In this document: positions 1-64,000 of the stretch, piece after piece
How the letters are laid out: each line of letters opens with the position of its first letter
How positions within the stretch are numbered: position 1 is the first letter of the stretch
Origin: Octopus sinensis
Taxonomy: Eukaryota
Reading direction: 5' to 3'
DNA: 64,000 nt
Assembly (NCBI RefSeq): GCF_006345805.1
Contig: NC_043015.1
Span: 12,710,001-12,774,000 of the forward strand
Notes under the pieces: generated by a model
Database searches by the model: none
Told to the model about the DNA's origin: nothing
Seen by the model: only the letters and a program-made list of their open reading frames with translations
Program-made: the position numbers and the translations under genes

Positions 1-648
1 TTTGTATGTTCACAATCAATTTTGATAACTAATTGCATAAAAGCCTCTATCTAGTCAACCACCTTGCTAGAAATCCTAACTAAATTCATTCAATCCTCAC
101 CCTATTACCTTGAAAAGAAAAGTCAGGATACACTGGCTAATGTAGTCTTTGATATACAAAAAGACAGTCACAACTGGAAAAACTTTTAACCATAAGATTG
201 CTGAATTAAGGATTGACCTGGGACTATCAAAATCATCTAATATCTATTTTCCATGACGGTATGGGTTGGATGGTTTGACAGATCTTGATGAGCTGCAGAG
301 TCACATCAGGCCCCAGTTGACATTGTTTCTACAGAGCGATGCTCTTCCTAATGCTAACCACAGATGGTAGCGGCAAGGTGCCAGAGCGCACTCTCAAGGT
401 ACTAGAAGGTGATTATAAGGGAGAATATAGATTGTGGATCAGGAAGGAAGGAAGGAAAGGATGGGTACTTTCATAACAATAATACTAAGAAATGATTATG
501 AGTTGTAATTGCTTGATAACTGACTTGATCTAAAATGTGTCAGAGGTGAAACATCAGAGGAATCATGCTAGCCTTTTAAAACATGCATATACTGTTACAT
601 TAATTTCATTTTACATTGATACATAATAATATATTTTTCTTTTGTGTT

Positions 649-1730
649 TTAGCTACCATGTCCAGAATATAGGACATAGGCAATCATGCCTTGCCACAAT
701 TCTCTGTTCCTTGCTTTCTGTAACAGTTCCACTTCCTGATGTTTAATGCCTCTTTCTCCCAAACATTTTGTCAAGCTTGACATCCATATCATCCTACTCC
801 TTCCTCTGCTTCTTTCCCCTTCAATCTTTCTGGTCGTCGCTAAATTCTCCAGGCTCTCTTTCTTCATCATACGACCAGGAAATCTCCATTGCATATCTCT
901 TATCTCATGAAGCAGTTTCCTATTTACCGCAGCCTGGGTCATCAATTTTTCATTAGACACCTTTTCTGTCCATGTTCTCCTCAATACTCTCCTTCAGAAC
1001 CACATTTCACAACTCTCCAAGTACTTTCTCATTCCTGATGTTATAGACTTTGTCTCACTTCCATACGTTGACACAGAGTAGACATAGCAATTTAATATGC
1101 AGATCCTGGTATTGATGTTCAGAGTATGGTTTCTCAAGATGTTATACAATACTTAGAATGCAGATTTTGCCAGCACTATTTGCATTTTGATCTCTTTCAC
1201 ATATCTTCAAATCTTTTTGAAGGTAGTTGAAAGATGATACCTGCTTAATGATTTAGTTGTTCCCTTTCAGCATGCACTTTGAGTTTCCCTTGCTCCCACT
1301 GCTCCTGATTTCTTCAGGAGTGCAATAAAGACAGATTTACCCAGATCTTCTGGAAATTTCCCATCTTCATAGATCTTGCATATTATATCTGTCAGTTTTC
1401 TAATTCCATAATCCTCTAATGCTTTGTTCATCTCAATGACAATTCCATCTGGCCCAACAGCTTTGTTTTTTCCCTTTCATCATTTTGATGACTGCCTGTA
1501 CTTCAGATGGCAGGATCTTTGGACCCTCATAAGGGTCAGGCAAACCAGACAAGGTTGCTCTTGCATCATGAAATAAATTTCCTATACACTCTATTTATTG
1601 CAAATGTCAATCTTCTCAATCAGCATGGTATCATCCTTTGCTCTGATATACCCAGAATCTGAGCATCCTGACTTTCTGCCAGAAATCACATTTATCTTCT
1701 GATGTACTTTGTAGCCTACTGGTAGAATAC
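649..1730 (-). mobile_element. Decayed RTE-clade LINE, RT region to C-terminus, with internal deletions
   Basis: ORF 649..984 (KIEGERSRGRSRMIW...LWQGMIAYVL) resembles the RTE C-terminus. AVGPDGIVIEM / KFPEDLGKSVFIAL-like motifs at about 1300-1480. Confidence 0.75.
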
Positions 1731-1746
1731 AAAGTATGTTAGTAGA

Positions 1747-1779
<33 letters not shown>

Positions 1780-1879
1780 TTTTTTTCTGCCTTTAACCCT
1801 CCAACGCGGAGTATAGGCCACTTATAATTGAATTCCATGTCGCAAAATTTTTCGCTTCTGTACTTATATTCTGCCATGA

Positions 1880-2325
1880 ATGTCCCCCTTTCTCTAGTTC
1901 CTTTTGTGTTGATCTCCACCACGAGTTCTTAGGCCTACCTCTCCTTCTATATACATCCAGATTCCAATGTAAAGCACTTTTCGCTACATTTGGTGTGTCT
2001 TTTCTAATTGTGCTACCAATCCACTTCCACTTTTTTTTAATATTTGCTCCCTAATCGAAACTTGATTTGTTCTTTGCCATAGCTCCATATTGCTTATGTG
2101 TTTAGGCCATCTAATTTTAAGTATACTACACAAGCATCTGTTGATGAATGATTCTATTTGCTTATTTGACTTAACTGTTGTTCGCCATGTCTCAGCCCCA
2201 TACAATAACACAGCTTTTACGTTAGTGTTAAAAATTCTTATTTTGTTCTTTATTGAAATTACACTTGTGCTCCATATTTTTTTTAACAGATGAAAAGCAA
2301 TCCTTGCCTTACTTATTCTCGTCAA
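1880..2325 (-). mobile_element. RTE LINE fragment (post-RT region)
   Basis: ORF 1984..2325: RISKARIAF...KIRIFNTNVKAVLLYGAETW...RCLCSILKIRW. Confidence 0.8.
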
Positions 2326-2371
2326 AAAAGTCCAATAGAATAAGCACTAGTATATAATATATGATCAGAAT

Positions 2372-2730
2372 CGTAATCGATCAATGGAAATTGCAGATGT
2401 GTTACCAGTGCCGGTGGCATGTAAGAGAACCTTCCGTTTCGCGACCGTTGCCAGCGCCGCCCTGACTGGACTCGTGCCGGTGGCACATAAAAAGCACCAT
2501 CCGTTCGTGGCCGTTTGCCAGCTCTGTCTGGCACCTGTGCGGGTGGCACGTAAAAAGCACCCACTACACTCACGGAGTGGTTGGCGTTAGGAAGGGCATC
2601 CAGCCGTAGAAACACTGCCAGATTTGACTGGGCCTGATGAAGCCTTCTGGCTTCACAGACCCCAGTAGAACCGTCCAACCCATGCTAGCATGGAAAACGG
2701 ACGCTAAACGATGATGATGATGATGATGAT
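2372..2730 (+). mobile_element. 3' end of an abundant LINE (RTE-like) ending in (GAT)n
   Basis: GGCGTTAGGAAGGGCATCCAGCCGTAGAAAC core and GAT tail; the same sequence follows a LINE ORF end at 9345-10292. Confidence 0.8.
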
Positions 2731-3199
2731 ATACTATGTCAAAAAAATGTATCATCTATACCCTGTAACTACAACATTTGTTGAAGTTAGTTGGCTAGTT
2801 CTCATAGGCTGTGGGGGTAATTTGAATGTTCAAAAGTATCATAAACTAATTAGTAAATTAAATGAGAATATATCAATATATATATTTAATTTTTTTTATT
2901 TCCAGTGCCAAGGAAAGGTTACTGATACTATTTATGTAATATTTCTAAATCAGATGAATCAATAAATTCAATTGTATGTCTCTTTGTGGTCTAGAAATTT
3001 TGAGATGATTCAGTAATATTTGATAAACTATGGCACCAGTATTTGTGCAACTTTTTCATTTTTTTAAAATTTTTTATTTTTTTTAGTAGATAAGGTTATT
3101 GAACAAACTAAATAAATAGCTATCCATGGAGTTGATTGAATGATTCAGATTTTGGACATTAGAGTGAATATATGCTTTTCTACTCTAGACACAAAGCTC

Positions 3200-3384
3200 G
3201 AAATTTTGAGGGGGGGGGGGCAATCAATTAGATCGACTCCAGTATGCAACTCGTACTTAATTTATCAACCCAAAAGGATGAAAGGCAAAGTCGACCTGGC
3301 GGAATTTGAAGTCCAAACATAAAGACATGAAATACCGCTAAGCATTTCACCCAGTATACTAACATTTTTGCCAGCTCTCTACCT
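3200..3384 (-). mobile_element. tRNA-derived SINE, family A
   Basis: GTCGACTTTGCCTTTCATCCTTT core on the minus strand; homologous copies at 15705-15880 (+), 18712-18943 (-) and 59625-59720 (-). Confidence 0.75.
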
Positions 3385-3399
3385 TAGTACAGTGAATAT

Positions 3400-4400
3400 A
3401 TGACCTTCTTAAAGATTAACTACATCATTTCATCCTTGGGCTGCTTGTACTTTATTTTTGCACAATTGATCCTCAGGCTGACTGCCAAACTGCAGGTATT
3501 CAGCTTGAACAGCATGGTCTGTAACTGCCCATGTGATGAGTGTAATATCATGTGCAAACCAGAGGTGGGTGAGCAGCTCACTAGTGATTTACATGTCACT
3601 GCTACAGCCAATTTCTCTGGTGATCATTTCAAAACATGCTGCGATGAGTTTCAGAGATGATATCTCCTTGTATGACTTCCTTCTCAACTGAGACACATAC
3701 AGGTGATGATAATAAGGCCATGTCTGTAGGGCATTCCAAATTTGTCACTCTAAGGAGATTCATGTATTGTGCTGCAACATCTTGCTTCGCGAAGCTGAAG
3801 ATCTTTTTATAGTCAATGAATACGACAAACAGAGGCAACCAGTGTTCTTTCACTTGCTCCAACAACTGTATCAGAATGAATGTGTAATCCATTGTGTTGA
3901 AGTTCTTTCTAAATCCTGCCTGTTCTCTTGACTGTTGTTCATCAAACTATTGCAATAATAAGCATACAATTATCTTCATAAACAGATTGTATATGTGAGA
4001 CAGGAGATATATTGGGTGATAGTTCCTGAAATCACCCTTCTTGTACAACAGGATGGTGTTCTATTCTTTCCATTAAGAGGGTATATGACCTTCTCTTACG
4101 TAGTGATTGAAACATAGAGCAATATGTTATACCATCCTTGCCCAGTGCTTTACCCTTTTTCAACCTCTCTCATCAAAACAGATGGTACTTCTTGTACTCT
4201 CTATGACAATAGAGGATGACTGCCACAGTAGATTTTAAGATATTGGTGTAGAAGGTTTGGCAAATCTCCATTTCCTCCTTTCCATTCACTTCAGTGCTCA
4301 CCACATGTCATACTTCATTGACTTGATGTGGCACATTGGCTATGGTGGTTGGGTATATGTACATACACCCTGGCAGTCCAACCTAGCCACAAAGGCACCA
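3400..4400 (-). mobile_element. Decayed RTE LINE reverse transcriptase fragment
   Basis: DYTFILIQLLE...FIDYKK...EKEVIQGDIIS and LQTMLFKLN...LRINCAK resemble RTE RT motifs. Confidence 0.7.
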
Positions 4401-4599
4401 AACTAACAACCATGCTGATGGACTGCTTTTGCTAAAGTAGGTATAAAGAGTATTCTGTAGAGGCTGAAGTTAAACTGAAGAGGTGAATGGCCTGCCTGCT
4501 TTGCCAGTGGGGTGGCATCATTTAATGGCTCAAACAGCATTAGGAAATGGGCCACAGTCCCTTGTGCACCAATCAAACAGTGAGAGGATGCTAAAAGTC

Positions 4600-5270
4600 T
4601 CTGGTGCCCAAAAGCAGCCACAGAAAAGGACTAACCTTATATGTACCTATAACTGTAGAACTTTAGTACAGATGACTGAACTGAACCACCCGATGGAAGA
4701 GAAGGTTAAGATCAAGTGTGATGTGTTAGGACTTTGTGAAATGTGTCAGAGAAATCAGTTGAATGCAAAATGGAAGTATTGTGAGACTGGGATATGCAGA
4801 AGGTCCTCAAGCAGTCAGAGGCATCGGGTTCATTGTCAGCAAGGAATGGGCTGATAAGATTCAGAATAAGAGTGCTAAATGTTCAACTCCAGAAAGTCAA
4901 CTACAAAGATAGTGAAAGCCTACGTTCCCACCAGTATCACCAATGACAATGTTGTGGAAGATTTTTATGATGAGCTGGAACAAGTTCTAGTTGCTAATTC
5001 CACATACACTGCCGCGATGAGAGACCTCAATGCAAAAGTGAGCAAAGGACGACAAGATGAACAATATGTGGGAAGATTCAGGCTCGGAAGTGGAATGAGA
5101 CAAGAGAGCATTTAGACCATGGCAGAGGTGAAAAGGCTGTACATTGGGCACAGCCCACTCAAGAAGATGGAGAAGAGCTGGAACTGGACCTGGGTAGCAT
5201 CAAATGCAAAAGACCAAAAGATCGACTACATCCTGATCAATAAATGACGCATATTACAAGATGTCTTAAT
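4600..5270 (+). mobile_element. Decayed RTE LINE APE-endonuclease fragment
   Basis: ICTYNCRTL...DVLGLCE; KAYVPTS...EDFYDELEQVL...DLNAKV; IDYILI. Confidence 0.7.
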
Positions 5271-5939
5271 TACATAAACTAGAATCTCTTTTTAGAGCAC
5301 AAGAAAAAAAAAACCTTCAACCCCCAATCAGTTGATAAAATTCTATAAAGTTCATCTATGAACCTCACTGGAATATTTTTCACATGTCAAGACAGTGCTG
5401 ATTCTATGCACACACCAATATCCAAAAGAAAACTTCTCAATTGAATTGCAAAAGTTTGCCATGCTGTTTCTTCAGACGACCATCTCTACCAATTGCAAGT
5501 TTCTTCTCTCCTGAACTAGTTAGCTATACATCTTATCTACCTAAAACCCACCTAGGCAACTGGTCTGTCTTCAAAGATTCTTCCTTGACCATTTTACCCA
5601 ATCCACCTCTTCCTCTTCTTGTATGTACCTCTGGAATTTTAAACTAGCCCATCTTTCTGCAAACGTCAGAATATAGTGTTTAGGTCTATATTGTGTTCTG
5701 TTCATCTATTTACGTTCTTATCTAACATCAACCGCCAATGTTTAAAATGAACATTAACCGCAAACCTCACCAGTTTGGAAAGACTTCTCTTGATGAACAT
5801 ATTACATAAAATAACAATTAAAAAACATGCTGACACGTTCAGCATAACGTAACAATAATATTACTATATTAAGAATATTCTAAAATCTTGCCTACTTTGA
5901 GGGATCATAAAACATACACACAAAAATATCAACAGCCAC

Positions 5940-7750
5940 ATTCAGCCCAATTCAAAATCAGGCGAAAGTAAAGAATACGCACACCCGATGTTTAGGGTTA
6001 GGGTTTTTGTTACCCCAAAAACGAATGGTGTGTGTGTTCTTTACCTCCGCCCAAAGTCGTTCATCAGACAACTAATTCTAATAAAATGCGAGTCAACAAA
6101 TTAAAACTACAGTTGGCATTCTACCGAAAGAATTCCTTACTGTTTTTAAAAGTTGATGTGAAATCTCGACGAATTGTGGTTAAAATTCATTTTCCTTTTA
6201 AATCTAAAAGATTTCTTGGCGTAGATCGTAAGTATAATATGAAGGTTAGATCATTGAACATTACCGTGGTATCCTGTGGATTAATTATGTTGTTTTTTTT
6301 TAATCTCAAGAAGGCACAAAACTTTGCGTATGATGCAGTGAATGAGAATATATGACCTTCGTACATTTTACAACAGCAAAAGTGATAAGAAGAGCAATGG
6401 CCACAATCGGGAAGAGAAACTATGTCGCGGACTTAAAATGACTCATTATAAAAATATTCAGTTAGGAAAATATATATAAACATATGACGACAATCTTTGG
6501 TATACAAGAAGGTTATTTTGAGAAGATATGAAGACGAGTTGAATAAATCAACATTTTTAAAATTGTGGTCACCCATATTACAAAAATCAAGGAAAGAAAT
6601 GTAAAATCAGAACTGGAAATGAGTGTCAAGGGAAGGGAGTTAATGGAAATCCGCGCTAATTGTCTTTCGTCGTTTGGTGTAGGATTTCTCAGTTCCATGG
6701 TGGAAAAGTCATTTGAAATAAATAAAATGAAAACAATCTTCAAGATGTACAAAAGTGTCCTTAAACTCGGAAAAACAAGGCATATAGCTTTAAAAATAAA
6801 CTAATCACTCAAAAGTAGGCATATACCGTACCGTCCCATACCTTATTTGATATAATAGGATATAAAAGCCCTAAAAAGTTTCATGACTGCGTTTAGTAGT
6901 ACACAGGACAATTTTTTCACTACAAACAAATGACACTTAGTGTGGAATAGAGAAACCGTGTCTTGAATTGTCTTCTTTATTTACAAGTAATAAACAGTGT
7001 TTTAAATATTACACATTAGACACTAAAACAAACGAAATAAAATATTTTGATAAAATTTAAACAAGGTAAACAATGAAGAACTGTGAAAAACTAAAATATA
7101 TATCCATAAATATTGAAGGGATTTCAACAAGTTGACGAAACAGTTATATGGGAGCAACGATTTAACCGTAAACAACGTTAAATAGATCATTTGATAGCAG
7201 ATGAAAGAAGTTCATTTACAAGTTATCAGCTTTTCTTCTGTCGTTCACTAGAAAAACACTTACCTGCATTACATCTTGAAGAAGTGAAGATATATAAGAA
7301 AAGCAATAACCATCGTAAATCCAACAGGTGTGTCGCCATCTTTACATTTAATAAGGTCAATTTTTCTCGATCAGGTAAGGCTAGAAAGGTAAGTGGTTTT
7401 ACACCTGTGCTGCCACCTATCTAGGTAATCAACAGTCACACCTTGTGTGACGGCAGTCGAAGCCGTATGAAATTGTAACTCTGTTCGTCTTTATTTACAA
7501 AAATTGATTGCTTTTATTAGGACACATCATGTGAAATATGCATGCTATTTGTTTGTTGTAACCAACAGATAATGTCGCGCACGTACCAAATAGAAACCGG
7601 TTTATTAACTGACTGCCATTACATTGATTGAAAAGTGCTAATTAAGAAACCGTTCTTTCCTAACGATAAAACATTTTTTGAAACAGGTTTGACGTTACAT
7701 GGTGCCGTGTGGTGACGGGGTGTCCTGGATCCAAAGAGACGAACTCAATA
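5940..7750 (-). promoter_or_regulatory. CpG-retaining promoter / first-intron region of the signal-peptide gene, with a YY1-type CGCCATCTT motif over the ATG
   Basis: CpG dinucleotides are visibly dense here compared with most unique sequence in the window. CGCCATCTT at 7334-7342; inverted repeat GTCACAC-ctt-GTGTGAC near 7435-7451. Confidence 0.5.
7264..7339 (-). CDS. First coding exon of an unidentified secreted or membrane protein: MATHLLDLRWLLLFLYIFTSSRCNA(G), signal peptide
   Basis: ATG in AAGATGGCG context; 25 codons plus 1 nt, then GCAG|gtaagtg. Basic n-region, hydrophobic core WLLLFLYIF, C-x-A cleavage motif and phase-1 intron. Surrounded by CpG-retaining sequence. Confidence 0.72.
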
Positions 7751-8540
7751 TCTCGTGTGACCACTGTTAGCGTTGATTACCGCCAGACATCTTCTGTACA
7801 TTGAATGCACTAAGCGATTGATGAAGGCCATTGGGATAGTAGCCCACACTCTGTTAAAACTTGCAGTGAGCTGTGCCGCAGTTTTTGGCGTTAAACGGAT
7901 ATCATTTAGCCTTCTTTGGATTTCGTCCCACAGGTGTTCTATGGGGTTCAAGTCCGGACTTTGGGCAGGCCATGGCAGTGTCTGGATGTTGTGCTGTTGG
8001 AAGAAGCCTGTTGCCAACCTGGTAGTGTGGGCACAGGCGTTGTCATATTGGAATACGTGATTCCAATGGTGGGCAAAGAATGGTGCAATGTGAGGTTCAA
8101 CACTTGATTGATGTAGTGAGCAGCAGTTAGTCCATTGCCCCGGCCTTGGATGATATTTTGGGACACCACTGGTCCAAGTTCCCAGTTGAGTGCTATCCTG
8201 CCCCATATCATAATGCTCTGTTTTCCCCATGAGTCTCTCGCCACCACACAGCTATTGGCATGGTGTTCACCTCTTCATCTCCAAACCTTAGCTCTGCCAT
8301 CTGCCACAGAAATGCAATTTTGACTTTTGTCAGAGAAGATTACGGTCCTTTACTGCTGATATCACCAGTTCTGACATTTTTGAGCCTACTGCAGATGTGC
8401 CTGTCGATAATGATCTGTGAGGATGGGGCCTCTAGCTGGATGGCAACTAGACAGATTGAAAGATCTCAGCTAGCAGCAATCTGTCTCTGCACAAATGGGT
8501 CTGTGGTGAGTCCGTATGGTTTGCCTAGCTGATTCTGTTG
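7745..8540 (-). mobile_element. Tc1-family transposase relic (frameshifted, premature stops)
   Basis: VIFSDKS, SIMIWG, FQYDNACAH and WPAQSPDLNPIEHLWD motifs spread over three frames; TIRs could not be fixed. Confidence 0.85.
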
Positions 8541-8739
8541 CCCTCCCTTCACAAATACTCATTGGACACAGAATTTGTGTCATTAGCCAGCTGGAATAGA
8601 TGTCTTCCTGGGTCTATAAACGTCAATAGCATAGTCCTTTATAGGACACCACACTTGGCTGGCAATTATACGTTACGATTCCGTATTGCTACTGTTTATA
8701 TCTCACTCATAGGTTTAAAATAGCCTATATATATGGAGG

Positions 8740-9330
8740 TTATGAAAGGTAATGGTGTCAATAAGACCCAAAGGTGTCAGATAATGCTGAGTAAGTGCTT
8801 TGGACAGGCTATAGTTAAGCTCCAGGTTTGGTGATTATGCGAATAAGGAGTCCAAGGTAGGTCATATATCAGCATGTGTATATATAAAAAAATATTTTTT
8901 CAGAATGAGATAAAAATCCAAGGCTGTGAAGATTTTAGAACATTTATAAATAGAAGGTCTTACAGCTGTTTCCGGGATATTTTTGATATCCCTTCATCGG
9001 AGATGGTGTGAGAAAGTGGTTAAGCAATAGTTATATCCCTTCATCGGAGATGATGTGAGAAAATGGTTAAGCTATAGTTCATTTAGATAAGATATGAAAT
9101 AGAGAGTAAAGTTGAGGAATGAAAATAGATGTGAGATATGTATATATATATATATATATACAGGGGTTTAGTTCACAGGTGATGTAAATGGATAGGTATG
9201 CTGGTTAAGTGCTGTAACAGATTACCAGGGTTCCAAGCTCATAACCGAGACAGGAGTTATGGAACTATTGTAGATTTCCAATATAGTGGATATAAATTTG
9301 TTAAAAAGGAAAACAAACACCAAGGCAAGA
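8740..9330 (-). mobile_element. Possible Penelope-like element remnant containing a tandem duplication of about 46 bp (8985-9080)
   Basis: Duplicated ATATCCCTTCATCGGAGATG...GGTTAAGC is directly visible; only weak KPELN-like similarity supports the family call. Confidence 0.3.
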
Positions 9331-9344
9331 CATCTCAAGTCTAG

Positions 9345-10292
9345 TTCAAAGTGAAAGGTAAGACTATATGATTCATGTGTGCAAACAGTCATGCTACATG
9401 GCAGTGAAACATGGGCTGTGAATGCTGAGAAATGCGTAAGCTTGCAAAAAATGAAACTAGTATTCTCTGTTGGATGTGTAATGTCTGTGTGTATACATGG
9501 TCGTGTGTAAGTGTCCTGAGAGAAAAGTTGGAAGCATCAGATGTGGTGTGCAAGAGAGACGACTGTGCTAGTGTGGTCATGTATTGTGTACAGATGAGGA
9601 CAGCTGTGTGAAAAAGTGTCACACCCTAACAGTGGAGGGGACTTGTGGAAGAGGTAAGCCCATGGAGACTTGGGATGAGGTGATGAAGCACGACCTTTGA
9701 ACGTTGGGTCTCATAGAGGCAATGACAAGTGACTGAGACCTTTGGAGATATGCTGTGCTTGAGAAGACCCGGCAAGCCAAGGGAGACCGACCCAGCAAGC
9801 CGAATGAGACCGTAGCCGTGGCCTATGCCAGTGTCGCATAACTGGCCCATTTAAGAGTACTCTTCAATCATTGGGCAATATACTGTGCTTGAGAAGACTT
9901 ACTGAGTCAAGTGAAATCATTGTTGTGGCCGATGCCAGTACCGCCTAATTGGCACCCATACCGGTGGCACATAAAAAGCACCATTCGAGCATAGTTGATA
10001 CCAGTGTGGTTGTTGGCAGTGCTCTCTGACTGGCTCCTGTGCTGGTGGCATGTAAAAAGCACCATTCAAGTGTAGTTGATGTCAGTACCACCTGACTGGA
10101 TCCCATGCTGGTGGCACGTAAAACGCACCCACTACACTCTTAGTGTGGTTAGTGTTAGGAAGGGCATCCAGCTGTAGAAACCTTGTCAAATAAGATTGGA
10201 GCCTGGTGCAGCCTCTTGGCTTGCCAGTCTGCAGTCAAACCATCCAACCCATGCCAGCATGGAAAGCGGACATTAAACGATGATGATGATAT
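9345..10292 (+). mobile_element. 5'-truncated RTE-like LINE: ORF C-terminus, 3'UTR and (GAT)n tail
   Basis: VMLHGSETWAVNAE...ILCWMCNV...LREKL, then the 3'UTR shared with 2372-2730, 11138-11368, 43243-44017 and 51985-52352. Confidence 0.8.
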
Positions 10293-11137
10293 ATATATAA
10301 AATCTGAAATGTATAGCATTAAATATTCATCACAGCTGGTCTTATCAATCAGTTTCACATAAAGAATACAATGGAGTGTTAGGTAACAAACTGATTATAT
10401 AACTTTATGCTCATCAGAGTTAGCCCATATGGAAGGGAATATGATATATATATATATATATATAATACACACAGATAATGGATATTACACATTTATCAAA
10501 GGCTTACACATGTGATAAATATTGGAGGAGTCTAATCTCATAGTTCAATTGTATTAATCAATCAATTCAAAGTCAATCAACTAAAAAAATTGAGAACAGT
10601 CTCACATCTTTATCTTCCCCTGATCCACAATAAACTAACTGCCAAAAGAAAGGAATTTGATTAAAAAGGTTAGCATTTGAAAATTGGGTCATCTATTTTA
10701 AGCAAGTATCTGACCAGTACAACACAGGCAACAGGGAGGGAAAGCTGCAATAGCAGTAATTATCATAAAATTGTAAGTTTGACTATGAAAAAAAACTGAA
10801 ATCTGATACTTCTTGTCTCAGTTCAGGGTTGTTGCAGACAATGGTAGACACTGTATTGAGAATCACTATTAGAATAGTAGAGGGGAAGGAGTTATATATT
10901 ATGACAAAAAAAAAAAAAAAAAAGAAAGGGTGGGCAGGCAAATAGAAGACTTGCTGAATTACTTAAACAGAAAAACAACAAAAAAACTATTCACTATATA
11001 TAATGATAATCGTTTATGTATTTGTTTTGAAAAATTCTTGATGTGAAATTGTGAGTTGAAACAGATATTGATATACTTGGGGATGGTCATCTTTTGCTGA
11101 TTAAACAAATTAAACACATGCACTACTTATTTTTATC

Positions 11138-11368
11138 TCATCATCATCATCATCGTTTAGCGTCCGCTTTCCATGCTAGCATGGGTTGGACTGTTCAACT
11201 GGGGTCTGGGAAGCCAGAAGGCTGCACCAGGCCCAGTCTGATCTGGCAATGTTTCTACGGCTGGATGCCCTTCCTAACGCCAACCACTCCGTGAGTGTAG
11301 TGGGTGCTTTTTACGTGCCAGACGAGGCTGGCAAACGGTCACGATCGGATGGTGCTTGGCCGTTTGCC
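11138..11368 (-). mobile_element. LINE 3'UTR copy, reverse orientation
   Basis: (CAT)n followed by CGTTTAGCGTCCGCTTTCCATGCTAGC...GGATGCCCTTCCTAACGCCAACC. Confidence 0.8.
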
Positions 11369-11471
11369 AGCCTCGTCTGGCACCTGGCTGGCAATATTAT
11401 TATTATTATTAAGTTTATTTGTCAAATTTCTTTCGTCACTCATTTTATGACTTCTTCAATAACATTCTGTA

Positions 11472-11584
11472 CCTTGTGTCCCCTGTTCTCTCTGGTCTTG
11501 TCCTATTCATTCCATTTGGCTTTCTGTCCCTTGTGTCCCCTGTTCTCTCTGGTCTTGTCCTATTCATTCCATTTGGCTTTCTGT
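11472..11584. repeat. 57-bp tandem duplication (2 copies)
   Basis: CCTTGTGTCCCCTGTTCTCTCTGGTCTTGTCCTATTCATTCCATTTGGCTTTCTGT at 11472 and 11529. Confidence 0.9.
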
Positions 11585-11943
11585 GGTGTGTATCCCTATC
11601 TGCACATGCATTTATGTCTGTAACTATGTGTATGTGTGTGTCTTGGGTGCAAATATATGGGTTTGTATATTACAAGGTTTGCACCTATGACTCTTATTTA
11701 TTTTTTTCTTTCTCATTTTGTCTTTAGTCTGTGTGAGTGTTTTGTGTGCACGTATATGGGTTTGTATATTACAAGGTTTGTACTTGTGTCTCTTTAATTT
11801 TTTTCCCTCTCATTCTGTCTTTAGTCATCAGGTTATGTAGTGTGGTGGAATGAGGGAGTGTTATTACTCCAGTCATGTTTTCTGCTGTGGCTTGGTCATC
11901 TTCTGTTGTGTCTAGTCTCCATAATCTGAGTATCATGTCTGTT

Positions 11944-12163
11944 CTATGTACTCTTTTACATGTTTCAGTCATTTGACTGTGGCCATGCTGGAGCAACACC
12001 TTTTTAGTCGAGCAAATCGACCCCGGGACTTATTCTTTGTAAGCCTAGTACTTATTCTATCGGTCTCGTTTGCCAAACTGCTAAATTACGGGGACATAAA
12101 CACACCAGCATCGGTTGTCAAGCGATGTTGGGGGGACAAACACAGACACACAAACTATGTTAT
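11944..12163 (-). mobile_element. SINE family B, 3' half only
   Basis: CTCTTTTAC...CAGTCATTTGACTGTGGCCATGCTGGAGC...GACAAACACAGACAC. Confidence 0.8.
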
Positions 12164-12729
12164 TAACCAAGCCCTCATATTCCACTATGTTTGTAGAGTA
12201 CTGACAAGCTTTTCTCCTCTTTGTGTTCTCACCAGTGTTCACTTATCTGTTCACCTAAGCTACATACTGTCTTTTCAATGTACATTGGTATCCTGTTTCT
12301 ACACCATCCCTCTGTACACCTTATATTATAGATTACAATCCTAGTTTTACAATTTATCTGAGGGTTTACCCTACGCACAAAACAGTTCTTATCTGTATGG
12401 AGAGTTCTTTCAAATGGGTACATTCTACATATCCAGGATTTTATGGGGGTCCCTGGCCTTTGTACTACTTTGATCCATAGATTCATCTTATCTATGGTTT
12501 TCCTAAAAAAAATATGCTAGTTCGCCTCTAAAGATAGCATTGACAAACATGAGACTCTGGTATTTTTGGTTGTCATACCATGAGTTGGTGTTACCTATCT
12601 TCTTAGTTCATTAGTCTAGAGTTAGGTGATGTCAGCAATTGGTGTTTGTAAAATTTCATTGGTCTAGAACATATAAAATCAAGATTTGAAGCTATTATTG
12701 TAAAGGTCCAAAAAAAAAAGAATGTCTGT

Positions 12730-12922
12730 TAGGAGTGGATGTGTGGTAAGTAGCTTGTTTACCAACCACATGGTTCTGGGTTCAGTTCCACTGCATGGCC
12801 CCTTGGGCAAGTGTCTTCTACTATAGCCTCGGGCCGACCAAAGCCTTGTGAGTGGATTTGGTAGACGGAAACTGAAAGAAGCCTGTCGTATATATATGTG
12901 TGTGTGTGTTTTACACACACAT

Positions 12923-12960
<38 letters not shown>

Positions 12961-13117
12961 GACAGGCTTCTTTCAGTTTCCATCTACCAAATCCACTAAC
13001 AAGGCTTTGGTTGACCCGAGGCTATAGTAGAAGACACTTGTCCAAGGTGCCACGCAGCGGGACTAAATCCAGAATCATGTGTTTGGTAAGCAAGCTACTT
13101 ACCACACAGCCATTCCT
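12730..13117. mobile_element. Two convergent SINE B 5' halves joined at a (TG)/(CA)/(TA) microsatellite (fold-back)
   Basis: 12730-12893 (+) and 12958-13117 (-) are reverse-complementary copies. Confidence 0.8.
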
Positions 13118-13439
13118 GTCAAATATTTCCTTTTTGCTGTTGTGTATTTCTGTAGTATTTGATTCTTTTTATGTGATTCCATCCTTAACTTAAGAATTAA
13201 GAAGTCTTTGAGTTTTTTTTCCTTCAATGTTTTTCAAAAGCACAAGCTGATGATCGATTCATTATGAAATTTCAAGGTGGTAACTGTTTTTCTTTATGTT
13301 GGCAATTCATATTCCTTTCCAGGATGTTTTTGATGAATCGGGTGCTTTTGTTTTTGTTATAATGATTCTTTGATTAGTTTTTCACTTAGAAGAGTCCCTG
13401 CTAATTCATATAAAATCCATATTATTGTTAATTCTTTTA

Positions 13440-13516
13440 TATTTCTCTCTCTCTCTCTCACTTGTATGTGTGTGTATACACATATATACATACATACATA
13501 TATACATACATATATG

Positions 13517-13561
<45 letters not shown>

Positions 13562-13765
13562 CACACAAATATACACACACACATACCAACATATATGCAT
13601 ACATACACACATACATATATACACACAGACATATATATATATATATATATATACATATATATACACACAGATACATTTAAACATATACACACACATCTAT
13701 GTGTGTATATATATATATATATAGACACATATACATAAACATGCATACATACATACATATATATA
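13440..13765. repeat. Compound (CT)/(TG)/(TACA)/(TA) microsatellite
   Basis: Directly visible; explains the low-complexity YI/VC ORFs in the track. Confidence 0.95.
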
Positions 13766-13780
13766 AGTAAAATTAATATA

Positions 13781-14168
13781 TGTGGCTGTGTGGTAAGTAG
13801 CTTGCTAACCAACCACATGGTTCCGGGTTCAGTCCCACTGCGTGGCATCTTGGGCAAGTGTCTTCTGCTATAACCCCGGGCCGACCAATGCCTTGTGAGT
13901 GAATTTGGTAGACGGAAACTGAAAGAAGTCTGTCGTATATATGTATATATATATATATGTGTGTGTGTGTTTGTGTGTCTGTGTTTGTCCCCCTAGCATT
14001 GCTGGTGTGTTTACGTCCCTGTCACTTAGCGGTTCGGCAAAAGAGACCGATAGAATAAGTACTGGGCTTACAAAGAATAAGTCCTGGGGTCGATTTGCTC
14101 GACTAAAGGCGGTGCTCCAGCATGGCCGCAGTCAAATGACTGAAACAAGTAAAAGAGTAAAAGAGTAA
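13781..14168 (+). mobile_element. Full-length SINE B: tRNA-like head, internal microsatellite, AAAGAGT tail
   Basis: A-box-like GTGGCTGTGTGG and B-box-like GGTTCAGTCCC; internal (TA)/(TG); tandem AAAAGAGT end. Confidence 0.85.
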
Positions 14169-14435
14169 CAGGTTGCACTGTTTCAGCAAAAAGGAGAATT
14201 ATAATTGTCACTAAATGTGACTAGGGTGTTAAAAAACATCTACATTGCTCGAAATAAGAGCTAAAATACTCTAATGCTGTAGTTAACACACATAAAAGAA
14301 AACATATACACTAACAGGGACAATAATTGTCTGAAAAATGCCAACTGAGAATTCTGATGTCTGTTTTGGCAGTTTCTGTTGCCACCACCAGTTAAGTCAG
14401 CTTGGTGATTGGGTTTTTCCAGACCTGTTTATCTA

Positions 14436-14821
14436 TTACTCTTTACTCTTTTACTCGTTTCAGTCATTTGACTGTGGCCATGCTTGAGCACCACCTTTTA
14501 GTCAAGCAAATTGACCCCAGGACTTATTCTTTGTAAGCCTAGTACTTATTCTATTGGTCTCTCTTGCCGAACCGCTAAGTGACGGGGATGTAAACACACC
14601 AGCATTGGTTGTCAAGCGATGTTGGGGGGCAAACACAGACACACAAACATACACACATACATATATATACATATGTACGACAGGCTTCTTTCAGTTGTCT
14701 GCCAAATCCACTGACAAGGCTATAGTAGAAGACACTTGCCCAAGGTTCCACGCAGTGGGACTGAACCTGGAACCATGTGGTTCGTAAGAAAGCTACTTAC
14801 CACACAGCCACTCCTACGCCT
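14436..14821 (-). mobile_element. Full-length SINE B, inverted relative to 13781-14168
   Basis: Reverse complement of the same head, microsatellite and tail layout. Confidence 0.85.
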
Positions 14822-16653
14822 ATTAGTATATATGTTTTTGTCATCTAAATTAATGAATGTTTTAGTGATTCACTAATGTGTATGGACAAAATTAATCTAA
14901 ACAGCAGGTTGCAATGTTACACCAAAAAGGAGAATTATAATTGTCACTAAATGTGACTTGGGTGTAAATGAAATTGACCTCAATCTTAATAATTCTTGGT
15001 TGGCATTTTTCAAACAGTTATGGTCCCTATTAGTGTATATGTTTTCATTCATGTGTGTTAACTACAGCATTAGAGTGCATTTTAGCTCTTATTTCTAGCA
15101 ATGCAGGTGTTTTTAACACCCTAGTTTTACACAAACACACACGTGTGTGTATATGTATATATATATATATATATATATGCTACACACATACATACACATA
15201 GTTTCCCAATATCATAAGTCCGAAAAAATAGGCATTTGTGTATTTGTCGGTAGACTGGTCACATTAATCAAAGTATACAGTATTATAAATCCATTATTGC
15301 AGATATTACCAATCAGTTTTGCATAGGATATTAGGTAATCCAGTAATTACCTAATTGGATTAAATTGGCTGTAATGGATTTATGATAATGTATACTTTGA
15401 TCAGTATATATCATCACCATCATCCATCATCATCAATTAACAACATTTTTCCAATAGTGATATAGGTTGGACAATTCAACATGGACTGAAGGGCCAGAGG
15501 GCTGTGCTGAGTTCCAGTGTCTGCTTTGGCAGGGCTTCTACAGCTGGATGCCCTTCATAATGCCAACTACTTTACAGAGTGTAATGGGTGCTTCTTACAT
15601 GACACCAGCGCTGGTGACCTCACCTGTTACCTGCAATACAAGATCCCAGTACACACAAGGTGATTGTTTCATTTATGTGTCATTGAAATTATTATTATTA
15701 CTATTTAGGTGGCAGGCTGACATGACTTGTTAGCATACTGGACAAAACACCTAACAAAATTACATCCATCTTTAATGTTTTGAACTCAAATTCCACTGAG
15801 GTCAACTTTGTCTTTCATCCTTTCAGGGTCGATAACATAAGTAACAGTTGAGTACTGGGTTCAATGTAATTAACTACACCCTCTCCTAAAATTTCAGATG
15901 ATTTATCCTAAGTATATTATCATATTATGTATCACAAGAGAGCAATTAATTGTTCTTTATAGAGGAATCTAAACAAACACTATCAACATATTTAGGGTAA
16001 GTAGTTAAAGCAATTATTGGCTTTTTTCTCTCGTTACAAAATACTACTGAAGCAATTATAATTACCATGCAATAATTATCATTTAGTTACTCAAATAGAC
16101 ATATTTACTTACATTATGCTTTTTCTCACTTAACATTTTAATTGTTGGTACATTTACACAGAACTTTCATCTAGATGGATGGAAGAAACAAATAAATTTG
16201 GGTGTTTAGCTAAACAAAACACACGTGAAGGAATATTAGTGCATCTCTATACATCTCAAGAATAGCAAATAATTGCATATTTCTTTGTAAATTAAAAGCT
16301 AATTTAAATTAAAGTAAAAGTAAGATTCCATTAATGAAATCTGTAATCTGCCATTTCACTTTTATTTCTAAATATCTTGGAAATGACTTTACAACTTTCT
16401 TCTGTAAAAAGCACATGTTTCATGCCTACTCATGAAATGAGAAAAGCCTGCCCAAGATACTCGTAAGTTTATTGTAAGCAAGATCTAGGAAAAAATAAAT
16501 TTTAATGCTTTCCCTTAACCTCTAATGAAACTGAATTTTTACCAAGAAATAAACACATTTAAAAAAAATATGAGCAGAAACAGCAGAAAGCATTGCATTG
16601 AAACTGCATCAAAGCTCAAAATATTTACAGCTGATATGGTTTTATATATTTAA

Positions 16654-16875
16654 CCCTTTAGTGTTCACATTATTCTGCCAAAATTTATTTTTTTTTATCC
16701 AAATTATTTTGAACTAATCATTCATTAATCTTGTAGCTATGAGATTTTGATGAGGAAGCTGTTCATTTTTAAAACGATATTGTAGGGTTGGTGTGAGAGA
16801 CCAGATATGGCCGGTTTGAACATAAAACAGGCAGAATACTTTTGGCCTGATATGGCCGGTTTAAATGCTAAAGGG
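16654..16875 (+). mobile_element. piggyBac-like MITE
   Basis: TTAA|CCCTTTAG ... CTAAAGGG|TTAA; homologues at 24019-24227, 45177-45396 and 63922-64000. Confidence 0.8.
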
Positions 16876-17589
16876 TTAATAGGTAAGTTCATCTATTCTT
16901 GTCCTTTGAATTGTAATTTAGAAAATTTTTCAAAGGAAGATTACACATTACTTACAGTTCTTTAGTAGCATCATATGAATGAAAAGGATAATTTCTTTAA
17001 AACCTTTGTGGTAGCTAACAGAAATGGTAGATGACAAGAATATCAACATTACACAGGGATGTTTAAGAGGGTATGTTGGGAAACAAGATATTACCTGGAC
17101 ATGTGCAGGATATGAAGAAGGAACTAAGATTTTTAGACTATGTGTAATTGACTTTTCTGACTATATATGTAAAAAAAACAAGATAAGTGGTTGTGGACTC
17201 CAAATGTAGTTCTGATGAAATAAAGTTTTCTCTAACAAATAAAGTTAGTGAGATCAGACTGACAGCAGTGAGGAAATGAAAAAAATGCAAGCAGAAGAGG
17301 CATTGGAACACAAGCAAAGAGGCGCGGGGGGGGGGGGAGGGGGGCAAATAATTATAGCCAATACTTAATGAATTGAGACAAGTGAAAAATAAAAGAAAAG
17401 AAAAAAGGAATTAGTTTAAAGAAGTAAATTTATTTTGAAGAACAACAGGACTTTGAGAGTTAAATTAAAGACAAGAGAAAATAGTCAGAAAAGTGAAAAA
17501 TAGTCCAGTTTTAAAATAAATGTATTCTTAATATCAAGGCATGTGACACATCCCAGATTCATTTTTAATAAGTCATTTTAAGGTAACAG

Positions 17590-17621
<32 letters not shown>

Positions 17622-18228
17622 ATTAAAGAAAAGAAAAGATAGATTTAACAGCCTCAGTAGAAGAGAAAATTATATTTATTTAATTTTATTTTTCCATTGC
17701 AACAAACAAAATGAAATTTTTTGTTGGAAGAATGAAAATTCTCCTGTGATTTTGACACAAAGTAATAATAAACAAAATCTATAATAACATTAGGAAGAAG
17801 AAATGTGTGCTTGAAAGAAAGAAAGAACAATATTTTTTTAAATATGTAATTTATCTCATCAATAAACAAGTTTTCATTTTTACTTAAGGGAAAAAGATTA
17901 TGAGAAATTAAAAAATGTTATTGGTAGCTGTCACTAACTTACAGAGGTGACTTTTTCAAGTTCATTATGGCAGTTTTCTTCCTTTTGTTATAGGCTAAAA
18001 GTGTTTAAGTCTTGTTAGGTTATCATCAAGATAAATATATCCATAGAGTAACAAGCAAGCTCCCAAAATAATCACCTTGATGATGGCATGAACTATTAAA
18101 TATATCTACCAAGAACAACTACAAGCAACAAAATATTTTAAAACATATTTAGATGAGATTGCTAATTGATGTACACGAAACAGCAGCATATTTACAATAG
18201 CCAACATGTTAGTAGTATTTGTATAGAT

Positions 18229-18455
18229 CAGTGGTTCTCAACCATTTTTTGCCTACGGACCCCTTTGACTCCTATTTAACTCTACTGGACCCCAGGTTTA
18301 AAAAAAACAAAAAAAAACTGTAATATTTTATAATATTATTAGTAATTGAATATAAAAAAAGTTGTTGAAATATTTTGTGTATCGTAGAAGTATAACCAGT
18401 TTATTGCAGATAAATTTTAACAACAAAATCTTATACGAACCCTTAAGGAACATAT
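18229..18455 (+). mobile_element. Partial hAT-type MITE; a related fragment lies at about 19060-19345
   Basis: CAGTGGTTCTCAACC terminus and repeated GGACCCC subterminal motifs; no second terminus found. Confidence 0.5.
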
Positions 18456-18711
18456 GGGACCTGGTATTGATGAATTAATCCTCCTGAAAGTGGGTGACTT
18501 TTTTTTATGAGACTAAAAAGTTGGAAGACATAACAAATGAAAAGAGAAGGATAATCAAAGTTTTATTTTCAGAGTTCAAGTTCCATAAGTATTTGACTTC
18601 CCTTTTTAATACTTTCAGAAGATCAATAAATCTGCACTGACTTATCACAATGGTTTGGGAAGAAGAATCACTATTGGAATCATCGTAAATGTATAACTGG
18701 GCTAATTTCTT

Positions 18712-18943
18712 ATTTCTTTATTGCCCACAAGGGGTTAAACATAGAGGGGACAAACAAGGACAGACAAAGGGATTAAGTCGATTACATTGGCCCCAGTGCA
18801 TAACCGATACTTGATTTATCGGCCCCGAAAGGATGAAAGGCAAAGTCGACTTCGGTGGAATTGGAACTCAGAACGTAAAGACAGACGAAATATTGATAAG
18901 CATTTTGCCCAGAGTGCTAACATTTCCGCCAGCTCGCCACCTT
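18712..18943 (-). mobile_element. SINE family A, near full length
   Basis: Minus-strand head AAGGTGGCGAGCTGGCGGAAATGTTAGCAC, B-box-like GAGTTCCAATTCC and the GTCGACTTTGCCTTTCATCC core. Confidence 0.8.
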
Positions 18944-20163
18944 ACTGGGCTGACTTCTACAGAATGTGTAGAATTTGGGAGGAAGTAGAATGCGTGATAA
19001 ACTGCCTTCTGGAATTTAAATGGGTTTCTTTTAAAAGGGATTCTTAACCATTTCTAGGACTCGATTGATTACTATTTCACTCTGGTGGACCCCCAAAGCC
19101 ATTCAATGTCTGAAAATTAGTTTTATAGATACTTTTTTTAAATTCCTATTTTGCTTTTCACATATTAACTTGTGTAGGTTGAGCGATGTAAAACATTAGA
19201 GACAGAAACCTAGCTGCTTCTTGCAATAAATACATCTGAAGTAAAATTTTTCTCTTGGATCCTTAATATACTACTGTGGGTCCTCAATTTATTATTTTGT
19301 TTGTGTGGACCCCAAAATCTTATATGGAACCCAGTTGGGGAACCAGTTTCAGAAGGATTAGAGCTCAGACTGTATAGTGAATAAAATAGATAAGTTAGAC
19401 ATTTAGGATGATTCCAATAGCAATTCCCCTTCCCATACCACTGTGATAAGTCAGTGTTATTTTTCATTTTGGTCCCCTAACATGCCATTTCTTCTTCAGG
19501 ACAGAAATTTAAAGAAACTTTAACAAAGATGAAATATAACCCAACTCTCATTAAAATATTATACCTTTTTTTTTGTTATTTGTTATTTTTTCCTCAGAGT
19601 TCATAAATATTAATCTAATACATGACTGAGTCAGCTGCCGTTGTAAGGATGATGTCACTGTTGTAAATATGTCACCATTGCAAGTACATTATCTACTAAA
19701 ATATGTTTGTCTTGAGTCAACTCTTTGGAAGCCGAGTAAAAGACTTCCCACTGAACAGGATACCAGTCCATTGCAGGATCAATCCCAGCAGCCACTGTCA
19801 CTATTTTCAACTGAGTAGACAAGAGCAACATGAAATGAATTGCCTTACTCAAAGACAATGCACTACCTGGTCTGAAAATTGAGCCCAAATCTAATGATCA
19901 CGAACCCAGCCCCTGAACTACTTAGCCACAGGCCTTCCCTTATATCATCTAATGAATGTCATTAAATAATTTTAAACAGCATGGTTGTGTGGTTGAGAAG
20001 CTCATTTGTAACAATGTGATTCCAGGTTTATTTCCACTTGGGCAAGTATCAACCAATGCCATTTGATCGAATTTGGTAGACTGAAACTGTGCGGAAGCCT
20101 GTCATCTATCTATCTATCTATCTATTTATCTACCTACCTACCTATCTACCTATATAATCAATA

Positions 20164-20988
20164 CACATGACAAAAGAGCCATTAATACTTTCTTGCTTTT
20201 ATGATACTTTAAATAAGTATATTTATAAAAATATGTCATGTATCTCCAAGCAATCTTTCTGGCTCTGTTCATGTATTAGATATATTTTAAAAACTAGGAT
20301 GATGGACAGTAAGAGAATAAGAAAAAAAAACGAGAAGAAAAACATGAGGAAGGTTGACGCAAAACAAAAATGGACAAGAAGAAACAAAAGCAAAAAAACC
20401 AAGATCCCTGTCCTCCCTGATTACTGGAAACACAATTAATGCAGCTGGTATAACAGGAAAATATGTCAAAGCCTGCAAGATTGCAACTCAATCTGGAGCT
20501 GATGGTATCCTCTAGTTTGACAAAAGAAACCTGTCCTTGTGCTTGCATTTGCTAAATATTTCAGAACTGGTATTAAGTAGCATGGTAAAATTCTTGGATC
20601 TAAGAAGCGTACGAGATCTTTCTGCATTTCTTAGATCCATTAACATATGGCTTGGATTTCTCCATGATTCTCCACTCGATTATATGTGGAGTAGAGTTGG
20701 TCTTCAGATGCCATATATACCAAGCCAACTCAGTTGCTTTAATGTTGTTGATATGCTGAAAAGAAGATAGATGTTTGCATAACATTTCTTTCTTCTCCTT
20801 CCATTTTTGCATTAACCTTCTTTGCATTTTTCTTATTTTCTCACTGTCCATCATCTTAGTTTTTAAAATTTATCTAACACATAAACAGAACCTGAAAAAT
20901 CGCTTGGAGATACATGGCGTATTTTATAAATATACTTATTTAAAGTATCATAAAAGCATAAAACTATTAGTAGCTATTTCGGCATGTG
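20164..20988. mobile_element. Non-autonomous fold-back DNA transposon with TIRs of about 225 bp and a TA target duplication (Tc1/mariner-like)
   Basis: TA|CACATG ... CATGTG|TA; 20164-20390 is an imperfect reverse complement of 20770-20988. Confidence 0.75.
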
Positions 20989-21907
20989 TATTAAAATATT
21001 TATCTCTCATAGGTTGGAGTACTTTTTTTTGGTGATTCTACCTATATTAGATCTATAAACTATGTGTGTGTGTGTCTCAGTGTTTGTCCCCTACCACCAC
21101 TTGACAACTACTGTTGGTTTGTTTACATCTACATAACTCAGCGTCCAGCAAAAGAGATTGACAGATTAAGGACCAGACTTTAAAAAAATAAGTACTGGGG
21201 TCGATTTGTTCGACTAAACCCTTCAAGGCAGTGCTCCAGCATGGCCAAAAAATAAAAGATGTTATTGTCAGTAGCCATTATGAAATAATTCTGATTAATA
21301 ACTTCTGAATTATATCTTTCTCAGTTGGCTTTTTTGAATCTTTATGGGGATATTTGGGGATATTTGTCTTGATAATAATCATCTTGTTATTCATACATTT
21401 TGTTCAATACACAAATAGACATAAATCATAAAAATAGGACATCCTCACAGATATATGTCTATCAACATAGTAAATACACAAACACACACATATATTTATA
21501 CTGAGACACACACATCCTTTACTACTTAAAGAAATGCGAACTAAATGGCCTAATAAGTTTTGTCTTTTACTCCAAATCTTCTGGATCATCTTTATTATTT
21601 CCGTATATATTTGTTAACCCATAAGAAATGTATAACACATCAACAAGTAAAATTATGGAGAATAAGTATTAAAAACATAAATATTTTGTGTTGACAAATG
21701 AGCAAAGGTAAATCCATAACTTTTGGAAATGCACAAATGAAGACTGGATTATTTCAGGCATTATTTACATTAACGTTATTTATTGTAAACATCAGAAGCT
21801 AACTCAGTAGCAATTGTTAATGAAGCAATGTTTAGTACCAGGGCTTCAACATAATTGAAGGCAATAATTTTTCATCATAATGAAATACATCAGATTTATC
21901 GAGCCAA

Positions 21908-22112
21908 TGAAGGAGACTTTATAGGTCACTTGATCTGCTAGAAATAGCAGCGAAATCTCACACTATCATGTTAAAAAAAAAATGGACACATTACGTAATA
22001 TGGTCCTGTGTTCCCTGCACATAGAAAAAAAAAAAGATGTGATGGTCATGACAGGAATGTCTTTGGTCATAGGTCTGCTAAATTATTGTTGGCCTGAGGC
22101 TAAACAACAACT
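21908..22112 (+). mobile_element. SINE-like family C; other copies at about 52-230, 35110-35195, 39299-39480, 39712-39895, 47085-47275
   Basis: Shared GCTAGAAATAGCAGC..AATCT and GGTCATGACAGGAATGTCTTTG..CATAGG..GGCTAAACAAC segments. Confidence 0.6.
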
Positions 22113-24018
22113 TTAGATTTATAAGATCCTGTGACATTCATGGTGAGTAGATGATTTATCAATTATTGAACTAGAGTTAATGATTCTCACATTAATTTAT
22201 GGTGCTTAGCACATTTTTAAAAATTATAAAACTTGTAATATTAAGTTTGAACAAAGTAGACCCTCTCTTCTAATAATGAGTTGAACTGGCTCTCCTAAAG
22301 GGTGTTCTAAGGGAATTTAAATTCCCTTCAGTTAACTGTTTTCAGGATACCTTTACATAGTTGCAGTGCATGAGACCTCTACAATTATTAAACCAAACCA
22401 TTTACTAGATACTGCATAGAGGATCCCTTCAGTTAGTGGTATCTTAGAAAATTTCTTCAGATAGCTAAAGTGAGCAAGATATCTCTATTTTGTTGTAAGA
22501 CAGAGAACCAGTTTATTGATTGTAACATTGTAAGAGAAACAACTAATTTTAAGCTACCTTGATAGATCAGTTTAAAACTTCCAAGGAATGACTGTTTTTG
22601 TAAAGAGTAATATTTATTTATGACTCTGAAAGAGGATGAAAGTAGAAATTAACTAATTTGATAAGAGAATGATGACAGAAAGCTGTGCTAAACATAAGCA
22701 AGATAGCTAAGGTTTATATGTTGAATTATCAGTTATATTCGGTTTTCTTCAGTTGTAGAACTGTAATTTGTTCAACTAACAATGGATTGAAGAGATTACA
22801 AGACAGGTAAATGTAGCTGTTAGCAAATATAGTCGTAGTATCAAAAAGATTTGTATGCAAAGTGTTACAAAATGTCACAACCCAAAGCAAGATCAGTTTA
22901 TCTTGAATACAAGAATTACTATTATTTTATGTGAAATTGTGGAACAGTTTCTTTGAACTGGAAAAATAAAAGTTTGTTGAATGGATTTCAAAACCAAAGC
23001 ACTAATAGAAAAAAAAAAAAATGTTTAAATCAGCAGTAAATAAGCAATGTAACTCTCAAAGATTTCACATAAATATATAAATAGATATACAAAATCATAA
23101 TGTAATGTATATAAGCATATGAATAGGGCTTTCAATTTGCATTCCTGTTATCTCTCTATATCTGATGCAGGTGTATGCTTATTGAGTATGGATGTGTGTA
23201 GGGTTTTCAAATTAAGTCCCAAATAAGAAACAGGCAAATAACAAGAAATCACTCTCATGCATTCATTTCCTACTTCAGTCATTCTCTCTCTCTCTCTCTG
23301 TCTCACACACTAATAGTTTTTTTTTTACTGTACATACACACACTTGTATATCTACACACACACATATATATATATATATGTATTCCACATGATGAAAGAC
23401 TGTGTGACAAGTGGAAAGATGCTGTGAAACCTGTCCAATTTAAGCCAAAGTAGAATAGTAGACATAAAATGATGATGATGATGATAATAAAAGCAAAAAT
23501 GCTGTGATCAGGTAAACAAAGAAAAAATATATGCAAAAAAAAAGGAGGAAAAAGTGAAATGCAAATGTTTAATATTGCAGCAGTTAATACATGTTTTAAG
23601 ACTAGGACACAAGGACAAATTTTGTGAAGGAGAGGAATAGATGACAGCAATATATTATCACACATTGAATCAAACCCTAGTTACTGTTTACATCCCAGTT
23701 TTAGAAAGGGTTCACTGCACGTCATTAGAGTTGAATGAAAAGAAAAAAACATTTAGCTGTAAAAATCCGCCTCAGAAAAATTACCCCACTCAGCATGGAA
23801 AAGTGAATGTAAAATACTGATAATGATGATTTAATCAACCTCTAGCAGCCTGAAAGGCAATGTCAATCTTAGTGGGATTTAAACTAAGGGTAGTAAAGTT
23901 CTGAATAAATTTTAATATAAAGTATATAGTCTGGCCCTCTACTGTTTTAACCATTTGTAATAATTTCCAAATGACTTATGAGTAATCCAGGAAGCATCTA
24001 TATAGTTGACTTCATTAA

Positions 24019-24227
24019 CACTTTAGCCATATCTGGCCAAAAGTATTCTGCCTGTTTTATGTTCAAACAGGCCAGGTCTGGTCTCTCACACCAACCCTAC
24101 AATATTGTTTTAAAAATTAATAGCTACCTCATCAAAATCTCATAGCTACAAGATAATACATGATTAGTTCAAAACAATGTGGATGAAGAAGCATTAATTT
24201 TGGCAGAGTAATGTGAACACTAAAGGG
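24019..24227 (-). mobile_element. piggyBac-like MITE, reverse orientation
   Basis: TTAA-flanked reverse complement of 16654-16875, with a small internal deletion. Confidence 0.75.
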
Positions 24228-25150
24228 TTAATGTAATCACTAACTTTCCCAAAATATAACCTCTACCAACTTGATAATGAGGATCAAATCTTATGACAAT
24301 ATGCTCCACATTAAAAACAAGACAACCGTACAGATAAGTGTCAGTTTCTTCCATTAGCTGTTTACATGCTATAGGGTCTTTTATCAGCAGATGTGTTTGA
24401 GAATGCTTAACAAAACAATGAGAAATTAATAAAAAGATAAACAAGTATCCTTTCTCTCTATACAAATTCTACATTGTAAATATTGCAGTAGGAATATTCA
24501 ATATTAAGTGAAAATATTTGTTTATAAAATATTATTTTTTCTTCTGTTTCACTGTAAGGTCAGCTCCAAATTAAAATTGACTTAAAATTGTTCTGCATTG
24601 GAGAAAAGATATAAATAATAATATCAGAACAGCTAATTATTATTTCTACTTAGAAAATTAACCAATCGTTTTTTTTTTCTCTTCTGAAACTAAAATGGTT
24701 AATGTTAAGAAAGAAACCAATTGAAACAAACTTACAGAAAACATCCCTATGGATACTGATCTAACATTTAAAATACACAAATATTATACTGATATCAAGA
24801 CACACACCTTGATGTGCTGTTATGTAGGGAATATGATGATGAACAGCTATGGAGAGAATGTAATAATTGTGAGCTATTATGGAGAGATTATGATGATTAT
24901 GAGCATTTATGGTGAGAAAACTGCTTTATCGTGATTAAGATACTTTATAAACAATGCTCATCACTGTTTGCATTTATGAACATTTCCATGTTAATTATAT
25001 TTAAAGAAATGAATAGGTGGGAATAATTAAAACTGCAAGATGGCTAAGTCAAACTTCAAGACTTTTTCAAAAATAAGCAAAGAACACATTCATACAACAA
25101 GTGTAATTAATATGACAATACAAAAATTAGATGGTATGATACACGTGATC

Positions 25151-25156
25151 TTTATT
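25151..25156 (-). terminator. Candidate distal polyadenylation signal (AATAAA) of Src42A, giving a 3'UTR of about 2.9 kb
   Basis: AATAAA on the minus strand followed by a U/GU-rich tract (tttttgtattgt...ttgttgtatgaatgtgttcttttg). Other AATAAA hexamers exist, e.g. 28067-28072, 27263-27268, 25655-25660. Confidence 0.3.
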
Positions 25157-25434
25157 CAATATTGAGTCTGTAAGGATGGTAAGGCTCTCAAATAAAAAAA
25201 ATATATAATAAACATATAAAAGAAACATTAAAAATGTTTATCTATATGAACTGAAATGAATGTATACAAATATTGTGGAATATAACAGCAATTTCCTTTT
25301 CTATATACCCTATTGAAATATTTCAGTGTTGACCTTTGATAAAGTTCTCAGTGCAGCAATCTCAAAAAAATAATGATACATTTTCTTTTATATATTTTAT
25401 CTTTACTGCAGAAACTGCAATTTGATTGGCAGCA

Positions 25435-25482
<48 letters not shown>

Positions 25483-27324
25483 ACATACACATATATATAT
25501 ATATATATGTATACATACACATATATATATATATACATATATAAAATTTAAAAAAAGAGAAAAGAATGTCATTAAATTGAATATGGATGCAATATGTATG
25601 CAAACACACTCGCACACCGCTGATAAAAATCAAATATACAATAGCTTTTCATTGTTTATTTTCTTATTACTCTTTCAATGTAATTTCTGATTTGAGATGC
25701 AAAACTGGATCACCAGGAATATGTTTTAATCATTTAAAAGCGTTTTTTTTTTAAATTATGAGATAAACAGTATTTATAAAGCCACCTTTGCTTTTTTTTT
25801 TTTTAACTTTTTACAATAACTTTGTGTGTGCATGGTGTTACCAGAAGTAATTTGCCTTATAACTTATATATAACTATCTTACAAGCAGGGTTGTTTGTTC
25901 ACATAACTGTTTGTCAATATTATGAATATATATTGGTGAAACATGCACAAGTTGCTTCCCAGAAATATATATGTAACATGATGTACCTGACATTACATTC
26001 CTCATATTCATATTATTTCTGCCATCAGTAAAGTCTCTTTCATACAATTCATAACAACTGCAATTTAGCAATTAATAAAATCAGTCATAAAATATCAAAT
26101 CAAATGTTACTATAAAAATTTTGAAGAACATAAGATTTGAAATCATTTTGACTCTTTTGCAATTATTCACCATTCAATTTTTAGAAGGGTTAGAAGTATA
26201 GGAACTTATTTAATGATTTCTCAACCCATGTCAAATAGTTCTCATTTAAAACAATTTATAGTCGATGAAGACCAATAAAATTAATTTTAGAGCAAAACAC
26301 AACTAGATACATAGACATTAAAAATAAAATTAAAAATTAATAACTAGAGCTAAGGTCACATGTGACAACCGTCACCCAATCAATTAACAACCAGCTTCGA
26401 AATGAGTGCTGCATACACAATATACTTATTTGAAACATCAAAAGCATACTGCTCTTAATTCACTGCTATTTTCTGATGTAAGCAAACAACTAAAGACACA
26501 ATAGGAGAGAGAGAGTGATAGAAAAAGAGAGGGAAAATGTGTGTATGTGAGAGAGGGAGAGAGAAAGCAAGTGCATGTGAGAACAATGCAGAAGTAATTT
26601 TTGGTCTTTTAGATGCCTCAAATCTGTTTTTCCAATGCTTTAAACAAAACAACTGCACTTTTATCTTTATCAACACAGACTCACCTTTCATAGCAAATTT
26701 AATCCAATGAGAAGATATCATCATCAATCAAGCTCCATGGGCACCAGCCATTTAACTTCATTAGAAATATGTATATCAAACATCCCTGGAGCAATATGTA
26801 GTACACAGTCATGTATGAATGTGTATTGTAGTTAGGGTATATAAGATGGATGCATGTTTACATTTATTCCACCCCCATTTACATGTGAATCAAGCTATGA
26901 AGAATTGGTATGCAGCCAAGGAACAGTTAAAACAAACACTTGGTAAATATATTAAAATTGATAATAGATCTCAAATGACAGAAAACAGAAATGGAGATTG
27001 TGTTGATTGGGAGGCCTACATTGTTTTCTAATAAAGACTTTTTTTCTCATTTTACCAGCAATAAATCAGCTTCTGATAAAAATGATAAATTAAAAATGAT
27101 TGGAAAAAAAAAATTGTAAAATAAAATGAAAACAATAAGAATTTATAGAGACATACGAAAACAACAATGTTTCATGTTGAAAGAGATATAACTCAGAAAA
27201 TGAGAAACTGGTCAGGGTTTGTTATTTAGGATTGGTGGGGGTACAACTTTAAAACATTTCCTTTTATTTTTATTATTTAATTACACTTATTCAAGCATTC
27301 TTTGAAAAGTGCAAGTATCAGTCT

Positions 27325-27326
<2 letters not shown>

Positions 27327-27407
<81 letters not shown>
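27327..27407. repeat. (TA)n microsatellite of about 80 bp in the putative Src42A 3'UTR; further TA tracts at about 25437-25540 and 27950-28030
   Basis: Directly visible. Confidence 0.95.
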
Positions 27408-27410
<3 letters not shown>

Positions 27411-27947
27411 AACAGGTATTGGCACCAACATGCATACATGCATGCACACAGTTATTCAGAGAGAAAAATACAAGATGCATTCAAATGTGTCAGATACAAT
27501 AGTATTTGGTTATTCCTTTTTCTTTTTTTTTTTCTTTTAATTAAATGGAAGGAAACATAAAACAGAGAGGACAATGGGAATAACTAGCTCACGTATAATA
27601 TCCTTCATCTCTGAGAAACAATCAGTTCGACAGTGATGTGGTACAACAAAGCTGGCAGACAACGAACTAACAGGGTAGACCTAAGACAAGGGACGCAACT
27701 CGCAGCTGCTCTACCCACCGCATCTCTTCGTAGTGATGTCTCAATAACATTCTTCATCTTCGGTGAAAGATAAAGGAGAGGCAGAATGTCTCGCCATACT
27801 CTGTTCTAGGTCATAGCAATGCATGGAGTCAGCTGTTTAATTACATTCACTTCAGCCACCAAAAAAATACTGTTCATGAGGGGATTAGGGGATCGATTTT
27901 TAGATGACACATTAAAAAAAAAGTCCTTAGCAATTATGTTTCTTTTC

Positions 27948-27999
<52 letters not shown>

Positions 28000-28073
28000 T
28001 ATATATATAATATTATATATATATATATAAACAGTTTTATAAATTCAGACAGGTTCGCCAGTATTGTTTATTT

Positions 28074-28285
28074 TTATCGCACCACTGCGGCTTCTTTATA
28101 ATCAGTACCCTCCATGGTAAAGAATTCTTCAAGCTTCCATTGCAAGGTCTCAAATGTCGGACGTTCCATTTCCTCTTTACGCCAACATTCCAACATAATA
28201 TCGTAGAGGGCTTTAGGACAGCAAGGTGGACATGGCATGCGGTAACCATGTTCTACTTGATGCAGGACTTCAGCATTGGTCATAC
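28074..28285 (-). CDS. Src42A: Src42A last coding exon: (G)[69 protein letters not shown]
   Basis: Acceptor ttttttcttgtag|GT at 28285, stop TAA at 28076-28074. The tail Tyr (DYKE) is at the Csk-regulated inhibitory position. Confidence 0.97.
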
Positions 28286-30378
28286 CTACAAGAAAAAACG
28301 TGATTAGGGTTTATCACATAGGCAAAATAATTTCTTTAAACATTAAGTTACACGGACGGAGAAATATGAAAGAGGGGGAGAGAAGAGAAGCCTCTCAAAT
28401 CACGAGGATAACGAGCTTAAGGATGACTCCCAGGTTCAGAGTTAACGTCAACAAAATTGGGAACGGACATGAAACAAGGGACGTAACTCGATGTTGTGAA
28501 CTAATTTTCAGTAATTTGTATGTTAAATAAAATTATGTTCTGTAATTTTCATCTTATAAAAATTATGCTGTATACATGTTACAGTATGTAAAGTATTTTA
28601 AATGGGTTAATAAGTATCAAACAGAACTTGCTTTGGGAGTGTACTAAATTAATCTGTTAAATACAATTTTTTACTTTTCATGGTCTATTTTATATTCTAA
28701 ATATATATATTTAGACTGTCTATAGAAAACGGGATACTGTTGGTCCCAGGTTTGCTGAATAATTGGTCTGTTACTCTGTGAATGTGTGTTCTCTTTCTTT
28801 TTTTAAATAAGATTAAATTTTTACCAGCCACCTACTTGGTAACAAAGTTGCAAAGAGAAGCATCTTGTTTTAACCAACATCCTTAAGAATGTCCTGGAGA
28901 TTTTTATAGTAAGAGATATGATCATTTGTAAAATATGAATAATGTAAGCATATACATACATATGTATATCTCTGTGTACACACTGCACGCACACACACAT
29001 ACACACAGAGGTGATTAATAATTTATTTTACATTTTGCAGACACACTTCACACAAGGACACAAATGGAGACACATCCATACATAACAGATGCACATACAT
29101 AGTCACACAAACATGCACACATTCATACATGTATATATGCATACACAAACACATACAGCGTACATATATACATACAAATGTGCACACATGCATACATATA
29201 TATATGCATACACACGTGTACGTGCATGCACACACATGCACTAAAAAAATGCAGTCCTGATAATGGACAGGGTCAACAACTACTGAAAAGGCTGCAAAGA
29301 CACAACGAAAATTTTAGTAAAATAAGTAAATGAATGGAAATCAGACTGGTGAGTGTGTTAAATGAATAAGGCACTAAAAAAGAATGACTCTCCCCAGACA
29401 CAATAAAATAGTTCAGTTTGTTACAAATGGTTTTTGATTACATTACAAAAAGGATTCTAACCAACTGAAAGCCATACAATTATGTGTCACTAATACCTAT
29501 TTTATGACTTGTGAAGGATGAAAGACAAAGTGGGTCTTGACAGTTTCATATGCATTGTACAAAACTTATCACTAAGGTATTTCAGAGATAACAAAACTCA
29601 TTTTATGCCCCTGCCCCATGCAGATAAGGTCTTAGAGCATCTTACTCTTCATCACTAACTGTTATCATATGGCATTCAGAAGAAACTAGCCATCCTTTTA
29701 ATGGCTGGATGGTATTTCTATCACCAACCATTTTATAATAAGGAATCAGTGAATCCAACTGTGCTATGAACACGAGAGAGGATATCAGTAGTAAGACTAG
29801 AGAAGACCTTTTTCCTTTTGTTGATATTTTTATTCAGAGTGGCTGTTTTTCTAGATGTGCTACATGCATTGTGACTTGTGGAGTTCACAAAAACCCATTC
29901 ATTCTTTCTCCTTTTAGGTATGGTTTTTACAGGCAGATGTCTTTTCCATCACCAGCAACCTTACTGTTCTGAGAGCAATTCGGGCCTATGTGAGGTAGTA
30001 TCTACAATATAAATGCATTTCCTCTACACTAGGAAATTTATTAAGGGTGGGGTGGGGTACTATTCAGAACACAGTTTTAGGCCACTTTGCTTAGATCAAA
30101 AATTATGTGAGCTATAGAAAATTTTCAATAAAACTATTGAATTTTTAAATAACTATATAACTCAAGAAGTTTTTTGGAGAGGATTTTGAATTTCAATTAT
30201 GCATTTGTATTCACAGAACACCATTCTCCTTAAATTTTAAATAAATATTATTTCCAAAATCTTCATGTACCATATAAGGGAACCTAAGAGATTACCTGTG
30301 GCCAAGTACTGTATATTTCAAGTTTTGATTTAGTATTTGCTTTTAATTAAAAGGGGAGATAATTTTTAGCTGCTGTCA

Positions 30379-30579
<201 letters not shown>

Positions 30580-31357
30580 CTACAAAAGTAACAATAATTT
30601 GTTTAACCTAAATAAAAACTAAGATTTAAACAGCAAGACAATATTCATTTCACTTAAAAAGAAAAAAAAGGAAAAAATCTGTTTAATTGTAATCTGTAGA
30701 AATTTTTTGTATCAAGTCATTAACATTTATTTTCCACAGAAGACAAAAACTTGAAGCGATGTTACTTCAGATGCAATAATTAAGTAGCATTGGTACAACT
30801 TCTCCAGTCATGATTTATAATAAATGTAATATATAATGATGATTGGATATCAAATTGCTATCACTCTTCCATAAAAAAATAAGCATTTACATTGTTCTTA
30901 TCAAACTGTGTATACTTTTATATGACAAATGATAGGTAAAAATTTCTTAATACAGAAAATGGTAGCCAACAGTGAAATATTATTAGTACTACAATTGCTG
31001 ATGTAGTTGCTTAACGAAGGTCAGATCTGATAAAGTGGTTTTAAGGCATGCAAGTAGCTGTCTGAATAACTAGGTATAACCTACAGATCCACTTTTTTCT
31101 TTAATAATAATAATAATAATAATAATAATTGTGTACAGTGCTCAGGTGCACTAAGTTATAACTTTGCTGAGATCAAGACCATTCTGCACATTTTTTTTTT
31201 ATTGCTGGATTGATCTTAAGGATGGAGTTGTGCCTATGGCTTTTGCAGGCCCTTTCAGACTGGTGAAATCAACATGATTAATATTCTTTTTGAAATTGTC
31301 AATTGATAGCTGCAGGAAAACATATTGAGGGAGAGAATTAGGGTTAACACCTTAGAA

Positions 31358-34046
31358 CAGGGGTTCCCAACCTGATCCACGTGGACCACTAGGTGGTCCA
31401 CAGGAAAATTCAGATGGTCCATGGAAAATTTTCTGTGGTCCACCAGATGAATTAAAATTTTTCCGTACACGTACATGTTGCACAAACAAAATATGCCTCA
31501 TCACATATGCATGAGCACATACGAGTGCACTCATTGCCTATTGGACGATTAGCTATCCTATCATACATAGACACATACCAGACAGGTACAGATGAGTACA
31601 ATTGGATCCACATTTGCGCACATTAAAAACACAAAAAATTGTGTGTTCTTGGCCAATCAACGCAATCCTGTTTTCTACCTGACTTGAATTGAGGATTACT
31701 AATGAAACTGCAGTTCCTACAGCTTACCCAACATATAGTATTATCTCTCCAGGTACATACATTTTTACACAAGTGTTAGTTTAATTGTAATCTGTAGAAA
31801 TTTTGCTGTCAGTGATATGGAAAAATGTTCTCTTAATTCTCTGTCCATCAACTCGGAAAAAAGACTCAGTAGACAATATCATGAAGATTATATCAAATAT
31901 GGTTTTGTATCCAGTGTAGAAGATCCTTTTCTACCACAATGTATTATCTGCTCAAAAGTATTAACTAACGACTCAATGAAACCCTCAAAATTGTTGTATC
32001 ATCTACAAAAAATCCATCCTGGTTTATTTGGCAAGCCAAAGGAGTACTTCAAAGAATACCATCACAAAAAAAAAATGTCTCATCTTCATCGTTCAAAAAT
32101 TTCCTTGTCCATACTAACAACCGTTCTGGTCTGCAGGTATCCTATAACATTTCGCTCATGGTAGCAAAACAGGGTCACCCACATACCATTGGCAAAGATC
32201 TGATTAGGCCTCCATACTTGAAGCATATAAAGTTGCTAATGAGCCGAACACTGCCTCAGTTTTAGCAAGTATTCCACTTTCAAACAGCACTGTATCTTCC
32301 CGCATTTGTGAAATGGCCGAAGATGTCGAATCCATAGTTGTAGAAGACTTGCATTACTGCAGATTCTCATTGACGGTGGATGACAATGCTTTTGACAACA
32401 AATGTATTGCCCTTGCCTTTGCTCGCTATGTGAAAGGTACCACAGTTTGTGAAAACCTACTCTTTATGAAAACCGTCCTGAAAAACACAGGAGAGACGGT
32501 CTACAATGCAGTCATGGATTATCTTACTAAAAATGGCATTGATCCCCTCAACCTCATATCAATATGCACTGATGGAGCACTGTCTATGATTGGCAAATCC
32601 CAGGGTTTTGTTGCCAGATGGATAGAAATTAATCCCGTCTTCACAATTCATTGCGTTCTCCATTGAGAAAACCTAATAGTAAAAAGGACTAGAAATAATA
32701 TATTTTCTGAAAACCTAGACTTAATTGCTTCCACAGTAAAAAAAAAATCAAAAGATCTGCTCATCAAAACAGGCATTTTCAAGAAGCTTGTAAAGATGAA
32801 ATGTTCAACCGTCTGTTGTATTTGACAGATATATGTTGGCTATCAATGGGAAGTTGTCTCAGATGTTTTGTGGCACTTTTCGATAAAGTCATAGAGTTTT
32901 TTCAACAGACTGATTCAACTATGACAGCAATTTTTTACTTACATGAAATCTTTCAAAAACTTAGTGATTACAATATTTCTTTACAAAAGCAAAACATCAA
33001 CATTGTATGAGCCAGACACTTGATAAGGGCACTTGTGAATAAATTCGTTCTTTGGAAACTTCAAATTGAAGATCATAACCCTCTGCAGTTCGTGAACTTA
33101 AAAACTGTTGTGGTAGATAACAACTTGCACAAATATATAATCAGGCATCTATCTTTCCTTCACGCAAACTTCAATATTCGTTTTGAAGATCTTTTGACTT
33201 TAAATATCGTAATTTTTGTGGACTCTCTTCACACAATGTCTATGAACAATATACTTGTTCAACCAGAATGCGTTCAGATGGAGTTATGTGAGGTGACGGT
33301 AGATGATAATCTGCACAAATCATCTGTAAACCACTGGGTTGAGGCTTGGTTGAATCATTCTCACGAATATTTAAAGTTGTTTGAATAAGTCGAGCCTTTT
33401 ATTATAAATCTCCCAACATCCTACTTGGCTGAAAAGGGATTTTCCCTTGTCCTTCACTTGTTTATGAAGCAGCGGAGGTATTTGAACCTTGATAACAATG
33501 CTGATTTGAGAATTTGATTGAGCCAAAAAGAGCCAAGGATTTCTCAGCTTGTGGATAAAAAGCAAGCCCAAGGGTCTCACTGAAGGTCTCTTGACGTTTT
33601 TTCTGATGACTTGTCGCTGACATTTTTAAGTTAATTCAATTTGTTATATTCCCTCAAACATTTACATGACCTTTTGTACTGATCCCAACTTTACGCTTTG
33701 CATTTTTTGAATTTACCCTTCACATTGTTATATTTTAACTGTACAGCTTTTTTTCTAAATAAAAGGAGGTGTTTTCCACAATTCAGTAACCTTTTCTATT
33801 CGATTCTATCAAATAAAGCTTTCTTGAGAACCATGTGCATTTGCAAATAGGTTTTGTAATTGGTCTTCTCAGTTGTTTGTTCTCTGTAAAGTCCCTTACA
33901 AGAATGGAAAAGGAATTTTCATTGCAAAGTGATACTAATATTCATGAGTAGCAGTTCTTTAATAATAAATTTAAAATTTGAGGTAGTCCACAGGAAAAAA
34001 TTACTTATTTTGGTGGTCCATAGCGAAAAAAGGTTGGGAACCCCTG
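31358..34046 (+). mobile_element. Full-length decayed hAT (Charlie/Buster-like) transposon, antisense within a Src42A intron
   Basis: Perfect 16-bp TIR CAGGGGTTCCCAACCT at both ends; 8-bp flanks CCTTAGAA / CTTTGGAA (6 of 8 match). Transposase pieces from 31817 to 33583 include PQCIICSKVLTNDSMKPSKL, ICTDGA, HCVLH and a terminal KQAQGSH*. Confidence 0.9.
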
Positions 34047-35584
34047 CTTTGGAACAAAAGGAACCAGCCATAAAACTTAATGCAGAAGAGGGAATGGTCA
34101 AAATATGGGTAATGAAAGGAGAAAACAATGAAACAGGAGTACTTAAGTAGAGGTGGTACAAAACCAGCCAGCTCAGATGAGAGACTACTGCTGTAGTAGT
34201 GGTAGAAAAACAAAAAAGGGAAATAGCCAGTCTGTGGTCACAGGTTGGTGTGTTTGCAAGTAACTTCACACCAATTAGTCAAGTGAAATTTCTTTGAATT
34301 TAGCTCTAGATGTCTCTGTGTGTAACAGCAGTACTGTCCAAGATGTAAGTGTTGTATGTTTTGATAGGTCTTGCCTGAGCTTTGTTAGGTCAAAAAGTGT
34401 TTTTTAGCTCTGAAAGATGAAGACTCATCGTTGTGCTGTAGTTTTGGCTGTGTTGAGGGTGTGTATTCACCAGGCAAAATCCTTAGTGATGGTGAGGTCA
34501 AGTATTTGTTGTAAATTTGAGGTTCCTAGTTTATGCTGTTTATAGTTGGGTTGGGTAATATTTCTTGATTTGTGTAATGACAATATTTTTGTAGTATTGA
34601 AGGAGACACGATTTGCATTAAAGAATGTTTTCAAGGGCTCTGTTAGTGCAGGTCTGGCATGAGTTGTCTGGATTGCACATGAATGACATTTAGATGTAGA
34701 AGGTTATGGAAGAACAGAGAGTAGATATTAATTGCTTTGGAGTGGACATTGTTGGTGGTGAGCGCAAATAGATTGTTGGTATTCAAGTAGATAGAATGTG
34801 AGGGCAAAACCTAATCTTGGGCTACACCAAAATTGGTAGTACAAGGGTCAGAGACAGCTACATCACCACATGCTATGATCAAACAAAACCACTGACCAAG
34901 GTGATAGGAGTCATTAGGCAGTCAGTTTTGCAAGGTGATTTGTATGCTAGACACAGCTGAATGCTTTAGTAATGTTGCATTTTCTCCATTGTTAAGCCTA
35001 TTTCTGTATGTTTACTGCTTCTGGTGATAGCAAAGTAGCACATGTGGAAACACTACATTGTACAACTGGTATTTAAGCAATGACCATCCTGTCTCTTTCT
35101 AACACATTTAAGATTACCATACTCACTTTTAAGACAATAGGATATTATTTGAAGATTTAGCTGCTAGCTGTAGCAGGATGAGTGACCATGGAGAAAGTGC
35201 GCCAAAGAGATGTCATTAAAACTGTTTATAGTTTTGCAAACTATACAATTCCTTTTCCTAGATAATACTCTATTTGACAACCAAAAAGATGATGCTGACA
35301 ACGATTTCTTAATTAGTTTATCAATGATGTTTGTGTTATATAAACAAGATTAATTTTTGTAAAGGAAGAATCGACACTAGTCCATCAGTTATATATTACA
35401 TTGACACTGGAATTTTTAATAACACATGAGTTGAATTTAAAGAAATGTGACAACAATGTAAGTAATGCAGAGTATTAAGCCAGCTACCTATCATTTGCAG
35501 CAATGCCAGTCAACAAACTTGACCAAAAGATTAATTTATTTTAGACATTTGTTTGCTATAAGTTTAAACAAGTTGCATTGGTTA

Positions 35585-35854
<270 letters not shown>

Positions 35855-36040
35855 TTATACACAAAACCAAATTCCAAAATCTAAATCAGCAAACAGCATT
35901 GACCAATGTAAGGAAAAATATGTGTTAAAAGCAAAAATATACAAGTATGAAGCAAAACTGTCAGACAGGAGAGCAATGTAAATAAGGGAAATACAAAGCA
36001 ACTTAATTCATTCTCAGAACTGATAATATCAACAGTGATT

Positions 36041-36078
<38 letters not shown>

Positions 36079-36113
36079 TATGCATATATAAACACATATA
36101 CATATATAAACAC

Positions 36114-36152
<39 letters not shown>

Positions 36153-36639
36153 CATATATAAACTCATATACATATTGTTTAGTAATGCTTATATATTCTT
36201 GCTGTTAATAGGAAGCCAAGTATTTGGCAGGGTTAGTGACTAAAACTAAGCTTATTTTAATTAGTCAAACACAGACTCTAGTGAATACTACTTTTGATTT
36301 ACACTAAGTAACATATCTTTTAAACATTATATAATTCTCACTCGTAGATCACGTGTTATGCAGAACTATAATTAACTTAAATACAATGAAAACTATAGTA
36401 ATATACATTTACACATGTAATATATGATCACAGCTCACCTGCTGTCTGAATAGTTGACAATTTGTATTCTATTACAGCTGCAGTACTACATCCTTGCTTA
36501 CAAGGAAAGAAAATACCAACAATTGACTAGTGTTTTGTTAACTTGTATCACTGAACCTAAGCAAAACGACAGGGAACTACTCCACAACATTTCCCCCAAA
36601 AGATGAAAATTATACTCAACTCTGAAGCAAATGCTTTTG

Positions 36640-37130
36640 TTGGATATCAGTGATTTGGAAAGATCAACCAACTGATTATCTGTCTACTATACATAGTTAA
36701 CATGACTTAGACTACATCTCAAAGACTGACCCCCTTCTCTTTGCAGCCACAAATACTTCAGCTCTCAACAACTACAAGTCATTTATAAGGCTCAGGTGAG
36801 ACCCACAATGGAGAACTATTCATGCATCTGGGATGAGTTTTCTGCTGCACACAAGTGATAACTCAGATGAAATCCAGAGAAAAGCCACCCTATGAATCAA
36901 CAGAATGGTTTCTGCTTCTTGGAGCTGGCCGAGCTTGAGCCAAGCACTTTTGATTCACTAGGCTTTTCACCTCTTATCACCCATGTTACATCCATCCTAC
37001 CCAGCTTTTCCACCACAAAACCTCAACCACACATGTAATTCTCTCATCATGCAAGTCTCTTTCACAGCCATCAACCTGCAATAGTTTCACTGGAACATTA
37101 ACAGCATAAGTTTTATCATGGAGAACCTGT
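36640..37130 (-). mobile_element. Highly decayed LINE RT-region fragment
   Basis: Only faint similarity to RTE-like coding sequence by eye. Confidence 0.3.
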
Positions 37131-38279
37131 GATGACCTTATGCATTGACCCCCTTCATCCAGACCTAGCTAATAGGAAAATAACATCTGCAGAAATAAAT
37201 AAAATATTTAACTTTATTATCTAGCTAGTTTTATTGTTAGAAGACTGCATGTGTATGTATACATGTACATAATAAAATGTGGCACAAAAGCACATATGAA
37301 AAGTAGGAAAACAGACACACTGGAAATGCACCCTCTCTCCTCAATTATCAATCAAAAATCATCACAATTTCAACATCTTATTGATAAAATTGTTCAATTT
37401 TCCTATTGAGGTATCAATAAACACATGAAAAGTTAGCATGAACAAGTAAAAAGCAGTTGCATCATAGTAGAGTGACCTTAGTCAGTTAAATGGCTAAAAT
37501 GCATTGTATAAGTAATGTAACATTTCTAGAAGAAGAATAAACTTGACTTGAATTTTCCAAAGTAGGCACAAAAATTGCAGTTCTGTTTGAAAGTAAATAG
37601 GTGCTCCCATGAGCACAGTAACCAAGTGAGATGAATTCCAACATCCACAACTGGTTGAGGACTCACCTCTTTGGCACTCATCTATTGTACTAATAATAGT
37701 ATCAATCTATTTGAATAACCAAGGAGGATATTTGAATTTAGTATAGCATGTTAAAGAGCAGTAGCAAACCATTTCAATACCCAAGTGGGTCATTTCATTA
37801 AACTCACAGCTCATACCTTTCTTTATGGCTGATATTTCTCATTTGCAAGTGTTTTGGAATGTAGAACAAGTAAAACTTAAGATGCAGTCTTCAGTAACAT
37901 ACTCATAGTACCTATCTGAAACTGCAGGACTTGAACCAGAGACACAGTACAATGTAAGTGATAGTTGTATAAACAACTGACTATCGCATGCATATGTGTG
38001 TTTGTAATGTCTACAGCTAACACACACACAGGTTTATATTAATAATGTTACAATATCTATGGATACTAAGTAGTAGAGATATTAAAAGATATTAAATATT
38101 AAGTAATAATGGAAAATTCAACTACTCTTTTCTTTTATATATTTCTCTTTGTGCATTCATTTGTTTCCAATTTTTAACCTTGTTAATCCAGTAGCAATGG
38201 TCCAATTATTTCATCACTTTTTCTTCTATTAGATACAATCCCCTCTCAACTAATGTAATGTATTTATTGCATTTTCTAA

Positions 38280-40450
38280 TGATTGTGGTGTATTGAATGT
38301 ATGCAGCATCTATGTTGGTGACTGGTGTTGGATGCGTATAATGTATATGTCATGAATGTATGTAATGTAGTGTGTATGAGGGGGTACCCAAAAGAAACTG
38401 GAATTTTGCAGTATTATTTTATTCAATTGGTTTTACATGTTTACACTTTTATCACCTTCAAAGTATTCTCTATTTGAAGCAATACATTGTCCAGACACAT
38501 TTTTCACTGTTCAAAGCAGTGCTGGAACTCTTGTAAAGTGATGCCTTTTAAAACCTCTGTTGTTTTATTTTCCTCCACCTCTTCCACATCTACAAATTCT
38601 ATAGCACCAGTTTTCATCACCAGTGACAACTTTCAAAAAGAGTTCCAGATCAATTTCCAACTGTTCTTTCAGTTCACGACACGCATTCAATCGTGACTGC
38701 TTTTGATCTTCCATGAACAAGCAAGGCACAGATTTTGCTGCAACTCTTTTTATTTGCAATTCCTCACTCAAAATTCGTTGGCAGGAGCTCCAGTACATAT
38801 GTCATATCAATAAGTTGGTTAATTGTTCAGTGATGGCCTTCCAAGATCAGTTCATGAATTTTCATGATGTTTTCATTCATTCGAGAGGTCGACATACACT
38901 CCGAACAAGGTTGGTCTTCAAGTGACAAGTGACCATTCCTAAAGTGTGAAAACCACTTGTAAACTTGGATTTTGCTCATGGCACAAGATCATTGTAAGCT
39001 GTCTGAAGCATGACAACTGTTTCGGCTGCCATTTTCCCCAGCAGAAAACGGAATTTCATGGAAGCAGGCTGTTCCTTTGTTTCAGCCATTGTAAAAATCG
39101 ACAAACAGGGGAGAAGCACTGCAAAACAAGTGGCAGTATGACTTCACTTGATGACACTGGTCTGCATACTGACGCCTGAGGGTGGCTTCTAGTGACGGAA
39201 GCCTGAACTACAAGCTTGACCACCACAGAACATTTCTTGGTTACTTCTGAGTACTGCTTTGTATGTGATATTATTGAAGATATGTAGTAGTATCTATGCT
39301 ATTGTTGGTCAGTTCTGATCAAGTAGACCTATAATCAAAAGAACACCAGCTGAAACCATCCTTTCTATTCCCTATGTGCAAGGAACCTAGAACCACATTA
39401 TCCAGTATGCCCTTTTCTAAGATGGTAGCGTGTAATTTGAGGGAGATTTGCTGCTATTTCTCATAAATTGAGACTCTTGTAATTGTGTGGTTGTTGAATG
39501 TAGCAGCTACATTGGTGGCTGTATTGTTGAATATACGTTCTGTAATATCTGTGCTGGGAATGGTGGCACTGTTCAATGTATTGTGGTATCTATTTGGTGT
39601 TGTTGAATACTGTGCAGTCTGTGTTGGCAGCTATGCTGTTAAATGTATATACTGTATAACCCATGATGATGATTGTGGTGTTATTAAATGTATATTTTAC
39701 AGTGTTTATATTATCGTTTGGCCCTCAAGTCAGTCTAGATCAAAGAGAATTATGAGCAAAAGCATTCTAGCTGTGACCACCCCACTTTTTTAATACACAT
39801 TTCAGACTAAGGACCATATCATCCAACATGTCCTTCATGGAGACAATTTAAGAAAGATTTGGCTGCTATTTTTAGCAGGTAGTAGCTACTTTGATAGTAG
39901 TGTTGTTATATGTACTGCATTATCTTCGTTATCATTGATATTGTATTGTTGAATGTATTTACTGCAGTGTCTATGCTAGTGCTTGTGACGTTGCATATAT
40001 GAGACATGTCTATGTAGTGTTATTGAATATATATTTATATACTCATTTTTAAGTTTATCTCTATAGATTTTCAATAGAATTCAGAGCCAGCACTGCAAGT
40101 TACAATGTTTCATATACAAATATGTCTATGTAAACAATGTGATCAAAGATAGAAAAAAAATAGGAAATGGGTGTACGTGCATATTTCAAGAATTATTGCT
40201 CTTTCATCAGCACCACACCCAACCTATCAACTATCCACAAACGCATTACTTAAACACCAGCTGAGTTTAGTGGTGTACTGTACTGTCTACATTCCTGACT
40301 GTGTTGGTCTTGAATGTATTTTACTGCAGAATCCTATACAACATAGGATGGTAGTGTTGATGTAAGACTGTTGTGTGTTGATGGTTGTGGTGTTGCTGAA
40401 TGTATGTACTGCAGTGTCAACTTTCGTGATTATAGTGTTGCTGGATTCTT
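38280..40450. repeat. Old degenerate minisatellite (about 32-45 bp period), interrupted by a mariner and two SINE C copies
   Basis: Recurrent GTG(T)TGTTGAATGTA..TACTGCAGTGTCTATG-like units near 38285, 39487-39710, 39895-40030 and 40265-40445. Confidence 0.65.
38377..39253 (-). mobile_element. Internally deleted mariner relic
   Basis: TA|TGAGGGGGTACCCAAAAG terminus; KRVAAKSVP...KQSRLNAC...KVVTGDENWCY. The right end is approximate. Confidence 0.8.
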
Positions 40451-43242
40451 TGAACTAATTCTTGATAAAAAAAGGTTTCCATTTTATTTTCCAATTTTGT
40501 AAAGGAATTTTTTGCCTATTTTGTTCGGAGATATGTGAGTGTGTGTTGTTATGACAGGCAAGTTGGCCAAAGAAATAGTTTGTGATGCAGTTGTGAGACA
40601 GAAAATGATGTCTGATCTGGAGACTTTGTAGTTAGTTCAGTGAAACATGTTGGCGTGGGTTGCTTCTAAAGTAAAAAAAAAAAAAAGCTTAGTTATGATG
40701 TTATTGCAATTTTTGTTGGAGATGGTAACACACACACACAGAAATATATACATATGTTTATTATATTGACAAGTTTCATAATTCTGGGTTTCATTTTTAG
40801 TACTTTGCATTTATAGTGTCCTGCCATGTTCTTTCAGTGTCTGAGTGTTTAGTTATTTTTTTTTTAATGGTATTTATGTTTTGGATGCATTATTACACGT
40901 ATGAATTTCCACCAAGAGTCAATCTATTGTAGGTTCTTCGGTCAGGTATAGTAATGGAGTGGATTTGTAGCACCAGCTTTTATATTACCACTATGTGAAT
41001 GTTTCGTGTAGTGCTAAAGTATATTCAATTTCATAAAGGCGATATATTTTAGGTCTACAATGTCTTTAGCTTTTTATCTGTTATGGTGTTATGCTTTCCA
41101 TTGGCTACTGAGGATGAGGTTCTGTATGTGTGGATGTGCTTGTGTTTTTTGTAGGTCGGTTATTTTTATTGTTGTGTGACTTTATGTTGGACCTAATCAA
41201 ACAAACTTATGATCAAAGGAATCCAGGCTTTGAGTATCTTGTTTTGTGTTTTTTTTTCTTCAGTTATAAACTTGGTGTCACAAAAAAAAAGCATCTAGTA
41301 TACTTTGTAAAGAAATTGGCATTGGGGGGGGGGGCTATAGTAACTTTGCCAAAGCAGACATTGGAGACTAATACAGTCCTCAGGCTAGTCAGATCCTGTT
41401 GACCCACCCAACCCAAAGGCCATCATGGAATACAGACATTAAATGACAGTGAACATAGCTTTCACTTAATTTTCCAATTTATTCATTTTCAAGATAATAG
41501 AGCGATATTTGAGGAGGGCTTGCCGAGCAAACAACCATATAGAGGCTCCTACATTGACTCATTTGTATGTTTGTTGGTTTTACTGTTGTTGTTGCTGGAA
41601 CTTGGGACTTTAGCAGGACGAAAATATCAACACTTCTGTGGTGTGTTCTGTTGCAATTGAAAGTACATTTCTGTTCTTGATGCTATGTGTTGCTTGTTGG
41701 TAAGTGTGTGAGATTTATGGTGCTGGGGTGACTCTTTTTGTTATTTATTTGAGATTCTCTTTGTTTTGTGCACAGTTATCACCCCAGAATTTTTCTCCCT
41801 ATGTGCTGATCTATTTGTTTTTAAATGATAGTTTTTCATTCTTTGAAAAGTATTCCAACCATGACCATTCCATTTGTTGTAGCATACAAAGAGAAGAAAT
41901 GGGAGATCCTGGCAGGAGATGATATGCAACTCATTACTTCAGAGAATCAGTCTATTGTAACAAAGACAGAGAAGACAGCACATCTGTGGGGCACATTTTT
42001 AATGTGCTGCTGAGAGTTTCGTTGCCAGTCAGTTGAATAGGTTTTGTTATAATATTGTTTAGGATATGTATGTGCTGTGTGGGAGCCATACTCTATTGCA
42101 GGTCTTAAGTTTCATAGATGATCAGCAAATAGAGTTGAAGCATTGACTTTTGAGAGTTTTAGTGGCGTGTTGTCCATAACTAGAAAGGATAACACAAAAG
42201 ACTGTTTCCCTGGTATGAGCAGTGAGTGTGTATTTGTACTGTTGAGACTAGACTGTCTGTTGAGCTGGCACAACGTACTAAGTGGGAATTAATTGCAGTG
42301 TTAAACAAATGAGAGGTGGAATTCCTCGTCAATGGAATGCCAACCAATCACAGAGTCAATACCAGTAGTAGAATACTAAAAAAGATATTTTTTTCTCTAG
42401 TAAATTTGATAAGGGTCTTCTTATCCTATGAGCTGTGGGAATAAGGGTAGCTGAATTGGATATGATATAGTAAAATATTGAATTTGAACTTTTACAATTG
42501 ACGGTTGGTGTGTATGTGTGTGGGGGAGAATAAAAGCATGAGAAGGAATTCCAAAGAATACAAAACCAAGGAGGAAAGATTTGGTGAGTCTAGTATAGTT
42601 CCTAAGCAGTCAGAATAGAAGTAGGTTTCAGTTTAGGTGCAATATAATTAGGAAGTCCAGGGGAGCCAGAACCATTGTAGGTAAAAGAGACAAAATACAG
42701 ATCATTTGTAATTAAGTGGTTGTAATCTGAAGTCTGCATTAAAGTCAACAAGGACAATGGTTTATATAGCAGTAAAGCTTATTTATTTTATATAGTGATT
42801 TTTTAACACTAACATCATTGGTTATAGGCTTCCAACAGGTTGATCATTGATTTTCAGTATTTCTAACAGTGAGACTGACAGAGTGTTTAACCCAAGGTAA
42901 GGGACTTTGTTGGAAAAGAACTGTTTTTCATTTTTGTTTTTACACTGATGTTTATGTTCTCTGCCAATATAAATCAACAAAAGGTACACAGACATTCCTA
43001 AATACATATGACGAACTGCCATGCAAGTTTCTATCTACCAAATTCCACTTGGAAAGTACTTGTTGACCTGGAGACTTGCAAAAGTGTAGTGTGGTAGAAC
43101 TGAACCAAGAACTACATGGTTGTAAACTAGAGTACTTAAACAGAGTCATGCCTATACCCAAGTATAATCAAGAGTATTAGAGGCAGCAAATTAATGCTTT
43201 CAATAATATAGTGGTCAGAACACCACCACCTACTACCTATCT

Positions 43243-44017
43243 TAATACAATTACTTTCATTAGTAGCCAGTACCGCACCGACTGGCCTCCGTGCTGTGGG
43301 CACGTAACAAACACCATCCGATCGTGGCCGTTCGCCAGCCTCATCTGGCACCTGTGTCGGTGGCACATAAAAACACCATCCGAAGACCCGGCAAGACTAG
43401 TCAGGCCATAACCTGTGGCCCCTACCTGGGACGTAGTCAGTCCACCTGTGCATACCTTCCTTCTTTTCTTCCTTCTTGTGACACTTGTGAAGACCTGTTG
43501 CGGCAAGTGAAAATCAAAACAAATCAAAATAGATGAACATCAATGGAATTTCTATCTTTGTGGTACCAGTGCCGGTGGCACGTGGCACACAAGAAAACCA
43601 TCCGAACGTGGCTGTAGCCAGTACCGCATCGACTGGCCTCCGTGCTGTGGGCACGTAACAAACACCATCCGATCGTGGCCGTTTGCCAGCCTCATCTGGC
43701 ACCTGTGTCGGTGGCACATAAAAACACCATCCGAGCGTGGCCGTCTGCCAGCCTCGTCTGGCACCTGTGTCGGTGGCACATAAAAACACCATCCGAGCGT
43801 GGCCGTTTGCCAGCCTCGTCTGGCACCTGTGTCGGTGGCACATAAAATCACCCACTACACTCTCGGAGTGGTTGGCGTTAGGAAGGGCATCCAGCTGTAG
43901 AAACACTGCCAGATCTGACTGGACTGGTGCAGCTTTCGGGCTCCCCAGACCCCAGTTGAACCGTCCAACCCATGCTAGCATGGAAGGCGGACGTTAAATG
44001 AAGATGATGATGATGAT
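43243..44017 (+). mobile_element. Young LINE 3' end with internal tandem repeats of about 60 bp and a duplicated block at its 5' end
   Basis: CGAGCGTGGCCGTTTGCCAGCCTCGTCTGGCACCTGTGTCGGTGGCACATAAAAACACCATC-like unit about three times at 43670-43850; 43243-43382 repeats 43615-43735; GAT tail. Confidence 0.85.
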
Positions 44018-44048
44018 ATATATATATTACACATATTAAAAAATATAT

Positions 44049-44274
44049 CTCTCTTTACTCTTTTACTTGTTTCAGTCATTTGACTGTGGCCATGCTGGAG
44101 CACCACCTTTTTAGTCGAGCAAATCGACCCCAGGACTTATTCTTTGTAAGCCTAGTACTTATTCTATTGGTCTCTTTTGCCAAACCGCTAAGTTACGGGG
44201 ATGTAAACACACCAGCATCGGTTGTCAAGCGATGTTGGGGGGCCAAACACAGACACACAAACATATATGCATAC

Positions 44275-44337
<63 letters not shown>

Positions 44338-44505
44338 TATACGACGGGCTTCTTTCAGTTTCCGTCTATCAAATCCACTCACAAGGCTTTGGTCGGCCCG
44401 AGGCTATAGTAGAAGACACTTGCCCAAGGTGCCATGCAGTGGGATTGAACCCAGAATGATGTGGTTGGTAAGCAAGCTACTTACCACACAGCCACTCCTA
44501 TGCCT
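44049..44505 (-). mobile_element. Full-length SINE B (older copies at about 50070-50460 and 52515-52790)
   Basis: Tail, internal (CA)/(TA) microsatellite and tRNA-like head in reverse orientation. Confidence 0.85.
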
Positions 44506-44869
44506 ATATGTATAATATATATTAAAATAATGTTAAATTTAAGATCAATTGGAAAATTTATCTAGTTTTTGTTGTTGAAAGACAAAGTTTATCATATAAT
44601 CAGTTTTTTTGCTTGTCCTATATTTAATTTACTTAAATGACTAATCATATTATGTATCAATCATGAATCAAGTGGGAATAGTTAAAAGAATAACTAAAAA
44701 AGGTTATTGTTCTCACCTTAACACATAACTAGTTGAACACACACATAGACACACAATCATCATCACCATCATCATATATCTGATTCTTATCAACAAAAAA
44801 CAATTTGTTGATACTTTAAGTAATTTTGGATCATTTATTTATCTTTCAGCAACACACTACAACTTAGGT

Positions 44870-45930
44870 TCTCTGATGTGCTTTCTTCTCTCTATATCAC
44901 AACTACAGTGGCCTACAAGAACAAAAGTAGTGACCCCCAGATGACAACAACATTCTGGCAGGGTTATTACAAGAGACATTCTCTTCATTGCAGTCCTGGT
45001 AAAGCCAACAATGGCTTGGAACAGGAACTTTGCTTTATCGTTATACCTTTGGGGTCTAGACAACTCCTTGCTATAGTCTTTATGGACCTGGCCACTGTAG
45101 ATACCATCAGGCATAGCAAGCGAGGAGCTCTTAAACAGAGTGGAGAAAGAGTGTGCCAATGCTGGTGTTCAGTTAACCCTTTAGCATTCAGATTACTTTG
45201 TCAAATGTAAGGCTTGTTTATTCACAATGTTTTGAATTAATTATGCATTATCTCATAACTTTGAGATTGTGATGATGTGATTGTTTATCGTTAGAATGAC
45301 AATGTAGGGTAGGTGTAAGATGCTGGATCTGATCAGTTTGAACATAAAAGAGGTAGAATATTTTGGCTGGATATGGCTGGTTTAAATATTAAAGGGTTAA
45401 ATGACATGAAAACAAGGTCATTGCCAACAATATTCTCCCAGACCATCCAACAAAAGGCACTGCTTTGCAGTAAGTCAGAATTCAAATACCTGAGATCACG
45501 GGCCAATTCATCAGACCAAAAAACCCCATCAAAGCAAGGAAGGCTCTGAATGACATGGCCATATCAAGTTCAGCTTCAGTGCAATTGTAGAATCTGTGAT
45601 TGCTGGACCTTGATGATTACCCTGCAGAAGTCTCTGAACGGATGCTATATCAGGATGTGGCAAGCAGTAGTTAACAGTAAACTGAATGAAAATGTTAGCA
45701 ACAATCATCTGTAGAGGAGGTTACAAAGGATGAGTGAGAAAATAGCAGTCATAAGAATGAGGTTGGCTTATTGTTGCTGGAGACATCAGACGATCTTAGC
45801 CAGCCAGCCGGTAATATGGAAGCCGCCATATGGGCATAACAGTAGAGGTGTTCTACACCAACATACAGGGATATATTAAACTGGACAGCTAGTAAGATGC
45901 ATGGAAGACCAAGATAGTTGTAAGCACTAC
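44870..45930 (+). mobile_element. Decayed RTE LINE RT region, interrupted by a piggyBac-like MITE (45177-45396)
   Basis: LAGLLQ.., FKYLRS, SLNGCYIRM and IWKPPYG..RG-like motifs on both sides of a TTAA-flanked MITE. Confidence 0.65.
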
Positions 45931-48220
45931 TGGAGGTCATGACTGAGGAGTAAATAAAACGGGCATATAGTTCTATAGAGTATAGTTCAGTTCCTAGTAA
46001 ACTAAATTCATAATCGATTTTTGAATCTAGCTTCTTATTTTCACCGATTCCGACTAATATCATCAAAACTTGCATCATGTATAAAGGCAAACTTGGTGAA
46101 GTTGTTTAGATTTGCATTGATTAGGTTCACGAACATCAAAACATCTGAAGTGCTCTGTATCTAGGGAACGTGATAATGGTCAACTTGGAAGAGACACTCT
46201 TTTATAGAAATGTTTATTGTAAAATTTTATGATTATTGTAGAGTGGTGTAGCATTGGACAGCTTCAGTACAAATTTAAACTTGACACAGAACATAGATGA
46301 TATATTTAACAGAAAGACTTGGCATCAAGTAAAGAGAGAAATAGAGATATTGTACTGATAAATTATCAAACTGGAGAATCAGAATAAATTATCAGATTGT
46401 TGCATTGTAAGGTGAAAATTTTCAGAAAATTAATCAAAGATTTCAGATAGATTTGAATGAAAATGTAAAACTATTACATCACTGACTAACAGAAAAAAAG
46501 AGAAAGAAAAAAAAAGACTATGAAATCATAATGGAGGACAAATTTTTGTTTAAAAGTGATTAACAGTAAATTTTGGCAAATTTTAATGATGAGGTCACAA
46601 GACAGAGCATTAAGTATAAATACTATTGTTTAAAAAAAAATGATTGCACTATTTGTTTAGTGGGTTTGTGAAATGAAACAGCCCATAGGCATTTTTTTAA
46701 AGCTAGTTACTCTGACACTCTTTTTCCTATTATTTTGTGAACAATCTGTCTTCAATAGAATGTAATATATGTATTGGAGTGTTTATTAATAATCATTTTC
46801 AGACACATTGGGCTCATGATTAATTACTATAAAATGATAAACACTAATAAACCTTCACGTGAACAGGAAGAGAACTAACGTGAACAAAGAAGAACAAAAT
46901 AGTGACTTGGGTCTAGGAAACAGTAAAATGAACACCTTTAGGGGTAACACTGATAAAAGTGATAAGAACTATTTTTTAATTTACAAAGAAGACAAGAAAA
47001 GCCAGTGAGTTCAGGTTTAGAGCAGAAATTGGAAGACATTTTTATGCTGAAAAACTAGGTATAAGGCCAAAATTAATAAGGGATCCTCTCAACTATTGCT
47101 TGATGTGCAAAAAATATTAGCCAGATTCTCCTCAAATCATATCTTACTGTCTTAAAAACTGAAGAAAACATTGAACAATTTCTTCTTGTATATACAAAAA
47201 TTGTAATAGTTGTCACTGAATGCTTTTGGTCTTGGATCTATTCAGTTCGGACTGACTTGGGTTAAACAATGACTAGAAATATGATAGTAAATAGGAAGTA
47301 AGAACCAAAAAATCCTCTTTTTGGTATCATATTATTCAGAATCAAACTCCACACCCAGTTTTCCTAATATAGGATAACCTTGCATATTGGGTTGGATTAG
47401 ATTGAACTTCCTTATAAAAAAACATTCTAGCCTTCATTATGTGGACCATCGTGTGGTGATCTGTTGCTTTTTTAAAAAAAAAAACTGAACCCCCACCACC
47501 CAAACTTGCAACAATTTTTAGGACAAGGAATTTAAGGGAAATTTGAAAATCCCACTCAACAGGTGAAGCAAATATTTTCTCTTCATTATATTTGAGATAA
47601 AAATGATTCAGAAATACTTAAAGAGAGGAATTTTCCCAAATAAGAGTTTGATGGGAGGAATTTCATTAATATTAGATACATTTCTTCATGGTTGTATGTA
47701 TTTCACCCATCTACAACAGAAATGGAAGTGTTTCATTTCTCACTTGGTTCCAAAACAAATATGTCAGATGGTTTATTCAACCACAGCTGCTTCACTTATT
47801 CAACCACAGATGTTCTCAAAGAGTTAATAGTTAATTATCCAGATAGTGTGTGTATGTGTGTATGTGTGTGTGTGTGTGTGTAAAATGTAAATTAACAGTT
47901 TATGTTGAACACTTCATCAGAATAAAGTGGGTATGTTTTCCAATTGCCTTGAATTGACATAAACCAAGTACTAGACACCTTGAACTCCAATGATTTCTCA
48001 ACACCTTATTGCTTTTTACTTTTGCCTTTTTGAACAAATGACTAGGAACTTTTCAATTGTTTAGAATACACACTCACACTTTTTATTTGGAAATGATAAA
48101 GGTGCAAGTATTTATATATGTTCAGGAATGAATTTCAGTGTACCATATATATGTGTATTAGTGTATGTGTGTGTGTATGTATGCAGATATATACATACAC
48201 ACACACACAAAAACACATGA

Positions 48221-48251
<31 letters not shown>

Positions 48252-48767
48252 AACATCCAGGGCAAGAGAGTAACTGCCATGTTTTAAGTCCGTTTTGTTA
48301 TGTGGTAGGTGTTATAACAACTAGCTTACATCGTGTACTGAGGCCTAACAAATAAATAAAAAGGAAAGGGAGCCTTCAATATATAGATTTAAAAACATAA
48401 CACGAAGGAGAGAGAGAGAGAGAGAGAAGTAATGAGAGCTAAAAGGCAGAGAGAGAGAGAGAGAGAAAGAGAGAAGTAATGAAAGCTAAAAGGCACTGCA
48501 TCATTTTATAGGAGGGGATGAATAATAACAAAGAAAGATTTACATCAAGCTTTCACATACATACAGGATGTGGCTGACTCACCAGGCTCATTATGGAAAT
48601 TAACATATTCTCTGATCTCATATTCAGTCGAATAACACATTTTTCACTGTTCATGAGAGAGAAAAGTATGTACATCTGTGTGTTGTGTGTGTGATAGAAA
48701 ATGTGTGTGCGTGTGTGTGTGAGTGCATGCGCGCATGTGTGTGAGAGAGACAGAGAGAAGTAAAATT

Positions 48768-48799
<32 letters not shown>

Positions 48800-51295
48800 G
48801 TGTGTATGTATATATATGTGTTTGAGTTTTAAAATGAAATATGCAGTTACAAAGAGTTCAAACATGATAAAGTAAAAATGTGAAAGCTGGTGGGAGTTGA
48901 ACCCATATCTCCTTGGTGGGACTTGGGTACAATGTTCACTGCATTACATCAATAGAATCAACCTCCCACATTAGCATCATTAAAACAGTGTGTGTGTGTA
49001 TAATAAAAAGTAAAAAATATTATATATTGAGTTTTTTTCACACATACACACACACACACAAACGAGGGGGAGAGAGTCTGTGAGTGTATGTCTTATAGAG
49101 AATATAAAAAAAATAATGAGTTGCAATTTTGCACTTTAGGATATATAGAACCATTTCCAACACTCTTTTATTAGCAAGAACTTGATACTTCAATAGTGTT
49201 GCATGAAGAGAGTTAATGGAAACAGCAAACCCAGTATAAACTATTTAGAAAACATACCTTATATTTCTCAACAGTAATGTTTCTCTTTGAGAAGTAATTG
49301 AAAGATGGACCAAATATAGGAACCAGTACATAAAGGATCAAAGTAGAATCAGCATTAAGAACTAGATTCTTGAAACTCTGAATTTTTTGAAGAAAGGAGG
49401 GAAGAAGAAATAAAGCAGCCTTATTTATTGATTTTCTTATTACTACTGTGTTCTTTATCCGGTATCAGGGTTTGCCTTTTAATAAGTTAGTAGCTTCAGC
49501 AAAACAGAGATAGGGCTTTTGTGACTTGGCTCTTGATTCCCACCTGTAAGCTATTTCTCTTCACTTGTGCAATTAATGCTCTAAGGAAAGGAGGCATGTG
49601 TATCACAATATTTCTCTCCTCTCCATAAATCAATGCGCTGAGATGTGAACGATATGTCTGATTGGAAAAGGTTAAGCAATTGATTCTATGTAACATTCTG
49701 GTGCAGGGAATAAATATTTAACCTTAACATTAAAAAAAACAAAACCTTTAGTCATAGCAAACTGGAGAGCAGAGGATGCAAAAGACTGCAACTGAAAGAG
49801 ATTTTCACTGTAAAATTATTCAATAACTGCTATTTTCATTGTGAGATCATCAGCACTAACATTACTGATTTATTAGCATGAGTTCTGTCATGTTGACATA
49901 TCCTGAGGATACTACATGCAGATTATACTGATGCTCTAAATCCCCAATGAGTTGACTGTGTGTATATTATAAATACAAGGCTTATACAATTAGTATTGAC
50001 TAATTTATTTTAATTTTGTTTTTGTACCTTACATAGGTGTTGTGGATCAATATGCAATTGCTTATGGCTTCCAGTTATTTGTTTCAGTCATTGGTCTGTG
50101 GCCATACTGGAGCTCTGCCTTGAAGGGTTTATTGGAACAAATTGACCCCAGTACTTATTATTTTTGTTACCTATTCTATTAATATCTTTTGCTGAACCAC
50201 TAAGTTACAGGGACATAAACAAGCAAGCACCTGTTGTCAAGTGGTGGAGTGAGGGGAAAAACACAAACACACACATATATAAACACATACACAACAGTTT
50301 CCATCTACCAAATCCACACAGAAGGCTCTGGTTGGCCTAGGGTTATAGAAGACACTTGGCTAGGGCTATAGAAGACACTTGCAAGTTACCATGCAGTGGT
50401 GCTGAACCTGGAACCATGTGGCTGGGAAGCAAAACTTCTTAGCACATAACCATGCCAATGTCTGTGATTTATTCTTTAAACAATGTGAAACAACTAAACA
50501 TTATTACAAAAGGGAAGCTTACATTTAAGATGAAATCAAGAAGGTTGTTCAGTTTTACGAAAGAAAATGTTACGTTGAGAAATTGAGAAAATTGACTCCC
50601 TTTATTTGCAAAATGTTTTAGTAGCAGAAAAACAAATGAAAAACACTCTTTTCACGTCATAAGTTCTGATGTATTAAATAAGGCCCCAGAGGAAGTTAAT
50701 GCTTTTATTGTTAGGCAATTGGCATAAACAAATCCCAAAATCTAATTTGAGGATTAATATATAGTTAATACCCGTTTGACTACAAAAGAATGCTGTTTTT
50801 TAATATGTCACCACTCCATATAATTGACAAGTTGTTAAACCTATCTAACCCATCCTATAATTACCAGGAAGATAATAACAGTTGCTATATAAGTACAATT
50901 AAATAGGAGGTAATAAGCACAAACATTTTATCAATTTGGAAATGTGAATATAATAATATTAGTACATGAGTAAGCAAACATTTTAAAACAATATTCTAGC
51001 AGTGTTTCATACTAAGAGAGATAAACAAAAGTTAAAAGTTAGTAAACCAGTTCCAAGCTTTTCAATATTGATGGAGGAAAACAAAGTTAATGAAAACATG
51101 AATAGCAAAAACTTATGTTACAACATCTTCATTTCCAACAAGTGAAAAACTTTCAAAAAAAAGCCAGTGAAAAAAGTGAAGCAAAACAATAACAAGTCAT
51201 CATTTTTTTTTGGTTCAAACTGCATTTAACAATAATAATTAATAACTTGTTGAAGTTTAGATTAGTTCTCAACGAATACAAAATAGCACACTTAC

Positions 51296-51304
51296 CATCA
51301 TAAA
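51296..51304 (-). CDS. Src42A: Candidate 9-nt microexon TTTATGATG adding V-Y-D; an alternative acceptor 12 nt upstream gives 21 nt, VNIAVYD
   Basis: attgcag|TTTATGATG|gtaagtg. Long pyrimidine tract with several UGC motifs; AG-free 51319-51407. Both possible acceptors keep the frame. Confidence 0.55.
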
Positions 51305-51740
51305 CTGCAATGTTAACTAACAATTAAATATGCAAAAGCAGGACAAAAGATAAAAATAAAGTAAAAATTAAGATTAAAAAAAAAAAAAGAAAACCATTAT
51401 TTAATAACTCCCCAAATTTGACCATTGTGAGATGTTTGAATCATCACTGGAAAAAAAGCAGCAAAAAAAAAAAAAAGAACAAAAGACAAAAAAAGAAACT
51501 CTAGTAATTTCAAATGGATTTAATACTAATATCTTTTGAAGTCATGCTGGCATGTCTGTGTAGCAAAAAGTTAACTACATCCCCTTTTTTACGATAATAC
51601 TGGCATTAGTATTTTTTTATATTTTAATGATAATAAAGTAGTAGAAATGACTGACGTGTTAATCTTAAGTAAGTGAAATTATAATTCTGTGTATCTACAA
51701 GTGAAACCAAAATAAAACATCATATATATATATATATTAT

Positions 51741-51796
<56 letters not shown>

Positions 51797-51984
51797 TGGC
51801 CTGCTCGCTTAGCCAGCGGGGTGGCGTCATTCGAAGGCTAAAACAATGTGAACACATTGTAACCAGCGATGTGTAACAACATCTGATGGTTTGGTCGGTC
51901 ATGTGATATATATATAGCTACAGAAACACACACACACACATTATATATATATATTTACAGAGAGATGGACAAGGAGAGCTGCAT

Positions 51985-52352
51985 ACAAAAGTGCTGATCT
52001 CTAACTGTGGAGGGAACCTGTGGAAGAGGTAGACCCAACAAGACATGGGACGTGGTGGTGAAGCATGATCTCCGAATGTAGGGCCTCACAGAGGTGATGA
52101 CAAGTGATCATGACCTTTGTTGATTTGCTGTGCTAGAGAAGACTTGTCAAGCCAAGTGAAATCGTAGTTGTGGGCATTGCAGGCAACACGTAAAAGGTAC
52201 TCACTACACTCTCAGAGTGGTTGGTGTTAGGAAGGGCATCCAGCCATAGAAACCAAACCAAATTCAGACTAGAGCCTGGTATAACTCTTCAGCTTACCAG
52301 TTCCAGTCAAGCCATCTAACCCATACCAGCATGGAAAGCAGATGTTAAATGA
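51985..52352 (+). mobile_element. LINE ORF end plus shortened 3'UTR
   Basis: GTGGAAGAGGTAGACCCAACAAGACATGGGACGTGGTGGTGAAGCATGA...AGGAAGGGCATCCAGCC. Confidence 0.75.
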
Positions 52353-55300
52353 CAATGGTATTTACAGAGAGAGAAGGAGACATTTCAACTGAATTGAAAG
52401 TTTTTCTTATTTGTTGTTACTTTGTTACTTGTAGGTAACTGAAGAAAAAACTTGGGGTAATTATGCACTGTAATAGTAACTAAACAACACACTATTAAGA
52501 ATATGAGATGGGTTACTAAATGAGCAGCAGCATGGCTCTGGGTTTGATTCCACTACACAGCACCTTGGGTAAGTGACTTCTACCATAGCCTCAGTTTCAC
52601 CAATATTTTGTAAATGGAATTTGTTAAGTGGAAACTGTGCAGAAGCCCCAACATGAGGGGAACAAAAACAGTGCATTGAATAGGAACACATTGTAGTATT
52701 CATGATCAACTGAGTTATCTTCCATGCAAACATGACTGACTTCTTTTCACAAGGGGTCAATAAAATAAGTACCAGACTATTTGCTGGCAGAGGGTCTAGG
52801 ACAATGCAATTGACTAAAAACTAGTGTCCTATTAAGCTGCAGCCTAATAACTATAAAAGCAGTAAAAAAATAGTAAAGTTGGTATATCCTAGTACTGGTA
52901 GGTAATTAGTTTACATTTAATTTTTAGTTAGTCAATTAACTGAAACAATTGCCAATTCTCACTACTAATATTGATATCAGTTCTCCCAGTTATAAACCCA
53001 ATTAATGATACCAGTAAAAATTAGTTGTATTAATTGCAGAGGAGTTTATTAACCTAAGGTTTTCATGATGGTGTTCAAGTTATATAAAAGAATGTATTGA
53101 AATTATAAGGCTTACTAGAAGCTTAACTTTTAAAAGTTAAAGATATTAGAAAATCTTTCTTTTATTTTTCAAAATTATATTTGAAATTAATTAACTTTAT
53201 TAAATAAATATTAATTTTTCTTGATGGCAATTATTTAAAGGTATAGTGACTGAAATAAATAAGTTACTAAAATAATTGATTAATTGAAAAAGAAAAGAAA
53301 AAAGAAAGATAAAAATCAGGCCAGAAATACAGACTAAAATCAAGATATCCTTTTTGAAAATAGAAACCATATTGTATATGACAAGGTCTGAAAAATGAAA
53401 GTTTTTTGGAATATTCACAGAATGCCTGGTTAATAATTTCTGTTCATCAACCAAGAAGCAGTTACCACATCACAGAACACTTCATGCACGTGCGAAGCTA
53501 TTTTAATGTTGCTCCATAACATCCAGTGATCTTGGAAAGATGATTAAAAATGAGCCTTCTATGGAATCTAAACTAAATGGAAATGTTATAATTTTCCTAT
53601 TTTAAAGAACAAGTACTATATTAGTGGTTTTTGCATGGGTAAAATCAGAGGAGAGGGAAATAAAAATTTGTATCTGATTCAAATATAAATATTCTAACCA
53701 CAGACTTTGAAAGTGGGAAGAGAAAAACGTGGAATGACAGCATGAAGAAGTTTTATATCTAATTTATAAATACTTAGGAATTTTAATATAAGCAATGTGG
53801 GTGTCTTAGTTACTGGGTATTATTAATGTTTACACCTATGGCACGAGTTTATGAATTTCCCCCTTAAGTTACTTATCTGCTACACTAGAATAGTTACCAT
53901 GACAGTATTCTCAGTTAGTCTAAAGGATTTTGAAGAATATGATCAAATTATAAATGACTAACATTCTTCATACAAACAACATGTTTGTATGGAACAATTA
54001 TGTAACTGTTCTAGCTTTCTACACTTGGAGTTCAAACCCCCACCTCATCTCACTGGTAAAAAATGCACCCTTTGGGACCTGATACGAATGGTGATAGAAT
54101 TGGGAAGTTCTTACACAAGTGCCCAAGTATTTCAGCTGATCATTTTCAATGCTGACATGGGAACTTTCCAGTCCTGTGCACTCTCTCTTTAATCTTTTTT
54201 CAACAACTAAATAGACAATACTATAACATAAATACTATTAACTACAATTGATTGCCTATATATCTGTAGAAAAACATGAGAATTAATTAACAATATAGCA
54301 CCTCAGTTTTAATATAATCAGAAACTCATCACTACATTTCCAAATATTGAAAAGAAAAAGTATAGTGGATGATGCAACACTTTTTAAAAATATGAAATTA
54401 TTAAACTAAATTCTTTTTCTATAGCTACAAACCTAAGGAGACAATCATTTAAATGCTTGATTAATGAGCAATATTTTGTTTGGAGTATCTTTTCAAATAT
54501 TCAGTTTAGATTAATAAAGGCTTTTAAAGTAAAAATTTTTTTTTTCATCAAAATATTCCATCACCAAAAAAAGAAAGCTGGACAAAAGAACCAAAACAAG
54601 GAAAAACTGGAAATAGAATTAAAAAGGGAGGAAAAATACAGCAGAATAAAATAAAGTGTCAGAAATATGCAGTAGCAATAGTAGTAATGATAACGATGAT
54701 GATGATGATGGTAGTGGTAATGACATTAAAGAGAGTGACGTTCTGTTGAAGATAGCACTAACTGTAATATTGAAGATGATTATAATGATAAAGAGTAATT
54801 GTAATTATGGTTATGACAGCATCAATATATGCTCATTTTCAGCAAACTAACAAGGAACTAAAGAGCAATGTTAACAATAGCAAGCAATAACCATATTGTC
54901 AACATTGTTATTTGTTTACCTTAACTACTAATAGTTTGTAATTGTAGTCAGTAAAATGAAGAGGACCCGCTACACTATACCAGTTTTTGTGCCAAACTAG
55001 ATTTCAGTGAGTTTCAAGTCTAATAAGAACTTAAGATCAACTCTCAGAATATGTGAAAAGAAACTTGTTTGGCAGCAATCTTATCACAAAGGCAAAAGTT
55101 ATGAGGAGTGTATTAGTTTTAATTAATCTAATAATCAAAGAAGCAATGTAGATGGTACTAATACAGCTGCTGGTAATGATAATTATGATGATGATAATGA
55201 TGAGGAGAGCAGTAGAGAAAGATTGAGATGTGTTTGGCAAGAGAAGATAAGCAAAAAAACGTGCTGAATGTTTGTCTGCTGGATAAGAGAGAGAGAGAGA

Positions 55301-56903
55301 GAGATTGAGAGTTAGTTGTTTATCACAACACAAACACACCTCATTATACTAGAGTTTCAAAGCTCTACTAGTGATTGCTGACAAGCACAATCATTTAAAC
55401 TACTGTTAGTGTGATAAGTATGTATATGAGGTTAGGCATTTCTTTTTTTCTTTGCATTAGTATAGATGTTTGCTTTGTTGGTCTAATCTGTATAGTCATG
55501 ATTACGGGTGTTTGCATGTTTTCTTTGCTTTATCTGTTTGTAGTTGCATGTACATATGAGGGTAATTGCACTATTTAAGTTGTATATTTGTTTTATTTAT
55601 CAGTATGTAATAAAAAGTCAATGTAGGAACTAAAATTTAGGTAAGTTTTTAACAAAAATTCCAGGATGATGAGACATTAAAGTTCCCTTTTTTTAAAGAT
55701 TAATCTTGAAAAAGGGTAAAGCTATGTGTCATATTGTGGTTCTTCTGTTTTTAGCCTGACAAGCATACATAGAAATATATCTAAAATGAGAATGTATATA
55801 ATGTATACTGGCATTCATTAGAAAGTTTCCCTTGGTAGGATGAACATCTAAATCTCAGCTCAAAGTCAGAATTATACTATGCTGTTCTTTGCAAGATTTG
55901 AATAACAGATTGATAAGCATCAGTATGGTATTATTTACAATGATAATTTTGATCAATAAATATAAGGGCTTGACCAGCCGCTATCAGATTGAGCCAGTTG
56001 CTGTCTAGATGTCAGATGTTCGAGGACCCTGTACTACTGACTTCCTCCACCAAATAGGGATAATGACAGTCTGTTGGAGTAATGAGCTCTGTGAGCCGGA
56101 AGTGGCTGCTGCAGTGAGTGTTGCTGGCTATTCTCCAAGGCAATGCTGTCACGGGTACAACTGAGTACACAATTTGTTCTGGGGTATGTGGCCAATTTCC
56201 CCCTCCTATCTACTGCTGCTATACCTCACCCTTTTCTTTTTTTTTTTCTTTATCTCTCTTTTTTCCTGTTTCTTTGTATCTAAATGTTAATAATTTTATT
56301 CTGAAAAGCTATTTTAATAAAGTAAATAGTTTCAAAGAAATTTTCACATAAGCATAAGATTTCAAATCTGTAAGATGTATTTATCAATTGAATCATACAG
56401 ATTCTCAATACACATTTATAAAATGTATACATTTATAAAATATATACATGTATAGTCAATCAAGATGTTACTAAAATTGATATTCAATAGCATGTCATCT
56501 TGTTTTCTATTAAGAGGCTTATTTCTACCAGCTTATATGATATGTAATTTGATGCATGTAGATCATGTATGTCGACAATATAGTGCAACAAAATATAGGA
56601 ATATTCTAATATAATTTATAAATGTTTTGCAATGTATATTTGCTATATAATGTCATAGATAAAGATAATGTAATTTGGATGAGGTAATAGAATTCATAAA
56701 GAGTTTGTTGTTCATATAATGCAGTGCAATGTCTACAGATCGTGTAAGTAATGTAGTGTGTGCATGAAAGAATGAAATTCCAATGCAAAACTTAATGAGA
56801 AAACCTTATAGTGTAGTAGATTTTCATAGCATAAGCAGGAATCTTATTCTGGTCTTCTGCGCTAAGTACTTTTTAGTGTTATCACACCTCTACAGTCACT
56901 TAC

Positions 56904-56912
56904 CTGCCGACA
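56904..56912 (-). CDS. Src42A: Candidate 9-nt cassette microexon TGTCGGCAG, adding V-S-A between YLQ and GKGR
   Basis: cacctag|TGTCGGCAG|gtaagtg. No AG for 92 nt upstream (56915-57006), including a U-rich tract and a UUAAC branch-like motif. Frame-preserving in phase 1. Same position and length as the AIA in Drosophila Src42A YLQAIAGKGR (recalled from memory). Confidence 0.6.
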
Positions 56913-58954
56913 CTAGGTGAGTAACCATCATCATACGTCATTAATCAGGGTGATTAGAGAATTAAAAGAAAATAAAAAAAAAGAAAAGAGAATGTAGTTA
57001 AAAAGGCTTGTCCACACTTTACAAAACAAAAGAAATAAAATGGCATAAATAATATGTGTTTATATGTCTCATAGACTGTTTGTGAAAAGATGAGAAATAA
57101 GTCATCAGTTTAAGTTTATTGGATAGAACTTGAAAAATAATTTTTTAAAAAAAGGCTTTTTTTTAAATGAATGATAAGGGATATTTAAATTTTTAATAAA
57201 ATCTTTCAGTGAAAGAAATCTTGAACCTGAAATATTGGAAATATTTTGATGATGAAAAAATAAATATAGTAAAGATATAAGTTCAACAAAGAACAATATT
57301 TGAAATTAGTTTCAAATATTAATTAATATATCTGATTTTGCAGTTATAAATCATTTTAGCTGAAAAGCAAAGCGAAAATGATACACTGATATCGAAATAA
57401 GATACATCATTGAGAGAGAAAGAAAGAGAATTTGGGGAGATGAGGGAGAAGTGAAGCACAATGGGAGTGAACAAAAACGTCTATGGATATGCAGATACGT
57501 TACATGTTTACATGAATAAATAAAACTTTAGCATATTCAATTAATTTATGAAGTAACTAAAGTAATTGATACATGTCCAAAGTAAACTGTTTCCAATTTG
57601 TGATGCAAGGAAATTAGTGAGAGGTTATTCTCTCTGTTTAGAGTTAAAATTCTAGTTTATTTGTACACTTAAAATCACTTAATGATTGGTGTATCGCAAG
57701 AGTATATAATGAAATCAATTTGAAAAATGACTCAAATTTTAAATGTTAACATCCCAAATTGTTTGTTCTTATCAACAACTGAAGACAAGCACTATTAAAG
57801 AGAACTGTTACTTTGATGTGGAACTATACCACAAATATTGTCATTCGCTAGTCTGGATTAATAAATATTTAGTTTCTTTATATGAAGTAATCTAATGTAG
57901 AGCCCTCAGTCTCTAGTCCTAGAACTTACATATCTACGTATCTCAATCATTAACCTGACAAAAATTCAAATTGAATTTGAATTGTTTGGGTTTTATTTAT
58001 ATCTTCAGTCTAGGATAATCTAACAAAACCACAAGCATAGCTTTTTTCTCTTCAGAAGTCTAAACCAAAATTGAAGACTGATATAAAATGCTTTTATCTA
58101 GATATTTTCCATTTGAGATAGATCAGCAATTTTGGATATCTGCATGAACTTTTGACACCTTTTACAAATGATGCATTTTATGTCATTATGCAATCGATTA
58201 TGAAATGGGAATAAAAGATAATTTCCTAATAGGTAGAATAAAAAATAATAGAAGTCATTTCTTTATTTTTGCTTAACTGATTTATCTATAGCTTAGCCCA
58301 ATACCACTGATATAATACAAGCTCACAGTGCCACATTTCAAAGGTTGATACTTTATTCTCTCAGCTGCTAAGTATTAACTGAAAACATGGAATAATATTT
58401 GTTTCGCTTCTCATTATATAATATGTTATCAACAATTTATGCTGTGATAACATTTTTCAGTGATAGTAAACTGGAGAGCTAGTTATGTGACATCAGATTG
58501 ATATCCAACATTAGGACTGAGAGGTTTGGTTATTTAGTAGTTTCTCCAGTAAATATGATTTAATTAGTAGCAGTTGTTACTAGAACTTAAGGAGAAAATT
58601 CTGTCTTGCCAATCCTGGTAATGAGTTCTTTATTTCCTATTTAGTGAAATGAAAACTTCTCTTATTAGGCAAAAACATGATGGAGGCAGGTGCAACAAAG
58701 AATGAGTATATACATAGGAAGCCTGGAATTCAAATCAAAGCTATGTCAAAATTAAAGTTCAAATAAATGTTTCTATTAAATTTGTTGCTTAAAAATGAAG
58801 CAAAATGTATTTGTTTTTGTTTAAAGAGAAAATATAAATATCAAATGACTATGAGAGTTAATATGACGGAATGCTCAAAACATTTTTAACAATGTAGAAT
58901 ATAAAAAAAAAAGCCTCAATCAAGTGTTGCAAAATTAACAAAGAAAAAAATCCT

Positions 58955-59330
58955 CAGAAATCTTGCCTATGACTTCATAATGGAATTTAGACATCTGAAC
59001 TTTTTATATGATCTAGATGACCTGTGTGAGCAAAATACTGACTTTTATATGGTCTTCATTGACTTGACCAAGACGTTTGATACAGTGAATCATGAGGGGC
59101 TTTGGAAAATTTTGCCAAAAGTTGGTCTGCTTGATAAAACAATAAGGGTAATAGTATCTTAGCATGAAGGAAGGATGGCAACAGTGATATCTAGCAGTCA
59201 AAGGCATTTTCCGTTTCCACTGGAACTAAACAGGGCTGTTTTAGTTCCTGTACTTTTTATCATATTCTCTTTGGTGATGTTCCAACATGCTTTTGAAGAT
59301 TATCTTGAAGGTGTAAAATTTTAGACAGAG
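58955..59330 (+). mobile_element. RTE LINE reverse transcriptase fragment
   Basis: EQNTDFYMVFIDLTKTFDTVNHEGLWKILPKVG...GTKQGC. Confidence 0.8.
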
Positions 59331-61990
59331 ATCTACTAAACCTAAATGGGCAAAGATTCAGATTTAAAAAAAAAAAAAAGATCAAAGAAGAGATTCTTTA
59401 ATAATGATAATTTTGGTGGAGGTGAGAGTTGATTACATTGATCTCAGTGTTCAATCATCATCATCATCATCATTTAATGTCCGTTCTCGAAGCTGGAATG
59501 GGTTGGATGGCTTGACAGGAGCTGGTAAGGCCAAGAGCTGCATCAGATTCCATAATCTGTTTTGGTTTGACTTCTAAAGCTGGATGCCCTTTCTGATGTC
59601 AACTATTTTACAGAGAGTACTGGATGCTGGCTTGATCCCCAAAAGGATGAAAAGCAAAGTTCACCTCAGCAGAATTAGAATTCAGAATGTAAAGATGGAT
59701 GAAATGCTGCTGGCTCGCCACCAATAATAATAATAATAATAATATAATAATAATTTCTTCAAACTGTGAAGTATCAGCATTCTATCAGCTTTGTTGAAAC
59801 AACAAACTGAATCCACTGACATGAATAACATAAAATAGTTAATGCATGAACTAGTCCAGACTTTCTGATTTTACATTCACTATCAGTAATAATATAATAA
59901 TAATTAATATCTGAATTATCATAGAAATCCTGCTGGTTGCTAATTAGACTGAGAGACAATCTCCCCAAATTATTTTATTAACAATTAGATGTAGATAAAT
60001 TTCTTTCAATAAAATTTTGCTTTATTTTAAAAATTGCATCATAACAAATCGTAATCAAAAGGAAAAAATAAACCAGTATTTTTATGTAAAAAAAAAAGAA
60101 AGATGGGGATGAATGACGCATGGAGATTAAGGACATCAAAATATATTGTATTATATAATCAGTATAGAAAAATGAAATGGTTGTACTTATGTACATATAT
60201 TTGTTGCATATCTAGTATTATGTTAGGTACAAAGTTATATTTTGAGTTCTGCATAAAGTAAAATTTGTGTATGCGTGTGTGTGTGTATATAGATAGATAT
60301 CGAGATATATATATAGTAGAACAAAATCTCAGATACGTAGGACATGTAGAAAACTGGTCACATTTCAAAAATTTGGTAATATGTTTCATTCAGTCAAAAT
60401 TTGTATACTTTGAACACCAATTCTAGATTTATTGTAAATAAATACAATCTGGCATTTTTTGTAATTTTAAGCCTCAAATTTGGGGCATAAATTGATGGAA
60501 ACATGCACTGAGTATCACCTTTTCTACTCATTTTCAGTTTATAAACAAATCAGATATGCAACTTATTGTGTATTTGTTTAATAGACATTTGGAAATGTAG
60601 TGTACAGTAAAAATTTCATCCATAACCAGAGATGGTAAAAAAAAGTGACTAAATTCACTTGGTATGCATAAATGAAATTTTGTGATCTTCAGTCATACCC
60701 TCTCCCTAAGAGTCATGTAATTCCTTTTGAAAACGAAAAAAAGTTCTATAAGCAGTTCAATGGTCAAACTCAGTATGATAGTTACTTGTGTTGCCCTATC
60801 TTTCAGAACAAAAAAATCAGCTCAATATCTAATTAAATATGCAAATTAATATACAAAGTTCAAATATGGATTTTAGGCATAAACATTTCGAATATTGAAG
60901 TGGGTTACATTCCTCAAACCTGTTATATATTTTACTATATTTGAATAGAATTATATCATATCTGTTAATAATCTGTTCAATAAACTATACACAGATACTA
61001 CTGCAGCTAACTTTACTTGATCAATTCCTTGTGTACTCATTTTGAAGAGAAAATCTGAGTACACCAGTAGAAAAATTGAACTTTGTAGATTCAAGTTAAA
61101 TGTCCAAGTTTTTAAATCAGGAAAAAAGTAATTGATAAGCAAAACATATAGCTTGGTTCAAATGATCATAATTCTATGAAATGAAACAAGTCACATGACA
61201 ATAGATACAAAAGTTAAGACTAGACTGTGTAGCACTCAAGAATATTTGTAGTGTCTGAAAACTTGCGACAAACAGAGTGGAATCAAGTAAAGTTAACTGT
61301 GGGCCAGGCAATGGTGCTAAACTGGATAATAGATTAAGTGTAGCACTCAAATAGGCCACACTAGGATTTGAACTCAGAATGTAAAGAGCCCTAACAAATA
61401 CTAAAAGACTTCCTGCTTGATACTTTTAATGATTTTGCTGTTCCATTACCTTAGAATAGTATTTTATTTATGAAAGGCTGAAAGATAGACTTGGAAATTC
61501 AATGGGAACTGAACTCAGAATGCAAGAAGCTGGAATAAATAAGATAAGGCACTTCAGCTGATGCCAATTCATCACTGATGGAGGAGTTTTTCAAGCTATA
61601 AGTATTACTGATCAGTGTGCATTTGCAATAGAGATAATCAAATCTTTTTATGGGTCAAATAAAACCTGATCAACAAGATAAAAAAAAAAGAAAACTTCCA
61701 GCACAGGACCATGTCCTTCAAACTTGGCCATAGTAACAAGGAGTACACTATGAATAGTTAGAAAGAATAAATTCTTATCTGCTGTTGCTTGGTCACAAAT
61801 CCCTTTGTAATTTTCAAAAAAATGTTTGCATTTCACCATGTTTGCATATATATGTTTGTGGGAGGTTTCTCATGTGTGGATGTGCTGTACCTAATATTAA
61901 TGTGCAGAAGTTGAGTGTGTATATATGTATTGTGTGTACAAAATATACTTAATCCTCTGGGAAATATTAATAACAATGTGCAAGAATTAC

Positions 61991-62149
61991 CTTGTAAGTA
62001 GTCCAGTAAACTACCATTTCTCATAAGTTCAGTTACAATGTAGATTGGTTCATCCTGGGTACATACAGCATACAATTGGATTAATTTGCTGTGTCGAAGT
62101 TTCTTCATTATTTGAGCTTCTTGTAAGAAGTCTTTGGGATCCATTGTCC
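61991..62149 (-). CDS. Src42A: Src42A/FRK-type tyrosine kinase, kinase-domain exon A (alphaC to alphaD): (G)[52 protein letters not shown](G)
   Basis: Lies in ORF 61833..62171. Acceptor ttaatttag|GG at 62149, donor CAAG|gtaatt at 61991; 159 nt, phase 1 to phase 1. Sequence closely matches Src42A-type kinases as recalled, including the Thr gatekeeper (IVTELM). Confidence 0.96.
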
Positions 62150-62648
62150 CTAAATTAACAAATGAGAACACAATGAATTAAGTAATTTAATATAATTAAT
62201 TCCTTGCTTCATTCATATTTTTTTCACTGACCAAATACTATCACACATTCTCTAATACCTAACAACAACAAAAATTGATTAGCCACTACAATTTTGGCTT
62301 TGAACAAAGGTGGTAACTAAAGTTAAATTGATACTGTTAACCTATTCTGGTATAATGCTATTAATGAGACACAGCTGAAGGAATCTTTATTTAAAAAGAA
62401 TAAAAATCCATTATAATAAACTACACTTTTATAAATTAAAACTAATAATCATCAGGTTAGATAATTAAGATTGTTATTTGTCCAGTTATTAAATAAAAGC
62501 ACTATGAATTTGTTAAATAGTAGGTATTTACATAAGACTTGCAGTGTTATAAAAAGCCTAAAAAGCTTAAAGTATCATGAAAAACTATTAGAATTTCTTC
62601 AAGAGAGTTGCTGCATCTATTTCACTATCAACAATCATATCAGATATA

Positions 62649-63913
62649 TCAGACTGAGTGAAAAGTAAGCAAGGTTTTGAAACATGAAATTCATCACAAT
62701 ATATTCCAAGAATGTGGAAATTTTATTCATTAAAGTAAGTACCATTGCAATCAACACATTTTTACCAATGAATTACAAGTTTGTTTATTCCAGTAACATA
62801 AAAATCAGAAGTTCTGGAGCTGATGAACTCTTTGAATGCACTTTCAACATCGGTTTGATTTTTGAACTCCTCTCACAGGAAACCATCTAGGTGCTTGAAA
62901 AAGTTCTAGTCGGTAGGAAAAAGGTTTGGGGAATAAGCTGGGTGGGGAAGAACTTTGTAGTCAAGTTCCCTCTACTTCTGGAGCATCATTAGTGAAATGT
63001 GTGGTCGAGCATTGTCATGAAGAATGATTGGCCCTCTTCTGTTGACAAGTCTGGGATAGAGGAGTAGAAGTTTTTCATTCATTTTGGCAATTTTGTGGCA
63101 ATGTTTCTGCAGTTATGGTTTTTCCAGGTTTTAAGAAGTTATAGTGTCCAGCAGTACACTACCAAACAATCACCATAATGTTTCTTTTTGAAGAGCTCAG
63201 GTTTAGGGAAGATTTTCAGTGCTTCATTTTGGTCCAACCACTGTGAAGAACATTCTTTATTATTGTACAGAGTCCACTTTTCATTGCAAATTACAATACA
63301 GTCAAGAAATTGATTGGTCTGGTATGGAGATGAAGCAACGAGCAAATTTCATATCTGCACATTTTCTGATTTTCATTCAAATCATGTGGTACCCATTTGT
63401 TGAACTTTTTTCATTTTCCAGTCGTATGCAAATGGTTGCAGGCAATTTTCTGGCTAACTTGAAGTTCCTTTGCCAGTTCTCAAGTGGTTTTATGTGGATC
63501 TTTCTCAATGACGGTCTTTAATTGACTGTCATCGATGACAGATGGGCGTCCACTATGCTCACAAACTTCAAGGCTCAGGTCTCCACTGCAAAATTGTTTA
63601 AACCATTTTCGAGCTGACTACTCACTGGTCATTTCCTCATCAAACATTTTGTTGACATCATGAGCAGTTTCAGCTGCTTTACATCCTTTTTTGAAGTTGA
63701 ATAGCAAAATTGGCTGAATATCATACTTTGACAGTTCCATTTCAGATGATTGTAACAACAGTGAAAAAAATATCAATGTTAATTTATTGATGCATTTGGG
63801 CAAGTCTATTATCAGACAATTGCAAAAAATGTTTAAAAAAATTCAAAACTCTGCAAACATCCAGTACAAATTCTTCATGGTTCAAAACATTGCTTACTTT
63901 TTACTCAACCTGA
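62649..63913 (-). mobile_element. Full-length (1265 bp) decayed mariner, Hsmar1/cecropia-like
   Basis: TIRs of about 35 bp (TCAGACTGAGTGAAAAGTAAGCAAGGTTTTGAA vs reverse complement of TTCAAAACATTGCTTACTTTTTACTCAACCTGA), TA on both sides. MELSKYDIQPILLFNFKKGCKAAETA and IVICNEKWTLYNN...FPKPEL motifs. Confidence 0.9.
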
Positions 63914-63921
63914 TACTTTAA

Positions 63922-64000
63922 CCCATTAATGTTCAGATTACTGTCAAATATAATGCTCATTTATTCCCACTGTTTTAAATTAATCATGCATTATCTTGTA
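63922..64000 (+). mobile_element. piggyBac-like MITE, cut by the window end
   Basis: TTAA|CCC start and homology to 45177-45396. Confidence 0.7.

Follow-up and report, generated by a model that had tools for sequence, protein, structure and literature searches.

A conserved nine-nucleotide cassette microexon and a probable TG-AG acceptor at the kinase-domain αD-αE loop of octopus Src42A

Introduction

Vertebrate c-Src possesses two neuronal microexons, N1 and N2, both of which fall in the n-Src loop of its SH3 domain. N1, which has been conserved through vertebrate evolution, contributes 5 or 6 residues (PMC5577857). In Drosophila, Src42A contains a 27-nt eMIC-dependent exon and is listed among the eMIC targets in fly brains, and the cis code of eMIC-dependent exons includes a long AG exclusion zone, UGC motifs near the 3' splice site and a distal branch point (PMC8797185). 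In vertebrates and in flies, the remodelling of signalling proteins by microexons marks complex nervous systems; cephalopods are the natural third group in which to examine this.

Receptor tyrosine kinases of the PDGFR/VEGFR/FGFR class carry a constitutive kinase insert of 14-100 residues between helices αD and αE that is involved in phosphotyrosine docking. With respect to splicing control, stem-loops that sequester the 5' splice site tune exon inclusion, as in MAPT exon 10 and SMN2 exon 7 (TSL2). TG-AG tandems are a documented class of acceptors in which TG is used only as an alternative and lies at most 28 nt from AG (Szafranski et al. 2007, PMC2374985).

The window analysed here is a stretch of 64,000 nt from Octopus sinensis (NC_043015.1, positions 12,710,001 to 12,774,000). 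A previous sequence-only reading of this DNA had proposed that two 9-nt microexons, encoding the inserts VSA and VYD, diversify in combination the catalytic domain of a Src42A-like kinase. No published description of octopus Src42A loop splicing was found. Our preferred reading, to which we assign a probability of about 0.85, is that the locus contains one conserved 9-nt cassette microexon (VSA) and a probable TG-AG extension of the following exon (VV), VYD being only predicted.

Gene structure and site of insertion

The gene is located on the minus strand and constitutes the 3' half of the octopus Src42A/FRK-type Src-family tyrosine kinase. It is named Src42A or fyn-related kinase by the source annotations, and its kinase identity was established by tblastn with kinase baits; these results and the exon map agree with the earlier assignment as a Src42A-like gene. 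Exon A (61991-62149, minus strand), placed by reading of the sequence and by the tblastn baits, encodes the kinase N-lobe to helix αD (...GTMDPKDF...GSLLDYLQ) and the first base of a Gly codon. Its 3' end, at 61991, reads ...TTACAAG and is followed by the donor gtaattc (CAAG/gtaatt). Exon B (35625-35802, minus strand), whose 5' end at 35802 reads ...ttgtag/GAAAGGG, contributes the bases GA of the Gly codon and encodes helix αE to the DFG motif (HRDLAARN...DFGLARVIK). The next kinase exon (30423-30579, minus strand) includes ...VPYPG, and the last coding exon (28074-28285, minus strand) ends in ...DYKEAAVVR and the stop codon.

Exons A and B are separated by a phase-1 intron of 26,188 nt that splits the Gly codon in ...LLDYLQ/GKGR.... 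The direct A-B junction (CAAG/GAAAGG) is present in Sepia transcripts, and the position of the intron is conserved in arthropods, as deduced from read-through ORFs of the type LQG...GKGR. When aligned to c-Src structures, the splice junction maps to ...DFLK/GETGKYLRLPQL of c-Src. By this alignment and by the closest database protein (P0247, which carries VSA exactly at the predicted junction), the insertion point lies in the kinase domain, between helices αD and αE, confirming its earlier placement in a loop of the catalytic domain.

The VSA microexon

The VSA microexon (TGTCGGCAG, 9 nt, phase 1-1) is located at 56904-56912 on the minus strand. The unit cctag/TGTCGGCAG/gtaagtga reads G/TG TCG GCA G/GA (Val-Ser-Ala) with the frame open, and has cctag as acceptor and a donor (CAG/gtaagtga) that matches the consensus at 9 of 9 positions. 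The acceptor is preceded by an AG-free zone of 92 nt (56915-57006, minus strand) with a distal U/C-rich tract and two branch-point-like motifs, CUAAU and CUGAU, at 45 and 36 nt from the 3' splice site; no UGC motif is present within 60 nt of this site. VSA has a perfect 5' splice site, its polypyrimidine tract and branch point lie at a distance, and the AG-free zone extends over 92 nt.

VSA is a genuine alternative cassette microexon that is both used and skipped. The insert is found in RefSeq XP_029648313.1, XP_029648314.1 and XP_014775612.1 and in Logan transcripts P0247, P0372 and P0373, and RefSeq isoforms with and without VSA exist in O. sinensis and in O. bimaculoides. Full-length cuttlefish transcripts (Sepia pharaonis and S. 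esculenta) are also known in both forms (9 Logan contigs with VSA versus 100 without it), which occur even within one study series (for instance, SRR25097171 and SRR25097168, respectively). The samples behind the VSA-containing contigs were whole animals or hatchlings; S. pharaonis (PMC5541922) and whole hatchlings of S. esculenta (PMC10571815) have been described as transcript sources. Thus, the VSA exon proposed by the sequence-only reading is borne out. As it is already annotated in RefSeq isoform models, the value of the present observations lies in the characterisation of the exon, not in its existence.

The cuttlefish exons read TTTCAGCAG and TGTCAGCAG and differ from the octopus exon only by synonymous changes, while the flanking coding exons are only 80-86% identical. 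VSA is kept in Octopus, in two Sepia species and in a third decapodiform-like run; to judge from these sequences, the encoded residues have stayed the same since octopus and cuttlefish diverged. The single isoform retrieved from Argonauta carries no insert. Inclusion of VSA converts ...DYLQ-GKGR... into ...DYLQ-VSA-GKGR..., enlarging the αD-αE loop by 3 residues and keeping the frame. Inserts in this loop might influence kinase regulation or docking; a structure prediction reached a mean pLDDT of only 51.6 and, at such low confidence, was uninformative.

A hairpin previously noticed at the VSA unit was also recovered (56892-56928, minus strand). In this predicted RNA structure the 3' splice site flank GGUUACUCACCU pairs with the 5' splice site AGGUAAGUGACU, leaving most of the exon in the loop. 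The fold (41 nt, -14.6 kcal/mol) represents 71% of the ensemble and is only moderately better than those of shuffled sequences (z = -2.17; 7 of 200 shuffles as good). Such a stem could make VSA inclusion tunable, because U1 would have to compete with it for the 5' splice site.

The VYD candidate

The candidate VYD microexon (TTTATGATG, 9 nt, phase 1-1; 51296-51304, minus strand) comes from sequence only. The unit reads ttgcag/TTTATGATG/gtaagtgt, and its donor (ATG/gtaagtgt) matches the consensus at 8 of 9 positions. An upstream acceptor (ttgttag/) at 51316 would give a 21-nt candidate exon of the same phase, VNIAVYD (51296-51316, minus strand). If the candidate exon is used, the acceptor at 51316 would be likelier than that at 51304, because it is the first AG after an AG-free, U-rich zone of 89 nt (51319-51407, minus strand). 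The expected junctions are CAAG-TTTATGATG-GAAAGG for VYD and CAAG-TTAACATTGCAGTTTATGATG-GAAAGG for VNIAVYD. Two UGC motifs precede the 51316 acceptor, by 24 and 18 nt, and UUGCAG at the 51304 acceptor contains a third; these three motifs in the last 45 nt correspond to a density (at least 3 per 45 nt) reached in just 1.3% of the intron windows, in agreement with the UGC-rich tract described before.

The architecture shared by the VSA and VYD sites is more than chance. Two 9-nt units with GTAAGTG donors and AG-free zones of about 90 nt, within one 26-kb phase-1 intron, had been reported and all of these features were confirmed. The intron contains 4 GTAAGT sites; of these, the two that read GGTAAGTG, and no others, have in-frame open AG acceptors. 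The 100 nt upstream of the VSA and VYD donors show pyrimidine fractions of 0.67 and 0.71, the highest among the GTRAGT sites of the window (62 on the two strands together), and only 2 AGs. A microexon filter (donor of at least 8/9, exon of 3-30 nt, AG-free zone of at least 60 nt, pyrimidine fraction of at least 0.6) passes 3 sites in 128 kb (both strands), all of them on the gene strand and inside the 26-kb intron, against an expectation of 0.16 sites per 64 kb in a first-order Markov simulation. The third site (49284-49258), 2 kb downstream of the VYD candidate, has in-frame stops, so that passing the filter does not by itself mark a coding exon.

Regarding expression, VSA is annotated but VYD is not: no VYD or VNIAVYD isoform is present in the O. 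sinensis, O. bimaculoides, O. vulgaris or Argonauta annotations, nor among 109 full-length cuttlefish contigs. Likewise, none of 13 different hypothetical full-length VYD/VNIAVYD proteins, built on octopus, Argonauta and Sepia backgrounds, was present in a collection of 15 billion proteins in which the VSA control was found, although transcripts that are rare or fragmentary would escape this look-up. The proposal that VYD or VNIAVYD is used as a second microexon has therefore found no backing in annotated isoforms, assembled transcripts or the protein collection.

In the explanation that we slightly favour, the VYD unit is a decoy or pseudo-exon: a U-rich tract, two AGs and a strong donor would have come together, by chance or from a repeat, within a long and AT-rich intron, and the unit would reach mature mRNA never or only as noise. 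The failure to trace VYD in any annotated or assembled isoform speaks for this explanation; in addition, poly-U runs account for part of the signal, and the similar, stop-containing site lies 2 kb downstream. However, the donor, the AG-free zone, the two in-frame open AGs and the UGC motifs are jointly improbable by chance (by a rough estimate, a few percent for this intron), and there is no comparable site in the other 102 kb of window sequence, both strands counted.

It is rather doubtful that, as the earlier model holds, VSA and VYD (also as VNIAVYD) are both used and combined to give up to 6 neuronal loop variants, with the hairpin controlling VSA and UGC/Srrm-type factors controlling VYD. 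VYD has in common with the validated VSA the GGTAAGTG donor and the AG-free zone of about 90 nt, is the most U-rich of the 62 GTRAGT sites in the window and one of just 3 filter-passing sites in 128 kb, has both of its AGs in frame and open, and does not lie within a dispersed repeat; its UGC density also fits the eMIC cis code (PMC8797185). Against this stand the octopod annotations and cuttlefish contigs devoid of VYD, the 0 of 13 constructs recovered while the VSA control was present, the homopolymer runs (possibly tails of opposite-strand retroposons) that make up part of the U-richness, and the in-frame stops of the third filter-passing site. Public data, in which only one of the two 9-nt exons is seen in use, thus tell against a two-microexon cassette, though not finally, because an exon of 9 nt that is rarely used can escape short-read assemblies and annotations. 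For the time being, VYD/VNIAVYD is a prediction whose sequence shows the typical features of a neural microexon of the Srrm/eMIC type.

The VV insert and combined loop variants

Throughout the public isoforms, the element that varies besides VSA is the 2-residue insert VV (6 nt), and not VYD or VNIAVYD. The O. sinensis isoforms contain VSAVV (X1, LQVSAVVGKGR), VSA (X2), VV (X3) or no insert (X4), and those of O. bimaculoides VV (X1), no insert (X2) or VSA (an older X1). VV is carried by XP_029648315.1, XP_052830635.1 and XP_014775613.1, and VSAVV by XP_029648313.1. Since VV is used with or without VSA, four αD-αE loop variants are annotated: none, VSA, VV and VSAVV. The combinatorial idea was therefore half right, and largely annotated already: VSA is genuine and combined inserts exist, as in X1, but the annotated partner of VSA is VV, VYD being without transcripts.

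At no place in the 26-kb intron does the sequence AG-TNGTNG-GT/GC occur, which would constitute a canonical 6-nt exon for VV. The only intron sequence able to give VV is TTGTAG, adjoining the 5' end of exon B (35803-35808, minus strand; G/TT GTA G/GA), and its use would require a 3' splice site of the TG-AG tandem type. VV is thus probably a 6-nt extension of exon B by a tandem acceptor (ttcTG/TTGTAG/GAAAGG), as deduced from the protein isoforms. That VV derives instead from a canonical 6-nt microexon, a variant of the reference genome (for instance, AG in place of TG) or an annotation artefact seems unlikely to us. In favour of these alternatives, gene models are normally built with a preference for canonical splice sites, the VV isoforms are known here by protein sequence alone, and neither of the two Sepia backgrounds tested yielded VV. 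However, besides the lack of any AG-TNGTNG-GT/GC in the intron, TTGTAG falls exactly at the exon B boundary, VV appears independently in the annotations of two species and, for O. bimaculoides, in two releases, and TG-AG tandems spaced by no more than 28 nt have been documented as a class (PMC2374985).

Improbable is a three-element code, in which a hairpin-gated VSA, a UGC-flanked VYD/VNIAVYD restricted to certain neurons or to a stage, and a TG-AG VV would generate up to a dozen variants; if true, cephalopods would have an independent counterpart of vertebrate n-Src, located in the catalytic domain.

Comparison with known systems

The VSA exon is a small, clean and tractable case, with four annotated loop variants and possibly more, and octopus Src42A also offers a candidate RNA-structure switch and a candidate non-canonical TG acceptor. 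In the latter, TG precedes AG by 6 nt, which is within the 28-nt limit, and position -3 is a pyrimidine, as in the described TG-AG tandems (PMC2374985). Those tandems are human or vertebrate, whereas the octopus one has T instead of the preferred purine at +1 and is deduced from protein isoforms only. The predicted VSA hairpin resembles those of MAPT exon 10 and SMN2 TSL2 in placing a local stem over the 5' splice site of an alternative exon, but its second arm is the 3' splice site flank, so that the microexon sits in the loop, and its statistical support is modest.

From general kinase architecture and the c-Src alignment, the octopus insert occupies the same topological position as the kinase insert of receptor tyrosine kinases. 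In contrast to the latter, it has only 2-5 residues (at most 10 in the earlier model) and is alternatively spliced. The likeness to the eMIC programme lies in very short in-frame exons in a signalling gene, AG-free zones of 92 and 89 nt and, for VSA, a distal branch point; the VYD candidate has UGC motifs as well (3 in 45 nt), whereas the validated VSA has none within 60 nt of its 3' splice site.

Like c-Src with its N1 and N2 microexons, octopus Src42A is a Src-family kinase varied by very short in-frame cassette exons. However, the octopus site is the αD-αE loop of the kinase C-lobe and not the n-Src loop of SH3, the gene belongs to the Src42A/FRK group and not to Src/Fyn/Yes, and the exon has 9 nt. 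VSA is therefore an analogue of N1/N2 and not a homologous exon, and its neural use and its independence from vertebrate n-Src are plausible candidate readings.

The Src42A gene and its phase-1 intron

On the minus strand of the window, four coding exons specify the last 235 residues of a Src-family kinase: exon A (62149-61991), followed by a gtaatt donor; exon B (35802-35625), preceded by a ttgtag acceptor; a third exon (30579-30423); and the last one, which carries the stop codon (28285-28074). At the junction, the 3' end of exon A reads ...GGACTACTTACAAG and the 5' start of exon B reads GAAAGGGTCGTACAC. The translation is 100% identical over this part to the 'tyrosine-protein kinase Src42A' of Octopus sinensis, O. 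vulgaris and O. bimaculoides (JGI sources call the relatives 'fyn-related kinase'), and this identity, together with the exon map, bears out the gene assignment made in an earlier, sequence-only reading of this DNA. Since exon A ends GAC TAC TTA CAA G and exon B begins GA AAG GGT, the 26,188-nt intron between them is of phase 1 and interrupts a Gly codon after ...LLDYLQ. Read-through ORFs of the form LQG...GKGR in arthropod contigs show the position of this intron to be old in protostomes.

In an alignment with c-Src crystal-structure sequences, the insert site falls after ...SLLDFLK and before GETGKYLRLPQLVD. In kinase architecture, this is where helix αD ends and the αD-αE loop starts, which corresponds in topology to the 'kinase insert' position of receptor tyrosine kinases. 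The loop of vertebrate c-Src is one residue longer in the alignment than the insert-free octopus form, which suggests that this loop tolerates length changes. Small inserts at the LQ/GKGR junction are also seen in other protostomes (database proteins P0292, P0294, P0326, P0299 and P0323): +GKGT or +GKGN in psyllids, +GL in the spider Parasteatoda, +Q in Dreissena isoform X2 and +G in one JGI sequence. Judging from these sequences, short alternative insertions may have arisen repeatedly at this ancient phase-1 intron, as at a hotspot.

Elsewhere in the window, an Rfam scan matched no family. Downstream of the kinase gene, a 161-aa ORF (7745-8230, minus strand) shows similarity to the DDE_3 transposase domain (E = 4.6e-10) and represents a transposon remnant. 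Another CAG/GTAAGTG donor with an AG 11 nt upstream is found outside the gene, around 7263 (minus strand).

The VSA microexon

The 9-nt VSA exon (TGTCGGCAG) is located at 56912-56904 on the minus strand, where the acceptor cctag and the donor gtaagtga can be read as proposed from sequence. The closest-matching database protein, P0247, is a 526-aa RNA-seq assembly product 96% identical to the window product, the only gap being ...DYLQVSAGKGR.... It was found with a chimeric 408-aa query. Junctions were read in the proteins that share its 90% cluster. In O. sinensis, isoforms X1, X2, X3 and X4 read LQVSAVVGKGR, LQVSAGKGR, LQVVGKGR and LQGKGR, respectively. In O. bimaculoides, X1 carries VV and X2 no insert, and in an older release VSA and VV each occur in one model. 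Argonauta hians shows no insert.

In a second lineage, Logan full-length transcripts comprise 9 contigs with VSA (represented by the database proteins P0247, P0372 and P0373) and 100 without it (P0369-P0371), and both forms are present within the same run series. SRR3011300 derives from whole Sepia pharaonis (PMC5541922), and SRR25097168 and SRR25097171 from whole hatchlings of Sepia esculenta (PMC10571815). The nucleotides of the exon differ from the window version both in SRR24189500 (TGTCAGCAG) and in Sepia (TTTCAGCAG); the three versions encode one peptide, V-S-A, and in the adjacent coding exons the lineages share just 80-86% identity. Because isoforms with and without VSA occur and synonymous versions are found across lineages, the VSA exon is real, alternatively used, constrained at the protein level and no younger than the octopus-cuttlefish split. 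The annotations already include it.

The acceptor is preceded by an AG-free zone of 92 nt with branch-point-like motifs at 45 nt (CUAAU) and 36 nt (CUGAU), and UGC is absent from the 60 nt upstream of the exon. The hairpin that had been noticed at this unit was recovered as a predicted fold of 41 nt in which the 3' splice-site flank pairs with the 5' splice site of the same exon; its energy is -14.6 kcal/mol (z = -2.17), and it accounts for 71% of the ensemble.

The VV insert

A VV insert in phase 1 requires TNGTNG, and this motif is found nowhere in the intron as AG-TNGTNG-GT or AG-TNGTNG-GC, which leaves no candidate for a canonical 6-nt exon as the source. The hexamer TTGTAG (35803-35808, minus strand) adjoins exon B directly, after ...gttcTG, and would be read as G/TT GTA G/GA, that is, V V G. 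The most economical reading of the sequence is that VV would arise from an alternative TG 3' splice site that precedes the canonical AG by 6 nt. TG 3' splice sites constitute a documented but rare class, used only as alternatives to a nearby AG at a distance of up to 28 nt (PMC2374985). The 36 nt extending back to the previous AG (35803-35838, minus strand; ggcag/CCTGCTC...TTGTAG) are also open in phase 1.

Independent use of the 9-nt VSA cassette and the 6-nt VV acceptor extension gives four annotated lengths of the αD-αE loop: 0, +2, +3 and +5 residues.

The VYD/VNIAVYD candidate

A second unit had been proposed as the partner of VSA, and its elements are present on the minus strand: the 9-nt VYD candidate (TTTATGATG, 51304-51296), with acceptor ttgcag and donor gtaagtgt, and a 21-nt version encoding VNIAVYD (TTAACATTGCAGTTTATGATG, 51316-51296) that uses an upstream acceptor, ttgttag, at 51316. 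Its AG-free zone measures 89 nt. The UGC-rich tract described there holds up as well, the 45 nt that precede the VYD acceptor containing three UGC motifs, a density reached by only 1.3% of intron windows; part of the U-richness of the unit is homopolymer. The unit matches the published cis code of microexons dependent on the splicing factor domain eMIC, namely a long AG exclusion zone together with UGC close to the 3' splice site (PMC8797185). A long (AT)n microsatellite (51717-51797 and 51906-51961), whose arms are perfectly self-complementary, lies 0.4 kb upstream of the candidate in the transcript sense.

The annotated isoforms include VSA, but neither VYD nor VNIAVYD appears in any public isoform. 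The combinatorial junction that had been proposed is borne out by the VSAVV combination of O. sinensis X1, the second partner being VV and not VYD/VNIAVYD. Hypothetical full-length proteins carrying VYD, VNIAVYD, VSAVYD, VSAVNIAVYD, VYDVV or VNIAVYDVV were built on O. sinensis, O. bimaculoides, Argonauta and Sepia backgrounds. In an exact look-up against a collection of 15 billion proteins, none of the 19 hypothetical isoforms (13 with VYD/VNIAVYD) was present, and the control, VSA on the Sepia background, was. Since rare isoforms and fragmentary contigs are missed by exact look-ups, this result weakens the VYD exon without eliminating it. If the exon is used, its most probable acceptor is the first AG, 51316; inclusion of at least 1% in some tissue seems less likely than not. 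The second exon thus proposed is attractive as a prediction but lacks support.

Departure from chance

The intron contains only four GTAAGT sites and only two copies of GGTAAGTG, exactly those with in-frame, stop-free acceptors, at the VSA and VYD units. Among 62 GTRAGT sites on both window strands, the 100 nt upstream of these two units are the most pyrimidine-rich, with only two AGs. A filter for microexon architecture (donor at least 8/9, exon of 3-30 nt, AG-free zone of at least 60 nt and pyrimidine fraction of at least 0.6) retained three sites in 128 kb, every one of them in this intron and on the strand of the gene; Markov simulations gave 0.16 sites per 64 kb. The two-unit pattern is not the chance outcome of the sequence. 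A dispersed-repeat origin of the units was discarded, the matches being homopolymer only, as was recursive splicing: neither acceptor regenerates a GT donor (AG/TG and AG/TT).

The third site passing the filter (49284-49258, minus strand; 27 nt, 75-nt AG-free zone, donor AAG/gtatgt) contains the in-frame stop codons TGA and TAA in phase 1; it could represent a poison exon or a decoy, or have arisen by chance.

Proposed mechanism and comparison with known systems

The VSA exon could be defined by its perfect donor, the distant branch point and the polypyrimidine tract, and the stem between acceptor flank and donor would compete with U1 binding, setting the level of inclusion. The resulting extension would lie on the C-lobe surface beside the hinge and helix αD, where it might change docking or regulation and not chemistry. 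An AlphaFold model of the VSA isoform was set aside (mean pLDDT 51.6, kinase domain below 50).

The finding is an uncharacterised alternative microexon of a signalling kinase that RefSeq isoform models already contain; no description of the cephalopod exon was found in the literature searched. As a whole, the sequence observation that started this analysis is confirmed and its interpretation partly supported. Its more unusual features are the putative VV tandem acceptor and the predicted hairpin. In Drosophila, a 27-nt microexon of Src42A depends on eMIC (chr2R:6009798-6009824, dm6; PMC8797185 supplement). The vertebrate N1/N2-Src microexons are the functional analogue, although they belong to another paralogue and affect its SH3 domain (PMC5577857).

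Follow-up and report, generated by a model that had tools for sequence, protein, structure and literature searches.

A probable 9-nt cassette microexon in the octopus Src42A kinase gene and a parallel insert in flies

The analysed window, 64,000 nucleotides of the Octopus sinensis genome, carries on its minus strand the 3' half of the Octopus Src42A gene, which encodes an FRK/Src-family tyrosine kinase. Its exons were placed by tblastn with fly Src42A and by reading of the splice sites. The constitutive upstream exon (exon A, 61991..62149, minus strand, as are all features below) encodes (G)TMDPKDF...GSLLDYLQ plus the first base, G, of a split codon, and ends in ...TTACAAG (61991) at the donor AAG|GTAATT. 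It is followed by a phase-1 intron of 26,188 nt (35803..61990) lying between ...LLDYLQ and GKGR..., and by the constitutive downstream exon (exon B, 35624..35802), which starts with GAAAGGG (35802) and encodes ...HRDLAARN...DFGLARVIK. Exon C (30423..30579) encodes ...VPYPG, and the last coding exon, exon D (28074..28285), encodes MTNAEVL...DYKEAAVVR and the stop codon TAA. Translated together, exons A to D give a kinase C-terminus identical at 234 of 234 residues to the Src42A proteins of Octopus vulgaris, O. sinensis and O. bimaculoides. Of the Src42A kinase domain, the window holds only the stretch that starts at TMDPKDF and runs to the C-terminus; full-length relatives have SH3_1, SH2 and PK_Tyr_Ser-Thr as Pfam domains. 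The gene ranges over 203 kb in O. bimaculoides and 119 kb in Argonauta hians. For the orthologous intron the lengths are 974 nt (Pecten), 295 nt (Haliotis), about 128 nt (Drosophila virilis) and about 137 nt (Teleopsis).

Within this intron, separated from exon A by 5,078 nt and from exon B by 21,101 nt, lies a 9-nt unit, TGTCGGCAG (56904..56912), that reads (G)TG TCG GCA G, i.e., Val-Ser-Ala plus the first base of a Gly codon, and in phase 1 gives YLQ-V-S-A-GKGR. No other 9-mer flanked by AG and GT in the intron can encode VSA. With its own AG and GT and an intron on both sides, the unit has the structure of a cassette microexon (≤27 nt). The acceptor AG (cctAG|T) is at 56913..56914, and the donor GTAAGT is at 56898..56903, with its GT at 56903-56902. 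As CAG|GTAAGT the donor is a perfect match to the U1 consensus, and it has the top donor score in the intron (13.4 bits; the three constitutive donors of the window score 5.1–10.4 bits). Upstream of the acceptor is an AG-free (AG-exclusion) zone of 92 nt (56915..57006), beyond which the next AG is at 57008-57007. A branch-point-like TTAAC motif (yUnAy; 56997..57001) places a candidate A at 56998, 85 nt ahead of the acceptor AG; two other yUnAy matches, CTAAT at 56957 and CTGAT at 56948, are closer to the acceptor. A U-rich polypyrimidine tract (56964..56992) has pyrimidines at 28 of its 29 bases, and the 25 nt proximal to the acceptor are just 52% pyrimidine. No TGC (UGC) occurs in the 100 nt upstream of the acceptor, and the microexon region is not a repeat within the window. 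The original prediction, made from the DNA letters, had given the acceptor, the exon, the CAG|GTAAGTG donor, the 92-nt zone, TTAAC, the U-tract and the lack of UGC correctly to the base.

How far such signals might arise by chance was assessed in the same intron. It had been expected that roughly one perfect donor would occur there at random, which is true of the shorter G|GTAAGT, whereas for CAGGTAAGT base composition predicts about 0.07 occurrences against one found on the sense strand and none on the antisense. Among 1000 dinucleotide shuffles, 16.7% contained an equally good donor, 5.4% had such a donor bounding an in-frame, stop-free AG...GT unit of 3–27 nt, and 0.1% combined donor and unit with an AG-free zone of at least 92 nt, at thresholds picked after the fact. 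Weaker in-frame candidates are plentiful (60 on the sense and 52 on the antisense strand), as are AG-free zones of at least 92 nt (21 in the intron). Other in-frame candidates, such as 51304..51296 (VYD) and 51316..51296, matched none of the retrieved isoforms. The sequence by itself is thus suggestive and does not decide whether the microexon is real; that question is settled by the transcript evidence.

Proteins were searched with a 392-residue query composed of the fly SH2 domain and linker (matching SRC42_DROME) and the kinase exons of the window with VSA. RefSeq models, which are pipeline predictions, supply the evidence for inclusion in Octopus itself: isoform X2 of O. sinensis (XP_029648314.1) and O. 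bimaculoides XP_014775612.1 both read YLQ-VSA-GKGR, and O. sinensis X1 (XP_029648313.1) has the insert VSAVV. The insert is absent from O. sinensis X4 (the same as O. vulgaris CAI9736548.1) and from O. bimaculoides X2. In other cephalopods, six assembled transcripts (Logan contigs L001 and L004–L008) contain the exact microexon junctions, which read CAAG|TGTCAGCAG|GAAAGG in L001 (run SRR24189500) and CAAG|TTTCAGCAG|GAAAGG in L004–L008 (five runs). One of these five runs, SRR3011300, is from Sepia pharaonis (PMC5541922). Reads across the inclusion junction had been proposed as the check on the predicted exon; inclusion is documented by transcripts in other cephalopods and by gene models in Octopus, and YLQ-VSA-GKGR is borne out by both.

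Skipping is equally visible. Six further runs yielded a cuttlefish coding sequence that equals L005 minus the 9 nt, base for base, so that alternative use appears in octopus annotation and in cuttlefish transcripts alike. Within a single cuttlefish project, one run (SRR3011300) gave the inclusion isoform and another (SRR3011302) the skipping isoform.

These transcripts also bear on the possibility that the 9 nt are an unused chance look-alike of a splice unit and the VSA isoforms annotation artefacts. Such a reading could draw on the 60 in-frame AG...GT candidates that chance produces in the intron, on the share of shuffles with an equally good donor, and on the newest O. bimaculoides annotation, which has dropped the VSA form and retains only VV and no-insert forms. 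It has to contend, however, with the same insert at the same junction, altered by synonymous changes only, in de novo contigs from six runs and at least two other cephalopod species. Since an artefact in the annotation of one genome cannot yield inserts in other species, this alternative is effectively refuted, and we give it hardly any weight. We conclude that 56912..56904 is very probably an alternatively spliced 9-nt cassette microexon in the phase-1 intron after ...LLDYLQ of Octopus Src42A.

The coding sequences of the six inclusion transcripts share just 82.7% identity with the window, and third codon positions account for 108 of the 124 differences. In the microexon the changes are confined to two wobble positions and the peptide is VSA throughout, so that three DNA versions (TGTCGGCAG, TGTCAGCAG and TTTCAGCAG) keep the same three residues, while elsewhere 45% of third codon positions differ. 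This pattern points to a frame-preserving microexon whose peptide is under purifying selection. The VSA peptide is common to octopus and cuttlefish, and comparison of these sequences dates it at least to the coleoid ancestor. The 9 nt of the decapodiform transcripts end in CAG, so that in those species an acceptor extension, as opposed to a cassette, is conceivable.

A second insert is annotated at the same junction. The hexamer TTGTAG (35803..35808), directly upstream of exon B, would encode the 'VV' of the other annotated Octopus isoforms; it is preceded by TG, not AG. A putative TG-acceptor form would have the candidate junction CAAG|TTGTAGGAAAGG. A 6-nt exon of the form AG|TNGTNG|GT was sought as the source of 'VV' and not found.

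Inclusion of the microexon inserts Val-Ser-Ala and restores the Gly codon, because the microexon ends in G; skipping gives YLQ-GKGR, and both forms occur. A 9-nt exon is too short for normal exon definition, for which the perfect U1-complementary donor probably compensates together with a distal branch point and U-tract ahead of the long AG-free zone, an arrangement that would make 56914-13 the first usable AG. In the protein, inclusion is predicted to add three small residues to the alphaD-alphaE loop of the kinase C-lobe, an assignment based on alignment to c-Src, in which the insert aligns with the KGETG loop of crystal-structure chains, and on textbook kinase anatomy. AlphaFold modelling of O. 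sinensis X2 from 40 aligned sequences gave a low-quality structure (mean pLDDT 44.8), on which no claim is based. Receptor tyrosine kinases carry their 'kinase insert' at the position of this loop. The octopus insert is likely to modulate a surface loop at that position, leaving the catalytic residues unchanged.

Most bilaterian neural microexons depend on the eMIC domain of Srrm234, and the Octopus exon might likewise be neuron-specific and eMIC-dependent. It suits that class in being small, frame-preserving and part of a signalling kinase, and the distal branch point, U-tract and long gap to the AG resemble those of eMIC-dependent exons. Different isoforms were also assembled from runs of one cuttlefish project, and fly Src42A contains an eMIC-dependent exon, though a different one: the published eMIC/Srrm234 list gives it as 27 nt at chr2R:6009798-6009824 (Torres-Mendez et al., PMC8797185). 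This fly exon is probably the TSQFAGIFE insert, and we rejected it as the octopus counterpart because it sits in the SH2-kinase linker. UGC, the motif through which eMIC acts, is not found close upstream of the octopus 3' splice site, and the sole run of stated tissue, SRR3011300, was a 'whole animal' sample. On balance, we consider eMIC dependence in neurons possible but doubtful.

The original prediction had also stated that fly Src42A reads YLQ-AIA-GKGR, and had proposed that AIA and VSA descend from an ancient protostome 9-nt microexon. The fly sequence was given correctly: isoform A of D. melanogaster (NP_476849.1) contains LLEYLQAIAGKGRSLKMQT. The descent did not hold up as proposed. In D. 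virilis the site reads ttttag|CAATTGCAG|GCAAATGT, and in Teleopsis dalmanni ttatag|TAATTGCAG|GTAAAGGA; in both, the 9 nt run directly into the downstream exon and are bounded by two AGs spaced 9 nt apart, so the fly insert is an alternative 3' splice-site extension, and not the separate 9-nt exon that was looked for. An origin of AIA in an extended constitutive exon was the very outcome named beforehand as telling against the proposal. What did stand is the position and phase of the intron: octopus, D. virilis, Teleopsis, Pecten and Haliotis all have a phase-1 boundary ...CAAG|gt after YLQ. At this junction ants and psyllids show variation of other kinds.

A single ancestral protostome microexon could still be imagined if flies had lost the intron downstream of it, so that the microexon fused to the next exon and its terminal CAG became a second acceptor, and if other lineages had lost the microexon or it is simply unannotated there, as annotation often misses microexons. 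The equal intron position and phase in octopus, scallop, abalone and flies would agree with this history, as would the likeness of the two inserts, both of 9 nt, ending in GCAG and coding for small residues (VSA versus AIA/VIA/VLA/ALS). The shared ending is nevertheless weak as a sign of descent, since the terminal G is forced by the Gly codon, which must be kept, and the AG by the donor consensus in octopus and the acceptor requirement in flies. Moreover, in two brachyceran lineages the fly insert takes the form of a tandem acceptor, and among the matches listed it was found in no Nematocera, other insects, crustaceans or chelicerates. In many insects the intron at this site, with in-frame read-through, is just between a few dozen and about 90 nt long, and several introns in non-brachyceran arthropods are too short to hold the exon.

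The survey of annelid, bivalve and gastropod orthologues that had been suggested went the same way. About 30 non-cephalopod lophotrochozoan orthologues (chiton, gastropod, bivalve, annelid-like, nemertean and brachiopod, several with X1/X2 isoform sets) lacked a 3-residue insert in their annotated isoforms and in many Logan transcripts, and the orthologous introns of Pecten and Haliotis have no VSA-like exon. One common origin is therefore highly improbable in our estimate; as far as these sequences allow, two independent gains would fit the distribution far better than one ancient exon.

As a gene feature the microexon is ordinary and already known, since annotation pipelines had placed the Octopus form in public gene models; the RefSeq isoforms (XP_029648313.1/XP_029648314.1 and XP_014775612.1) show the identical feature without difference. 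Our literature search found no paper on the octopus VSA microexon. The insert of Drosophila Src42A (AIA, SRC42_DROME) and those of other brachycerans (VIA/VLA/ALS) are like it in codon position, phase, 9-nt length and optional use, as annotated isoforms either have or lack the insert, and unlike it in arising from a pair of acceptor AGs spaced 9 nt apart where a short intron ends, without a free-standing exon. The neuronal N1/N2 microexons of vertebrate c-Src (n-Src) resemble it in being tiny, frame-preserving cassettes for a surface loop of a Src-family kinase. N1 of c-Src has 18 nt and belongs to the n-Src loop of the SH3 domain; the octopus exon is half as long (9 nt) and contributes to the kinase C-lobe, where it aligns with the KGETG loop of c-Src. 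With the eMIC/Srrm234 programme (PMC8797185) the octopus exon shares its size class and its place in a signalling gene, and it differs in having no upstream UGC and in that the fly Src42A exon of the programme is 27 nt.

That a 9-nt exon was found blind in a 26-kb intron indicates that a perfect donor plus a long AG-free zone can serve as a signature in the introns of cephalopods, and no paper on such a signature for cephalopod microexons was found in the literature search. Coleoids and brachyceran flies add three small residues at the same Src42A codon by different splicing, which looks like parallel evolution; a paper on this octopus/fly parallel at the alphaD-alphaE loop was likewise sought in the literature and not found. 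The loop may be a repeated target for lengthening by three residues through unrelated splicing mechanisms, i.e., a cassette microexon in coleoids, a 9-nt tandem acceptor in brachycerans and, apparently, alternative donors in ants and psyllids; the stronger version, in which the octopus and fly inserts are homologous, is the one judged highly improbable above. The parallel gives a testable handle on the role of the alphaD-alphaE loop, for example in kinase regulation or the docking of partners in neurons, and repeated lengthening, if true, would point to a common functional switch in the Src42A kinase.

Six-frame translation combined with tblastn defined four Src42A exons, all on the minus strand: A (62149..61991, ending in GSLLDYLQ plus a G), B (35802..35624, with HRDLAARN and DFGLARVIK), C (30579..30423) and D (28285..28074, ending in DYKEAAVVR and a TAA stop). 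The C-terminal 234 residues are identical to those of Src42A from Octopus vulgaris, O. sinensis and O. bimaculoides. A phase-1 intron of 26,188 nt separates exons A and B, and 5 kb into it the minus strand reads ...cctttttaactacattctcttttctttttttttattttcttttaattctctaatcaccctgattaatgacgtatgatgatggttactcacctag|TGTCGGCAG|gtaagtgactg.... The 9-nt unit (56912..56904) lies between an acceptor AG (56914-56913) and a donor GT (56903-56902). The closest upstream AG is at 57008-57007, leaving a 92-nt AG-free zone (57006..56915) with a branch-point-like TTAAC motif (57001..56997) and a pyrimidine tract (28/29 bases; 56992..56964); no TGC occurs within 100 nt of the acceptor. When spliced in, the unit reads G|TG TCG GCA G|GA, giving YLQ-V-S-A-G-K-G-R. 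The acceptor, donor, AG-free zone, TTAAC motif, U-tract and absence of UGC were all as described in the original prediction.

The sequence CAGGTAAGT has one copy on the sense strand of the intron and none on the antisense strand (~0.07 expected from composition). The microexon donor scores 13.4 bits; the window's three real constitutive donors reach 5.1-10.4 bits. Counting AG...GT units of 3-51 nt with a donor of at least 5 bits, the sense intron has 60 that are in-frame and stop-free versus 52 in the antisense control, and 21 AG-free zones in the A-B intron reach 92 nt or more. In dinucleotide shuffles (n = 1000; thresholds picked post hoc, with the candidate already known), a donor as good was present in 16.7%, such a donor closing an in-frame 3-27-nt unit in 5.4%, and both with an AG-free zone of at least 92 nt in 0.1%. 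The region has no repeat copy elsewhere within the window. Taken alone, this evidence is suggestive, not decisive. The same intron also holds a second splice-like unit, cag|TTTATGATG|gtaagtg (VYD; 51296..51316, minus strand), whose 21-nt version has an 89-nt AG-free zone and a UGC close by; it was in no isoform or transcript retrieved.

Full-length Src42A proteins were obtained with a 392-residue query. The top match (P0136) corresponds to an ORF in a Logan transcript contig (2,157 nt; SRR24189500) whose junction, CAAG|TGTCAGCAG|GAAAGG, is one synonymous base off the window. Annotated isoforms from its 90% identity cluster carry VSA (O. sinensis X2, XP_029648314.1; O. bimaculoides XP_014775612.1), VSAVV (O. 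sinensis X1, XP_029648313.1), VV (O. sinensis X3; O. bimaculoides XP_014775613.1 and XP_052830635.1) or no insert (O. sinensis X4, equal to O. vulgaris CAI9736548.1; O. bimaculoides XP_052830636.1; Argonauta hians), and the only AG/GT-flanked 9-mer in the intron able to encode VSA is 56912..56904. A second inclusion protein (P0269) came from five contigs of five runs, all reading CAAG|TTTCAGCAG|GAAAGG; one run, SRR3011300, is whole-animal Sepia pharaonis (Table 1, PMC5541922). The expected insert between CAAG and GAAAGG was found in transcript contigs of other cephalopods (P0136 and P0269). Coding sequences of the inclusion transcripts are 82.7% identical to the window, with 108 of 124 differences at third codon positions, so the divergence is deep; the microexon has changed at two wobble positions only and encodes Val-Ser-Ala every time. 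A further protein (P0268), from six other runs including SRR3011302, has the Sepia inclusion coding sequence minus 9 nt and is otherwise base-identical, and the exon is therefore used alternatively. Contig counts, a rough guide only, favor skipping (85 + 9 + 6 versus 5 + 1 for inclusion). The isoforms and transcripts with VSA at the YLQ|GKGR junction bear out the detection of a 9-nt microexon: it is a real cassette exon conserved across coleoid cephalopods. It is already present in RefSeq gene models for Octopus, and no paper describing it was found in the literature.

The VV isoforms (X1/X3 in both O. sinensis and O. bimaculoides) exactly match a TTGTAG hexamer directly upstream of exon B, preceded by TG, not AG (35803..35810 with the TG, minus strand). 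No 6-nt exon of the form AG|TNGTNG|GT that would explain VV was found in the intron; the VV form reflects either a TG used as a non-canonical acceptor or an error of annotation.

In Drosophila melanogaster, isoform A of Src42A (NP_476849.1, SRC42_DROME) has LLEYLQAIAGKGRSLKMQT, in agreement with the YLQ-AIA-GKGR stated in the original prediction. Other brachyceran inserts are VIA (Teleopsis), VLA (Zeugodacus) and ALS, and insert-free isoforms are annotated too. The genomic sequence is CTGCAAG|gtatgt, about 128 nt, then ttttag|CAATTGCAG|GCAAATGTCGT in D. virilis, and CTACAAG|gtatgt...ttatag|TAATTGCAG|GTAAAGGACGT in Teleopsis. In both, the 9 nt run straight into the downstream exon with an AG at either end, and the fly insert thus comes from an alternative 3' splice site and has no exon of its own. 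The original prediction had named just this, a fly AIA supplied by extension of the constitutive exon, as grounds for refutation. Flies add three residues by a tandem acceptor, whereas cephalopods use a cassette microexon at the same codon.

No 3-residue insert was found among retrieved isoforms and transcripts of the chiton Liolophura (X1/X2); the gastropods Babylonia (two loci, X1/X2 each), Haliotis (two species), Patella, Nucella, Pomacea (X1/X2), Littorina (X1/X2), Batillaria, Lymnaea, Physella and Bradybaena; the bivalves Dreissena (X1/X2), Mercenaria, Ruditapes (X1/X2), Pecten, Argopecten, Saccostrea, Crassostrea, Mactra, Solemya, Mytilus (four), Mya, Potamilus and Sinanodonta; the nemerteans Lineus and Tubulanus; and the brachiopod Lingula, nor in a retrieved cluster with a member from the annelid Paralvinella. 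The orthologous phase-1 introns of Pecten maximus (974 nt) and Haliotis asinina (295 nt) hold no VSA-like unit. Among the matches listed, no insert occurs in nematoceran flies, beetles, moths, bees, hemipterans, crustaceans or chelicerates. With a tandem acceptor in flies and no insert in the intervening lineages retrieved, the proposed ancient protostome 9-nt microexon is not supported, and independent gains in coleoids and Brachycera are a far more parsimonious account than a single ancient exon followed by dozens of losses. The terminal GCAG common to both inserts is largely forced, because the final G keeps the Gly codon and the AG is needed by the octopus donor consensus and the fly acceptor.

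Several insects have an intron at this site short enough for in-frame read-through. Other variants at the YLQ|GKGR junction are GTQ, GMQ and GTQAQ in ants (P0138, P0168, P0276, P0278, P0280), GKGN in a psyllid (P0159), and GKGT, +V and +Q among P0171, P0137 (Corethrella) and P0215 (Dreissena). Those starting with G (GT...) look like downstream alternative donors, and small indels arising from splicing seem to be especially frequent at this junction. Src42A isoforms also differ by 2-8 residues (DSGTVVGT, VE, VN) between ARVIK and EDEYEAR in Liolophura (P0298/P0187), Babylonia (P0300/P0191) and Dreissena (P0301/P0215), within the activation segment at the exon B/C junction (35624|30579 in the window). 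Inserts there that begin with V (GTN) resemble alternative donors; none of these variants is present in the retrieved Octopus isoforms.

Nine nucleotides are too few for an exon to be defined in the normal way, which the perfect U1-complementary donor probably offsets. Branching at a distal point, either TTAAC or one of the closer motifs CTAAT (56957) and CTGAT (56948), together with the U-tract and the AG-free stretch after it, would make 56914-13 the first AG met by the spliceosome. Activation in the classical mode of eMIC, the Srrm234 domain driving neural microexons, seems less likely given the absence of UGC near the acceptor. The eMIC-dependent Src42A exon of Torres-Mendez et al. is a different one, of 27 nt (chr2R:6009798-6009824, D. 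melanogaster; PMC8797185, table S3). It is probably the 9-residue TSQFAGIFE that distinguishes Lucilia and Musca isoforms (P0183 vs P0142, P0371 vs P0151) in the SH2-kinase linker, NLCKPCVQ[..]IEKPVTEG.

Transposon remnants in the window include a DDE_3 (Tc1/mariner-type) transposase ORF downstream of Src42A (7748..8251, minus strand; Pfam E = 5e-10), a fragment of a reverse transcriptase (58905..59159, plus strand; its RVT_1 match is below the Pfam cutoff) antisense in the microexon's intron, and a long-ORF run without a Pfam match in the exon B-C intron (31739..33385, plus strand). Long microsatellites, (TA)n and (CA)n, are spread over the whole window.

In alignments with c-Src crystal-structure chains, VSA falls at the KGETG segment; compared with the loop of c-Src, that of octopus has two residues more with VSA and one fewer without it. 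From established kinase anatomy, we take the insertion site to be the alphaD-alphaE loop, where receptor tyrosine kinases have their 'kinase insert'; this loop is at the surface, tolerates length changes and can allow docking. The effect of VSA would most likely be a tuning of regulatory or partner contacts, not catalysis. It is mildly interesting that, at one codon of one kinase, three small residues are added via two splicing routes in cephalopods and flies.
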